NCBI GenBank assembly: GCA_944358535.1
Contig: CALVRH010000009.1
Coordinates: forward strand, 7,125 to 39,124
DNA length: 32,000 nucleotides
Source: an uncultured Bacilli bacterium
GTDB lineage: Bacteria > Bacillota_I > Bacilli_A > RF39 > UBA660
Direction: 5' to 3'
In this document: one piece after another, positions 1 through 32,000 of the stretch
How the letters are laid out: the number at the start of each line of letters is the position of its first letter
Numbering within the stretch: the stretch's first letter is position 1
The notes under the pieces: generated by a model
Told to the model about the DNA's origin: nothing
The model's input: only the letters and a program-made list of their open reading frames with translations
The model's database searches: none
Translations under genes and position numbers: made by a program

Positions 1-62
1 GTATTCGATTTTTTATATAATAAAATAGATATTAATTTATTTAAAAAATGTGTGGGATATGG

Positions 63-90
63 AAAAAATGCTTAAAGTTAAGCATTTTTT
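63..90 (-). terminator. Rho-independent terminator of ackA. The hairpin overlaps the stop codon.
   Basis: Stem ATGCTTAA (68-75) / TTAAGCAT (78-85) with a 2-nt loop. It is flanked by an A-run (63-67) and T-run (86-90), giving a T-tract on either strand. Confidence 0.5.
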
Positions 91-1259
91 ATTAATTCTA
101 AAGTATCTCTTGCAATCATTAATTCTTCATCTGTTGGAATAACATATACTTTTATTTTAGAGTTAGGTGTACTAATTAAAGCTTCTCCATGACAATTGTT
201 ATTTTTTTCGTCATCAATTTCAACACCTAAACATTTTAAATTTTCACAAACTAACCTTCTAACTATAAAACTGTTTTCACCGATTCCAGCAGTAAATACT
301 ATAACATCGGCCCCACCTAATAGTACATAATACTGAGCAATGTAATCAGTTATTCTTCTCGCATATTTGTGCATAGTGAGTATTGCTCTAACATCTCCTT
401 TATTATAAGCTTCTGTTAAATCTCTCATATCACTACTAATACCACTTAATCCTAAAATACCACTATGTTTATTTAAATCGTTAATAATAGCATTTATATC
501 TTTATTTTCAGCTTCCATAACAGGTGGCAATAATGATGGATCAATATCTCCTGAACGTGTTCCCATCATAACTCCAGCTAGTGGTGTGAAGCCCATAGAT
601 GTGTCTACACATTTACCATTTTTAACTGCGGTAATTGAAGCACCATTACCTATATGGCAGCTGATTAAGTTAAATTTATCGGTGTTTAATATTTCAGACA
701 TTGTTTCAGTAATATATCTATGACTGGTTCCATGAGCGCCATATTTTCTAATACCATATTTTTCATACCATTCATATGGAACTGGATATATATATGTTTC
801 TTTATTCATTGTTTGATGGAAGGCTGTATCAAAGACTACCGTATTTGGTACGTTTGGCAAAGCTTTTTGAAATGCTTCAATTCCAAGCATATTTGCTGGG
901 TTGTGAAGTGGGGCGAAGTGTTTAATTGATTCTAGTTTTTGCATAACTTCATCATCTACAATAACTGATTTATCAAAGACGTCTTTACCTTGAACTACTC
1001 TATGTCCAACACCTTCGATTTCATCTAATGATTTTACAATATTCAAACTAATTAGTTTTTCAAGTAATAAATTAACTGCATCGACATGAGTTTTTAACTT
1101 AGCATCTTCTTCGTTTTTTTCTCCATTAAATTTAATTTTATAGTGTCCATCGATGCCTATTCTTTCAAAGACTCCACTTGCAATAACTGTTTCATTTTCC
1201 ATGTTGATTAAACTAAATTTAAGTGAACTACTTCCTGCGTTTATTGATAATATTTTCAT
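78..1259 (-). CDS. ackA: Acetate kinase
   Basis: 393-aa ORF with the N-terminal MKILSINAGSSSLKFSL and overall acetate/propionate kinase (ASKHA) look. AAGGAGG SD upstream. The start abuts the folD stop. Confidence 0.93.
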   Translation of the reverse strand: MKILSINAGSSSLKFSLINMENETVIASGVFERIGIDGHYKIKFNGEKNEEDAKLKTHVDAVNLLLEKLISLNIVKSLDEIEGVGHRVVQGKDVFDKSVIVDDEVMQKLESIKHFAPLHNPANMLGIEAFQKALPNVPNTVVFDTAFHQTMNKETYIYPVPYEWYEKYGIRKYGAHGTSHRYITETMSEILNTDKFNLISCHIGNGASITAVKNGKCVDTSMGFTPLAGVMMGTRSGDIDPSLLPPVMEAENKDINAIINDLNKHSGILGLSGISSDMRDLTEAYNKGDVRAILTMHKYARRITDYIAQYYVLLGGADVIVFTAGIGENSFIVRRLVCENLKCLGVEIDDEKNNNCHGEALISTPNSKIKVYVIPTDEELMIARDTLELIKNA

Positions 1260-2153
1260 TTAAATTTCCTCCTTTATATATTGTTTTCCTTTGGTTTCTT
1301 TAGTTTGTATGAGTTCTTTTTGCTTTTCAGCGGCAGTAACTATATTTTCAAGCAGTGTTGCAATGGTTACTGGTCCTACTCCACCGGGTACTGGAGTATA
1401 GAAACTGGCTATACCTTCTGGGTTTTCAGCATCTCCTACTGATTTACCATTAACATAATTATATCCAGCATCTATTAATATTGCTCCTTCTTTGAGCCAT
1501 TCTTTTTTTATATATTCTGGTTTTCCTAAAGCAGCAATTACGATATCCGATGATTTAATTTCTTCTTTTAAATCTTTTGTTTTGGAATGGCAAATGGTTA
1601 TAGTAGCATTTCTGTTTAAAAGCATTAAAGCAATCGGTTTACCTAATATTTGACTTCTTCCAACAACACAGGCTTTTTTTCCTTCAAGGTTTATGTTATA
1701 GAAATCTAAAATATTAATTATTCCCTTTGGAGTTGCGGCACCAAACGCATTTTCATTAAAAGACATTTTTCCAAAACTATGAGAGTTTAATCCATCTACA
1801 TCTTTTTCTAAAGCAATGGTATCAAAACATTTTTGTTCATCAATTATTTCTGGTAGTGGGTGCTGGATCAAAATTCCATTAATTGATGAATCATCATTTA
1901 ACATTTTAATAATTTGTATTAAACCTTCTGTAGTGAATGTTGGGAAAGAATATTCTCTAGTATTTATTCCTACTCTTTTACAAGCTTCTGTTTTCATTTT
2001 AACATATGTTTTTGATGGTTTATTATTACCAACAATAATGGTAGCTAAAGTTATATTATCATTATAGTTATCTTCATAATCATATACTCTTTTTCTGACA
2101 TTTTCTTCAATGTTTTTAGCGATTAATTTTCCATCTAAAATTGTACTTTTCAT
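1260..2153 (-). CDS. folD: Bifunctional methylenetetrahydrofolate dehydrogenase / methenyl-THF cyclohydrolase
   Basis: 297-aa ORF with FolD-like motifs (PSKTYVKMKTEACKRVGI, VVGRSQILGKPIALMLL, PVPGGVGPVT). AGGTGA SD. Confidence 0.93.
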   Translation of the reverse strand: MKSTILDGKLIAKNIEENVRKRVYDYEDNYNDNITLATIIVGNNKPSKTYVKMKTEACKRVGINTREYSFPTFTTEGLIQIIKMLNDDSSINGILIQHPLPEIIDEQKCFDTIALEKDVDGLNSHSFGKMSFNENAFGAATPKGIINILDFYNINLEGKKACVVGRSQILGKPIALMLLNRNATITICHSKTKDLKEEIKSSDIVIAALGKPEYIKKEWLKEGAILIDAGYNYVNGKSVGDAENPEGIASFYTPVPGGVGPVTIATLLENIVTAAEKQKELIQTKETKGKQYIKEEI

Positions 2154-2205
2154 GTTTTCACCTGCTTTTTCGTGTTATAACATATGTAATAATTTATTTA
2201 AATAA

Positions 2206-2280
2206 TGGTGTCCGAAAGGAGAATCGAACTCCTATCATTCCCTTCGGAGGGGAATACTCTATCCATTAAGCTATTCGGAC
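2206..2280 (-). tRNA. tRNA-Arg (anticodon CCG), CCA encoded
   Basis: Reverse complement reads GTCCGAA-TA-GCTT..GAGT-A-TTCCC-CTCCGAA-GGGAA-TGAT-AGGAG-TTCGATT-CTCCT-TTCGGAC-A-CCA. It has a 7-bp acceptor stem, a U33-CCG-A37 loop and a T-loop TTCGATT. Length 75 nt. Confidence 0.9.
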
Positions 2281-2288
2281 ATATATTT

Positions 2289-2317
2289 ATTATATCATGA
2301 AAAAGCTCAGGTTTGAA
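2289..2317 (-). promoter_or_regulatory. Candidate sigma-A promoter for tRNA-Arg(CCG)
   Basis: On the minus strand: TTCAAA (2317-2312), 17-nt spacer, TATAAT (2294-2289). The -10 ends 9 nt before the tRNA 5' end. The -35 lies in the loop of the upstream terminator. Confidence 0.35.
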
Positions 2318-2324
2318 CCTGAGC
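2298..2324 (-). terminator. Rho-independent terminator after the 145-aa membrane protein gene
   Basis: GCTCAGG (2305-2311) / CCTGAGC (2318-2324) stem with a 6-nt loop, followed on the minus strand by TTTTT (plus-strand A-run 2300-2304). It overlaps the last codons and stop of the ORF. Confidence 0.6.
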
Positions 2325-2744
2325 GGTAATTTTTATGTCGATATTTTTTGTGTTTTTTAAATCTTTATTAGTTTTAATTATTATATTTTTTTCATTTTCA
2401 CCAGTTAATATATCACCTATGTAACTAGTTAGAACTGTTTTCTTGTTTTCTTTATCTTTTAGTGTTATTGTTACTGGAGATATTTTTAATTCATTGGATG
2501 ATAGGTTTGTAGCTTTAGCTGTTAAATAAAATTCATTTTCTTGTTTAAATATTTTTATATCACTAAATAGTATGTTGTTTTGAATAGTATCATCAAATTT
2601 TAAATGAATTAATTCTGGTTCCTTTTCATTTTTTTTATTTGTTTCTTTAGGTATAAAGATATAAATAGCAAAAATTATAACTATTAAAAGTAGCACTATT
2701 AAGATTATTTTTCCAGGAGTTATGGCGTTTATATCTCTTTCCAT
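2307..2744 (-). CDS. Single-pass membrane protein, unknown function
   Basis: 145-aa ORF with one N-terminal hydrophobic helix (IILIVLLLIVIIFAIYIFI), then a Lys/Asn-rich beta-looking ectodomain. Its start overlaps the stop of the upstream ATPase by 1 nt (TAATG), suggesting translational coupling. Confidence 0.6.
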   Translation of the reverse strand: MERDINAITPGKIILIVLLLIVIIFAIYIFIPKETNKKNEKEPELIHLKFDDTIQNNILFSDIKIFKQENEFYLTAKATNLSSNELKISPVTITLKDKENKKTVLTSYIGDILTGENEKNIIIKTNKDLKNTKNIDIKITAQVQT

Positions 2745-4498
2745 TAATTAGCTTTCCATGTTTCAAAGACATTACAGCTACTTGATGAAGGTGCTGGATC
2801 TGGCATTTTCATTCTAACTATGGTTGGGATTTTAAAAGCTCCGCCAAAGGCCATACATGTTCCTGGTTGCAAAGTTTTTTGCTTTTCAACGATATCAGCT
2901 GAAATGTTTGGGAGCATTTTCGTTATATAATCTAGGTCTCTTGGATGAGTTATTTTAAAGATTAAGAAGTTCGCACACTGAGAGATAACTGTGTCTGATA
3001 TTTCAACTGGTCTTTGTGAAATAAGGTTAAAAATTAAACCGTATTTACGTCCTTCTTTAGCTGCTCTTTCAAAAATATTATAACCGATTAATTCGACATC
3101 TCCATCGTTTTGAACATATCTATGAGCTTCTTCAACGAAGATATGAAATGGAATGGAAGCTCTATTTTTTAGGCTTTTTGTAAAATTAAATAACATTTTA
3201 GTGTATATTTTTACAACTACTTTGGCAAACCAGTCTTCTACATCTTCTAGGTTAAAGTTTATAACTTGTGCTTTTTGTCCATTTTTAGCTACTAGTGTGG
3301 CAATATAATTTTCCATGGTTATGAAGTTTGAATAACGAAGATATCTTGAGTTTTCAGATATAGTTAATGAATGAAGTCTTACTTTTAATTCGATGGCGTC
3401 AGCGTAGGTATCGGTATTGTTTAATAGTCCTTCACTAATTAAGGTAAATTCCAAAGCTTTTTCTAGGTCTTCTAAGGTGAAATATTTAACTTCTTTTGGT
3501 TCATATTTATCTAATGATTCATCGATAAAACTAGTGATATATTCTGTCATTAAGATGCTTTCTGGGAAGTTTCCTTGAGTATCGATGGTAAAGCATTCTC
3601 TAAATTTTCTGGTGTAACCGATACCTTGAACTGGAGCTTCTAGATTGAACTGAGGTGTTGAACAGTTAGCAATTATTGCGAAGACATCATTTCTTTTACT
3701 ACTCGCTGTTTGATTGGTATATAAAATTGTCATGATGGCTTTAGCTATTAAATGGTTTTTATATTTTGTACTCATTTCATCATCTGAAGCAAAGATATTA
3801 ACTAGTTTTAACATTCTTTCAATTATGGTTAATTGCGAATGCTTATCGGCACGTAATAATAAGGCCATATCATCAATATCTAAAAGCCAAAGTGGAATTG
3901 AAAGGATTTCACCGTCTGTTTGATGGATGTTAGTAGTATAAAATTTAAAGTGCAAATTCGGATTTATTTTATCGATATTTTGTAAGGCATTATGATATTC
4001 ACCATAAGCATCAAAGATAAAAAAGTTTGATCTAAATGGTAAAAGTTTTGGATTTTCAAAAACATTTTGAAGCAGTCTAGCTACTCCACATGATTTACCA
4101 GAACCACTATTACCAAATATAGCCATATGACTACTAAATAAGTCATTTATATCTGTATAAATTGGGTGACTATTATATAATGGGCTTTCACCTAAAATAA
4201 ATGATGATGATGTGTCTGCGCCTAAAATTAGACCAACTTCTTCTGGGTTGATTAATCTAATATTGGCATTAAAGGTTGGTTTTCTAATGACACCACCAAC
4301 AAATCTACCATTTTCAATTGCTCCTAGAAATCTGATTTTAATGATATCACTACCAGTATCTTCTACTTCTCCTAAGATTTTATTACCAGTATCTTCAAAT
4401 ATAACGTGCATATTCATGATATCAGCTTTAAGTGAACCATCTTTTGGTGTTTCAACGTGCGCTTCGGTATTACTTATATAAAGTATTTTTCCAAACAT
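2744..4498 (-). CDS. HerA/FtsK-superfamily ATPase (DUF87-like)
   Basis: 584-aa ORF. Walker A GNSGSGKSCGV; Walker B-like HIFVEEAHRYV; C-terminal LISQRPVEISDTVISQCANFLIFKITHPRDLDYI, typical of HerA/DUF87 proteins. N-terminal barrel-like segment. GGGGAGG SD. Confidence 0.8.
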   Translation of the reverse strand: MFGKILYISNTEAHVETPKDGSLKADIMNMHVIFEDTGNKILGEVEDTGSDIIKIRFLGAIENGRFVGGVIRKPTFNANIRLINPEEVGLILGADTSSSFILGESPLYNSHPIYTDINDLFSSHMAIFGNSGSGKSCGVARLLQNVFENPKLLPFRSNFFIFDAYGEYHNALQNIDKINPNLHFKFYTTNIHQTDGEILSIPLWLLDIDDMALLLRADKHSQLTIIERMLKLVNIFASDDEMSTKYKNHLIAKAIMTILYTNQTASSKRNDVFAIIANCSTPQFNLEAPVQGIGYTRKFRECFTIDTQGNFPESILMTEYITSFIDESLDKYEPKEVKYFTLEDLEKALEFTLISEGLLNNTDTYADAIELKVRLHSLTISENSRYLRYSNFITMENYIATLVAKNGQKAQVINFNLEDVEDWFAKVVVKIYTKMLFNFTKSLKNRASIPFHIFVEEAHRYVQNDGDVELIGYNIFERAAKEGRKYGLIFNLISQRPVEISDTVISQCANFLIFKITHPRDLDYITKMLPNISADIVEKQKTLQPGTCMAFGGAFKIPTIVRMKMPDPAPSSSSCNVFETWKAN

Positions 4499-4510
4499 AA
4501 TTTTCCTCCC

Positions 4511-4801
4511 CTATAACAATTCTTCTATTTTATTTTTTATTTTTGGATCTAAATTTTTGATTATTTGTTTTATTTTTAAACTATTTTGATATTGTTTTAA
4601 TATGGTTTCATAATGGTTTAATTTGTTTTCAGCATCTTTGATTTGTTTATGAACAGCGTTTCTAGAAACATTTTCATTTTCTGATATTTCTGAAAGTGTT
4701 AGGTTTTTAAAGTAATAATCTTTAAAATAAGATTGCTGTTTTTCTGTAAGTAACTCTCCATAATAATCAAACAGATTGCTTAAATAGATTGTTTTATCCA
4801 T
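4511..4801 (-). CDS. ylxM: YlxM/UPF0122 small HTH protein (SRP-operon associated)
   Basis: 96-aa ORF with LFDYYGELLTEKQQSYFKDYYFKNLTLSEISENENVSRNAVHKQIK, matching the YlxM sigma-region-4-like HTH. It overlaps the ftsY stop by 1 nt. Confidence 0.85.
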   Translation of the reverse strand: MDKTIYLSNLFDYYGELLTEKQQSYFKDYYFKNLTLSEISENENVSRNAVHKQIKDAENKLNHYETILKQYQNSLKIKQIIKNLDPKIKNKIEELL

Positions 4802-5775
4802 TATTCATCCATTCCTTTAAATAATCCATAAATATATTTTTCAATATCAAACACTCTTAAGTCATCTTTGGTCTCACCTAACCCAACATATTTAACAGGT
4901 ATTCCTGTTTCTTCTTTGATGGCGAGGACTATTCCCCCTTTGGCTGTTCCATCTAGTTTAGTTAAAACAATACCAGTTATATTGGTTATTTCTTTAAAGT
5001 TTTTAGCTTGACTAATACCGTTTTGACCAGTAGTCGCATCAACTACAAGCAGAGTTTCATGTGGGGCATTGTCAATTAATTTACCAATAACTTTGTTTAC
5101 TTTTTCTAACTCTTTCATTAAACCCACTTTATTTTGAAGCCTACCAGCAGTATCAACTAAAACTACATCGTAGTTTTCTTCTTTGGCTTTGTTAACTCCA
5201 TCATACATAACACTTACGGGGTCAGCGTTTTCTTTTGAAACAATGTCAACGCCTATTTTTTTAGCCCATTCATCTAACTGTTCGATGGCTCCGGCTCTAA
5301 ATGTATCACCGGCAACTACTAATACTTTCTTACCTTCTTCTTTTAATTTGTTAGCGATTTTACCTATAGTTGTTGTTTTACCGGCACCATTAACACCAAC
5401 AAATAGAATGACTGTTGGTCCTTCTTTGGCATAGTTAATTTTATTAGTGATAATATCGCCATCAACATATATGATGAACATTTCGTCTACTATAATGTCT
5501 TTTAATTCGTCGGCTGTTTTGATGTTTTCTTTTTTTACACGTTTTTTTAATCTATCGATTATTTCCATTACGGTATTTACACCAATATCAGACATAATCA
5601 ATATTTCTTCTAGATTTTCAAAATATTCATCATCAACTATTTTATGGTTTTTATTTAAATTTAATAAAGCAGATAAAAAGTTATCTCTTGTTTTTTCTAG
5701 TCCTTTATCATAAATTTGAACTTCTTCTTTTTCTTCTTTTTTAAAGATGTTTTTAAATTTATCAAATAATCCCAT
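4801..5775 (-). CDS. ftsY: Signal recognition particle receptor FtsY
   Basis: SRP GTPase motifs GVNGAGKTTTIGK, DTAGR, TKLDG. I place the start at ATG 5775 (MGLFDKFK). The track's GTG at 5784 is part of the GGGTGA SD. Confidence 0.93.
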   Translation of the reverse strand: MGLFDKFKNIFKKEEKEEVQIYDKGLEKTRDNFLSALLNLNKNHKIVDDEYFENLEEILIMSDIGVNTVMEIIDRLKKRVKKENIKTADELKDIIVDEMFIIYVDGDIITNKINYAKEGPTVILFVGVNGAGKTTTIGKIANKLKEEGKKVLVVAGDTFRAGAIEQLDEWAKKIGVDIVSKENADPVSVMYDGVNKAKEENYDVVLVDTAGRLQNKVGLMKELEKVNKVIGKLIDNAPHETLLVVDATTGQNGISQAKNFKEITNITGIVLTKLDGTAKGGIVLAIKEETGIPVKYVGLGETKDDLRVFDIEKYIYGLFKGMDE

Positions 5776-5799
5776 GTTTATCACCCTGTTACTATTTAA

Positions 5800-5828
5800 A
5801 TTTTACACTATTTTTTTATAAACTTCAA
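5800..5828 (-). promoter_or_regulatory. Candidate promoter of the ftsY operon
   Basis: Minus strand: TTGAAG (5828-5823), 17 nt, TAAAAT (5805-5800), preceded by a TG (extended -10-like). Confidence 0.35.
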
Positions 5829-5899
5829 TAAATATAGGGAAATTTTGGATAAACGCATGAGAAATTATGAGTTTATCTTGAAGGGTATTATATGTGAAC

Positions 5900-5928
5900 T
5901 TGTCAAAGTTTAAAAAAAAAGATATAAT
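5900..5928 (+). promoter_or_regulatory. Candidate sigma-A promoter of rnj
   Basis: TTGTCA (5900-5905), 17-nt spacer, TATAAT (5923-5928), ~38 nt upstream of the rnj start. Confidence 0.45.
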
Positions 5929-5966
5929 GTTATAGTCAGTTTTAACTTTAAAGAAAGGAGTTTATA

Positions 5967-7646
5967 ATGAAGTTTAACAAAGATGAGACTTACATTTTCG
6001 CTTTAGGCGGACTTGGTGAGGTCGGAAAAAATATGTATTGTGTAATGCATAATGATGAAATTATTATTACTGATGCGGGTGTTATATTCCCTGGCGGGGA
6101 ACTTTTAGGAATTGATTATGTTATTCCAGATTTTACGTTTTTAAAACAAAATGAAAGTAAAATTAAAGGGTTATTTATTACCCATGGTCATGAGGATCAT
6201 ATTGGTGGTATTCCATTTTTACTTTCAGAAGTTAATATTCCGGCTATATATGCGCCTAATCAAGCTGCCGCTTTGATTAGAAAAAAGTTAGAAGATAGAA
6301 AGATAAAATATAATAATCTATTTATTTATAAAGATGACAGTGTTTACAGATTCAAAGATATGTGGGTTGAATTTTATAGAACTACCCACTCTATTCCAGA
6401 TTCACATGGTATTGTGATTCATACACCAGATGGTGTTATTATGACAACAGGTGATTTCAAATTTGATTTAACACCGATTGGTCCAATGGCTGATATTGGT
6501 AAGATTGCAAGACTAGGTTCTGAAGGTGTTACTTTACTTTTAAGTGATAGTACTAATGCGATGAATTCTGGTATAAGTATCAGTGAATCTAAAGTAGATG
6601 ATGCTTTAGAAGAGTTATTTAATAAACACGACAGTAGAATTATAATTGCTACATTTGCTTCTAATATTTATAGATTAAAACATATTGTTGATACTTGTAA
6701 AAGACATGGAAGAAAAATTGCGGTGTTTGGTAGAAGTATGGAAAATAATATTGAAATTTCTATTGAGGGCGGATATATTAAACATAAAGAGATATTTATT
6801 ACTCCTGAAGAGGCAACGAATCTTCCTTCTAACAAGGTATGCTTACTTTGTACAGGGACACAAGGTGAACCACTAGCTGCTTTAAGTAGACTTGCGAATG
6901 GAACATTTAGACATATTAAATTACGTAGTGATGATGTGGTAGTATTTTCTTCGTCAGCAATTCCTGGTAATGCTTTAAGTATTTCTAGGACGATTAATAA
7001 ATTATATTTAAAAGGAATAACAGTTTATACTAATACATCTTTAAGTGATATTCATGCTTCTGGTCATGCGAATGAAGAGGAACTTAAATGGATGATTAGA
7101 TTAGCTAAACCAAAGTATTTTATGCCTTTCCATGGTGAATACAGAATGCTTAAAAGACATGCGGATATTGCAGTAGAATGTGATGTTCCCCTTGAAAACA
7201 CTTTTGTACTTACTAATGGTGATGTTCTTTCTATGAAAAAAGGTGTCATTAAAAATGCCGGACATATTACAGCAGGCGATACTTATGTCGATGGTAACCG
7301 TATTGGTGAAGTTAGTAATGCAGTAATGAAAGACCGTAAGATAATGGCTAATGATGGAATTGTAGTGGTTATTGCTAATATTGATGTTCAAAATAGCAGA
7401 TTACTTGCTAATCCAAATATTATTACAAGAGGTTTTGTTTTAGTTAATGATAATTTAGATTTACTTAAAAAATTAGAACTGATTGCTAAAGAGGCAATTA
7501 TTAATAAAATTAAAACTGGCGTTAATTATGCAGATATAAAAACAGAAGTTACTAATAGTTTAAGTGGTTATATTAATTTACATACTGGAAGAAAACCAAT
7601 TATTTTACCGGTTATTATGAATATTAAAAAAGACGTTAAAATTTAA
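5967..7646 (+). CDS. rnj: Ribonuclease J (metallo-beta-lactamase/beta-CASP)
   Basis: 559-aa [18 protein letters not shown] start, HGHEDHIGG metallo-beta-lactamase motif, RNase J length and C-terminal domain. AAAGGAG SD. Confidence 0.93.
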
Positions 7647-7661
7647 TTTGACGTCTTTTTT
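7627..7661. terminator. Bidirectional hairpin shared by convergent rnj and eno
   Basis: AAAGACGT (7629-7636) / ACGTCTTT (7651-7658) with a 14-nt loop, flanked by A-run and T-run. The two ORFs overlap by 4 nt (7643-7646) inside the loop. Confidence 0.5.
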
Positions 7662-8884
7662 AATATTTCTTCAATTCTAAGTAATTCATTATATTTACAT
7701 GTTCTATCAGTTCTAGACAAAGAACCTGTTTTTATTTGTCCTAGATTTAAACCGACAGCAAGGTCAGCGATAGAGGTGTCTTCAGTTTCACCACTACGAT
7801 GAGAGATGATTGTTTTATAGCCATGCTCTTTAGCTAAGTTAATAGTATCTAAGGTTTCACTAATTGTTCCAATTTGATTTATTTTAAGTAAAATGGCATT
7901 ACCAGCATGCATGTCAATACCTTTTTGAAGGTATTTTTTATTAGTAACAAATAGGTCATCACCAACTAATTGGATTTTATCGCCATATCTTTCAGTCATT
8001 TTTTGGAACCCTTCCCAATCGTTTTCGTCAACTGGATCTTCGATAGAAATGATTGGATATTTATCAAGTAAAGTTTGATAGTAATCTATTAATTCATCGG
8101 TAGTTAATTTTAAATTAGCTCCTTTTAAATTGTAAATTCCATCTTCATAAAATTCACTAGCCGCAACATCTATAGCAAAGTTAACATCTTTACCTGGTAT
8201 GTATCCAGCTTCATTAATAGCTTTGATAAGTAAATCTAATGCTTCTTCATTTGTATTTAAGTTAGGGGCGAAGCCACCTTCATCTCCTACTCCAGTATGA
8301 TATCCTGCTTTATTTAAAACACTTTTTAAATGATGGAATACTTCACTTCCAATTTGCAATCTTTTACTGAATGTTTCTGCAGCAGGTACAATCATAAATT
8401 CTTGAAAATCTAGGCCATTATCTGCATGAGCGCCACCATTTAAAATGTTCATCATGGCTCTTGGCATTGAATATTCTTTGCCAACATATTTAAATAATGG
8501 TTCATTACTATCTAAAGCGGCAGCTTTTAGGTTGGCGAGTGAAATACCTAATATTGCATTTGCTCCATATTTTTCTTTATTTTCAGTACCATCTAAAGCT
8601 AACAAAGTTTCATCTATTTTTCTTTGATCATGTGGATCCATACCGATTAATGATTTTTTAAGAATATTGTTGACATTATTTACAGCAGTTAACACGCCTT
8701 TTCCCATATATCTTTTTGAATCATTATCTCTAAGTTCTAATGCTTCTCTTGTTCCAGTAGAGGCTCCTGATGGGACAGCAGCCCTACCTAAAATACCATT
8801 TTCTAATATAACATCTACTTCAACTGTTGGATTTCCTCTAGAATCTAAGATTTCTCTTGCTTTTATATCTTTAATTTTTGACAT
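7643..8884 (-). CDS. eno: Enolase (phosphopyruvate hydratase)
   Basis: 413-aa [22 protein letters not shown] start and [17 protein letters not shown] motif. AGGAGG SD. Confidence 0.95.
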
Positions 8885-9578
8885 TGTTTTTTCCTCCTTT
8901 TAAATTGCCTACAGTTTCTTTTTGGTTCAAAAATGTTTTTAACATGTGATATTTGTTTAGCCAATAGCGATAGTCATTTAAATCTTCTAAAAAGTCCTCG
9001 GAATGATTTTTTTCAAAATCATCTATATATTTTAAAATTTGCTCTTTAAAATTTACCCAATAATTATAACTATATTCAATGGTATAGTTAACATGAGGAC
9101 CTCTTAGTTTGGGGTCGCCTTTCGGTGGTCTAAAGAAAATATCTTCATTGGTGATTATTTCTGCAGTAATATAATTTATTGGAATTGCTTTTCCAGTTAT
9201 TCCGCTGACAAACATGTTTTCAGATGAATTTTGTTTTAAATCAAAGTTATAAAAATTTAAAACATCTTTACAAGTTATTCTTTCAGCTTTAAGTATTTCA
9301 TTTTTTCCTTGATTATTTAAAGATTGCCTTTGCTGAACAAAATCTAATATTTTATTCATTACATTATTATTTATTAGACTTTTATAATAGTCATATATAA
9401 ATATTTCAGAAAAATTATTATAGAATTCTCTTTCATATTCTTTAATAAAAGATGTTAAAAGTTGTTTATAGTCTTCATTAGATAATTTTTCATAGATATT
9501 AAGTTCTTGGTTTAATTTGTTTTTAAAATCTTCAAATAGCATCTCAAATGCCGATAAATCATTTTTGTTTTCCTGCAT
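8871..9578 (-). CDS. Hypothetical protein (no family recognised)
   Basis: 235-aa ORF. Its 3' end overlaps the eno start by 14 nt, so it is probably co-transcribed with eno. Its coding status rests on length and position only. Confidence 0.5.
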
Positions 9579-9652
9579 ATTACCACCAGTACAATTATAT
9601 CATTTTTTTTCAAAATTGTAATTAAAAACCAAACAATTTACGCTTTATTTTA

Positions 9653-9681
9653 TTGACTTTATGATTTTGCGTGTTTATAAT
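9653..9681 (+). promoter_or_regulatory. Candidate sigma-A promoter of the 198-aa Cys/His-containing ORF
   Basis: TTGACT (9653-9658), exactly 17 nt, TATAAT (9676-9681), followed by AGGAGG (9688-9693) and ATG 9700. Confidence 0.5.
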
Positions 9682-9699
9682 TGGTTTAGGAGGATTAGT

Positions 9700-10296
9700 A
9701 TGAGTTTATCAGTATTAGATATTAAAAGAGGGGCTGATGAATTAAGAGAACCTTTTGACAAGAGACTTAGTGAACTAAATGTTTTTGAACAAGAACTTTT
9801 AAAAGATGAAAAGGTTCAATTATATCTTTTTTTACATCAAGAAATTGCTAGAACAGAAGAAAAAAGGAATGAGAAGATTGTTGATTATTTAAGTAATGTA
9901 AGAATTCAATGTGAACATCCTTTGTATATCTGTGTTACTTCTGGAAGTTATGACACTTATTCATATAAGTGTATTTGTCTTAACTGTGGCACTTCAAGAC
10001 ATTTTAAGCAATATGAATTAGACAAATTATATGATGAGCACAAAGTAATTGCGAAAAGGTTGGATGAAGATAATAGTTTAGAAAGAGGTCATTATCATCA
10101 TTATTCATGTATATGCACTGTTAATGAGGCAATGAATTATTATAGTGAATGCTATCAACATTTACAAAATGTAACTGAAAAGGTTCATGGTAATGATTTG
10201 GATTCCTCTGTAGAACTTTCTGCCTCTGAGATGACATATAATCATTTTGTTCATCCGGAGAAAAATTTAAAAAAAGTTATTAAAAAGAAATTATAA
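9700..10296 (+). CDS. Hypothetical protein with a Cys/His cluster (possible zinc ribbon)
   Basis: The start is moved to ATG 9700 (MSLSVLDIKRG; AGGAGG SD 6 nt upstream). The track's ATG 9661 lies inside the predicted promoter spacer. Contains CEHPLYIC...YKCICLNCG. Confidence 0.5.
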   Translation: MSLSVLDIKRGADELREPFDKRLSELNVFEQELLKDEKVQLYLFLHQEIARTEEKRNEKIVDYLSNVRIQCEHPLYICVTSGSYDTYSYKCICLNCGTSRHFKQYELDKLYDEHKVIAKRLDEDNSLERGHYHHYSCICTVNEAMNYYSECYQHLQNVTEKVHGNDLDSSVELSASEMTYNHFVHPEKNLKKVIKKKL

Positions 10297-10360
10297 TAGG
10301 TGTAGTAAAAGATATTTATTACGCTTTTTTATTTGTTTTAGGCTAAATTTTAAAAAAAGA

Positions 10361-10389
10361 TTGAATTTTTTGTAAATATATAGTATAAT
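10361..10389 (+). promoter_or_regulatory. Candidate sigma-A promoter of tRNA-Arg(UCU)
   Basis: TTGAAT (10361-10366), 17 nt, TATAAT (10384-10389). The tRNA 5' end lies 18 nt downstream of the -10. Confidence 0.5.
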
Positions 10390-10407
10390 CTATTTGTTGT
10401 ATGAGTT

Positions 10408-10484
<77 letters not shown>

Positions 10485-10527
10485 TTTTTGATATTAAAGT
10501 TTTTGTTTGAAAAACTTTTTAATTGAA

Positions 10528-10565
10528 AATAATGCTGGTAATATTATTACCAGCATTATTTTTTT
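10528..10565. terminator. Strong bidirectional terminator (ends the tRNA transcript and the minus-strand cassette)
   Basis: Perfect 15-bp stem AATAATGCTGGTAAT (10528-10542) / ATTACCAGCATTATT (10546-10560) with a 3-nt loop and T5 (10561-10565). An A-run lies on the other side. A weaker AT-only hairpin sits at ~10495-10518. Confidence 0.75.
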
Positions 10566-11193
10566 AATTTTGGGATTGTTTGATTATCTCTTGAAGTAAT
10601 TCATTTAATTTGCTAGGATTATTTTTATAATTATCCAAAAGATAATCACATACATTAGGATAATTTTGGTATTGTTTAGCTTTTTCTATAGCCTTATTTT
10701 TATCATATATTTTTTCAGTTATTTTGACAATAAATAGTGCTAGCTCTGGTATATAATTATTTTTAAGAATTTTTTGAAATTTTTGAATAGTCAGTTCTGC
10801 TTGTTTAGTGGTGGTGATAGTATTATAGAGAAAATCTAATACACATTTATTTTCTTGAAAATATATTTCATTTTGTCTAGTAAATATCATTTGAATTAAA
10901 ATCAAAAATTGTTTAAAGTAACTTTCTTCTTTTAAGAAGAAATTAAATTTATTTAAGATATATTTTATTAGTATCAATTTATCGGTATCTGTTATCCACA
11001 TTTTAAAATGATAGATTTCAAAAAGTATTAATTCTAATAATTGGTAATTATTTTCGGCTTTGTGATACAAATGTTGAGCAACAAATTCATCAATAAATTC
11101 TTGATAGTTATTTATATTTTGACTATCTTTTTTATTTTTAAATTTTTTGTCTAATTCATAGTTAAATAATATATCTAATTTTTTCAAATTCAT
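10564..11193 (-). CDS. Hypothetical all-helical protein, last gene of the RyR/TIR-STAND cassette
   Basis: 209 aa from ATG 11193 (GGAG SD 6 nt upstream). The track's start is 11205. No recognisable motifs. It lies 83 nt downstream of the TIR-STAND gene on the same strand, with the terminator directly after its stop. Confidence 0.5.
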   Translation of the reverse strand: MNLKKLDILFNYELDKKFKNKKDSQNINNYQEFIDEFVAQHLYHKAENNYQLLELILFEIYHFKMWITDTDKLILIKYILNKFNFFLKEESYFKQFLILIQMIFTRQNEIYFQENKCVLDFLYNTITTTKQAELTIQKFQKILKNNYIPELALFIVKITEKIYDKNKAIEKAKQYQNYPNVCDYLLDNYKNNPSKLNELLQEIIKQSQN

Positions 11194-11276
11194 AATTATC
11201 TCCATTTAAAATTTTATTACATATTTAGCAACAAGGTTCATCAGTTTTATATGTATCATTTATAATACCATCTTTG

Positions 11277-13682
11277 TCATTTTTTTTCGTTTTTGCCACC
11301 ATTACAGCTTGTTTCTTTCAAACATTTTTCTAAGTTATTTTGGGTTCTTTTATACCAAAAATCGTTAACATCAACTTTATCTTTAAAAATATTAATCATC
11401 TTTTCTAATGGTGCGATAGCTTTCGAATATTGCTGGTTATCCATATATAGATTGGCTAAAGCCTCATAGGATGACAATAAAGAAAAATCGGTTTTGTTAA
11501 AAAAGCTTTCTTTATATTCTATGACTTCGTTTATTTCTTTTAAGGATTTATCAAAATTTCCAATTTTACCATCAGCGACGCCTAAAGCTAGTAAAGCGGT
11601 TTGCGTTTCATCGCTATCTTTGGTGTTTCTTAAGACAAAAATGTCATATGATTTTTGGGCGTATTCTAAGGCTTTTTGGTAGTCTTTTAACTGAGCATAG
11701 GCTCTTGACATAGCCAAATAAGTAGAACCTATTTTACGGTGATTTGATTCTAAAGTAGAGCTAAAAATATTATAGGATTCTTCTAATAAAGGAATAGCGT
11801 TTTGAGCTTTTCCAATTTTAATATAAGAAAAGGCCCTAGATTTTAAGCAATCTGCAAGCAAGTAGTTTTGATCAGTATTAGTTTTTCTTAAAATTTCAAT
11901 GGCTTTTTCATTCCACTCGTTAGCTTTATCTATTTGATAAGATTTATTATAAATAAAACGGATTAAATCACAGGTTTTAGCTACTTCGTGAGAGAATTTA
12001 CCATATATTTCTTTTTGTTTTTCTAGAATATCAAAGGTGATTTTTAGTGCTAAATCATAATATTCTAAATCTCTGAAAAACTTTGCAATGTTTATATAAT
12101 TTGGAATATTATCTTTGGTTACATTTGGAAATTTGGTATACATATTATGAATGACACTACCATATATTTTTCTTTGTTCCGATTTTATTTGCCATGAATC
12201 TTTTTTAGTTAACTCTTTAAATAGTATTTTACAGTTATCTAAATTTGGATGGCACTGTTCTATGATGAGTTCGGAGATTAATGGATGTAGAGCGATGGTA
12301 TCTCTTACCCAATCGTGAATAATCCAACTCTTTTTTATTAATTTGTTAATTTCTTTACCAGTTTCAATATGGCATAAATCCATAAACTCTTCAAAGTCAA
12401 AGCCAGAGATTGGAAAGAAAGTTAAATTCATTAAAATATATTTTTGGGTTTCAGAAAGAGCAGAAATATCATACAGCATGTACAGACAATTTTTGACTGA
12501 GGTTGTTTTTTGATGATATTCGACTATTTCATTTTGGCTGGCGATTCCATTTTGAGTAAGTTCTTTTAACATTTCTTTTGGTTTTTGACGAGTCTCTTTC
12601 ATAACTTTAGCTAAAAGTTCGATGATTAATGTATGGCCTTGAACTAATTTGAATATTTTTAAAAGCGCAGGAATGTTTTCATCTTTGACTTTTCGGCCAT
12701 AGTTTTGTTCGAATAATTTTAATTGTTCATCTTGGTCTTGAAAAGCATCTATTTTTATATTTTGGATACCTAATTCTTTGAAGTCATTTCTAGTAGTGAA
12801 AATCATGTGGTAGTTACCGTTTAATAAATTTAATAATTCTTCATCTTGGTCAGTGTCAAAATTATCGACAATTATTAACATTTTAGTGGAAGCTAATTCT
12901 TTTAATTTTTTTAATTTTCTTTCAAAGTATTCTTTATCGGTTTCTAACTGGCCATTTTCTTTTTGTTTTCGAGTAATATTTTCAATTTCTAGATTTGGAG
13001 AATTTAAAATAGTATTTATGATTGAGGTATCAAAGCTTAAAAAAATAATAGTATCATATTCTTCTCTATAAATGTTGGCATATTTTTTTACTATTTCACT
13101 TTTACCAATTCCTCCCATACCAGTTATAAAAACTTTCTGTTCTGTGGTTAGAATTTCATGAATTTTTTCTAGTTCTACTTTACGACCAATAAAATTATGA
13201 TTATTTAAAATAGTACTGTTTTTTAATTCTTCTTGGGTTAGTTTTATTTGATTATTTTGAACAGGCATTTTTAATAAGAAACAAATCCTATCGCGCAACT
13301 CTTCTATTCTTTTTTCCATTGGTGGATCAATAGCATCAATCCAGTGTAATCTTCTTAAGTAGTAACTAGCATCTGGACTAATTTCTTGATTTGATATATG
13401 AAATGGTAAAATATAAAATTCTTCTTTAGCTCTCACTCTTTCAAAGGCCTCGTTAATTTCATTTAAGACGTCTTGGGAGTTAGAGGCTTCTTGGTTTAAT
13501 ATAAGTAAGAATATTTTACAGTTTCTAATAGCTCTGACAATATCGCCAGCATATTGACTTTCAACATTTCTTGGTGCATACCAACATTTGATTTTTGAGG
13601 ATTCTAAGACATTACATATAGCTTCGACTATGGAGCGAGAAGATTTTGTATGGTAACTAATAAAAACATCTATATCTAGCAT
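11277..13682 (-). CDS. TIR - NB-ARC-like P-loop NTPase - TPR protein (STAND/NLR-like, probable antiphage)
   Basis: 801 aa. N-terminal TIR look (DVFISYHTKSS..., KIFLLILNQEASNSQDVLNEINEAF with a candidate catalytic Glu in VLNEI). Walker A ITGMGGIGKSE and Walker B MLIIVDNFD. NB-ARC GLPLAL-like VQGHTLIIELLAK. The C-terminal ~250 aa are TPR-like repeats (Y..A...YEKA periodicity). AAGGAG SD. Confidence 0.85.
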   Translation of the reverse strand: MLDIDVFISYHTKSSRSIVEAICNVLESSKIKCWYAPRNVESQYAGDIVRAIRNCKIFLLILNQEASNSQDVLNEINEAFERVRAKEEFYILPFHISNQEISPDASYYLRRLHWIDAIDPPMEKRIEELRDRICFLLKMPVQNNQIKLTQEELKNSTILNNHNFIGRKVELEKIHEILTTEQKVFITGMGGIGKSEIVKKYANIYREEYDTIIFLSFDTSIINTILNSPNLEIENITRKQKENGQLETDKEYFERKLKKLKELASTKMLIIVDNFDTDQDEELLNLLNGNYHMIFTTRNDFKELGIQNIKIDAFQDQDEQLKLFEQNYGRKVKDENIPALLKIFKLVQGHTLIIELLAKVMKETRQKPKEMLKELTQNGIASQNEIVEYHQKTTSVKNCLYMLYDISALSETQKYILMNLTFFPISGFDFEEFMDLCHIETGKEINKLIKKSWIIHDWVRDTIALHPLISELIIEQCHPNLDNCKILFKELTKKDSWQIKSEQRKIYGSVIHNMYTKFPNVTKDNIPNYINIAKFFRDLEYYDLALKITFDILEKQKEIYGKFSHEVAKTCDLIRFIYNKSYQIDKANEWNEKAIEILRKTNTDQNYLLADCLKSRAFSYIKIGKAQNAIPLLEESYNIFSSTLESNHRKIGSTYLAMSRAYAQLKDYQKALEYAQKSYDIFVLRNTKDSDETQTALLALGVADGKIGNFDKSLKEINEVIEYKESFFNKTDFSLLSSYEALANLYMDNQQYSKAIAPLEKMINIFKDKVDVNDFWYKRTQNNLEKCLKETSCNGGKNEKK

Positions 13683-13876
13683 TTTATATACTCCTTTCTA
13701 TTACCGGTTATTTTTTCAATGACAGTATAAAAGTGAAATTTTCTTTTTCTCTCTTTTATATGGTAAAGTTGATTATCTATTTTATATTTTTATTGAGTTT
13801 TGAGCCCTCTTTAAATTGTAAGTTTTTATTTTTAGAATTTTCAATCTGTTTATCAATTATTTTATACCTTATTTTT

Positions 13877-15967
13877 TTATTTCTTTTCTATTTTATAACC
13901 CAATTTATCTAAGACTTTTAAAGATTCAATTAGTGTATTTCGATCATAATCTTTTTCTTGTTCAGATAGCATTTCATATGGAACTAATGATGAGTGTGTT
14001 TTTAAATTATCATTGGTTTTGGGGCCGTATGTCCAGCCTTCATTGAATTTATTTTTCGCCCATACTTCGTGAACGTTTTTGGCAAGTTTTTCAGAAATGT
14101 CCATTACTTCTTTACTTAATGTAACTTGACTAGTATCAATAGGATTTGGTGTGTATACTTTAGTTTTTGCACTATTGGTAATTTTTGTACCTAATACGAT
14201 ATCTGGTATTTTTTGGATGATAAATTTATCTTTATTTTGTAGAGGGATTCCTATAGCTTGTTCAACTTGTGGTAGTTTATCATAGTCGGTTAAGGCTGGA
14301 TGAAGCTTTGCTAAAGAATTTATATGACTATTTATGACTTTTTTATAGTTATTAACTTCATCTGGGGTAGCCACTTTATAACCGTCACTTCGCATATAGG
14401 CCATCCATCTGGCGTGTTCATTTTTGATTAAAATATCTAAAGTATTAGGATTTTTTAAACATTGTTTAAAATTTGTCATATCTTGATTTATATCACCGGT
14501 AAATTTATCTTTTAAAATGGAATAAATTTTATATTTGATATGAATAGCGAAAGCCCTTGAAGATTTGATATTATAGTCTTTTTCATAGAAGTCATCAAGG
14601 TTTTGGCTATTAGGATTATAAGCAAAGTGAACTCGTTTTGTCATTTCTTCTATTTGTGAATTGATAATTGGAGATGAATAATACATCTGTCTAATACTAC
14701 CAAAAGCATTTAAATTATATTTATTACCCTTTTGATTTTTTAGATTATTTATTTGTTTATTTTTTAAAGGATTTTCTATCCATATATTAATAATAGGTTG
14801 TTGGTTAAAACCATTTTTATTTAGAAAATATCTACGCAATATTAAGGCTGATTTAAGACTATCTTCTTCACTGTTTAAAGCGATAACAATATAATTTATA
14901 TTAGAAATTTTATCTAACATTTTTTCCATTTTGTTAGATGTGACGTCTACTTCTATAAAATTATAGTTATAATTTGGTAATAACTCTGGATAGTTTAAAG
15001 CAATTTGCTCTTTAATTTTGTGAGCGTTTTTATCAATGACTGTAATCTCAAGACTATATCCAGGTATTTGACCGCACCAAGTAATTGTTTGCAGAAATTC
15101 TAAGCCAACTTTGCCACAGCCAATAATTAAGACTGATATTTGTTTATTTTTAGCGTTTAAGTATAATGGTTTTTCTTCTAAGACTTTACATACTGCACGT
15201 TCAGTTTCATTGACGATGTCTAATCTTATTTTTCCTTTATTAGCGGAATCTAGAATAGTGCTGGCCATAGAGTTATTGGTGATAAAATAAATTTTTATAT
15301 GATTTTGACTATATTTGTCGATTAGGTGAAGGACTTGATTCATCCCTTCATCTTCGTTATTAGATAAGATATAATAAGTTATATTCTTAGAGTTTATATA
15401 TTTTATGTCGATATTATCTACGTTTTCTTCTAGTTTTAAGGCTTTTAGCTTTTTTAATCTTGAATCAAATTCATTATTACTAAGGTAATTTGCGAATATA
15501 AAGATGTTATCTTTATTGTTTATTTTTTCGGCAATGGTGATAGATTTTTCATTTAATTCTGAGAAAATAATGACTTCTTTTTTTATAATGAATCTAAGTT
15601 TTAGTTTTGTAGTGATACCATTTAACAAGGAAGCTAAAAATGATACTGTTAAAAATGGCATGATTAAAAGCAAAAAGTATATTAGCCAAATGTATAATTG
15701 ATCTAATATAGATTCTGTATGAAGACTACTTACTAATAAAATATCTTCACCTAGAATAATTGTTTGTGCAGAGTAGATGATTGCATAAACTATTTTGGAT
15801 ATAAAATCACGTCCAGGGCTAATTGGATATATCAATATTGTAAGGGCAAAAGCCATACCAATTAAAATTGTTGGAATAATTTTTTTCAGATTATAAGTGT
15901 ATTTTCTTTGTTTTATTAAAGTAAATATTAATACCAATATAGCAAGTAAGAAATAAAACATATTCAT
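13877..15967 (-). CDS. Multi-pass membrane protein with Rossmann (TrkA-N/KTN-like) modules and a C-terminal RyR domain
   Basis: About four N-terminal hydrophobic helices and a GxGxxG Rossmann motif (VLIIGCGKVGLEF). The C-terminus LAKNVHEVWAKNKFNEGWTYGPKTNDNLKTHSSLVPYEMLSEQEKDYDRNTLIESLKVLDKLGYKI closely matches the bacterial RyR (ryanodine-receptor repeat) domain consensus. A degenerate RyR-like segment (EHARWMAYMRSDGYK...KLHPALTDYDKLP) precedes it. The start is set at ATG 15967, because the track's GTG 15976 is part of the GAGGTG SD. Confidence 0.75.
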   Translation of the reverse strand: MNMFYFLLAILVLIFTLIKQRKYTYNLKKIIPTILIGMAFALTILIYPISPGRDFISKIVYAIIYSAQTIILGEDILLVSSLHTESILDQLYIWLIYFLLLIMPFLTVSFLASLLNGITTKLKLRFIIKKEVIIFSELNEKSITIAEKINNKDNIFIFANYLSNNEFDSRLKKLKALKLEENVDNIDIKYINSKNITYYILSNNEDEGMNQVLHLIDKYSQNHIKIYFITNNSMASTILDSANKGKIRLDIVNETERAVCKVLEEKPLYLNAKNKQISVLIIGCGKVGLEFLQTITWCGQIPGYSLEITVIDKNAHKIKEQIALNYPELLPNYNYNFIEVDVTSNKMEKMLDKISNINYIVIALNSEEDSLKSALILRRYFLNKNGFNQQPIINIWIENPLKNKQINNLKNQKGNKYNLNAFGSIRQMYYSSPIINSQIEEMTKRVHFAYNPNSQNLDDFYEKDYNIKSSRAFAIHIKYKIYSILKDKFTGDINQDMTNFKQCLKNPNTLDILIKNEHARWMAYMRSDGYKVATPDEVNNYKKVINSHINSLAKLHPALTDYDKLPQVEQAIGIPLQNKDKFIIQKIPDIVLGTKITNSAKTKVYTPNPIDTSQVTLSKEVMDISEKLAKNVHEVWAKNKFNEGWTYGPKTNDNLKTHSSLVPYEMLSEQEKDYDRNTLIESLKVLDKLGYKIEKK

Positions 15968-16118
15968 TTTTTTCACCTCATATCAATTTTTATTACGTTT
16001 CAATTATAACAAAAAGATGGGAAAAATACTACTAACATATTTTTATAGTAAATTTAATAATTTTTCAGATAAATTTCACAAAAGTTGGTTACTATATTTA
16101 TATAAGAAGGAGATGTAT

Positions 16119-17720
16119 ATGGAAAAAATAAAGAAACATAAGAAAAAGATATTAGTGATTTTTTTAATTTTAATAGTGCTAACATGTGCTGGATTTGGTG
16201 GTTATAAATATTATGAACATTATCAAGATACAAGGTTTGAAAATTCTAATTGGTTAAATAGGCATATTTCACTTACACAAAATGATGAAGGCATTTATGA
16301 AGTTGAAACTGATGAGGATATAGATATCTTTAATTTGATTTACCAAGATGTTATCGAAAGTAAAATTAATGATTTAAAAAATGATGATTATTCAATTGAA
16401 AATCCTTTAATTATTTACAACCCATATGGTACTGGAAGTCTTTCATATTATGTTTATTTGGGTGAGAGTTATGATAATTTAAGTTATAAAGTAAGTACTG
16501 ATGGCTATGCGGATTATAGTCACGATTTGGGAGATAATACTGAATATCAACTAGTTGGATTTATTCCAGGTGAGACAAATACTTTTAGTATAACGGATGG
16601 AAATACAACTTTTGAGACCGAAATTACTACTCCAAAAATTGAAGAAGATATTGATATTCAAGTTAAAAAAACAGATGGTGATAGTGATAAAGAATTAACT
16701 GATGGATTATATACAGTACTTGGACATGATAAGAATTATGAGGCAAATATTTATTTATATGATAATGAGGGGATTTTAAGAAATGAACTTGTTTTAAATG
16801 ATTACCGTGCTGATAGGATTATATTTGATGATGGATATATGTATTATCCTTATGAAAGTCGCGAGATAATGAAGGTTGATTCTTTAGGTAAGATTGTAGA
16901 TATGTATGACCTTGGGAAATATAGAATGCATCATGATATGATTTTGGATGGAAATAAATTAGTTATTTTAGTTGATGAAGTTGGAGCTGATACTAAAGAA
17001 GATGTAATTATTACTTTGGATTTAGAGTCTGGTGAGGTTAAAGAAGTAGTAGATATGAAAGATTTACTTCCTGAGCTTTATGAAAAAGCTATTTTACCAG
17101 AAGATAATGAGACATTAGATTGGATTCATTTGAACTGTTTGACGCTTAAAGGTGATGATTTGATTTTAAGCGCTAGAGAAATTTCAACAATTGTTTATGT
17201 ATCTGATTATGAAACTAACCCTATTATTAAGTATTTGATTACTGATGAAAGTATGCTCGAAGGAACATCTTATGGTGATTTACTTTATGATAAAATTGGT
17301 GATTTTGTAGATACTGCTGGTCAGCATGCGGTTACTTATATTCCTGGAGAATCTGATAGTGAATATTATTTGATTATGTTTAATAATAACTATGGTTCAA
17401 TCGTGACAAGACCAGACTTTGAATGGACTAACTATCCAGGTGTTGGAACTTATGAAGAAGGAGATACATCATATTTCTATATGTATAAAATTAATGAGGA
17501 TGATGGAACTTATGAACTTGAAGATAGTTTAGAGATTCCTTATTCGAGTATTGTCAGTAGCGTTCAATTTGTGGATGATAATTTAGTTGTTGGTAGTGGG
17601 ATGGATAACTCATTTGGAGAATATGATGAGGATGGCAATTTAATTAGTCAGTTTAGATACGAAGCTAAAAAATATGCTTATAGAGTGTTTAAATATTCTT
17701 TTGATAATTGGTTTAATTAG
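16119..17720 (+). CDS. Arylsulfotransferase (ASST)-like beta-propeller protein with an N-terminal signal anchor
   Basis: The start is set at ATG 16119 (MEKIKKHKKK; AAGGAG SD). It has a hydrophobic N-terminal helix. The segment ETLDWIHLNCLTLKGDDLILSAREISTIVYVS resembles the ASST family signature. Assignment is by eye only. Confidence 0.55.
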   Translation: MEKIKKHKKKILVIFLILIVLTCAGFGGYKYYEHYQDTRFENSNWLNRHISLTQNDEGIYEVETDEDIDIFNLIYQDVIESKINDLKNDDYSIENPLIIYNPYGTGSLSYYVYLGESYDNLSYKVSTDGYADYSHDLGDNTEYQLVGFIPGETNTFSITDGNTTFETEITTPKIEEDIDIQVKKTDGDSDKELTDGLYTVLGHDKNYEANIYLYDNEGILRNELVLNDYRADRIIFDDGYMYYPYESREIMKVDSLGKIVDMYDLGKYRMHHDMILDGNKLVILVDEVGADTKEDVIITLDLESGEVKEVVDMKDLLPELYEKAILPEDNETLDWIHLNCLTLKGDDLILSAREISTIVYVSDYETNPIIKYLITDESMLEGTSYGDLLYDKIGDFVDTAGQHAVTYIPGESDSEYYLIMFNNNYGSIVTRPDFEWTNYPGVGTYEEGDTSYFYMYKINEDDGTYELEDSLEIPYSSIVSSVQFVDDNLVVGSGMDNSFGEYDEDGNLISQFRYEAKKYAYRVFKYSFDNWFN

Positions 17721-17747
17721 AAAAGACTTACGATTGATTTCGTAAGT

Positions 17748-19775
17748 CTATTTTGTATAATCACATTTACTACATTTTATTTTATCTTTTTTTTCAACTA
17801 ACATTTCACCACATTCTGGGCATTTTTCGCCAGTTGGTTTATCCCAATAAGCATTTTTACATTTTGGATAGTTATTACATCCGTAGAATATTTTACCTCT
17901 TCTTGTTTTCTTTTCTATTATTTTTCCATCACAATTTGGACAATCACATACAATTTTCTCTTCTTTTGGTTCTTGTTTTATATACTTACATTCTGGGAAA
18001 TTACTACAAGCAACAAACTGTCCATATTTGCCCTTTCTGATTACTAAAGGATGGCCACATTCTGGACACATCTCGCCAGTTTGTTCAGCTTCTTTTTTAG
18101 GGAGTTTATCAAAGGCTTCTTTAACAGCTGGTTCGAATTCTTTATAGAAGTCTTCTAATACTTGATACCAAATTTCTTTACCTTCGGCTATTTTATCTAA
18201 ATCTGTTTCCATATTTGCCGTATATTTGACATTTATTATATGATTAAAACATTCTTGGAGTTTATCATTTACTTCAAAGCCAATATCTGTTGGAACAAAT
18301 TTGCGTTCAATTAAATTAACATATCCTCTATTTTTAATGTTATCGATTATAGTGGCATAGGTACTAGGTCTACCAATACCTAATTCATCCATCTCTTTAA
18401 TAAGTTTAGCTTCAGTATATCTTGCTGGTGGTTCAGTGAAGTGTTGCTCTTTGGTGATGTCGTTTGAAACAATTATTTTTGAATTATAAGAGTCAAACGG
18501 AGGTAATATAGCGTCTTTGGTTTCTTCATAATCACTATATACTTTTAAATAACCATCAAAGATAATAACACTACCAGTAGCTTTGAAGTTATAATCATTA
18601 TTGTTTAAAATAACGGTTGTTCCTTCTACTTTAGCTGGCGCCATAACGCTGGCTAAAGCACGATAATAAATTAATCTATATAGTTTAAATTCGTCATCGG
18701 TTAAATAAGGTTTTACACTTTCTGGTGTTCTTTCAATGCTAGTTGGTCTAATGGCTTCATGAGCGTCTTGGACATTTTCAGTTTTTTTACTTATTTTGAC
18801 AGGACCGGTATATTCTTTACCATATTTATTTTCAATAAATTTATAAGCTTCGGAAACGAATTCGTTGGATAATCTAATGGAATCGGTACGCATATAGGTA
18901 ATTAATCCAACTGTTTCATCAGCTAAATCAATACCCTCATATAGTTTTTGAGCAACACTCATTGTTTTTCTAGATGAAAATCTAAGCTTATTTGAAGATG
19001 CTTGTTGCATAGTACTGGTGGTAAATGGAGGTTTTGATTGTTTGTTTTTTTCTTTTTTAGTAACTTCCTCAATCTCAAAGGCTTTGGTTAATTTATTTAA
19101 AATATTATTGGCTTCGGTTTCGTTTTTTATTTCAATTTTTTTATGGTTATAAGCGAAGAGGTTAGCTTTAAAGTCTTTAAAGTCAGCAGTTATAGTCCAG
19201 TATTCTTCTGGGTTAAATGCTTTAATTTCTCTTTCTTTATCAACAATTAGTTTTAGGGCAACGCTTTGAACTCTACCGGCAGATGAACCATCGGTTTTAG
19301 ATTGAATTAGTTTGCTTAATCTAAATCCAATAATTCTATCTAAGATTCTTCTTGTCTCTTGGCTATTGACTAGGTTTTGATCAATTTTTCCTTCGTGTTT
19401 CATAGCTTCTAGAATAGCATTTTTAGTAATTTCATTGAATGTTACTCTACTATAAGGTTTATCTTTTAAATTTAAACAATCGTAAAGATGCCAAGCAATG
19501 GCTTCCCCTTCTCTATCGTGATCGGTTGCGAGATATACTTTGTCAGCTTTTTTGGCTTCTTTTTTTAGTTCGTCAATAACACTTTTTTTGCCTTTAATTG
19601 TTTTATAATCTGGTTTAAAATGATTTTCTATATCAACACCGAGGCCATATTTACCTTTAGTTGATAAGTCTCTAATATGGCCTTTACTAGAGGATACAAT
19701 GTAATTATTTCCTAAATATTTACTTATTGATTTTACTTTTGTAGGTGACTCTACTATAACTAAATCTTTACCCAT
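17748..19775 (-). CDS. topA: DNA topoisomerase I (type IA) with C-terminal zinc ribbons
   Basis: 675 aa. Toprim start LVIVESPTKVKSISKYLG, DHDREGEAIAWH, active-site region ITYMRTDS, and three or four CxxC...CxxC fingers at the C-terminus. Confidence 0.95.
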   Translation of the reverse strand: MGKDLVIVESPTKVKSISKYLGNNYIVSSSKGHIRDLSTKGKYGLGVDIENHFKPDYKTIKGKKSVIDELKKEAKKADKVYLATDHDREGEAIAWHLYDCLNLKDKPYSRVTFNEITKNAILEAMKHEGKIDQNLVNSQETRRILDRIIGFRLSKLIQSKTDGSSAGRVQSVALKLIVDKEREIKAFNPEEYWTITADFKDFKANLFAYNHKKIEIKNETEANNILNKLTKAFEIEEVTKKEKNKQSKPPFTTSTMQQASSNKLRFSSRKTMSVAQKLYEGIDLADETVGLITYMRTDSIRLSNEFVSEAYKFIENKYGKEYTGPVKISKKTENVQDAHEAIRPTSIERTPESVKPYLTDDEFKLYRLIYYRALASVMAPAKVEGTTVILNNNDYNFKATGSVIIFDGYLKVYSDYEETKDAILPPFDSYNSKIIVSNDITKEQHFTEPPARYTEAKLIKEMDELGIGRPSTYATIIDNIKNRGYVNLIERKFVPTDIGFEVNDKLQECFNHIINVKYTANMETDLDKIAEGKEIWYQVLEDFYKEFEPAVKEAFDKLPKKEAEQTGEMCPECGHPLVIRKGKYGQFVACSNFPECKYIKQEPKEEKIVCDCPNCDGKIIEKKTRRGKIFYGCNNYPKCKNAYWDKPTGEKCPECGEMLVEKKDKIKCSKCDYTK

Positions 19776-19868
19776 AATTCACTTCCTTTTTTTGACTAAT
19801 ATAACTTATACACTAGTTTATGACGATTGTCAAATAATTTTTCACTTTAATTATTATAATTTTCATTT

Positions 19869-22800
19869 TTACTTTTTATGTATGAAAAGTTGCATTTTAT
19901 TTCTTAATGATAATAAGTTATCTATAATTTTTGTTTGTTCCATTTCTTTGATGATAGATTTTTTTCGAAGATAATAATTTACTTCATAGTTTTCATCATA
20001 GTCTTGATTTAACCATCGAAGATTTGGAATAAAAGAAAACATGTTTACCTTAAAGCATAACTTTACTAAGTCAAACATTAATGGGTCTTTGTATATAGCT
20101 GATTGAATATCTTCAAACATGTTATAACTAATATTAAAGTTAAAATATTTTATCATTTGAATAGCTGTTTTTATATCTGTTTCTTTTTGGGTTGCTTGTA
20201 AATAGTTTTGAATACACGGGATGACTATGGCTTTTTCCCAAAGGGATGGCAAAACTATTTTTATCATCCTATATATATTTAATTCATCATCAGTGTTTTC
20301 ATTTAAAATATTATAGTATTCTTCTATATATATTTTTAGATTTCCTATATAGTAAGTTTTTTTATTTTTACTTACATAATAAAGATAAAGATATGTTTGT
20401 AATAAAGGATGACAGAAGTAATACCATTTACCAGCTTTAACGATTATTTTACTATCTAAAGGATTAATTTTATGTTTAGCTAATTTTTCTTCTGTAAAAA
20501 CAATCTCATTATTTTTGATTAATTTATAGGCAAAATAAGATAGTTTATTTATTTCTTTTAAATTACCTTCAAATATAAAGCTTAAAAAGCCAAAGAAGAA
20601 CATTTGATTATTTATATAAGTATTTGTTTCGAAAAATTGATTTAATAAGTTCATGACAATGGTATTATGTTTTAAATCCTCAAATAATGGGCCTTGAAGG
20701 TTATTTATTTTATCTATTATTTCTTTATTAAAGTGATGTTTATGCATATAATCTTGGATATTTATAATATAATGTGATTTACCTAATAGTCTTTCGATTT
20801 TTGTATCTATTAATTTTTTTGTTTCATTTTGATTTGATTTTGAAGGGGTAATTTTAGGTGATGCATAATTTATTTCTGGATAACTAATTTCATTATTTTT
20901 TGTTTCGTTGTTGTAAATTTCTTCTAGACTTTTAGTTAGTTTAGAAGGCATTTTGATGTTTATGTTTTTATATAATCTTGGGACCCATTCATAAATTAGA
21001 TTTTCAAGTTCTAATTCATCCATATCGTAATAATTTATGTCCGAATATATACAATCTTCGATGGCTTTTTTTATGTCACAGCGATTAGTTTTCATATATT
21101 GTTTAAATACTTTTGGATATAGTTCATTTATGTCAGATAATTTATCTATTTGATAAAAGGTTTCTGATTCATATACAAGGTTATCTAAAACATGGTTTAT
21201 AAATTCTGAAAAATCGTGTTTATTTTTGAAGGCATTTAACAAATTAAAGATGTCATCTAAATCAAATTTATATAGTAAGCCAAACATAATATCGTCAAAG
21301 TTAGATAAAAAATCTTCTGTTTCAGAGATTAAGTATTTTTTTATTTTAGAATTTTTTTCAAAGTTGGTGGTCTTGACTAAAGTGGTTAGTATACTTATAT
21401 ATTTGGTATTTTTTTCACAATTTATTAAATGATTTAAAATATGCTCTTCTAGGTTCTTTTTCATTTTTTCATCTTCATAATTTACATATTTCCATAAGGT
21501 AATGGCTTTTTGAGGTGTTAGATCATTAGTTAAATAGTTAAAGTAAAAATTAATATTTTCTTTAAGAAAATGATTTAAGAAATCCTTATAGGTAGGATTT
21601 TTTAAACTTATAGTAGGCTCTTTGGTTTTAGTTATATTTGTGAAGGTGTTTTCGGTTATAGTTATATAATCTGAAAATTTATCGCCGGTATTTTTAAAGA
21701 TATTATTAAAATCTATTTTTAGTTTTTCAATTGAGATTTGTCCTTCATTTAAAAATATTAACAAGAGTAATACTTTGATTTCTACTGGCTGCTTTTTTAG
21801 ATCTTTTTTAAAGTGTTCATAAGGGTGTTTTAGGTAGTCCATGAATTCAATATAAAGATCAAATGGCTTTAGGTGTTTGTATTTATTATAATCTTTAAAG
21901 AAATCATGTATTAATCTTGGAGTATAGTTTGGAGAGTTTAAAATATTACTATAAAACATTAAAAGTATTTTTGTGTGTTCATATGATAAAGGATAATTTA
22001 CTATATGGTTATATAAAATATTAAATTTGGTTATTAATGATAAGTCATTTGCTTTTAATAAAAACTGGTGTTTAGTGAATTCATTACTTATTTTGTTATT
22101 TATTTCTAAGCCTTCTTGAAATATATATTCGCGGCTAGTTATTATTAAATATTTATTTTCTTGCTCTATTAATGATATAAAATTATATAATTTCTTTTGC
22201 ATTTCAGATGATATACTTAAATTATATTCTGTGTCACCCCAAAAATCGTCAAAAAAGTATATTTGATTTTTATTTTTTTGATATACATCATATAATTCAT
22301 CTACTGAAGAGACTTTGATAAATTCAGAATTTTTAATCTTTTTTATTAAATTAATTATTAGCATACGGCCTAGTGTTGTTTTTCCAATACCTGGCTCACC
22401 TGTTATGATGATTACTTTTTTATTTAATAGATTTTCTAAGGCTTGTTTATAGCTATCGGTAATGGCATAAATTTCTTTTTCTTTATTTATTTCGTTTAGT
22501 TCAATTTGTGTTTGCAGATGAATACTTTTATTTTTTATGTTTTCTATTGTATTAAAGAGGATGTTACTACTTGGAATATATAACTGATAGTATTTTAATT
22601 CTAATTCATGATATTCTTTTTTTGATAGTAAGCGATTTAACATTTCTTTATCTATAATATCATTCATTTTTAAATGGCCGGAAAACATTTCAATTAATGT
22701 TTCTTTTTGTTCTTTTTTTAGATTTTGAGAAGTAATTAAAATATATCTATCAAACTTTTGGACTCTTGTGACTTCTTTTTTTAAACTATTTTTTAATGTA

Positions 22801-22988
22801 TTAAAGTTTTCTTTTTGATTTTTAACTTGTCCAATTATTGTTCCATCCGCATTATAAAAGTCAATACCTTTATCTTTACCTAGACCATTATTATAAAATT
22901 GCTCTTTTTCTTTAATTGATATAAATTCGGTTGCAAATTCTTGAAATTCCTCGGCTGATAATGAATCATAATAAGAATATTTTGTCAT
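19869..22988 (-). CDS. Mrr-like PD-(D/E)xK nuclease - STAND P-loop NTPase - long helical C-terminal region (Avs-like antiphage architecture)
   Basis: 1039 aa. N-terminal FQEFATEFI...GKDKGIDFYNADGTIIGQVKNQ has the Mrr_cat-type D...QxK motif. Walker A IIITGEPGIGKTT (nt ~22377-22403) and Walker B IYFFDDFWG. About 750 aa of alpha-helical sequence follow with no recognised repeats. GAAGGTGA SD. Confidence 0.78.
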   Translation of the reverse strand: MTKYSYYDSLSAEEFQEFATEFISIKEKEQFYNNGLGKDKGIDFYNADGTIIGQVKNQKENFNTLKNSLKKEVTRVQKFDRYILITSQNLKKEQKETLIEMFSGHLKMNDIIDKEMLNRLLSKKEYHELELKYYQLYIPSSNILFNTIENIKNKSIHLQTQIELNEINKEKEIYAITDSYKQALENLLNKKVIIITGEPGIGKTTLGRMLIINLIKKIKNSEFIKVSSVDELYDVYQKNKNQIYFFDDFWGDTEYNLSISSEMQKKLYNFISLIEQENKYLIITSREYIFQEGLEINNKISNEFTKHQFLLKANDLSLITKFNILYNHIVNYPLSYEHTKILLMFYSNILNSPNYTPRLIHDFFKDYNKYKHLKPFDLYIEFMDYLKHPYEHFKKDLKKQPVEIKVLLLLIFLNEGQISIEKLKIDFNNIFKNTGDKFSDYITITENTFTNITKTKEPTISLKNPTYKDFLNHFLKENINFYFNYLTNDLTPQKAITLWKYVNYEDEKMKKNLEEHILNHLINCEKNTKYISILTTLVKTTNFEKNSKIKKYLISETEDFLSNFDDIMFGLLYKFDLDDIFNLLNAFKNKHDFSEFINHVLDNLVYESETFYQIDKLSDINELYPKVFKQYMKTNRCDIKKAIEDCIYSDINYYDMDELELENLIYEWVPRLYKNINIKMPSKLTKSLEEIYNNETKNNEISYPEINYASPKITPSKSNQNETKKLIDTKIERLLGKSHYIINIQDYMHKHHFNKEIIDKINNLQGPLFEDLKHNTIVMNLLNQFFETNTYINNQMFFFGFLSFIFEGNLKEINKLSYFAYKLIKNNEIVFTEEKLAKHKINPLDSKIIVKAGKWYYFCHPLLQTYLYLYYVSKNKKTYYIGNLKIYIEEYYNILNENTDDELNIYRMIKIVLPSLWEKAIVIPCIQNYLQATQKETDIKTAIQMIKYFNFNISYNMFEDIQSAIYKDPLMFDLVKLCFKVNMFSFIPNLRWLNQDYDENYEVNYYLRKKSIIKEMEQTKIIDNLLSLRNKMQLFIHKK

Positions 22989-23151
22989 ATCTTCACCTTC
23001 TTTGATTCATTGTATCAAATAATTTATATAAAAACAAATGTTTGAACAAAAATAAGCCATATTTCTATGACTTTATTTGAGAATGTATAATTTAATGTGT
23101 TTTTAATTTTACACACTAATCTTGACAAGAACTCTACCTACTGTTTTATAC

Positions 23152-24066
23152 TTAACCTAAAGTATAAGGATTTGACTGACTACCATCTCCTCCCGTGATT
23201 TGGACTTCAGAAGAAAGAGTTATGGCAGGCCTGACCGCATAGCCCGTAAAGCTCGCGATGTAGTTGAGCACGTCGCCATTGCTACTCACGCCGAACACAT
23301 AGTCAGAGGTGCCAGAACGAAGCGACAAGATCCACCAACTAATACTATTAAACATCCACGTTGTATTTTTACATGTACTAGAATTATTATTGTTCAAGCT
23401 TAATGTTTTACAGTTTGAATTTGAATTCGTTCTTAAATATTCGCTTACTGTTGGTAATGCTATTTTTCCATTCCATGTTGTACTATTTTCATTATTGACT
23501 TGACTCGCTAAATCATTATTACTAAGAGTTACTGGACCTATACTATAATCATATGCAACTATTTGACCTTGTGCTTCACTACTTAAACTATTTAAATATG
23601 TTCCATTTAAATATGTATTTAATGTAGCTGGTCTGGCCCAATTATTTTTATTTGATGTATCCCATGCTAAAGTATAGCTTGTATTTATATTTGCTGTTTT
23701 CATTATCTTTATAGTTCCATCACAACCTACAGAAATAATTCTCCAGCCGGCTTTCTCTCCATTAAAAGTTACATAATTATTGGGGTTTGCTCCAGTAAAG
23801 AAATATCTACACTCATACGGATCTTTTTCTAGTCCATTATCTTCTATTATTTGTTCCCCTGGTGGCTTAGCTGTACATACTCCATATAACTCATCTATTG
23901 CTCCTTGAACATTTGTACTCTGCAAGCCACTTACACTATTATCATATGTTGTTTGATTAGAAGGAAAATATGTTGCTGCTATTACACTTATACTAATTGC
24001 TGTTATTACTCCTAATACAAAACCAGGTAAATATCCAAAAACTACTTTTTTTATTCTCTCTTTCAT
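23152..24066 (-). CDS. Membrane-anchored surface protein with a lectin-like (DUF6273/DUF1566-like by eye) C-terminal domain
   Basis: The start is set at ATG 24066 (MKERIKK; AAGGAGG SD). It has an N-terminal TM helix. Motifs seen: NVQGAIDELY, WRIISV..DGTIKIM, GKIALPTVSEYL, WWILSLRS and AVRPAITL. Confidence 0.6.
   Translation of the reverse strand: MKERIKKVVFGYLPGFVLGVITAISISVIAATYFPSNQTTYDNSVSGLQSTNVQGAIDELYGVCTAKPPGEQIIEDNGLEKDPYECRYFFTGANPNNYVTFNGEKAGWRIISVGCDGTIKIMKTANINTSYTLAWDTSNKNNWARPATLNTYLNGTYLNSLSSEAQGQIVAYDYSIGPVTLSNNDLASQVNNENSTTWNGKIALPTVSEYLRTNSNSNCKTLSLNNNNSSTCKNTTWMFNSISWWILSLRSGTSDYVFGVSSNGDVLNYIASFTGYAVRPAITLSSEVQITGGDGSQSNPYTLG
23224..23340 (-). other. Adenine-depleted, GC-rich 117-nt segment at the 3' end of the surface-protein gene (candidate DGR variable region)
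   Basis: Hand count on the coding strand: 66/117 G+C (~56%), only 19 A (16%), and 0 of 39 codons end in A. The rest of the gene and window are strongly A/T-rich with frequent A-ending codons. Confidence 0.35.
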
Positions 24067-24098
24067 TTCTAACTCCTCCTTATTTTTATAATAACACA

Positions 24099-24176
24099 TT
24101 TTAGGACAAAAAGTATACCTTTTTAGGACAAAAAGTTTACTTATTTATTTTAACAATTGTGGGACAATTAGTTTGG
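24099..24176. promoter_or_regulatory. Three copies of a GGACAA-N4-5-AGT(A/T)T motif in the divergent promoter region (putative operator sites)
   Basis: TTTTAGGACAAAAAGTATAC (24099-24118) and TTTTAGGACAAAAAGTTTAC (24121-24140) are 19/20 identical and 22 nt apart. A third degenerate copy, GTGGGACAATTAGTTTGG, lies at 24159-24176. Confidence 0.55.
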
Positions 24177-24183
24177 TGATAAG

Positions 24184-24432
24184 ATGAACGGATTACAGAA
24201 TTATAACAATGATTTTAAAAAAATTATTTGCAAAAATATAAAGAAATTTAGAAAAGAAAAAGAGATTCGATTAATGGATTTAGCAGAAATGTTAGAGGTT
24301 TCTCCAGAATATTTAAAGAGAATTGAGTCACCAAATGATGATAAAAAAACTTGTTCATTAACTTTGCTTTATAAATTATCATTGATTTTTAATAAAAAGT
24401 TGGATGATTTTTTAGTGGACGATCAAAAATGA
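24184..24432 (+). CDS. XRE-family HTH transcriptional regulator
   Basis: 82 aa. IKKFRKEKEIRLMDLAEMLEVSPEYLKRIES...LLYKLSLIFNKKLDDFL fits the HTH_3/Cro-C1 pattern. GGTGA SD. Confidence 0.8.
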   Translation: MNGLQNYNNDFKKIICKNIKKFRKEKEIRLMDLAEMLEVSPEYLKRIESPNDDKKTCSLTLLYKLSLIFNKKLDDFLVDDQK

Positions 24433-24480
24433 TTGTCTTTTTATTTACATTGGTGTTACAATAGGTTTTGTGAGGTATTT

Positions 24481-25398
24481 ATGACGGAAAAGGAATTTTT
24501 AATTTGTGATATGGTTAGCGAGGGGTATACTTTAAACGAGATAGCCAAAGCTTTATGGCTTAGTTCTAGGCAAGTACATCAAAAGATTTTAAAGTTAAAC
24601 AGTGATGGCTATTTTATATCCCCTATTTATTTTGATAACGGGAATATTAAATATGTTTTTGATAAGTTTGATACTGAGCATACAATAAATATTTCTTTAG
24701 AGGATAGTTCAAGATTTAAAGCTTTAGTTATTTCTGATATTCATATAGGAAATGAACTTGAAAATTTAGGCTATTTATACAAAGTTTATGATTATGCGAG
24801 GAATCATGATATTCATGTTATTTTAAATTGCGGGGATTTGATTGATGGAAGCTTTACGAAAGGCAAGCAAATAGTTAATGATATAGATGAACAAATTGAA
24901 AGGGTTATTGATGATTATCCATTTGATAAAAGTATTTTAAATTTTATATGTTTTGGTAATCATGATTATAGTGCTTTTGAAAATGGGAGGGATATATCTA
25001 TAGCGATTTCAAATAGAAGGCCAGATTTAGTAAGTGGTGGTTATGGTTTTTCTTTAATAAATATTGAAAAGGATCAATTTGTAATATATCATCCTTTATA
25101 TGAAAAAATATCTATACCTAATAAGTTAATTTTGGAAGGACATCATCATAAAGCTTTATTTAAAATAGCAAGGAATAATTTTTTTGTAAATGTACCTCCA
25201 CTTAGTGATTTATGTTTTGGCCTTCAAGAAAATCCAGGAATGATTGAAATGGAATTATTTTTGAATAACGGTTTTATAAATAATGGTCATTTTAAACAAA
25301 TTGGGGTAAAAAAAAGATTTGAGGTTTATGGGGAAAATGATTTAGAATTTTTCTTAAAGCATGACAAAATAGATGAAAAAAAGATAATTTTTAAATAA
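24481..25398 (+). CDS. N-terminal HTH + calcineurin-like metallophosphoesterase (paralog 1)
   Basis: The start is set at ATG 24481 (GTGAGG SD). The track's TTG 24433 directly abuts the XRE stop. HTH-like EKEFLICDMVSEGYTLNEIAKALWLSSRQVHQKI. Metallophosphoesterase motifs SDIHIGN, CGDLIDG, FGNHDY, EGHHHK. Confidence 0.7.
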   Translation: MTEKEFLICDMVSEGYTLNEIAKALWLSSRQVHQKILKLNSDGYFISPIYFDNGNIKYVFDKFDTEHTINISLEDSSRFKALVISDIHIGNELENLGYLYKVYDYARNHDIHVILNCGDLIDGSFTKGKQIVNDIDEQIERVIDDYPFDKSILNFICFGNHDYSAFENGRDISIAISNRRPDLVSGGYGFSLINIEKDQFVIYHPLYEKISIPNKLILEGHHHKALFKIARNNFFVNVPPLSDLCFGLQENPGMIEMELFLNNGFINNGHFKQIGVKKRFEVYGENDLEFFLKHDKIDEKKIIFK

Positions 25399-25408
25399 GG
25401 AGTTTTAT

Positions 25409-26422
25409 ATGTTTGATGAAGATGAAATTATTAGCAAATTAAATGAAGAAAAAAATTTAAATGAGGTTGCACAAGAGTTAAATATATCTGTATTAGAGGC
25501 CCATAAAAAAATTATGGCTTTAAAAAATGGTGGGATGGTATTTAAAAAAATTATTTATGATGATGGAAATATAAATTATTATATTAAAAGATTTCCAGAT
25601 TTTTATAAAACTAATACTGCCGAACTTAGGGTTAAAAATCATTTTGATTTATCTGCCATGTTGATAAGTGATACTCATTTCGGCAATAGTTTAGCTAATA
25701 TGGATTATTTAGATAAGATTTATAATTACTGTAAGGACTGTGATATACATATCATTATTAATGGTGGAGATTTGATTGATGGCTCATTTAATAGGGAATC
25801 TCAGGATATTTGTGATCCTTTAAAACAATTAGAGTATGTGATTAAAAATCATCCGTTTGACGCAAATATTTTAAATTTAATATGTTTAGGTAATCACGAT
25901 TTTAGTTTATATAAATCTGGCATTGATATTAAAAAGGCTATAGAAATTTCACGAAGTGATTTGATTCCTTTAGGATATGGACTTGGTATTATAAATGTAG
26001 AAAATGATCAATTTTTTGTAAGGCATCAGATACCGGAATATAATTTTGAACAGATTAATGGAAAGTTTATATTGGAAGGACATAAGCACAAAATGGCTTT
26101 TACTGATGAGGGAGATGGATTTTTAATAAATATTCCGACGCTAAGTGATTTAACTTTAGGAAAACACGAATTACCTGGGGCTGTTAGAATGGATTTATTT
26201 TTTGATGAAGATGGTAATATTAATTCTGGAAGGTTTGAACAATTTATATATAATGGTAAAATGTGTACGGTAAATGAAACTTTGCTTAATTTTAATTTGA
26301 ATCATGAGATGATTTATGAGAAAGATGTAAGGCCAAAATTAAAGATTAAAAAGTATGAATATAATGGGCTTAGTCAAACTGAGAAGTTTTACAAAAGGCT
26401 TGAAAAGAAAAAAGAATTCTAA
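25409..26422 (+). CDS. N-terminal HTH + calcineurin-like metallophosphoesterase (paralog 2)
   Basis: 337 aa, AAGGAG SD, 10-nt gap after paralog 1. It is colinear with paralog 1: SDTHFGN, GGDLIDG, LGNHDF, EGHKHK, IPTLSDL versus VPPLSDL. Confidence 0.7.
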   Translation: MFDEDEIISKLNEEKNLNEVAQELNISVLEAHKKIMALKNGGMVFKKIIYDDGNINYYIKRFPDFYKTNTAELRVKNHFDLSAMLISDTHFGNSLANMDYLDKIYNYCKDCDIHIIINGGDLIDGSFNRESQDICDPLKQLEYVIKNHPFDANILNLICLGNHDFSLYKSGIDIKKAIEISRSDLIPLGYGLGIINVENDQFFVRHQIPEYNFEQINGKFILEGHKHKMAFTDEGDGFLINIPTLSDLTLGKHELPGAVRMDLFFDEDGNINSGRFEQFIYNGKMCTVNETLLNFNLNHEMIYEKDVRPKLKIKKYEYNGLSQTEKFYKRLEKKKEF

Positions 26423-26434
26423 CCAGAATTCTTT
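26411..26434. terminator. Hairpin between the convergent HTH-phosphoesterase and activase operons
   Basis: 10-bp stem AAAGAATTCT (26411-26420) / AGAATTCTTT (26425-26434) with loop AACC. It overlaps both stop codons. The T-tract is short. Confidence 0.45.
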
Positions 26435-27369
26435 TAATATTTACCGCATTTACTACCCCATGAGTCGACTAGTTCATTATTACGATATATTTTAAGTAGC
26501 TCGCAGCTATTTGGACAGCGATGACATTCAAAAGCTTTGGTTTGAAATTTTATGTTTTTCATTTCTAACGAGTAAGTATGGCCTGTTTTATGTTTTTTAG
26601 CTAAAACAGCAATGCCAATAGCTCCCATTAGATGACTATTTTCATCGACGATGATGTCTTCATTTAATATTTCTTTAAAGTATTTTACAACACCTTTATT
26701 TTTAGATACCCCTCCTTGAAAGATGACTGGACCAATTATTTTTTTCCCTTTACCAACGTTATTTAAATAATTTAAGACAACACTTTTACAAAGTCCAGCA
26801 ATGATATCTTCTTTGGGGTAACCAACCTGCGCTTTATGAACTAGATCAGATTCGGCAAAGACGGTACATCTAGCGGCTATTTTGACGGGGTTTTTAGATT
26901 TTAAGGCATAGTCTCCAAATTCTTCAACTTTTATACCTAATCTTTTGGCTTGACTTGATAAAAAAGAGCCAGTTCCTGCTGCACATAAGGTATTCATAGC
27001 ATAGTTAGTGATGATACCGTTTTTAATTAGAATTATTTTAGAGTCTTGGCCGCCTATTTCTAATATGGTTCTAACATCTGGATAGAATGTTAATGTACCA
27101 ATGGCGTGAGCGGTTATCTCGTTTTTGACAACCGAAGCTTTAAGCATTAGACCAATTAATTTTCTAGCGCTTCCTGTGGTTCCTATGCCTTTTATTTGAC
27201 AGTTTTTAGGCAAGTGTTTTTTTAATATATCTAAAAGTTTTCTTACAGCATTAGTAGGATTACCTTCGGTCCATATATAAGCTTTGGTAATAATTTTATT
27301 TTCATCATCAATAATAACTCCTTTGGTTGAAATGGAGCCAATATCAACACCTAAGTAACAATCTTTCAT
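26434..27369 (-). CDS. BcrAD_BadFG-family ATPase (2-hydroxyacyl-CoA dehydratase activase-like)
   Basis: 311 aa. ASKHA start YLGVDIGSISTKGVII. Cluster-ligand contexts LCAAGTGSFL and ARCTVFAESD. C-terminal Cys motif CHRCPNSCE...GSKCGKY. ATGA overlap with the upstream gene. Confidence 0.82.
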   Translation of the reverse strand: MKDCYLGVDIGSISTKGVIIDDENKIITKAYIWTEGNPTNAVRKLLDILKKHLPKNCQIKGIGTTGSARKLIGLMLKASVVKNEITAHAIGTLTFYPDVRTILEIGGQDSKIILIKNGIITNYAMNTLCAAGTGSFLSSQAKRLGIKVEEFGDYALKSKNPVKIAARCTVFAESDLVHKAQVGYPKEDIIAGLCKSVVLNYLNNVGKGKKIIGPVIFQGGVSKNKGVVKYFKEILNEDIIVDENSHLMGAIGIAVLAKKHKTGHTYSLEMKNIKFQTKAFECHRCPNSCELLKIYRNNELVDSWGSKCGKY

Positions 27370-28430
27370 TTTTCTTTCCTCATTTCTAACATATCATAAA
27401 AGGCTTCTAGTCTAGTTTCAACACCTGTTTGTGAAGTGGCGGAATCAAAACTAAAGAATAATACGGGTTTTTGATACTGATTAGCTATTTTACTAATTAT
27501 GGGCATAGCCCCAATTTCAGGGGTACAAAATGACGACTTTATATGAATGATACCATCATAATTTTTTTGGCAAAGGTATTTACATCTAGCGATATTATCG
27601 CTCGCATCAGCGCCCATATTGTATTTGAAATAGTTTTTAGCATACTTTTTAATTTTTTTATATTCTTTAGCTTTTTCTATTAGTAAATAGTGGACATTAG
27701 TAAAACGTTTTATCTCTATATGATGTTTAGCTAAAGATTTTTCTAAATAATAATTGGAAAATGGTTCCATGATGGTATATAATTCTCCTATTATTCCGAT
27801 TTTTAGTCTATTGTCGGGTTTATGAGTTTTTAATTTATGAAATTTTTTTAAGTATTTTTGATAAGTTCTATAAAGATGTCTAAAGTTTTTTATATGGCTA
27901 AATTCAACTAACATTTCTTCTTTTAGAGATTCAAATGAACCTTCTATTTGTTCGAAACCAATATTTTCTCTAATATAATTATCAATGATGTCCATATATT
28001 TAACCATTTTTAGGGTCACGAATGTATAGTAAATGGTTTTTAATTTGGAATATTTAGGGTTTATTTGTTTTAAAAGATTATTTATTCTTTTAAAATTGGT
28101 TTCCCCTTTTGTAACTAAATTAATTATTTTACATTTATAGCCTAAATCTTTTAAGATTTGTTCTTGCAATTCGGCATAATATCCATAACGACAACCGCCA
28201 CCCATTTGAATTAAAATGTCGGCCCCTTGTTCTAAGCTTTCAATCATGGTTCCTAAGGTATATTTAAAAGGTGTACAGACAAATTCTGGAGAGTATTTAG
28301 TACCAATTTCGATAGTTTTTGAGGTTATTTTTGGGGCTTTAATTATTTGATCATTTGGAAAGACATGAGAGAGCAAATATGAGGCTGGAATATGATAATC
28401 ACCCATTTGGGGAAAGGCTATTTTAGTCAT
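27366..28430 (-). CDS. Acyl-CoA dehydratase activase-related protein (HgdB/D-component-like)
   Basis: 354 aa. KIAFPQMGDYHIPASYLL...SPEFVCTPFKYTLGTMIESLEQGADILIQMGGGCRYGYY resembles the C-terminal part of the large fused 'CoA-substrate-specific enzyme activase' proteins. 8-nt overlap with the upstream gene. Confidence 0.65.
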   Translation of the reverse strand: MTKIAFPQMGDYHIPASYLLSHVFPNDQIIKAPKITSKTIEIGTKYSPEFVCTPFKYTLGTMIESLEQGADILIQMGGGCRYGYYAELQEQILKDLGYKCKIINLVTKGETNFKRINNLLKQINPKYSKLKTIYYTFVTLKMVKYMDIIDNYIRENIGFEQIEGSFESLKEEMLVEFSHIKNFRHLYRTYQKYLKKFHKLKTHKPDNRLKIGIIGELYTIMEPFSNYYLEKSLAKHHIEIKRFTNVHYLLIEKAKEYKKIKKYAKNYFKYNMGADASDNIARCKYLCQKNYDGIIHIKSSFCTPEIGAMPIISKIANQYQKPVLFFSFDSATSQTGVETRLEAFYDMLEMRKEK

Positions 28431-29325
28431 TTAATTTTCCTCCTAACATGTCTAGAAAGCTTTCAAGTCTTGTTTCTAGTCCAGTAAATGATGAATTATC
28501 ATCAATAACAAGGTTTAAGTAGGGTTTTTTTATTTTTCTCATGGCAAGTTCGTTGGCCAAGCTATCTGGGCCACAAGGAAATGATGATATGAAAATTATA
28601 CCGTTTATTTTCTTTCGAGTATATGCGATAGCACCTAAATTATCTTTGCTGTATTTAAAGTATAGATCTTTAGAGATTTCTTTACTTAAGGGATTAGTGA
28701 TTTTAGAATCAAATTTGTCTGAATAAATTATTTCAATGTTGTTTTTAAGTAAATATTTAATGATATCTTTACCAATCAATTCATCGTAAACGTTATAAGG
28801 ATGACCAACTATAAGAATTTTGGTTTTTTTTACTTTTAATTTATTTTGATTAATTTGATGATTTTTTTTAACTTGTTTTTTATGTTTAATTATGGCGTAT
28901 TTGTAAGCTCTTTTTATTTGAGGAGATGATTTATTTAAAGCTTTACCAATTTTATATAGTCCTTTTTTGAGGGTTTGTCCTTTTTCTAAGTCAATATTAT
29001 AATGTAGTATATTTATATTAAAAATATTTTTAACGATATCGTAGGCAGCCCAAAAATTAGTGCATGTTTGATTACTATTTTTAAAGTTACTTATTCTTGG
29101 AACTAAGATATAATCGCATTTATCTTTTAAATAGTCTACGTGTCCTAAATAGTTTTTTAAAGAAAGGCACATTTCACTATTTGATGTTTTTATTCCTCTA
29201 TCCATGATTTCTTTATTGGTTATCGGACTTACAATATAATTGATTTTTAAGGCGGTAAAAAAATCTTCCCAGATATTTCCATAATAGTAATAAAACAGAC
29301 TACGAGGAATGCCGACTGTATTCAT
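28423..29325 (-). CDS. Acyl-CoA dehydratase activase-related protein (DUF2229-like)
   Basis: 300 aa. VGIPRSLFYYYYGNIWEDFFTALKINYIVSPITNKEIMDRGIKTSNSEMCLSLKNYLGHV matches the IGIPRAL..Y..P.W..FF..LG...S..T.K......C.P.K...GH signature of the DUF2229 region. Confidence 0.65.
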   Translation of the reverse strand: MNTVGIPRSLFYYYYGNIWEDFFTALKINYIVSPITNKEIMDRGIKTSNSEMCLSLKNYLGHVDYLKDKCDYILVPRISNFKNSNQTCTNFWAAYDIVKNIFNINILHYNIDLEKGQTLKKGLYKIGKALNKSSPQIKRAYKYAIIKHKKQVKKNHQINQNKLKVKKTKILIVGHPYNVYDELIGKDIIKYLLKNNIEIIYSDKFDSKITNPLSKEISKDLYFKYSKDNLGAIAYTRKKINGIIFISSFPCGPDSLANELAMRKIKKPYLNLVIDDNSSFTGLETRLESFLDMLGGKLND

Positions 29326-29412
29326 ATTATCACCACTAAAAATATATTAAGACTTTTTAAATTTTATGAATAATTAATTTAAACTGACAGATTATATTAA
29401 AGGGAGGTAATT

Positions 29413-29574
29413 ATGGAAAAACAAAAAATTAATTGCAGTGTTTACGATTGTAAATACTGTGATGTTATGAAAGATTTATGTGGGCTTAAGCAGATAAAAG
29501 TGGCTTGCTGCCGCGGAGATAGTGCGAAGGAATCAACGATGTGTGACAGCTATGAGAAAACAAATTTAGATTAA
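29413..29574 (+). CDS. Small Cys-rich protein, DUF1540-like (not in the ORF track; 53 aa)
   Basis: My translation: MEKQKINCSVYDCKYCDVMKDLCGLKQIKVACCRGDSAKESTMCDSYEKTNLD. AGGGAGG SD at 29401-29407 and a terminator directly downstream. The pattern C.V..C.Y......C....I.V...........T.C.S(Y/F) fits DUF1540. Confidence 0.65.
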   Translation: MEKQKINCSVYDCKYCDVMKDLCGLKQIKVACCRGDSAKESTMCDSYEKTNLD

Positions 29575-29599
29575 TGAACAAAATGCCAAAATAAATTTT

Positions 29600-29850
29600 G
29601 ACATTAGCTTACCTCACGGTAAGCTTTTTCTACTTCATAGCAGCCTTAGGCTTCTCCATAGACCAGTATCGGATAGTCGCTACCCTAATTTATATTTGTT
29701 GTTTGTCAAAATTTATGATTAGATAGATTGTTCTAGATATAACATATATTTTTCTAAACCTTTAAACATTATATTAACTGCCGCATTATAATCACGTTCA
29801 TGATGTGTATGACATACTGGACATTCCCATTTTCTTATGCTTAAATCTTT
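29600..29850 (-). ncRNA. Candidate TnpB-associated omega/right-end RNA scaffold (boundaries approximate)
   Basis: Directly 3' of the tnpB stop on the minus strand lies an unusually GC-rich, hairpin-forming stretch (…GGGTAGCGACTATCCGATACTGGTCTATGGAGAAGCCTAAGGCTGCTATGAAG…AGCTTACCGTGAGGTAAGCT). In known TnpB systems the guide RNA overlaps the tnpB 3' end and the IS right end. Confidence 0.35.
29605..29629 (+). terminator. Rho-independent terminator after the DUF1540-like ORF (could also be the IS right-end hairpin)
   Basis: AGCTTACC (29605-29612) / GGTAAGCT (29617-29624) with loop TCAC, followed by TTTT. Confidence 0.55.
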
Positions 29851-30867
29851 TACCTCTCTATTTTGATAATTACAAATGTTACAGATTTGACTACTTGGGT
29901 AAAATCTGTCTATTTGTATTAATTTTTTGTTATTCCAATTAGCTTTGTACTTAAGCACTCTGATTATTTCTGATATTGGATTTTCATTTAGTCCTTTTGC
30001 CACATAGTGATTTTTCTGCATATTTCTTACATCTAAATCTTCAGTTACTATAATGTCATTTTCGTTTATTAATTTATTGGTTATATCATGTATCATATGT
30101 TTTCTTGCATTTCTTATTTTTTGATATAACCTTTGTATTTTAAGTTTCATTTTATATCTGTTTTTACTTCCAGACTTACATCTAGATATTCCTCTTTGTA
30201 AACCTACCATTCTTTTATTGTTTAGTTTAATGGTATTTTCTATTTTCTCATTAAATGATGTTACTATTAAATCTTTTATTCCTAAATCTATACCAATTAT
30301 ACTTGTAGGTACAAAAGATGGTCTTATTAGTTCTTCTTCTATTAAAACACTTACATAATATTTACCGGCATCTTTTTTAATTACTGCACTTTTAATCTCA
30401 CCAGGCACTACTTCTTTATTTCTATATCCTCTTATTTTTACTTCTTTTAATTTTGGTAAAGTGATTGTTTTATTTTTTAAATCTAGTTTTATACTATTAT
30501 AATTATTTCCTTTATAACTACTTTTAATATTATTAGTTTTATAACTTTCATGTACTCCTTTTGCTTTAAATTTAGGATAACCGTTTCCATTAAAAAATCT
30601 TTTATAAGCATCTTCTAAATTAAATAGACTATTTCGAAGTGCACAGCTATCTACTTCTTTCAAAAACGGATACTCTTTAGAAAGTGATGGTATTAATTTC
30701 ATTTGTTCATAAGCTGATTTACTTTTTCCAGTTTTTTTATATTCTTTTATTTTATCATCCAAAAAATGATTATATATAAATCTAGAGCAACCAATTGTTT
30801 TATTAATTAACTCTTCTTGCTCTTTAGTTGGATACATTCTAAACACATAGCCTTTAAGTACTTGCAT
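29719..30867 (-). CDS. tnpB: TnpB (IS200/IS605-family OrfB, RuvC-like RNA-guided nuclease)
   Basis: LKGYVFRMYPTKEQEELINKTIGCSRFIYNHFL N-terminus. RuvC-I IGIDLGIKD, RuvC-II IIVTEDLD, zinc ribbon CNICNY...CPVCHTHH, RuvC-III RDYNAAVNI. The start is probably ATG 30867 (MQVLKGY) rather than 30885. Confidence 0.9.
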   Translation of the reverse strand: MQVLKGYVFRMYPTKEQEELINKTIGCSRFIYNHFLDDKIKEYKKTGKSKSAYEQMKLIPSLSKEYPFLKEVDSCALRNSLFNLEDAYKRFFNGNGYPKFKAKGVHESYKTNNIKSSYKGNNYNSIKLDLKNKTITLPKLKEVKIRGYRNKEVVPGEIKSAVIKKDAGKYYVSVLIEEELIRPSFVPTSIIGIDLGIKDLIVTSFNEKIENTIKLNNKRMVGLQRGISRCKSGSKNRYKMKLKIQRLYQKIRNARKHMIHDITNKLINENDIIVTEDLDVRNMQKNHYVAKGLNENPISEIIRVLKYKANWNNKKLIQIDRFYPSSQICNICNYQNREVKDLSIRKWECPVCHTHHERDYNAAVNIMFKGLEKYMLYLEQSI

Positions 30868-31110
30868 ACCATCACCTTCTATCATTGCTCTTCACTATAT
30901 CACGAATAGTTATATTTGTAAATAACTTTTTGCAAACTTTTACCTTTTACAAAGCAAATTCCTAGTATATAAAAAAATTGCGATGGTGCATAAACTTATA
31001 CATCGCTTTTTTGTTATGTGTTAAATAAAAGTATTTTGGGTAAAATTTACTAAAAATGTATATAGATTTTCATTTATTTGGTATAATTAAATGTGTTAGG
31101 AGGCGGTTTT

Positions 31111-32000
31111 GTGCATATTAAGTTACTTTCCAACGCTGAGTTTTTAGAGTTTACAAAACAATTTAAACCTGGGTCAATTTACCAAACTCCTTATTATGCG
31201 TTTACAATGCACGAAGAGAATTACAGTTCAATGTTTGTAGGACTTATGGATGGGAATGTTTTAAAAGCGGCTTCTTTAATTTTAATATATAAAGTTAATG
31301 GTTTTAAGTATGCTTTAGCGCCTAGAGGATTTTTAATTGATTATAACGATGAAAAGTTACTAGCGACTTTTACTAAATTGATTAAAAAGTTTTTAGGAAA
31401 GAAAGATATTGTGGCAATCAAAATTAATCCAATGATTATTAGAAAAGTATATAACAGTGCAGGACATGAAATTAGTTTTAATGAGTTATATGATAAAACG
31501 TTTAATGATATGAAGAAACTTGGGTTTTTTCATTTAGGATATAATAATTATTTTGAAGCTTTGAAACCAAGGTTTGAGGCTTACATTAATTTAGATTTAA
31601 ATTATATTAAATTATTTGGAAATATTGATAAGAGTTGCCGCAATAAGATTAGAAAAGCGGTTCGTGATGGTATTAAGGTTTATCATGGCAGTGAGAATGA
31701 TTTAAAGTATTTATATGAGCAAACTAAGGATGATTATCCAAGAGATTTACATTATTTTAAAAATTTATACAAGTTTTTTGGTAAGGATGAGCTTGTAGAT
31801 TTTTACTACAGCAAATTAGATACGACTGATTACCTACAATATACCCAAGATATGTATAACAAATATTCACTTAGGAGTTCTGAACTTAGTAAAAGTTTAA
31901 TTTCACAAAAAGGAAATTTGGATAAGATTATTAATGAAAAGTTAGAGGTTGACAAAAACGTTGTTAAATATCGCAATCAGTTAGCAGAAGCTACAGAGTA
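31111..32000 (+). CDS. FemAB-family peptidoglycan interpeptide-bridge aminoacyltransferase (5' part; runs off the window)
   Basis: Open frame from GTG 31111 (AGGAGG SD at 31099-31104) to the window end with no stop (my translation: VHIKLLSNAEFLEFTKQFKPGSIYQTPYYAFTM...SCRNKIRKAVRDGIKVY...). It has a FemA/FemX/MurM-like look. It is absent from the ORF track because it is GTG-started and open-ended. Confidence 0.7.
   Translation, partial: MHIKLLSNAEFLEFTKQFKPGSIYQTPYYAFTMHEENYSSMFVGLMDGNVLKAASLILIYKVNGFKYALAPRGFLIDYNDEKLLATFTKLIKKFLGKKDIVAIKINPMIIRKVYNSAGHEISFNELYDKTFNDMKKLGFFHLGYNNYFEALKPRFEAYINLDLNYIKLFGNIDKSCRNKIRKAVRDGIKVYHGSENDLKYLYEQTKDDYPRDLHYFKNLYKFFGKDELVDFYYSKLDTTDYLQYTQDMYNKYSLRSSELSKSLISQKGNLDKIINEKLEVDKNVVKYRNQLAEATE

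Follow-up and report, generated by a model that had tools for sequence, protein, structure and literature searches.

A RyR-domain membrane protein and a TIR-STAND protein as a candidate two-gene, Thoeris-like signaling module

A minus-strand gene block with a two-gene core

ORF calling in the window, as we term the whole 32,000-nucleotide stretch of DNA analyzed here, places three genes in the same direction on the minus strand, designated g1, g2, and g3 (Table 1). They are separated by 194 nt (g1-g2) and by 71 or 83 nt (g2-g3), depending on the start taken for g3, and a scan of positions 9500 to 17000 finds no terminator-like site in either gap; the layout given in the preliminary description, with gaps of 194 and ~83 nt and no terminator between the genes, is borne out. 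That description also assigned a strong terminator to the end of g3. The hairpin itself stands, but the assignment to g3 alone does not: the hairpin lies between g3 and the adjoining plus-strand tRNA-Arg(TCT) gene with its long T-run on the plus strand, and it is therefore probably a bidirectional terminator common to both.

The tRNA gene and an arylsulfotransferase gene border the variable block, which is flanked by the housekeeping genes enolase and topA. The same tRNA borders a rearranged form of the block at locus L136, and in close relatives g1 always adjoins the arylsulfotransferase gene. At L136, the TIR-STAND gene has the opposite orientation, so that it and g1 converge; strict co-transcription is thus not conserved, and an operon is not needed. 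Other pairs of g1 and g2 homologs overlap or lie 2 to 42 nt apart, as against 194 nt in the window.

The third gene does not belong to this conserved association. Its product, for which the start at 11193 has a GGAG 8 nt upstream, has no significant match in Pfam, PADLOC, NCBIfam, or PHROGs, and its AF2 model (pLDDT 88), an all-helical repeat of 11 helices, has none in the PDB, in agreement with the earlier view of g3 as a helical protein of no recognizable family. A tblastn search of the 45 genome loci from which the 42 g1-family loci come yields no match to g3, which is also absent from the closest relatives, L048 and L136. Its few homologs (7 among 1.84 billion representatives) are distant and occur in other contexts. 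We conclude that g3 is local cargo of the variable region rather than a conserved member, and that the three-gene system first proposed reduces to a two-gene core.

Table 1. Positions of genes, domains, and other features in the window
Feature	Position	Strand	Details
tRNA-Arg(TCT)	10408..10484	+	One border of the variable block
Hairpin	10525..10563	.	18 pairs, 3-nt loop; sole terminator-like site in 9500-17000
g3	10564..11205	-	213 aa; or 209 aa from 11193
g2, TIR-NB-ARC-TPR STAND	11277..13682	-	801 aa; Pfam
g2 TPR array, aa ~530-790	11313..12095	-	TPR_12 (E = 7e-21), TPR_2, TPR_10
g2 NB-ARC/STAND NTPase, aa 164-390	12513..13193	-	NB-ARC at aa 170-387, E = 1.8e-9
g2 TIR domain, aa 1-140	13263..13682	-	TIR_2 at aa 6-120, E = 5.9e-15
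g2 E75 codon	13458-13460	-	Candidate catalytic Glu
g1-g2 spacer	13683..13876	-	194 nt; a single promoter-like match, TTGAAA-18-TACAAT, at 13844-13815
g1	13877..15976	-	699 aa from GTG 15976; 696 aa from ATG 15967
g1 canonical RyR (Repeat12-type) domain, aa 608-698	13883..14155	-	Pfam PF02026
g1 core RyR-like domain, aa 436-598	14183..14671	-	Present in every family member
g1 second Rossmann (KTN/RCK) domain, aa 279-435	14672..15142	-	Pfam, invariant columns
g1 RCK1-like Rossmann domain, aa 134-268	15173..15577	-	Alignment, AF2 strand/helix alternation, Foldseek tandem-RCK match
g1 membrane region, aa 1-128	15593..15976	-	AF2 secondary structure, conservation in 42 homologs
Arylsulfotransferase gene	16017-17720		Other border of the variable block

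g2 is a TIR-STAND protein with a conserved glutamate

Pfam profiles match all three parts of g2 (TIR_2, NB-ARC, and TPR_12), as the TIR, P-loop NB-ARC-like, and TPR assignment of the preliminary description anticipated. The NTPase domain carries a Walker A motif, GMGGIGKS (residues 188-195), and a Walker B motif, LIIVDNFD (residues 269-276). The TPR array, which finds weak matches to kinesin-light-chain TPRs in the PDB, is presumed to be the sensor surface. Within the TIR domain, E75 is invariant across 10 partner TIRs, and its column in the TIR profile ("vlnE") aligns with the glutamates of SPARTA TIR-APAZ ("VLKEL") and Cat1 ("CWDEL"); we take the Glu of this column to be the catalytic residue.

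Homologs of g2 are numerous (212 at E <= 1e-30). Full-length homologs adjoin g1 homologs at L001, L002, L016, L019, L020, L025, L048, L136, and L138, and at the first two of these loci, identity to the window proteins is 67% for g1 but only 37% for g2, the sensor being the diverging partner. The association is looser from the side of g2. Among six g2-like TIR-STANDs sampled, three have a g1 or RyR neighbor, one has a PNP_UDP_1 gene with no g1 or RyR, and two have neither, so that two or three of the six count against a two-gene module.

g1 joins a membrane region, tandem RCK domains, and two RyR-type domains

The ATG start of g1 at 15967 agrees with the 696-aa database protein P0001. A protein search returns 48 homologs. 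Common to the family are a membrane region at the N terminus, a pair of RCK/KTN Rossmann domains, and a divergent RyR-like domain; the window protein has a canonical RyR domain in addition. The AF2 model (pLDDT 86.6) shows a tandem RCK and tandem RyR fold, with Foldseek matches to GsuK, TrkA, Slo1, CASTOR, a Bacteroides RyR protein, and human RyR3 Repeat12.

Where about four transmembrane helices had been described, the model has three long helices (residues 2-26, 30-52, and 90-128) and a short one (58-74) rather than four plain spans. Conservation among the 42 homologs is marked in a Y-S-x-Q-T-I-x-L-[GN]-[EQ]-D stretch that ends at D78. The membrane region matches no channel family in Pfam, including Ion_trans-type families, and contains no TVGYG-like K+ filter motif. 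Its sole sequence lead is a weak, below-threshold match of residues 9-236 to NCBIfam TIGR03025, the N terminus of polyprenyl glycosylphosphotransferases.

The RCK1-like domain is devoid of a glycine loop and has invariant F138, N142, and A149 in a conserved "IFSELNEKS" segment. The second Rossmann domain has the sequence GCGKVG at residues 286-291, as noted in the preliminary description, and an invariant D315 that closes strand 2, a pattern typical of, and here predicted to form, a dinucleotide or adenine-nucleotide site. Its proposed KTN/TrkA-N character also holds: TrkA_N and Sacchrp_dh_NADP score slightly under their cut-offs on residues 282-382 of g1, and TrkA_N is matched in 13 of 24 family members.

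The RyR-type domains keep the residues that bind cADPR isomers in phage proteins

The C-terminal domain of g1 is the textbook bacterial RyR domain that had been recognized at the outset. It reaches 124 bits with PF02026 (E = 2.7e-36; cut-off 27.4 bits) and scores highly (73 bits) against repeat 1 of RyR2; by Foldseek, it is 49-52% identical to the Bacteroides structures 3NRT and 4N05. The core RyR-like domain is more divergent but is related to RyR with an hhalign probability of 96% (E = 3e-9). Across the family, PF02026 matches 11 of 24 members, and the C-terminal RyR is present in only 5 of those 24.

Both domains contain a His-Trp-His-Asp tetrad. In the core domain, the four residues (H521, W524, H559, and D583) are invariant in 42/42 g1 homologs. 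In the canonical domain (H636, W639, H661, and D678), the spacing of +3, +22, and +17 is identical to that in two phage proteins, RyDEP (H75, W78, H100, D117) and RyR Tad (H129, W132, H154, D171), in which these residues bind 2'cADPR and 3'cADPR (2026 preprints; PMC13232231; doi 10.64898/2026.06.04.730250). Phage PF02026 domains have nanomolar Kd values for 2'cADPR and 3'cADPR, also bind cADPR, and in some cases cleave the signals (PMC13232231; doi 10.64898/2026.06.04.730250). These results overtake the caution in the preliminary description that nucleotide binding by the RyR repeat is not established, and they do so in favor of the link that it had drawn. The H and D of the RyDEP catalytic dyad are kept in both RyR-type domains of g1; since these residues form the glycosidase dyad, the g1 domains could, by sequence, degrade or sequester a signal rather than transduce it. 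In many of the stand-alone RyR genes at g1-family loci, the third ligand residue is Thr instead of His.

g1-family and RyR genes are found beside TIR genes

Conserved co-localization with TIR genes, put forward earlier as a check on the proposed link, is found in two samples. The first comprises 42 g1-family loci (out of 45 genome loci), all from MAGs of gut bacteria and including the near-duplicates L001/L002, L009/L010, and L012/L013. A TIR gene lies at most three genes from the g1 homolog at 23 of the 42 loci, 22 identified by HMM and one (L007) by tblastn. By strict assignment, 23 of the 211 genes that lie within ±3 positions are TIR genes, as against 0 of the 343 more distant ones (Fisher p = 1e-10). 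This enrichment spans 25-40% identity among the g1 homologs, differing flanks, and differing TIR architectures. Eight further loci carry DUF4062 genes in place of TIR, and an hhalign probability of 0.2% gives no sign that the two are related. The other 11 have neither, 4 of them being truncated by contig ends.

The TIR partners range from TIR-NB-ARC-TPR and TIR-NPHP3-type NTPase-TPR proteins to TIR-MORN, TIR-STING, TIR-FtsK, and TIR joined to a domain of no known family; across these partners of g1, TIR rather than STAND is the conserved element. A TIR-type neighbor is near-constant for g1 and optional for g2-like STANDs, which fits g1 as the dependent, downstream component. The neighborhoods of these 42 diverged loci thus support the earlier suggestion that g1 may be coupled to the NAD-derived output of its TIR neighbor. 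One g1 homolog, at L036, is followed by an ADP-ribosylglycohydrolase gene.

RyR has the distribution of a mobile sensor module. The closest relatives carry it as part of g1; 14 loci encode it on its own, in a gene for ~95 aa up- or downstream of the g1 homolog; and at L019 and L033 it forms a fusion with Abi_2. At L139, one protein combines RCK2 and the RyR-like core with kinase and Card1-like nuclease domains, and its gene adjoins two TIR-STAND genes and a separate RyR gene. In an independent metagenome sample of RyR-domain loci, a TIR-like gene lies no more than three genes from RyR in 13 of 38 non-redundant clusters; among clusters with at least 4 visible neighbors, 11/24 are TIR-linked, with a background of 9/250 ORFs. 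Examples include a RyR gene with Macro-TIR and TIR genes and, in a Lentisphaeraceae MAG, an AAA-RyR protein encoded between two TIR genes. A search of 2.9 million viral contigs found no g1 homologs; the g1 family is cellular, not viral.

A proposed signaling mechanism and its alternatives

We favor a reading, to which we give somewhat better than an even chance, in which g1 and g2, exclusive of g3, form a two-gene, Thoeris-like anti-phage signaling module. The TPR/STAND part of g2 would detect infection and oligomerize, whereupon its TIR domain would use NAD+ through E75 and release an ADPR-derived product such as a cADPR isomer. Judging by homology, the RyR-type module of g1, core and canonical domains together, would read this product, and the RCK/KTN Rossmann domains may add sensing of NAD(H) or adenine nucleotides. 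In the most speculative step, the ligand would shift a tandem-RCK "gating ring" and thereby activate the membrane region, with an ion leak or depolarization that could abort infection.

Avs-type TIR-STANDs are usually treated as self-contained NAD+-depleting effectors and were left out of the Thoeris survey for that reason. It is conceivable, though unlikely, that g2 is likewise a self-sufficient NADase that kills by NAD+ depletion and that g1 serves as a brake and not as an effector, its RyR domains sequestering stray cADPR-type products or hydrolyzing them as a RyDEP-like glycosidase and thereby setting a threshold, preventing autoimmunity, or recycling ADPR. The retained H...D dyad would suit such a role, as would the TIR-STAND homologs that lack g1, the tie to ADPR turnover at L036, and the stand-alone 95-aa RyR proteins, which resemble sponges more than effectors. 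However, H and D are retained in phage RyR proteins of the sponge type too, so the dyad is no proof of catalysis. A brake would have no need of a membrane anchor and tandem RCK ring, yet both are invariant in the g1 family, and RyR occurs with typical killing domains, as in the Abi_2 fusions and the Card1-like nuclease context.

The Rossmann domains raise a second alternative, which we consider quite improbable: g1 would be an effector triggered when the TIR NADase lowers NAD+ or alters the NAD+/NADH or ATP/ADP balance, a change read by the KTN/RCK domains, with RyR structural or secondary. GsuK and TrkA, whose ligands are nucleotides, are the nearest folds and represent nucleotide-regulated RCK proteins, and both the GCGKVG/D315 pattern and the breadth of TrkA_N matches in the family are in keeping with such a sensor. 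This account, however, leaves the invariance of the His-Trp-His-Asp tetrad without explanation, and separate RyR genes and RyR fusions also track TIR at loci that have no g1-type Rossmann protein.

It is very doubtful that information flows in reverse, from a g1 that senses phage-induced envelope or ion changes to a TIR protein that is the sole effector. The membrane location of g1, the frequent use of RCK domains as ion sensors, and the g1-first gene order are all compatible with this arrangement, but the TIR partners have large sensor modules of their own (TPR-STAND, MORN, STING, FtsK), TIR-STANDs occur in contexts that lack g1, and RyR domains are documented receivers of TIR products. Hardly credible is chance adjacency of a defense gene to a housekeeping cation-transport regulator, g1, for which the position of the block between enolase and topA and the constant arylsulfotransferase neighbor in close relatives might speak, given the strength of the TIR enrichment despite such divergent g1 sequences, flanks, and TIRs and the RyR-TIR linkage found independently of g1.

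Comparison with known systems

PADLOC models match none of the window genes, and RyR, PF02026, and TrkA are not mentioned in the text or the examined tables of the Thoeris I-XI catalogue; to that extent, the earlier view that this set of genes corresponds to no described system holds. The resemblance to Thoeris lies in a TIR gene with a catalytic Glu beside a gene that joins a small-molecule sensor to a killing or membrane domain, in the free exchange of the TIR partner, and in the occurrence of several TIR genes at a locus. Thoeris types II, VI, VII, and X are known to use membrane effectors (Thoeris survey). Known effector sensors include SLOG and Macro, whereas that of g1 is of the RyR/Repeat12 type, which none of the listed effectors uses. 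The effector body of g1 also differs, as a tandem-RCK membrane protein, and the window TIR belongs to an 801-aa STAND NTPase, a class left out of the survey, rather than to a small ThsB. The type X "ion channel" ThsK was considered as a g1 relative and rejected (~222 aa, unrelated).

RyDEP and RyR Tad share PF02026 and the identically spaced tetrad with g1. They are, however, small soluble viral counter-defense proteins that destroy or soak up Thoeris signals, whereas g1, a membrane protein of 699 aa, is cellular, has its gene next to a TIR gene, and is predicted to receive the signal rather than block it. As in Avs, g2 has an N-terminal TIR, a central STAND NTPase, and C-terminal TPRs, and its homologs can stand alone; it differs in matching no PADLOC Avs model and in having a conserved RyR/RCK partner gene, which lies outside the Avs definition. 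A likeness to CBASS is seen in the TIR-STING genes directly upstream of g1 homologs at L011, L015, L017, and L023, although no CD-NTase occurs among the scanned part of the neighboring genes and the window lacks STING.

RCK/KTN channels (GsuK, MthK, TrkA/TrkH, Slo1, CASTOR) are the best whole-protein structural matches to g1 (E = 1e-6 to 1e-4); like them, g1 has two Rossmann-type RCK domains that immediately follow its final membrane helix, and a nucleotide site with a glycine loop. Unlike these channels, g1 has an unclassified membrane part, devoid of the Pfam channel match and filter discussed above, and a C-terminal RyR module. Compared with animal RyR, g1 is about 7 times smaller and has an unrelated pore part, and direct binding of cADPR to animal RyR is itself regarded as unproven (2026 preprint). 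If our favored reading is correct, g1 and g2 would constitute an undescribed anti-phage signaling system and a bacterial counterpart of the animal cADPR-RyR link: in both, a membrane cation-release protein is the proposed target of an ADPR derivative made by a TIR-family enzyme or cyclase, and in human RyR3 it is the tandem Repeat12 to which the core and canonical RyR-type pair of g1 aligns, along ~200 columns.

Organization of the locus

The locus contains three co-directional minus-strand genes: g1, which encodes an RCK/RyR membrane protein; g2, which encodes a TIR-NB-ARC-TPR STAND protein; and g3, which encodes a helical ORFan. The intergenic gaps are 194 nt (g1-g2) and 71 or 83 nt (g2-g3). 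ORF and terminator scans agree with the preliminary description on orientation, gaps, and the lack of an intervening terminator, as a scan of positions 9500-17000 found no terminator site between the genes and none besides a hairpin beyond g3. Because its T-run lies on the tRNA strand, this hairpin probably acts as a terminator in both directions.

Coordinates of features in the window and in related loci (L-numbers) of other genomes or metagenome contigs
Feature	Sequence	Coordinates	Strand	Remarks
g1	Window	13877-15976	-	699 aa; alternative ATG at 15967 gives the 696-aa database form
g2	Window	11277-13682	-	801 aa
g3	Window	10564-11205	-	Likely start 11193, GGAG ahead of start
tRNA-Arg(TCT)	Window	10408-10484	+	Border of the g1-g2-g3 block
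Arylsulfotransferase gene	Window	16017-17720	+	Opposite border of the block
Terminator-like hairpin	Window	10525-10563		Between g3 and tRNA-Arg
235-aa ORF	Window	8871-9578	-	Between enolase and tRNA; counterpart in L136, 51% identity
211-aa ORF	Window	9661-10296	+	Between enolase and tRNA; Cys/His clusters; absent from L136
Second STAND NTPase gene	Window	19869-22988	-	1039 aa
IS605-family OrfB/TnpB gene	Window	29719-30885	-	
Abi_2-RyR gene	L019	4460-5620		Directly upstream of g1 homolog
Abi_2-RyR gene	L033	5847-7007		Directly upstream of g1 homolog
ADP-ribosylglycohydrolase gene	L036	10165-10956		PF03747, E = 7e-36; directly downstream of g1 homolog
g3 relative	L047	8001-8660		219 aa, 26% identity
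Variable region	L136	5647-8869		TIR-STAND gene inverted relative to the window; HTH gene after it
PNP_UDP_1 gene	L138	3350-4087		
Kinase-nuclease, RyR, and TIR-STAND genes	L139	1-8448		Kinase-nuclease protein of 1416 aa
PNP_UDP_1 gene	L141	5213-5983		Upstream of TIR-STAND

The g1 protein combines RyR-type domains with a predicted tandem RCK fold

Both the RyR and the Rossmann modules originally proposed for g1 are recovered. Pfam recognizes a canonical RyR domain at residues 608-698 (PF02026, E = 2.7e-36, 124.1 bits against a gathering threshold of 27.4), which also has strong PDB matches to RyR1-3. TrkA_N and NAD-binding Pfam matches at residues 282-382 lie near threshold, and the second Rossmann domain has the GCGKVG motif and an invariant Asp ending strand 2. 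The family alignment reveals a further strongly conserved segment ('NEH-RW ... LAKLHPAL', residues ≈510-590). Profile comparison by hhalign (probability 96%, E = 3e-9) identifies it as a diverged RyR domain into which 13 residues are inserted; we refer to residues 436-598 as the core RyR-like domain. PF02026 matches occur in 11 of 24 g1-family members, six of them through this core region, and among the 48 g1 homologs in the database the C-terminal RyR domain is confined to the five closest, the others being ≈600 residues long.

In the AF2 model of g1 (pLDDT 86.6), the membrane region contains three long helices plus a short one, and behind it come two Rossmann-type domains, a helical stretch, and the RyR domain, in that order. 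Foldseek comparison of this model with the PDB returned the tandem-RCK structures of GsuK, the TrkA gating ring, Slo1/BK, and CASTOR; a Bacteroides RyR protein (3NRT/4N05, 49-52% identity, target-normalized TM 0.83-0.89); and Repeat12 of human RyR3, aligned over ≈200 columns. Because of this layout and these matches, g1 is predicted to join its membrane region to a tandem RCK and then a tandem RyR-type module, with the RCK fold following the inner helix, as in the GsuK and MthK channels.

Two types of phage counter-defense protein provide a reference for the RyR-type domains. The PF02026 proteins termed RyDEP cleave 2'/3'cADPR or bind it at nanomolar Kd, and the RyDEP crystal structure identifies H75, W78, H100, and D117, which are conserved in animal Repeat12, as the ligand and catalytic residues (PMC13232231). 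RyR Tad binds 3'cADPR, 2'cADPR, and cADPR via H129/W132, H154, and D171 (doi 10.64898/2026.06.04.730250). In the canonical RyR domain of g1, H636, W639, H661, and D678 have the spacing of the phage ligand residues (+3, +22, +17), and in the core RyR-like domain H521, W524, H559, and D583 are invariant in 42/42 homologs. The ligand-pocket feature of PF02026 (H, W, H, D) is present in both domains. Carrying the published cADPR-binding residues, g1 is, as far as its sequence can indicate, a putative signal-binding neighbor of the TIR gene g2.

The membrane region has no TVGYG-like K+ filter, and none of 24 g1-family members has an Ion_trans_2 or other channel match in Pfam, which speaks against membership of g1 among K+ channels. 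The membrane region instead carries Y-S-x-Q-T-I-x-L-[GN]-[EQ]-D, and helix 58-74 together with the conserved L-[GN]-[EQ]-D could form a pore loop. A weak competing lead is a possible likeness of the membrane region to glycosylphosphotransferase N-termini (NCBIfam, 25.7 bits against a cut-off of 295). Overall, g1 can be placed firmly in PF02026 and has an RCK fold, but it is not a demonstrable K+ channel. A phage origin of g1 is rejected, as no relative was found in IMG/VR (2.9 million viral contigs) and PHROGs matches are limited to the RyR domain.

The g2 protein has a conserved TIR glutamate

Pfam matches to TIR_2 (E = 5.9e-15), NB-ARC, and TPR bear out the domain layout first assigned to g2, with GMGGIGKS as Walker A and LIIVDNFD as Walker B; NCBIfam gives the NTPase region of FxSxx_TPR alone, far under the cut-off. 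Since phmmer searches of the PDB with the g2 TIR domain or full-length g2 yielded no matches or TPR matches only, a profile was needed, and one built from ten TIR partners of g1 homologs matches Cat1, SPARTA TIR-APAZ, AbTir, PdTIR, Roq1, and SARM1. In the alignment of these partners F7, I8, and S9, which begin the 'FISY' motif, and E75 are invariant, and Y10 is nearly so. E75 (profile column 'vlnE') shares its alignment column with a Glu of SPARTA TIR-APAZ ('VLKEL') and of Cat1 ('CWDEL'). We take the equivalent glutamate of TIR domains to be catalytic, and by this alignment g2 appears to have the Thoeris feature of a TIR protein with a catalytic glutamate.

TIR genes cluster beside g1-family genes

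A scan with the g1 alignment over one genome per species (GTDB) identified 45 loci, all in Bacilli or Clostridia MAGs from gut or rumen; 42 of them hold true g1-family members (25-67% identity). Neighboring ORFs were called simply, as the longest non-overlapping ORFs, and clustered; cluster representatives were annotated with Pfam, and all ORFs were then searched with custom HMMs built from these. The co-localization of g1 and TIR genes central to the preliminary description recurs among the 42 loci: strict TIR genes make up 23/211 ORFs within three positions of g1 and 0/343 farther off (p = 1e-10), in a comparative sample composed exclusively of MAGs and metagenome contigs and including some near-duplicate loci. 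A TIR gene is found in 23 loci and a DUF4062 gene without TIR in 8 more; 11 have neither, with contig ends cutting 4 of these. The DUF4062 loci are counted separately because hhalign comparison of two custom alignments gives no support for kinship of DUF4062 with TIR (probability 0.2%).

Genes found beside g1-family genes
Architecture	Loci	Remarks
TIR-NB-ARC-TPR	L001, L002, L016, L019, L020, L025	
TIR-MORN	L008, L014, L028, L031, L032, L036, L037, L041	L008, L028, and L036 confirmed by Pfam; other five assigned by clustering with these
TIR + unknown C-terminal domain	L034	
TIR-FtsK	L035	
TIR + NPHP3-type NTPase + TPR	L020	
TIR-TPR	L024	
TIR-STING	L011, L015, L017, L023	Directly upstream of g1 homolog, ≈8750-9990 in each
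DUF4062, alone or TPR-fused	L005, L006, L009, L010, L012, L013, L019, L024, L029, L033	L019 and L024 also have TIR genes

As a rule, g1 and its partner genes in these loci either overlap or are separated by 2-42 nt. No CD-NTase was recognized among the scanned neighbors of the TIR-STING genes. Stand-alone RyR genes of ≈95 codons occur in 14 loci; their products retain an invariant H, W, and D, and many have Thr (e.g., L004, L014, L028, L040) at the position of the third ligand His of g1 and phage RyDEP, the phosphate-contact residue. The Thr substitution may indicate another ligand preference in these small proteins. Genes for Abi_2, an AbiD/AbiF-type abortive-infection protein, carry a fused C-terminal RyR domain in three loci (L019, L033, L081), and Abi_2 without RyR is found downstream of g1 in six others (L003, L005, L006, L009, L010, L022). 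In L036, the g1 homolog lies between a TIR-MORN gene and an ADP-ribosylglycohydrolase gene.

The two partners differ in how closely they resemble those of the window. L001 and L002 are syntenic with the window and their g1 is 67% identical, with the adjoining TIR-STAND just 37% identical. The best g2 match, in L019, reaches 45%, and its neighboring g1 homolog is 41% identical to g1. This pattern of identities suggests partner swapping or rapid sensor evolution at the g1/TIR-STAND pair.

RyR and TIR genes are linked independently of g1

A metagenome scan with an RyR-domain alignment returned 80 loci, 68 of them with a called RyR ORF, in 38 clusters at 85% identity. TIR-like genes lie within three genes of RyR in 13 of the 38 clusters and in 11 of the 24 with enough visible context; the background rate of TIR-like genes in this sample is 9/250 ORFs. 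The arrangements include an RyR protein with a C39-like N-terminal region adjoining Macro-TIR and TIR genes, a TM-TrkA_N-RyR protein together with an RyR gene and a TIR gene, and, in a Lentisphaeraceae MAG, TIR and TIR-RHS genes flanking an AAA/tandem-RyR protein. A recurrent human-gut element (L092-L095, L102, L107, L111, L112, L114) comprises genes for a 752-aa g1-family protein, a 190-aa protein, a 367-aa protein ending in an RyR domain, and a 101-aa RyR protein, with the gene for a 1093-aa TPR-CHAT protein on the opposite strand; HMM searches found no TIR gene in this element, and the 190-aa protein has no Pfam match.

The reverse comparison used six g2 homologs on long contigs. Three have a nearby g1-family gene or RyR, one has a PNP_UDP_1 gene (nucleoside phosphorylase family) and no g1 or RyR, and two have neither; the loci without g1 or RyR are L137, L140, and L141. 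PNP_UDP_1 lies upstream of g2-type genes twice, once with g1 (L138, in the order PNP_UDP_1, g1-family gene, TIR-STAND) and once without (L141). Taken together, the forward and reverse tests indicate that the dependence of g1 on TIR neighbors is much greater than the converse.

L136 (75% identity) corresponds to the window in chromosomal position, with the order FtsY, RNase J, enolase, 235-aa ORF, tRNA-Arg, variable block, arylsulfotransferase, and topA. Besides its inverted TIR-STAND gene, it has a 56-aa TIR fragment just downstream of g1, 47% identical to the g2 N-terminus, and it has neither g3 nor a counterpart of the 211-aa ORF. Given this rearrangement, the tRNA-to-arylsulfotransferase interval is, on the sequences compared, a variable region in which the TIR gene appears to turn over and g1 to stay. 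In L139, the 1416-aa protein combines protein-kinase and Card1-like nuclease domains (Pfam) with matches to the g1 RCK2 and RyR-like core (custom g1 HMM); downstream of its gene come one for a 97-aa RyR protein and two for TIR-STAND proteins. The presence of RCK2 and the RyR-like core within a nuclease protein suggests that the g1 cytosolic module can drive a non-membrane effector.

Comparison with described defense systems

The preliminary description knew of no defense system with the g1-g2 combination, and this view stands. PADLOC returned 0 families at E <= 0.1 and has no model for g1, g2, or g3. A survey of Thoeris that describes types I-XI and catalogs 29 putative effectors leaves out Avs-type TIRs (doi 10.64898/2025.12.03.692087); RyR, PF02026, and TrkA are not mentioned in its text or in the tables covered, which include part of Table S1. 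Kaur et al. 2020 (PMC7159879) makes no mention of RyR, ryanodine, DUF4062, MORN, or TrkA, and in Kaur et al. 2021 (PMC8195603) ryanodine occurs in the reference list only. Literature searches on RyR domains in bacterial conflict yielded no earlier account of a g1/g2 system.

Within the available portion of the Thoeris catalog, g1 belongs to none of the described effector families (ThsA, ThsC-ThsL), as judged by sequence for type X and by catalog for the others. The type X 'ion channel' effector was rejected, as ThsK is unrelated to the g1 family (hhalign probability 0.05%); type X loci were found via the type X TIR of Table S1, with a ≈222-aa protein as neighbor, and a plasmid-based search had yielded type II (Macro) Thoeris only. 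The g1/g2 pair would function similarly to Thoeris, but with an effector outside the families in the available catalog, and its TIR protein is a STAND, whereas Thoeris has ThsB. Like Avs, g2 has an N-terminal effector domain, a STAND NTPase with Walker A and B motifs, and a C-terminal repeat sensor, but it matches no curated Avs/AVAST model (PADLOC).

Proposed function of g1 and g2

We file g1/g2 as a putative TIR-based signaling defense in a previously undescribed form. Given the domains, ligand residues, fold, and linkage described here, we lean toward a module in which a TIR-made signal is received by an RyR sensor that controls a membrane effector. In such a module, g2 would make a signal, going beyond mere NAD+ depletion, and g1 would bind it; the output would be membrane damage or ion flux, and the end result phage defense.

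The main alternative is that g2 is an autonomous NADase and that the RyR domains of g1 serve as a sponge or glycosidase brake. Such a brake is conceivable, since H...D also acts as a catalytic dyad in RyDEP, but it explains neither the invariant membrane/RCK body of g1 nor why RyR is fused to Abi_2 and to nuclease domains. Alternatively, the RCK Rossmann site of g1 could sense NAD+ loss, and the brake and NAD+-loss sensing could operate jointly. A more specific and rather doubtful proposal is that g1-family proteins are bacterial ligand-gated cation channels, in which a TIR-made cADPR isomer would bind the RyR Repeat12-type module and the RCK ring would open the pore. If so, the animal axis from TIR/cyclase through cADPR to the ryanodine receptor would descend from, or have been assembled from, prokaryotic anti-phage parts, which would make RyR Repeat12 an ancestral receptor domain for cADPR.

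If the TIR-signal, RyR-sensor, membrane-effector module is correct, TIR immune signaling would gain an RyR/Repeat12 sensor domain and a tandem-RCK membrane effector body, and TIR-STAND sensors, hitherto seen as self-contained NAD+ depleters, would be linked to downstream signal-responsive effectors. Phage RyR sponges and glycosidases would be explained as copies of a host receptor domain turned on the host. Whether cADPR acts directly on ryanodine-receptor Repeat12 is a decades-old question, and g1, a small, tractable bacterial protein with a Repeat12-type domain in the membrane beside a putative cADPR-type enzyme, would allow a direct test. Such systems, which current defense-finder models miss, could be sought with the g1 HMM and the H-W-H-D core domain.

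The g3 gene and the chromosomal surroundings

The proposal of a three-gene system with g3 as a modulator is not sustained: g3 homologs are absent from all 45 loci of the GTDB scan and from the closest relatives. As originally noted, g3 has no recognizable family, with no match in four libraries (Pfam, PADLOC, NCBIfam, PHROGs). An exhaustive HMMER search through 1.84 billion representatives turned up just seven relatives, none adjoining TIR or RyR genes. One of these, in L047, adjoins a PRiA4_ORF3 gene and Wadjet JetABCD, and in the database proteins P0054 and P0055 (≈500 aa) the g3-type helical domain lies behind a SWIM-type zinc-finger-like motif (C-x-C...C-x-H) identified by eye. The AF2 model of g3 is a generic helical repeat of 11 helices, and comparison with the PDB gave no significant match.

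The G+C content of the g1-g2-g3 block (22-29%) is near that of its flanks, and the wider flanks are housekeeping genes, among them those for FtsY, RNase J, enolase, and topoisomerase I. An Rfam search of the spacers for structured RNAs and riboswitches found two tRNAs and nothing else, and family searches with the 235-aa and 211-aa ORFs gave no significant match. Just past topA, the second STAND NTPase gene, in a stretch of ≈23% G+C, encodes a protein that matches Pfam nSTAND3 (E = 9e-39), with no Pfam match in its N-terminal ≈170 residues or long C-terminal part; it is probably a further defense-type gene. The window also holds an IS605-family OrfB/TnpB gene, whose product has HTH_OrfB_IS605, OrfB_IS605, and Cas12f1-like TNB domains.

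Follow-up and report, generated by a model that had tools for sequence, protein, structure and literature searches.

We think it probable that the patch at 23224-23340 (minus strand) in the 32-kb stretch of DNA analysed here ("the window") is the variable region (VR) of a remote, that is non-adjacent, DGR target, a membrane-anchored DUF6273 protein that would be one of several paralogous targets per genome. The target is called remote because the cassette of template (TR), Avd and reverse transcriptase (RT) is absent from the window. A DGR variable region with its TR and RT outside the window had already been suggested in an initial annotation, and this core reading is supported by the fold of the protein, the NNY pattern of codon variation, the cassettes found in related organisms and the differences between near-clonal genomes. 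The mechanism is already known, with documented examples of DGRs, of DUF6273 targets and of remote targets.

The target gene (23152-24066, minus strand) encodes a 304-aa protein in which ORF translation, Pfam, AF2 and Foldseek distinguish a hydrophobic anchor or signal peptide, an ectodomain and a lectin-like DUF6273 domain. The N-terminal hydrophobic segment GYLPGFVLGVITAISISVIAA (about aa 12-32; 23971-24033, minus strand), preceded by the basic MKERIKK, is evident from the translation and conserved in the alignment of homologues; to judge from its sequence it may be a membrane anchor or a Sec signal, the remainder of the protein then being extracellular. Pfam PF19789 (DUF6273) matches aa 135-285 (E 4.5e-9, profile positions 25-171 of 172) with 36.8 bits, above the gathering threshold of 23.5. 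The protein has 2239 homologues, and DUF6273 is the precomputed domain in nearly all of those listed. The VR sits at the C-terminal end of this domain and is followed by a conserved 3' gene tail of host composition, ITLSSEVQITGGDGSQSNPYTLG plus the stop codon (23152-23223, minus strand), which locus comparison showed to be identical in the window and in loci L139 and L146; the tail of the L126 paralogues is almost identical. Moderate variability was also seen elsewhere in the protein (aa 130-145, 180-190 and 225-242).

An AF2 model of aa 66-304, computed from an alignment of close homologues and the 420-aa subfamily, reached a pLDDT of 93.8 and a pTM of 0.91. In Foldseek searches it matched DUF6273 phage proteins of BFVD (E 3e-10) and PDB entry 9qa6 (E 2e-8, TM 0.58 over the query), and weakly the C-terminal domain of DUF1566/Lcl (E 0.05); a profile search of PDB sequences with the target family gave no match. 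The C-terminal fold, for which a CLec type had been considered initially, is in this confident model that of DUF6273, with DUF1566/CLec proteins matched only weakly. The best match among solved structures, 9qa6, is the IgA peptidase of Thomasclavelia ramosa, whose N-terminal domain was assigned to DUF6273 by its authors (PMC12402451). There, the domain forms a fusion with an M64 peptidase and has no known DGR diversification, and the match of our model indicates fold, not function.

The patch, which on the coding strand reads AGTTGGTGG...GGCCTGCC in frame, encodes SWWILSLRSGTSDYVFGVSSNGDVLNYIASFTGYAVRPA (aa 243-281) and is the highest-G+C 117-nt stretch of the whole 32 kb, with 56.4% G+C against a mean of 28.1% (sd 5.7%); the second-highest stretch, with 47%, overlaps a tRNA gene. 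Its A content is 15%, compared to 40% in the remainder of the target gene (31% G+C). A content as low as this occurs in 0.011% of all 117-nt windows, both strands counted, and the sole other equally A-poor place is around 19499-19616 on the plus strand. At the third positions of its codons we found C 17 times, T 11 times, G 11 times and A not at all, while A-ending codons are usual in the surrounding gene (116 of the 265 codons outside the patch). The hand counts of the initial annotation were reproduced for G+C (66/117), for T (33) and for the lack of A-ending codons. Two of them were off by one, since there are 18 rather than 19 A in the 117 nt and 28 rather than 29 codons ending in C or T; A depletion and C/T preference both stand, and the observation of an A-poor, GC-rich patch is confirmed.

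The VR as a whole extends over about 23224-23331 on the minus strand (approximately aa 246-281 of 304), as delimited by codon comparison and domain position. In size it falls within the 100-150 bp or so of DGR variable regions, and it has their place too, 3'-terminal in an ORF and inside a C-lectin-like fold. In its mutagenised part (23239-23331, minus strand; approximate at the 5' limit, CGT at 23317-23319 being the first codon that varies), scaffold codons lacking A (TTG TCG CCT/CTT, TCT, TCT, GTG TTC, GTG, GTG, GCG) alternate with about 18 NNY codons. This layout emerged from 120 homologues and from five independent VRs that were compared codon by codon, namely those of the window, L139 and L146 and two in L126. 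Scaffold agreement among the five is 63-66 of 68 positions, and the near-identity extends to synonymous sites. Where the window and the L126 paralogues have the same residue, they also share the codon in 94-100% of cases in the VR scaffold versus 82-83% in the remainder of the gene.

Polymorphic columns in the five VRs number 18/35, 23/35 and 6/35 at codon positions 1, 2 and 3, respectively, and this variation at positions 1 and 2 gives the NNY pattern that AAY codons in a template would produce. The variation lies on an invariant A-free scaffold, save for 11 of the 68 scaffold columns that are polymorphic among the five VRs, mostly by C/T, six of them being C/T at third positions of variable codons. 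These third-position differences are unexplained by pure adenine mutagenesis from a single TR; they would point to more than one template or to a spectrum of mutations not strictly specific to adenine. At the residue level, 18 VR columns have an entropy above 2.5 bits among the 120 homologues, whose relatedness inflates the p-value. The residues in these columns are almost exclusively NNY-encoded, K, E, Q, M and W making up 3.2% of the cells versus 16.8% in variable columns elsewhere.

A predicted TR pattern based on the VRs of the family (GTGTTC AAY GTG AAY ANY AAY GNY AAY GTG AAY AAY AAY AAY GCG AAY AAY) had exactly one match among metagenome contigs, L130, where a homologous target is followed by a TR and then by an RT (RVT_1, E 6e-18; motifs IGNMTSQ and YMDD). 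A template prediction derived from targets of this kind was thus sufficient to retrieve a real DGR cassette from a metagenome. RT/Avd adjoin homologous targets in L130, L131, L136, L140 and L141, and the L131 cassette, located on the chromosome close to RNase J and FtsY, has an Avd-like ORF (NF033474, E 4e-7). The L130 cassette is complete, with target, TR, a probable Avd and RT. These five cassettes belong to other organisms, RNase J and FtsY being 57% and 66% identical to the proteins of the window. The TRs of L130, L131 and L136 are collinear with the window VR. Of the TR-VR mismatches, 20 of 22 (L130), 19 of 28 (L131) and 19 of 23 (L136) occur at a template A. The non-A mismatches (all nine in L131, most in L130 and L136) are located at the span ends, outside the TR-VR homology.

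At its 3' end the VR terminates with the GC-rich, invariant GCGGTCAGGCCTGCC (23224-23238, minus strand), where our recount of 12 G+C in 15 nt equals the 80% noted initially and host composition returns directly afterwards. It is identical across the five VRs, save for two substitutions in one L126 copy. In L130, L131 and L136, TR-VR homology ends directly past the equivalent GC-rich stretch, in agreement with the GC-rich IMH that had been postulated at this end; by presence and position, GCGGTCAGGCCTGCC is a putative IMH that would mark the homing boundary. The cis targets of these three loci have a GC-rich hairpin past the stop codon (z -2.5 to -3.2). When 23060-23245 of the window was folded and compared with shuffled sequences, no significant hairpin or cruciform was found beside the IMH-like element or past the stop codon (z -0.65 and -0.32).

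By analogy with known DGRs, we propose that a TR elsewhere in the genome, composed of about 18 AAY codons set in a scaffold of A-free codons, would be transcribed, and that a DGR reverse transcriptase together with Avd would copy the TR RNA into cDNA, misincorporating opposite template adenines. The cDNA would then replace the VR, with the GC-rich 3' element as its guide. Such a process would leave scaffold codons A-avoiding and GC-rich, convert variable codons to NNY, deplete A and turn a template of about 47% G+C into a VR of about 56%, the end product being a ligand-binding surface that differs between strains. The TR is predicted to read TTGTCGCCT AAT TCT GAC AAC TCT AAC AAY GTGTTC AAY GTG and to continue with AAY AGC AAT GAC AAY GTG AAC AAC AAC AAC GCG AAC AAT ACG AAC AAT GCGGTCAGGCCTGCC.

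The absence of TR and RT from the window, reported in the initial annotation, was upheld by three approaches: a repeat search and an ungapped scan tolerating mismatches at the A of candidate templates revealed no TR-like copy, and no reverse transcriptase was present among the ORFs of the window, nor in the corresponding annotated stretch of L146. Neither TR nor RT occurs in the roughly 10 kb beyond the window start (the AckA end) on conspecific contigs, and no cognate TR or RT was found in the other examined loci of the same clade. Five related TRs were rejected as template of the window VR, as their 3' ends differ (AVSPA, ASPA and similar). The TRs beside the RT homologues P0124, P0129, P0127 and P0125 are of the same design with other 3' ends, and among 120 listed homologues of the 423-aa cis target none ends with AVRPAITLSS, as a cis-type target of the window's TR type would. 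There was no sign of a phage- or plasmid-borne lineage of target or DGR: IMG/VR had no match to the protein alignment or to four VR/TR DNA patterns, the target gene had none in GenBank phages (blastn, tblastn) and the L131 cassette had none in a plasmid collection. We infer that the cognate cassette is present in this genome, and that the window VR is serviced in trans as against being a recent relic.

A relic or orphan VR, where an ancestral DGR made the patch, the cassette was lost, and today's alleles stem from recombination or gene conversion among VR alleles and paralogues, is in our view rather unlikely, although it would account for a TR and RT found neither in the window nor in the conspecific and clade loci examined. 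Decayed scaffold codons in the VRs of the distant homologues P0093 (L122) and P0032 (L127) imply that relics exist in the family, and according to one study there are phages that have kept DUF6273 targets after DGR loss (10.1101/2024.10.15.618418). The scaffold of the window VR, however, is intact at 65 of 68 positions, A-free and GC-rich in a genome of 28% G+C.

The near-clonal genomes bear on the same question. Compared with L146, which is from the same species, the window has 76 differences over 16.8 kb, 61 of them in the target gene, 15 beside an IS and none elsewhere; compared with L139, also of the same species, 62 of 63 mismatches are in the target gene. L139 and L146 have a common backbone and differ from each other at 36 positions, 22 of which are in the VR, while about 3.2 kb of flanking sequence differs only once. 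This is what fresh homing produces, and it speaks against a relic, as does the fact that genomes without a SNP over about 16 kb nonetheless have unrelated VRs. The allele of the window, on the other hand, differs from those of L139 and L146 across most of the gene, including 21-30 positions outside the VR, and therefore resembles the result of an allele swap rather than of in-situ homing, as a relic would lead one to expect. Also in line with a relic, clusters at 90% identity often contain one VR on differing backbones, persisting across samples, which implies that VR turnover is not fast and that recombination moves VRs. Recombination among family members does occur, and adds to DGR mutagenesis by shuffling backbones and VRs. 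As near-clonal genomes differ almost only in the target gene and its VR, it is probably the VR that chiefly determines strain-specific surface recognition (binding of phage, host or neighbour).

The initial annotation had named gene conversion from a higher-GC homologue as its alternative. Such a patch, acquired by gene conversion or horizontal transfer without a retroelement, would fit the abrupt local jump in G+C and the recombination mosaicism of the family, and we nevertheless give it very little credence, as the GC-rich scaffold recurs in many members, all of them on low-GC contigs (24-32% G+C), and not one high-GC homologue was found in the contexts of 240 listed homologues. Nor would transfer generate NNY codons with variation at positions 1 and 2. 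In the related cassettes, TRs of 43-46% G+C yield VRs of 52-61% via in-situ A-to-N changes, and the high G+C of the VR is attributed to A-to-N mutagenesis of a template with 43-47% G+C. That the patch is an ordinary surface loop with odd local codon usage, shaped by diversifying selection and point mutation, is scarcely tenable: the other moderately variable parts of the protein, to which such a view could point, retain host composition and A-ending codons, an invariant A-free scaffold with saturated positions 1 and 2 and scarce K/E/Q/M/W is confined to the VR, and TR copies in relatives account for the pattern.

A remote DGR target has parallels in several known systems. In published DGR targets, a VR has been described at the C-terminus of a C-lectin-like DUF6273 domain (PMC10743442, PMC11792537, bioRxiv 10.1101/2024.10.15.618418). 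Those of phages and prophages include the tentaclins, the Mtd-like small targets of nd4 and nd12, those of the Faecalibacterium prophages Lelie, CP11, Roos and Pioen, and that of Toutatisvirus. They share with the window protein the PF19789 family and fold and a VR at the C-terminal end of DUF6273, made up of beta strands and loops of the C-lectin-like domain, and non-adjacent second targets are known among them, for example at 17 kb from the TR. The window gene differs in that it is chromosomal, without matches in IMG/VR or GenBank phages, and belongs to a dispersed multi-copy cellular family; its product has an N-terminal anchor or signal peptide where phage targets have a tail-fibre or Ig context, and is 12-20% identical to phage DUF6273 proteins in structural alignments.

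Non-adjacent or remote targets were described by Wu et al. 2018 (PMC5758913). The DGR of Treponema denticola has TvpA and up to seven non-adjacent targets, that of Legionella has LdtA; both are chromosomal and non-phage, with surface proteins of C-lectin type as targets located far from the RT. These targets are FGE-sulfatase/CLec or DUF1566 lipoproteins, whereas the window protein combines DUF6273 with a hydrophobic N-terminal anchor. The founding DGR, that of Bordetella phage BPP-1 (Mtd/Brt/Avd/TR), follows the same logic of AAY codons in the TR, adenine-specific mutagenesis, a 3' VR and a GC-rich IMH, and has an RT with the I/LGxxxSQ motif plus Avd, both of which are represented here by the related cassettes. 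For components of BPP-1, experiments have demonstrated action in trans. Unlike in BPP-1, no cruciform or hairpin was found by the IMH-like element and the target lies apart from the cassette, and sequence similarity between Mtd and the window protein is undetectable.

A more far-reaching interpretation, which we put forward only tentatively, is that one chromosomal, non-phage DGR services in trans a dispersed family of membrane-anchored DUF6273 proteins, with recombination between paralogues in addition. The uncultured host lineage has a genome of about 1.5 Mb with 28% G+C; each genome has several paralogues, and many of these are paired with an HTH regulator of their own. The subfamily comprises more than 2,000 proteins and its sister subfamily has nearly 8,000 matches. 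If correct, this would constitute a two-layer system of surface variation. The results also indicate that raw sequence is enough to recognise a remote DGR target, as an A-depleted, GC-rich NNY patch ending a lectin-like domain, and they draw attention to a family of hypervariable surface proteins, very large and unannotated, in uncultured low-GC bacteria.

Divergent from the target gene is a small gene for an HTH_3 regulator of the Xre/Cro type (24184-24432, plus strand; Pfam HTH_3, E 4e-6). The pair of HTH and DUF6273 genes recurs at several chromosomal sites, in L001, L122-L124 and L139, and the regulator may be functionally linked to the target gene. The window also contains a TnpB-like ORF.

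The reverse complement of 23224-23340 (AGTTGGTGGATCTTGTCGCTTCGTTCTGGCACCTCTGACTATGTGTTCGGCGTGAGTAGCAATGGCGACGTGCTCAACTACATCGCGAGCTTTACGGGCTATGCGGTCAGGCCTGCC) lies in frame near the 3' end of a 304-aa ORF (23152-24066, minus strand; from translation), where it codes for residues 243-281 (SWWILSL...YAVRPA). The initial annotation had described this patch as rich in G+C and poor in A, and a recount bears this out: 66 of its 117 nt are G or C (56.4%), as had been stated, and no codon ends in A; the hand counts were off by one for A (18, not 19, with 33 T) and for codons ending in C or T (28, not 29). Elsewhere in the gene G+C falls to 31% and A makes up 40%, with A as the last base of 116 of the 265 codons. 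No other 117-nt stretch of the window reaches the G+C content of the patch (mean 28.1%, sd 5.7%), the second-highest, at 47%, overlapping a tRNA gene, and an equally low A-content is found in about 0.01% of 117-nt windows on both strands.

The protein begins with a basic stretch followed by a hydrophobic segment of about 21 residues, which from its sequence is probably a membrane anchor or signal peptide. A Pfam search places DUF6273 (PF19789) at residues 135-285, above the curated cut-off (E 4.5e-9). An AlphaFold model of residues 66-304, computed from a 102-sequence alignment of close homologues and a sister subfamily, has a pLDDT of 93.8 and a pTM of 0.91, and in it the variable region (VR) forms three beta strands with loops (model residues 179-219). 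Foldseek matched the model to DUF6273-annotated phage proteins (best E 2.9e-10, TM 0.60) and to the IgA peptidase of Thomasclavelia ramosa (PDB 9qa6, E 2e-8), whose N-terminal domain is DUF6273 according to the structure's authors (PMC12402451). Classical C-type lectins and the DUF1566 C-terminal domain of Legionella Lcl (E 0.05) matched weakly. Three papers describe DUF6273-bearing targets of diversity-generating retroelements (DGRs) whose VR lies at the C-terminus of that domain, which they term C-lectin-like (PMC10743442, PMC11792537, bioRxiv 10.1101/2024.10.15.618418).

We favour a reading in which the patch is the VR of a remote DGR target, and consider it probable. On this reading, a TR-Avd-RT cassette located beyond the window would have generated the VR, and lately renewed it, through adenine-directed mutagenic retrohoming, with recombination inside the family adding further change. 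Recent activity is indirectly supported by comparison with two conspecific contigs. Across 16.8 kb, one of them (L146), on a scaffold with an AckA identical to that of the window, shows 76 differences from the window: 61 in the target gene and the other 15 just 3' of an IS605-type TnpB-like ORF. The second (L139) differs at 63 positions in 4.1 kb, all but one in the target gene, and a direct comparison of the two contigs gives 36 mismatches, with 22 in the VR and one in the flanks. Relative to both, the window allele also carries 21-30 differences in the target gene outside the VR. Within 90%-identity clusters, a given VR is found with more than one backbone and recurs across several samples, so recombination among alleles and paralogues also moves VRs, and turnover is not rapid. 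The 15 differences near the TnpB-like ORF (29719-30885, minus strand) fall in about 100 nt directly past its stop (29640-29730) and could represent the guide/omega-RNA end of the element or IS copies mixed in assembly.

Neither a template repeat (TR) nor a reverse transcriptase (RT) was found within the 32-kb window, in the region of L146 that matches it, in about 10 kb past the AckA end in the conspecific contigs, or in the other loci compared from this clade. Either the cassette thus lies at a distance of over 30 kb to one side and over 8 kb to the other, or the genome has none. In the latter case the patch would be a relic of a DGR that the species has lost, its present diversity being due to recombination alone; the shared VRs are compatible with this, the VR differences between L139 and L146 point the other way, and we regard it as possible but unlikely.

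The favoured reading, retrohoming from a distant cassette, is consistent with the variation among homologues, of which 2239 were found at E <= 1e-3. In an alignment of 31 (65-88% identical) almost all disorder lies between TTWM and AVRPAITLSS, where a constant scaffold persists (W.WTLSP.S..S..VF.V...G.V....A..T..AVRP). Among 120 homologues, columns above 2.5 bits of entropy number 18 in the VR and five in all the rest of the protein. The 18 are filled by Y, N, S, D, T, G, R, I, F, A, L, H and V, which is the repertoire of NNY codons; K, E, Q, M or W occupy 3.2% of their cells versus 16.8% in variable columns elsewhere, a comparison whose nominal p-value is inflated by the relatedness of the homologues.

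The scaffold and the NNY columns were combined into a TR-only search pattern that sets nine of the variable codons to AAY (GTGTTCAAYGTGAAYANYAAYGNYAAYGTGAAYAAYAAYAAYGCGAAYAAY). This pattern had zero matches in IMG/VR and a single match in the metagenome collection, at 1680-1730 of L130, a contig from another organism that carries a DGR cassette. There, a 423-aa target homologue, 42% identical to the window protein across the shared domain, has its VR at 1354-1453 and is followed by an intergenic TR (1652-1751), two small ORFs and a 350-aa RT (RVT_1, E 6e-18) with the DGR hallmark IGNMTSQ and YMDD. Four further cassettes (L131, L136, L140 and L141) were reached through RT homologues. In L131 the RT is preceded by a 108-aa ORF that matches the NCBIfam Avd model (E 4e-7, under the model's cut-off); this cassette is chromosomal, a few kb from RNase J and FtsY, which also occur together in the window, and its organism is only distantly related (57% and 66% identity, respectively). 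The recovered TRs are collinear with the window VR, that of L131 being of equal length. All five were rejected as its template, as they end in AVSPA/ASPA-type codons and not in GCG GTC AGG CCT GCC.

Template adenines account for 20 of the 22 TR-VR mismatches in L130, 19 of the 28 in L131 and 19 of the 23 in L136; the remainder are mostly at the span ends, beyond homology (in L131, nine form a run past its end). Homology stops directly past a GC-rich stretch (GTGTCCCCCGCC in L130) equivalent in position to GCGGTCAGGCCTGCC of the window, so the assignment of an IMH at the VR 3' end is positionally sound. In position, fold, mutational pattern and IMH-like end the patch fits a DGR variable region, as the initial annotation had rightly called it. 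G+C in the cassettes is 0.43-0.46 for the TRs and climbs to 0.52-0.61 for the VRs; the corresponding values are 0.47 for the predicted TR of the window family and 0.52-0.61 for five of its VRs. This rise is the same jump that sets the window patch apart. The alternative raised initially, that the patch was converted or transferred from a homologue of high G+C, is contradicted by the NNY pattern, by the same scaffold in many contigs of 24-32% G+C and by TRs that give rise to such G+C in situ; we consider it highly improbable.

Five independent VRs were compared as DNA (window, L139, L146 and two tandem paralogues on L126); that of the window recurs unchanged in a further locus (L001). Each matches the scaffold consensus at 63-66 of 68 positions, and at codon positions 1, 2 and 3 the polymorphic columns number 18, 23 and 6 of 35 each, the opposite of neutral drift. 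When the window is set against the L126 paralogues, whose proteins are 72-74% identical to its own, shared amino acids have the same codon in 94-100% of cases in the VR scaffold versus 82-83% in the remainder of the gene. Ordinary diversifying selection is contradicted by these frozen synonymous sites and by the codon-position spectrum, and is very improbable. In remoter members the scaffold codons have drifted (53% same codon in P0032 on L127, 25% in P0093 on L122), and the family thus also holds decaying VRs or VRs of another template. Among the five VRs, 11 of the 68 scaffold columns are not constant (window 23239-23331): six are C/T at third positions of variable codons (such as TAT/CTC/ATC and AGT/TAC/CGC), while others include one ACG/ATG and one TTC/TGC. 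Such changes are not expected if one TR is mutated strictly at its adenines; they could come from TR variants that differ between strains, from an additional TR, or from RT errors at bases other than A.

The mechanism is already known, and we propose no new one: the window target would work as do BPP-1 Mtd/Brt and the remote-target cellular DGRs of Treponema and Legionella. Non-adjacent targets were reported for 45 of 372 DGRs, those more than 100 kb away almost exclusively in non-phage DGRs (Wu et al. 2018, PMC5758913). DUF6273 targets have so far been described mainly from gut phages (PMC10743442, PMC11792537, bioRxiv 10.1101/2024.10.15.618418), whereas here the context is cellular and membrane-anchored, and the family is dispersed, multi-copy and often accompanied by a divergent HTH gene. 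The window VR is a clean case that points to a very large unannotated hypervariable family.

Directly 3' of the target stop, three cis cassettes carry a GC-rich hairpin (L130:1526-1600, L131:1268-1340, L136:228-300; z -2.5 to -3.2) whose stem sequence varies from one cassette to the next; past it comes a conserved AGTTATCCACAT, and TTATAAGGCAAGT follows upstream of the TR. At the window target neither AGTTATCCACAT nor TTATAAGGCAAGT is present, and no hairpin is detectable after the IMH-like element.

Genomes carry several paralogues of the target gene, found beside PBP/MraY/FtsW (L122), as two tandem copies beside ClpB (L126) and beside MurJ and ClpB (L127). A small divergent HTH_3 gene is its frequent partner, and in L124 an IS66 transposase stands between the two; the varied sites and the pairing suggest a mobile or often duplicated two-gene module. 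The sister subfamily, homologues of the L130 target (P0277-P0396), has about 420 aa, in a few cases about 730 aa, with 7,899 matches among 8,000 candidates scored. A hypervariable stretch of this kind, with AVSPALYLSSNVKISGG at its end, is found at the C-terminus here too, and the majority of members are without any Pfam annotation.

The stretch from tRNA-Arg(tct) (10408-10484) to the target gene is occupied by a defence-like island (10408-22988) that comprises a TIR-NB-ARC-TPR protein (11277-13682, minus strand), a RyR/TrkA_N-domain protein (13877-15976, minus), an arylsulfotransferase (16017-17720, plus), topA (17748-19775, minus) and, directly downstream of the target gene, a 1039-aa nSTAND3 NTPase (19869-22988, minus), a neighbour kept only in the conspecific contigs and absent from the loci of other family members. 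Unrelated to the VR finding are a three-gene cluster (26434-29325, minus) resembling 2-hydroxyacyl-CoA dehydratase and its activator (BcrAD_BadFG, HGD-D, DUF2229; L146 annotation) and a partial ORF crossing the window end (31086-32000, plus) that by eye looks like a FemAB-type peptidyltransferase. Two tandem paralogues of 321 and 337 aa (24433-26422, plus), each with an N-terminal HTH-like part and a calcineurin-like phosphoesterase domain, show as direct repeats with a 934-nt spacing.

Follow-up and report, generated by a model that had tools for sequence, protein, structure and literature searches.

The window, by which we mean the whole 32,000-nucleotide stretch of DNA that was analyzed, carries at positions 24184-26422 an XRE-family helix-turn-helix (HTH) gene followed by two tandem genes of the metallophosphoesterase (MPE) superfamily, here called MPE_A and MPE_B. 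The genes and the elements around them are as follows:

24184-24432, plus strand: XRE-family HTH gene, 82 aa (Pfam HTH_3, E 4e-6)
24417-24438, plus strand: terminator-like hairpin that overlaps the XRE stop codon and is followed by a U-run (dG -9.7 kcal/mol, z -3.6; terminator scan)
24433-24480, plus strand: intergenic promoter-like site of MPE_A with a GAGG ribosome-binding site (promoter scan)
24481-25398, plus strand: MPE_A, 305 aa (Pfam Metallophos, E 3.7e-8; AF2 model with pLDDT 94.2 and pTM 0.93)
25409-26422, plus strand: MPE_B, 337 aa (Pfam Metallophos, E 2.2e-6; AF2 model with pLDDT 91.6)
26410-26435, no strand assigned: AT-rich 11-bp hairpin (AAAAGAATTCT/AGAATTCTTTT) common to the convergent MPE_B and BcrAD-type genes

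The original prediction described these genes as a three-gene plus-strand operon in which the XRE stop codon abuts the next gene. There are indeed three open reading frames on the plus strand, but a single operon is doubtful and a two-gene MPE_A-MPE_B transcription unit is likely, because a terminator-like hairpin and a promoter-like site lie between the XRE gene and MPE_A. MPE_A almost certainly starts at the ATG at 24481 and not at the TTG at 24433; the GAGG ribosome-binding site lies 5′ of this ATG, the N-termini of homologues read M-T-E/D, and the arrangement GAGGTG-N5-6-ATGAC is kept at the start in about 20 loci. With this start the XRE stop codon does not abut MPE_A and a gap of 48 nt separates them. 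The promoter-like site reads TTGTCT-18-TACAAT with a TG-extended -10 element, and its -35, TGnTACAAT and GAGGTG elements are conserved 5′ of MPE_A in loci both with and without the XRE gene. The two MPE genes lie 10 nt apart, as had been noted, with a GGAG ribosome-binding site for MPE_B in the gap. The hairpin that had been seen at the end is also there (~26410-26435) and extends over the stop codons of the two convergent genes; with folding energies of -9.8 kcal/mol (z -4.5) on the plus strand and -9.3 kcal/mol (z -2.5) on the minus strand, it is probably a bidirectional terminator.

The XRE gene is probably a transcription unit of its own, upstream of the MPE unit and not belonging to it. 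Its product is 87-91% identical in relatives whose MPE_A is 60-72% identical, and the gene is truncated or a remnant in three related loci (L005, L011 and L012) and absent from six others (L001, L003 and L006-L009). Such absence or decay in relatives that keep the MPE genes, like the hairpin and promoter in between, does not fit an XRE-headed operon of the defence or toxin-antitoxin type, in which regulator and effector genes are transcribed and inherited together. A 22-nt tandem repeat at 24099-24142, considered as an XRE operator, does not recur near the MPE_A promoter. Upstream of the gene, no riboswitch, leader or other regulatory RNA was found in the window, nor in any of ten representative loci. 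SOS regulation of the family was considered and rejected, as no LexA (Cheo) box, GAAC-N4-GTTC, was found upstream of any member.

MPE_A comprises a winged helix (residues 1-60), a linker strand and a minimal metallophosphoesterase domain that runs from about residue 79 to the end. MPE_B, which is 42% identical to it across 301 aa (BLASTP, E 1e-75), has an MPE_A-like architecture extended by a basic linker and a C-terminal helix. The N-terminal HTH and the beta-hairpin-like segment that had been proposed for both proteins appear in the AF2 models (pLDDT 94 and 92) as three helices plus a beta-hairpin, that is, a winged helix with pLDDT above 90, in which DNGNIKY and DDGNINY form the turn of the wing. 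In each model the winged helix is packed rigidly against a minimal binuclear metallophosphoesterase, the core of which has the beta-alpha-beta-alpha-beta sandwich fold. Pfam Metallophos (PF00149) is matched at 34.5 bits by MPE_A and 28.7 bits by MPE_B against a gathering cut-off of 21.5, and by 51 of 54 family members tested. The motif set is complete in both copies, as predicted, with DxH, GDxxD, GNHD, H and GHxH at D86/H88, D119/D122, N160/H161/D162, H204 and H221/H223 of MPE_A and corresponding residues at D88/H90, D121/D124, H163/D164, H206 and H225/H227 of MPE_B. Across 411 family sequences the catalytic residues are near-invariant, the N of GNHD being D in 77. With their active-site residues intact, both copies are predicted to be catalytically competent, in line with the original prediction. 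Beyond the canonical motifs, R180, D182 and a YPFDK stretch are invariant in the family.

The N-terminal domain repeatedly gives sub-threshold matches to HTH families that bind DNA, among them GerE (in 24 of the 54 members), HTH_28, TrmB and ArsR. Some family members carry N-terminal extensions of 80-190 aa, which have no Pfam match. The fusion had not been recognized as a described system, and the searches agree: Pfam returns the generic Metallophos family only, and NCBIfam returns nothing above cut-off. The superfamily is known, but this architecture within it is uncharacterised, and the reading as a DNA-tethered nuclease or phosphodiesterase is reasonable.

This winged helix-MPE family comprises at least 454 clusters at 50% identity. 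The genome collection was searched with an alignment of a closer set of sequences (A2). No dedicated Pfam or NCBIfam model was found for it, and none of eight NCBI-held clusters gives its members a source name. Its main hosts are small-genome gut Bacilli, namely CAG-822/Coprosoma-like organisms, Erysipelotrichaceae and Coprovivens. The gene is single-copy in 108 of 121 family loci, and the tandem pair occurs in the other 13, all from the lineage of the window; MPE_A and MPE_B arose from one chromosomal gene by a tandem duplication specific to that lineage. Homologues are mostly single-copy and chromosomal, which speaks in part against the original prediction, but no known role goes with them. 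Several close relatives carry copy A alone, so that an A-B heterodimer, as had been envisaged, is not obligatory, and copy A alone suffices in relatives without copy B.

About a third of the family, including MPE_B, ends in a tail motif, SQI[DE]KFNx[RK][YW], which is amphipathic, follows a lysine-rich stretch and nearly always lies six residues from the C-terminus. In MPE_B it takes the form LSQTEKFYKRL, within a predicted helix at residues 323-335 (AF2, pLDDT ~80). The other two thirds, MPE_A among them, are without it, and MPE_A falls in a tail-less clade of the family tree. MPE_B is the copy with the ancestral architecture, and MPE_A is a derived paralogue in which the motif was lost. A literature search found the motif in no paper. 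We also considered the tail as a beta-clamp-binding motif, since it resembles QL[SD]LF. The bacterial clamp-binding motif, Q-phi-x-L-F, opens with Q and an aliphatic residue and has L and F as its fourth and fifth residues; the first, fourth and fifth positions are critical, and the weight of position 4 is reported in bioRxiv 10.64898/2026.05.27.728225. In the tail the equivalent residues are Q-I-[DE]-K-F, and K occupies this fourth position in 89 of 91 sequences, so that clamp binding was not kept as a claim.

In the lineage of the window the MPE locus holds its position between topA, which is divergent from it, and a hydroxyacyl-CoA-dehydratase-type operon; in a deep-branching member topA is co-directional and immediately downstream. 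Elsewhere, neighbours differ in nearly every lineage and no conserved partner gene was found. Four clusters have ruvA immediately upstream of the family gene and lexA convergent downstream; one member is followed directly by genes for a LigD phosphoesterase and a LigD primase-polymerase and preceded by recO and McrBC; and other contexts show cinA 20 nt upstream, mgsA/rarA divergent with a Xer recombinase nearby, or ligA two genes upstream. By a rough, post hoc tally, DNA-metabolism genes occupy 7-8 of 28 immediate-neighbour slots against a background of 5-10% (binomial p between ~5e-5 and 0.02). Contexts with no adjoining DNA gene include ftsW (twice), rplS, folD, gatCAB and surface proteins. 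Genes of the cell envelope recur near the family as well (ftsW, ddl, femAB and a PBP), and in other lineages the gene lies among ribosomal, tRNA-synthetase and cell-division genes.

These contexts bear on the proposal that the locus is a defence or conflict module, in which a heterodimeric nuclease or phosphodiesterase, tethered to DNA and controlled by the XRE protein, would attack phage DNA or break down nucleotide immune signals. In its favour are two STAND NTPase genes nearby (nSTAND3/PDC-S73 at 19869-22988 and TIR-NB-ARC-TPR at 11277-13682), McrBC beside one relative, the matches of the generic XRE protein to the PADLOC HTH_VI and capH models, distant homologues in phages, and the low conservation of the MPE genes, which are 55-72% identical in relatives versus 80-94% for their neighbours. 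However, neither MPE_A nor MPE_B matches PADLOC-DB 2.0 at E ≤ 0.1, and the sole defence-like neighbour, nSTAND3, is an insertion specific to the strain, which none of the 27 related genome loci has. The conserved position beside topA, the housekeeping contexts of other lineages, the lack of a conserved partner, and an XRE gene that is dispensable in relatives and split from copy A by the hairpin and promoter likewise argue against it. Nor is the distribution island-like, the position being kept in the lineage of the window and the gene being single-copy among housekeeping genes elsewhere. A tblastn search of PLSDB gave no plasmid match, and one of INPHARED gave only a generic MPE in an archaeal virus, with no close relative in deposited phage genomes. 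The homologues on IMG/VR viral contigs are all distant, ~25% identical (family HMM E 1e-35 to 1e-14). They retain both the winged helix and the MPE domain and match phage families labelled 'exonuclease', and genes beside them encode a helicase loader, a sigma factor and a ParB-methyltransferase. Taken together, a defence role now looks improbable, and a DNA repair nuclease is more likely than a phage-defence module.

The explanation that we favor, tentatively, is a DNA-bound, Mn-dependent nuclease or phosphoesterase that acts in repair or recombination. It builds on the intact catalytic residues, the winged helix with a recognition helix that is conserved among MPE_A orthologues, the sequence affinities with nuclease-type MPEs, the DNA-metabolism neighbours in independent lineages, the phage 'exonuclease' homologues and the precedent of a Pseudomonas putida MPE (see below). 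In such a scheme the winged helix would place the enzyme on DNA, where a di-metal centre, probably of Mn2+, would cleave a phosphoester in or on the DNA, either as a nuclease on single strands or ends or by cleaning blocked termini such as 3′-phosphates and protein-DNA adducts. Such processing would have its place in repair, in recombination or in housekeeping associated with replication. The SQI[DE]KFNx[RK][YW] helix would probably mediate a protein contact or self-regulation and, as copy A lost it, the two copies may have split the work between them, or may form a pair. Several observations speak against a repair role. The best structural matches are minimal MPEs of the YfcE, MJ0936 and Vps29 type; no Mre11-type capping domain is seen, and a Rad50/SbcC ATPase gene is absent from ~15 independent neighbourhoods. 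Many contexts have no adjoining DNA gene, envelope genes recur, and the neighbour tally is post hoc. No family gene has a LexA box upstream, and the divergence of the MPE genes relative to their flanks is unusual for a core repair enzyme. We consider unlikely a more specific form of this explanation, a hitherto unrecognised enzyme of small-genome Bacilli that processes DNA ends or adducts, with the winged helix as its tether and the tail recruiting it to a replication or repair hub. It would clean blocked termini, such as those with 3′-phosphates or with phosphotyrosyl adducts between topoisomerase and DNA, or else be an exonuclease that acts in trans, which would account for the recurrent linkage to topA, ruvA/lexA and LigD.

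The same winged helix could instead belong to an enzyme-coupled transcription factor that binds specific operators while a small phosphoester, such as a cyclic or linear nucleotide, ADP-ribose or Ap4A, is hydrolysed or sensed by its MPE domain. The level of a metabolite would in this way be tied to gene expression, as it is in bifunctional regulators of the BirA, NadR and NrtR type. The resemblance of the N-terminal domain to LuxR/GerE, ArsR, MarR and TrmB HTH domains, the conservation of the recognition helix among MPE_A orthologues and the best fold matches, the small-molecule-type minimal MPEs YfcE and MJ0936, are compatible with such a regulator, as are the neighbours cinA (NMN deamidase family) and the NAD-dependent ligA in two lineages. 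We nevertheless find it rather unlikely, given that no target operon is conserved beside the gene, that besides the promoter no palindrome or operator stands out as conserved upstream of MPE_A orthologues, that no regulatory RNA lies nearby and that the affinities at the sequence level are with nuclease-type MPEs. The C-terminal region invites yet another view, in which the basic linker and the amphipathic helix, with hydrophobic I, F and Y/W on one face and flanking K/R, would form a membrane-targeting sequence of a phosphoesterase with a role at the cell envelope. The nearly constant position of the tail after its lysine-rich stretch would suit membrane targeting, as would ftsW immediately upstream in two lineages and the presence of ddl, femAB, a PBP, mscL and lepB. 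Yet an envelope role is difficult to reconcile with a DNA-binding winged helix, the tail is missing from two thirds of the family, copy A included, and in the AF2 monomer the tail helix, modeled at moderate confidence, is compatible with docking on the protein itself. Housekeeping genes are, moreover, interleaved in small genomes, so that envelope neighbours may be due to chance, and we regard a membrane role as quite improbable.

If the repair reading is true, the locus represents an unstudied enzyme family of abundant, mostly uncultured, reduced-genome gut Bacilli, with distant homologues in phages, which could fill a gap in how these bacteria process damaged DNA ends; if the family is a metabolite-sensing regulator instead, it would represent one-component systems of a new type. 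Under either reading the window shows a lineage-specific gene duplication and not a three-gene defence-like module. The sharply conserved tail motif offers a direct handle for finding a binding partner.

Among known systems, the closest in fold are the minimal MPEs of the YfcE, MJ0936 and Vps29 type (COG0622), which are known for generic phosphodiesterase activities or for none. Foldseek gave 94 PDB matches at E ≤ 0.001, the best 50 of the 94 all being MPE-fold; among the matches listed, the minimal MPEs came first (E ~3e-7, target-normalised TM 0.6-0.7), followed by DP1, Mre11/SbcD and the P. putida single-stranded DNA endonuclease MPE (6nvo). The minimal MPEs share with our proteins a catalytic core of ~170-220 residues and all five metal-binding motifs, but are without the N-terminal winged helix and the C-terminal tail motif, and with the YfcE model TIGR00040 (NCBIfam), for which the cut-off is 56.25 bits, our two proteins reach only 17.0 and 16.2. 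Mre11/SbcD, though outscored by the minimal MPEs among the Foldseek matches listed, gives the best PDB matches by sequence, through motifs I-III (SDxHxG, GDLxD and GNHD); the profile search returned Mre11 at E 0.002, PolD DP1 at E 0.013 and SbcD at E 0.04. The likeness extends to the repair-related gene contexts and to the phage homologues, which fall in families labelled SbcD-like or DNA repair exonuclease, and PHROGs likewise gave phrog_7339, 'DNA repair exonuclease' (E 7e-7 to 2e-6). Our proteins differ from Mre11/SbcD in being much shorter, in having the winged helix before the catalytic domain and in lacking a nearby Rad50/SbcC gene; no capping domain was apparent in the AF2 model, where the ~50 residues that follow motif V are beta strands. 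The small subunit of archaeal PolD, DP1, is an MPE-type 3′-5′ proofreading exonuclease. Sequence matches to it are weak but repeated (NCBIfam PRK04036, E 6e-4 to 1.5e-3; PDB 6knb and 5ihe) and its Foldseek alignments span nearly the whole length, but the score of 19 bits is far below the cut-off of 445, the alignment rmsd is 7-12 Å, and our proteins have neither an OB fold nor a DP2 partner. The P. putida MPE is a Mn-dependent single-stranded DNA endonuclease of the Lhr-MPE repair cluster, with His81 and His113 as its nuclease-specific histidines (PMC7826289). That enzyme has no winged helix and our family no linked Lhr helicase gene, but it is likewise a small stand-alone MPE beside repair genes (Foldseek E 6e-5), and one winged helix-MPE gene directly precedes those for the LigD phosphoesterase and primase-polymerase.

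MPE_A and MPE_B, the tandem genes for proteins that join a winged helix to a metallophosphoesterase (MPE) domain, lie in a window of ~28% G+C. The window is closest to uncultured gut Bacilli whose chromosomes span 1.3-1.5 Mb, namely Firmicutes CAG:822 and Candidatus Coprosoma-like MAGs. The pair and its surroundings, with the XRE-type gene and the two large ORFs taken from the ORF list, comprise:

23152-24099, minus strand: gene of a DUF6273 membrane or surface protein (N-terminal hydrophobic segment; PHROG 9958), divergent and upstream of the XRE gene
24184-24432, plus strand: XRE-type gene, 82 aa
24417-24438, plus strand: terminator-like hairpin with U-run, overlapping the XRE stop codon (dG -9.7 kcal/mol, z -3.6)
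24481 (ATG)-25398, plus strand: MPE_A, 305 aa, Pfam Metallophos above cut-off
25409-26422, plus strand: MPE_B, Pfam Metallophos above cut-off
downstream of MPE_B, convergent: BcrAD-type gene

The two genes had been predicted to be tandem paralogues 10 nt apart, and indeed their products are 42% identical across 301 residues (E 1e-75), with a GGAG ribosome-binding site preceding MPE_B. The hairpin described at the 3′ end of the pair was recovered as well (dG -9.8 kcal/mol, z -4.5), covering the stop codons of the convergent MPE_B and BcrAD-type genes. The original prediction placed the start of MPE_A at TTG 24433; three lines of evidence favour ATG 24481 instead. Homologues of MPE_A begin M-T-E/D, a GAGG ribosome-binding site precedes this ATG, and the block TTGTCT-N18-TG-n-TACAAT-N8-10-GAGGTG-N5-6-ATGAC is kept upstream of the MPE_A orthologue in ~20 related loci, whether or not the XRE gene is present. 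With this start, the XRE stop codon is followed by a 48-nt gap that contains a promoter-like site with a TG-extended -10.

The XRE gene had been regarded as the head of a three-gene unit, a view better dropped, as the terminator-like hairpin and the promoter-like site intervene and the gene is dispensable in relatives. It is absent from six related loci that all keep MPE_A (L001, L003, L006-L009), only a truncated form or a remnant is left in three others (L005, L011, L012), and it is thus a neighbour of the MPE unit and not a stable component of it. Its identity is 87-91% among loci where MPE_A reaches only 60-72%. In relatives it co-occurs with a DUF6273 or LRR_5 surface-protein gene. The intergenic region common to the divergent XRE and DUF6273 genes contains a 22-nt tandem direct repeat (24099-24142, reading TTTTAGGACAAAAAGTWTACYT twice), a candidate XRE operator.

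AlphaFold2 models built with family alignments gave pLDDT 94.2 and pTM 0.93 for A, and 91.6 and 0.89 for B. Residues 1-60 were modelled as three helices followed by a beta-hairpin, that is, a winged helix, in agreement with the HTH and short beta-hairpin-like segment originally described; DNGNIKYVF and DDGNINYYI form the wing turn. From the high pTM, the winged helix is probably packed in a fixed position against the catalytic domain. Pfam HTH models all stayed below their cut-offs; sub-threshold matches of family members to DNA-binding HTH families nevertheless recur (GerE in 24 of 54 members, also HTH_28, HTH_40, TrmB, HTH_11/24 and ArsR). No MPE motif is missing from the catalytic domain, and among 411 family sequences the active-site residues are near-invariant (D86 in 409, H88 in 408, D119 in 408, H161 in 407, H204 in 403, H221 in 402, H223 in 403), position 160 being N in 330 and D in 77. 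It thus appears that both paralogues are catalytically competent, as had been proposed from their complete motif sets.

This architecture had not been recognised as a described system, which our searches supported. None of the 80 family clusters retrieved by a word-indexed search was named, the 8 clusters with NCBI entries had no source names, and we found no dedicated Pfam or NCBIfam model, solved structure or paper on the family, which is thus an uncharacterised architecture inside a very well-known superfamily. When 1.84 billion representatives were searched exhaustively with a profile, 454 matched at E <= 1e-30 and 1797 at E <= 1e-10. Almost all of the best 150 align from the profile start, so that the winged helix is carried along with the MPE domain; a few are cut short or lack their N-terminus. 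Some metagenome members (P0058, P0134, P0153, P0192) share a conserved N-terminal extension of 80-190 aa, starting MGK-x-L-x-TIYEYL...RYGxDL...PKLRRLL, to which Pfam gave no match; a long linker of acidic, low-complexity sequence is also present in P0153 and P0192.

Among 121 loci from genomes and metagenomes, 108 carry one copy and 13 carry two, and all 13 come from the window's lineage. There the gene order is topA, a variable spacer, MPE_A, MPE_B where present, and a BcrAD/HGD-D/DUF2229 operon. In a neighbour-joining tree, the tail-less 305-aa A clade is sister to the 332-337-aa B clade, which bears a C-terminal tail, and the deeper family branches are mostly tailed; the tree thus indicates B as the ancestral form and A as the derived copy. 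In some genomes only A was later retained (MPE_B is absent from L006, L008, L009, L016-L019 and L037). Identity among related loci is far lower for the pair (55-72% for A, 49-71% for B) than for the flanking genes (80-94%).

The topA-MPE_A spacer is empty in some genomes; in others it contains a TnpB gene or, together with the XRE gene, genes for DUF6273 or LRR surface proteins. In the window it includes a gene for a 1039-aa nSTAND3 NTPase (19869-22988, minus strand; Pfam nSTAND3 E 9e-39; PADLOC candidate system PDC-S73 E 6e-82), whose N-terminus matches Aga_TIR-PNTD models. This gene is unique to the window, none of 27 related genome loci having a counterpart, and so looks like a strain-specific defence-type insertion. 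An 801-aa TIR-NB-ARC-TPR protein (11277-13682, minus strand) adjoins a 699-aa protein with a C-terminal RyR domain (13877-15976, minus strand); both look STAND or conflict-type and, together with nSTAND3, make the stretch defence-rich. A TnpB/IS605 OrfB gene (29719-30885, minus strand) encodes OrfB_IS605 and a Cas12f1-like TNB domain. Copies 78-91% identical lie elsewhere in relatives (L007, 3727-4588 and 8655-9818, including the topA-MPE_A spacer; L015, 18825-19392), and the element thus appears to have been mobile within this lineage.

Outside the window's lineage the family gene is chromosomal and lies amid housekeeping genes. The orders found were ddl-ruvA-[MPE] in four clusters, three with lexA convergent downstream; ligA-mscL-[MPE]-rplS or SpaA surface protein-[MPE]-rplS; recO-McrBC divergent from [MPE]-LigD phosphoesterase-LigD primase-polymerase; cinA-[MPE]-alcohol dehydrogenase; mgsA/rarA divergent from [MPE], with a Xer recombinase two genes downstream; femAB divergent from [MPE]-topA, the last two on the same strand, in a deep-branching member; and ftsW-[MPE] in two lineages. 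Further contexts involve folD, gatCAB, pheT/rluD, and glycosyltransferase or collagen-like genes. The family gene of one clade comes immediately after ruvA (L028 7372-9035, L030 7375-9008, L123 2544-4324), facing convergent lexA in L030 and L123; in Firmicute operons this slot is usually taken by ruvB. DNA-metabolism genes fill 7-8 of ~28 immediate-neighbour slots (binomial p ~5e-5 to 0.02 at 5-10% background), an excess that is suggestive only, since the categories were chosen post hoc and some contexts may share ancestry. No LexA box was found upstream of family genes, and no riboswitch upstream of the gene in the window and ten representative loci.

Plasmids gave no match to the family, and deposited phage genomes no close relative. 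IMG/VR viral contigs encode distant homologues of 379-413 aa, with an extra N-terminal domain before the winged helix and MPE domain (family HMM E 1e-35 to 1e-14), among them three of 379-386 aa:

L126, 1631-2785: phage-encoded distant homologue
L127, 2028-3167: phage-encoded distant homologue
L130, 4272-5432: phage-encoded distant homologue

PHROG scans of the proteins from L126 and L130 gave matches to phrog_7339 'DNA repair exonuclease' for both (best E 4e-17); the one from L126 also matches phrog_284 'exonuclease' across nearly its full length. The L126 gene adjoins a helicase loader, a sigma factor and a ParB-methyltransferase.

Beyond the active site, the most conserved feature of the family, whose overall identity is only ~30%, is the tail: S-Q-I-[DE]-K-F-N-x-[RK]-[YW]-x-[RK] ends 91 of 272 representative sequences, 6 residues from the C-terminus in 62 of them. 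A lysine-rich stretch comes before the motif. Residue counts in the 91 are Q 91, I 79, K 89, F 91 and N 82. The motif was found on no other ORF of the gathered loci. MPE_B carries the variant LSQTEKFYKRL (26373-26405), modelled by AlphaFold2 as a helix (pLDDT ~80). The tail could be a partner-binding peptide, a self-docking helix or a membrane-targeting helix. It resembles the bacterial clamp-binding pentapeptide Q-phi-x-L-F but has lysine at position 4, which is critical for binding (bioRxiv 10.64898/2026.05.27.728225), and for this reason clamp binding is not claimed here. The sharply conserved motif, together with the size of the family and its restriction largely to gut Bacilli, makes it of interest to specialists.

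The analysis shows the architecture of the family, the integrity of its active site, its distribution and the history of the duplication. As to the substrate and role of MPE_A and MPE_B, we tentatively infer a DNA-bound metallophosphoesterase that would have DNA as its substrate, cutting it as a nuclease or cleaning its ends in the course of repair, recombination or housekeeping linked to replication, its gene duplicated in one lineage; this reading is plausible but far from assured. The defence module of the original prediction is improbable, since the XRE gene is an unstable neighbour and the family gene is usually single-copy among housekeeping genes. A membrane-associated role in the envelope, to which the amphipathic tail and the neighbours ftsW, ddl and femAB would point, is slightly more improbable still.

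By fold, the closest PDB structures in Foldseek are the minimal MPEs Vps29, MJ0936 (1s3l) and YfcE (1su1), at E ~3e-7 to 1e-6, followed by PolD DP1, Mre11/SbcD and the P. putida ssDNA endonuclease MPE (6nvo); the BFVD structure A0A516LV74 matches the full-length MPE_B model (E 5e-16). Sequence profiles weakly favour nuclease-type MPEs: a PDB profile search gave Mre11 (E 0.002), DP1 (E 0.013) and SbcD (E 0.04), PHROG 7339 'DNA repair exonuclease' matched at E ~1e-6, and the NCBIfam PolD small subunit model at E 6e-4, far under its cut-off. An unlikely alternative to the DNA-directed enzyme that we prefer is a transcription factor coupled to an enzyme activity on a small phosphoester. The closest functional precedent for MPE_A and MPE_B is the P. 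putida MPE, a small Mn-dependent ssDNA endonuclease encoded in a repair cluster (PMC7826289).
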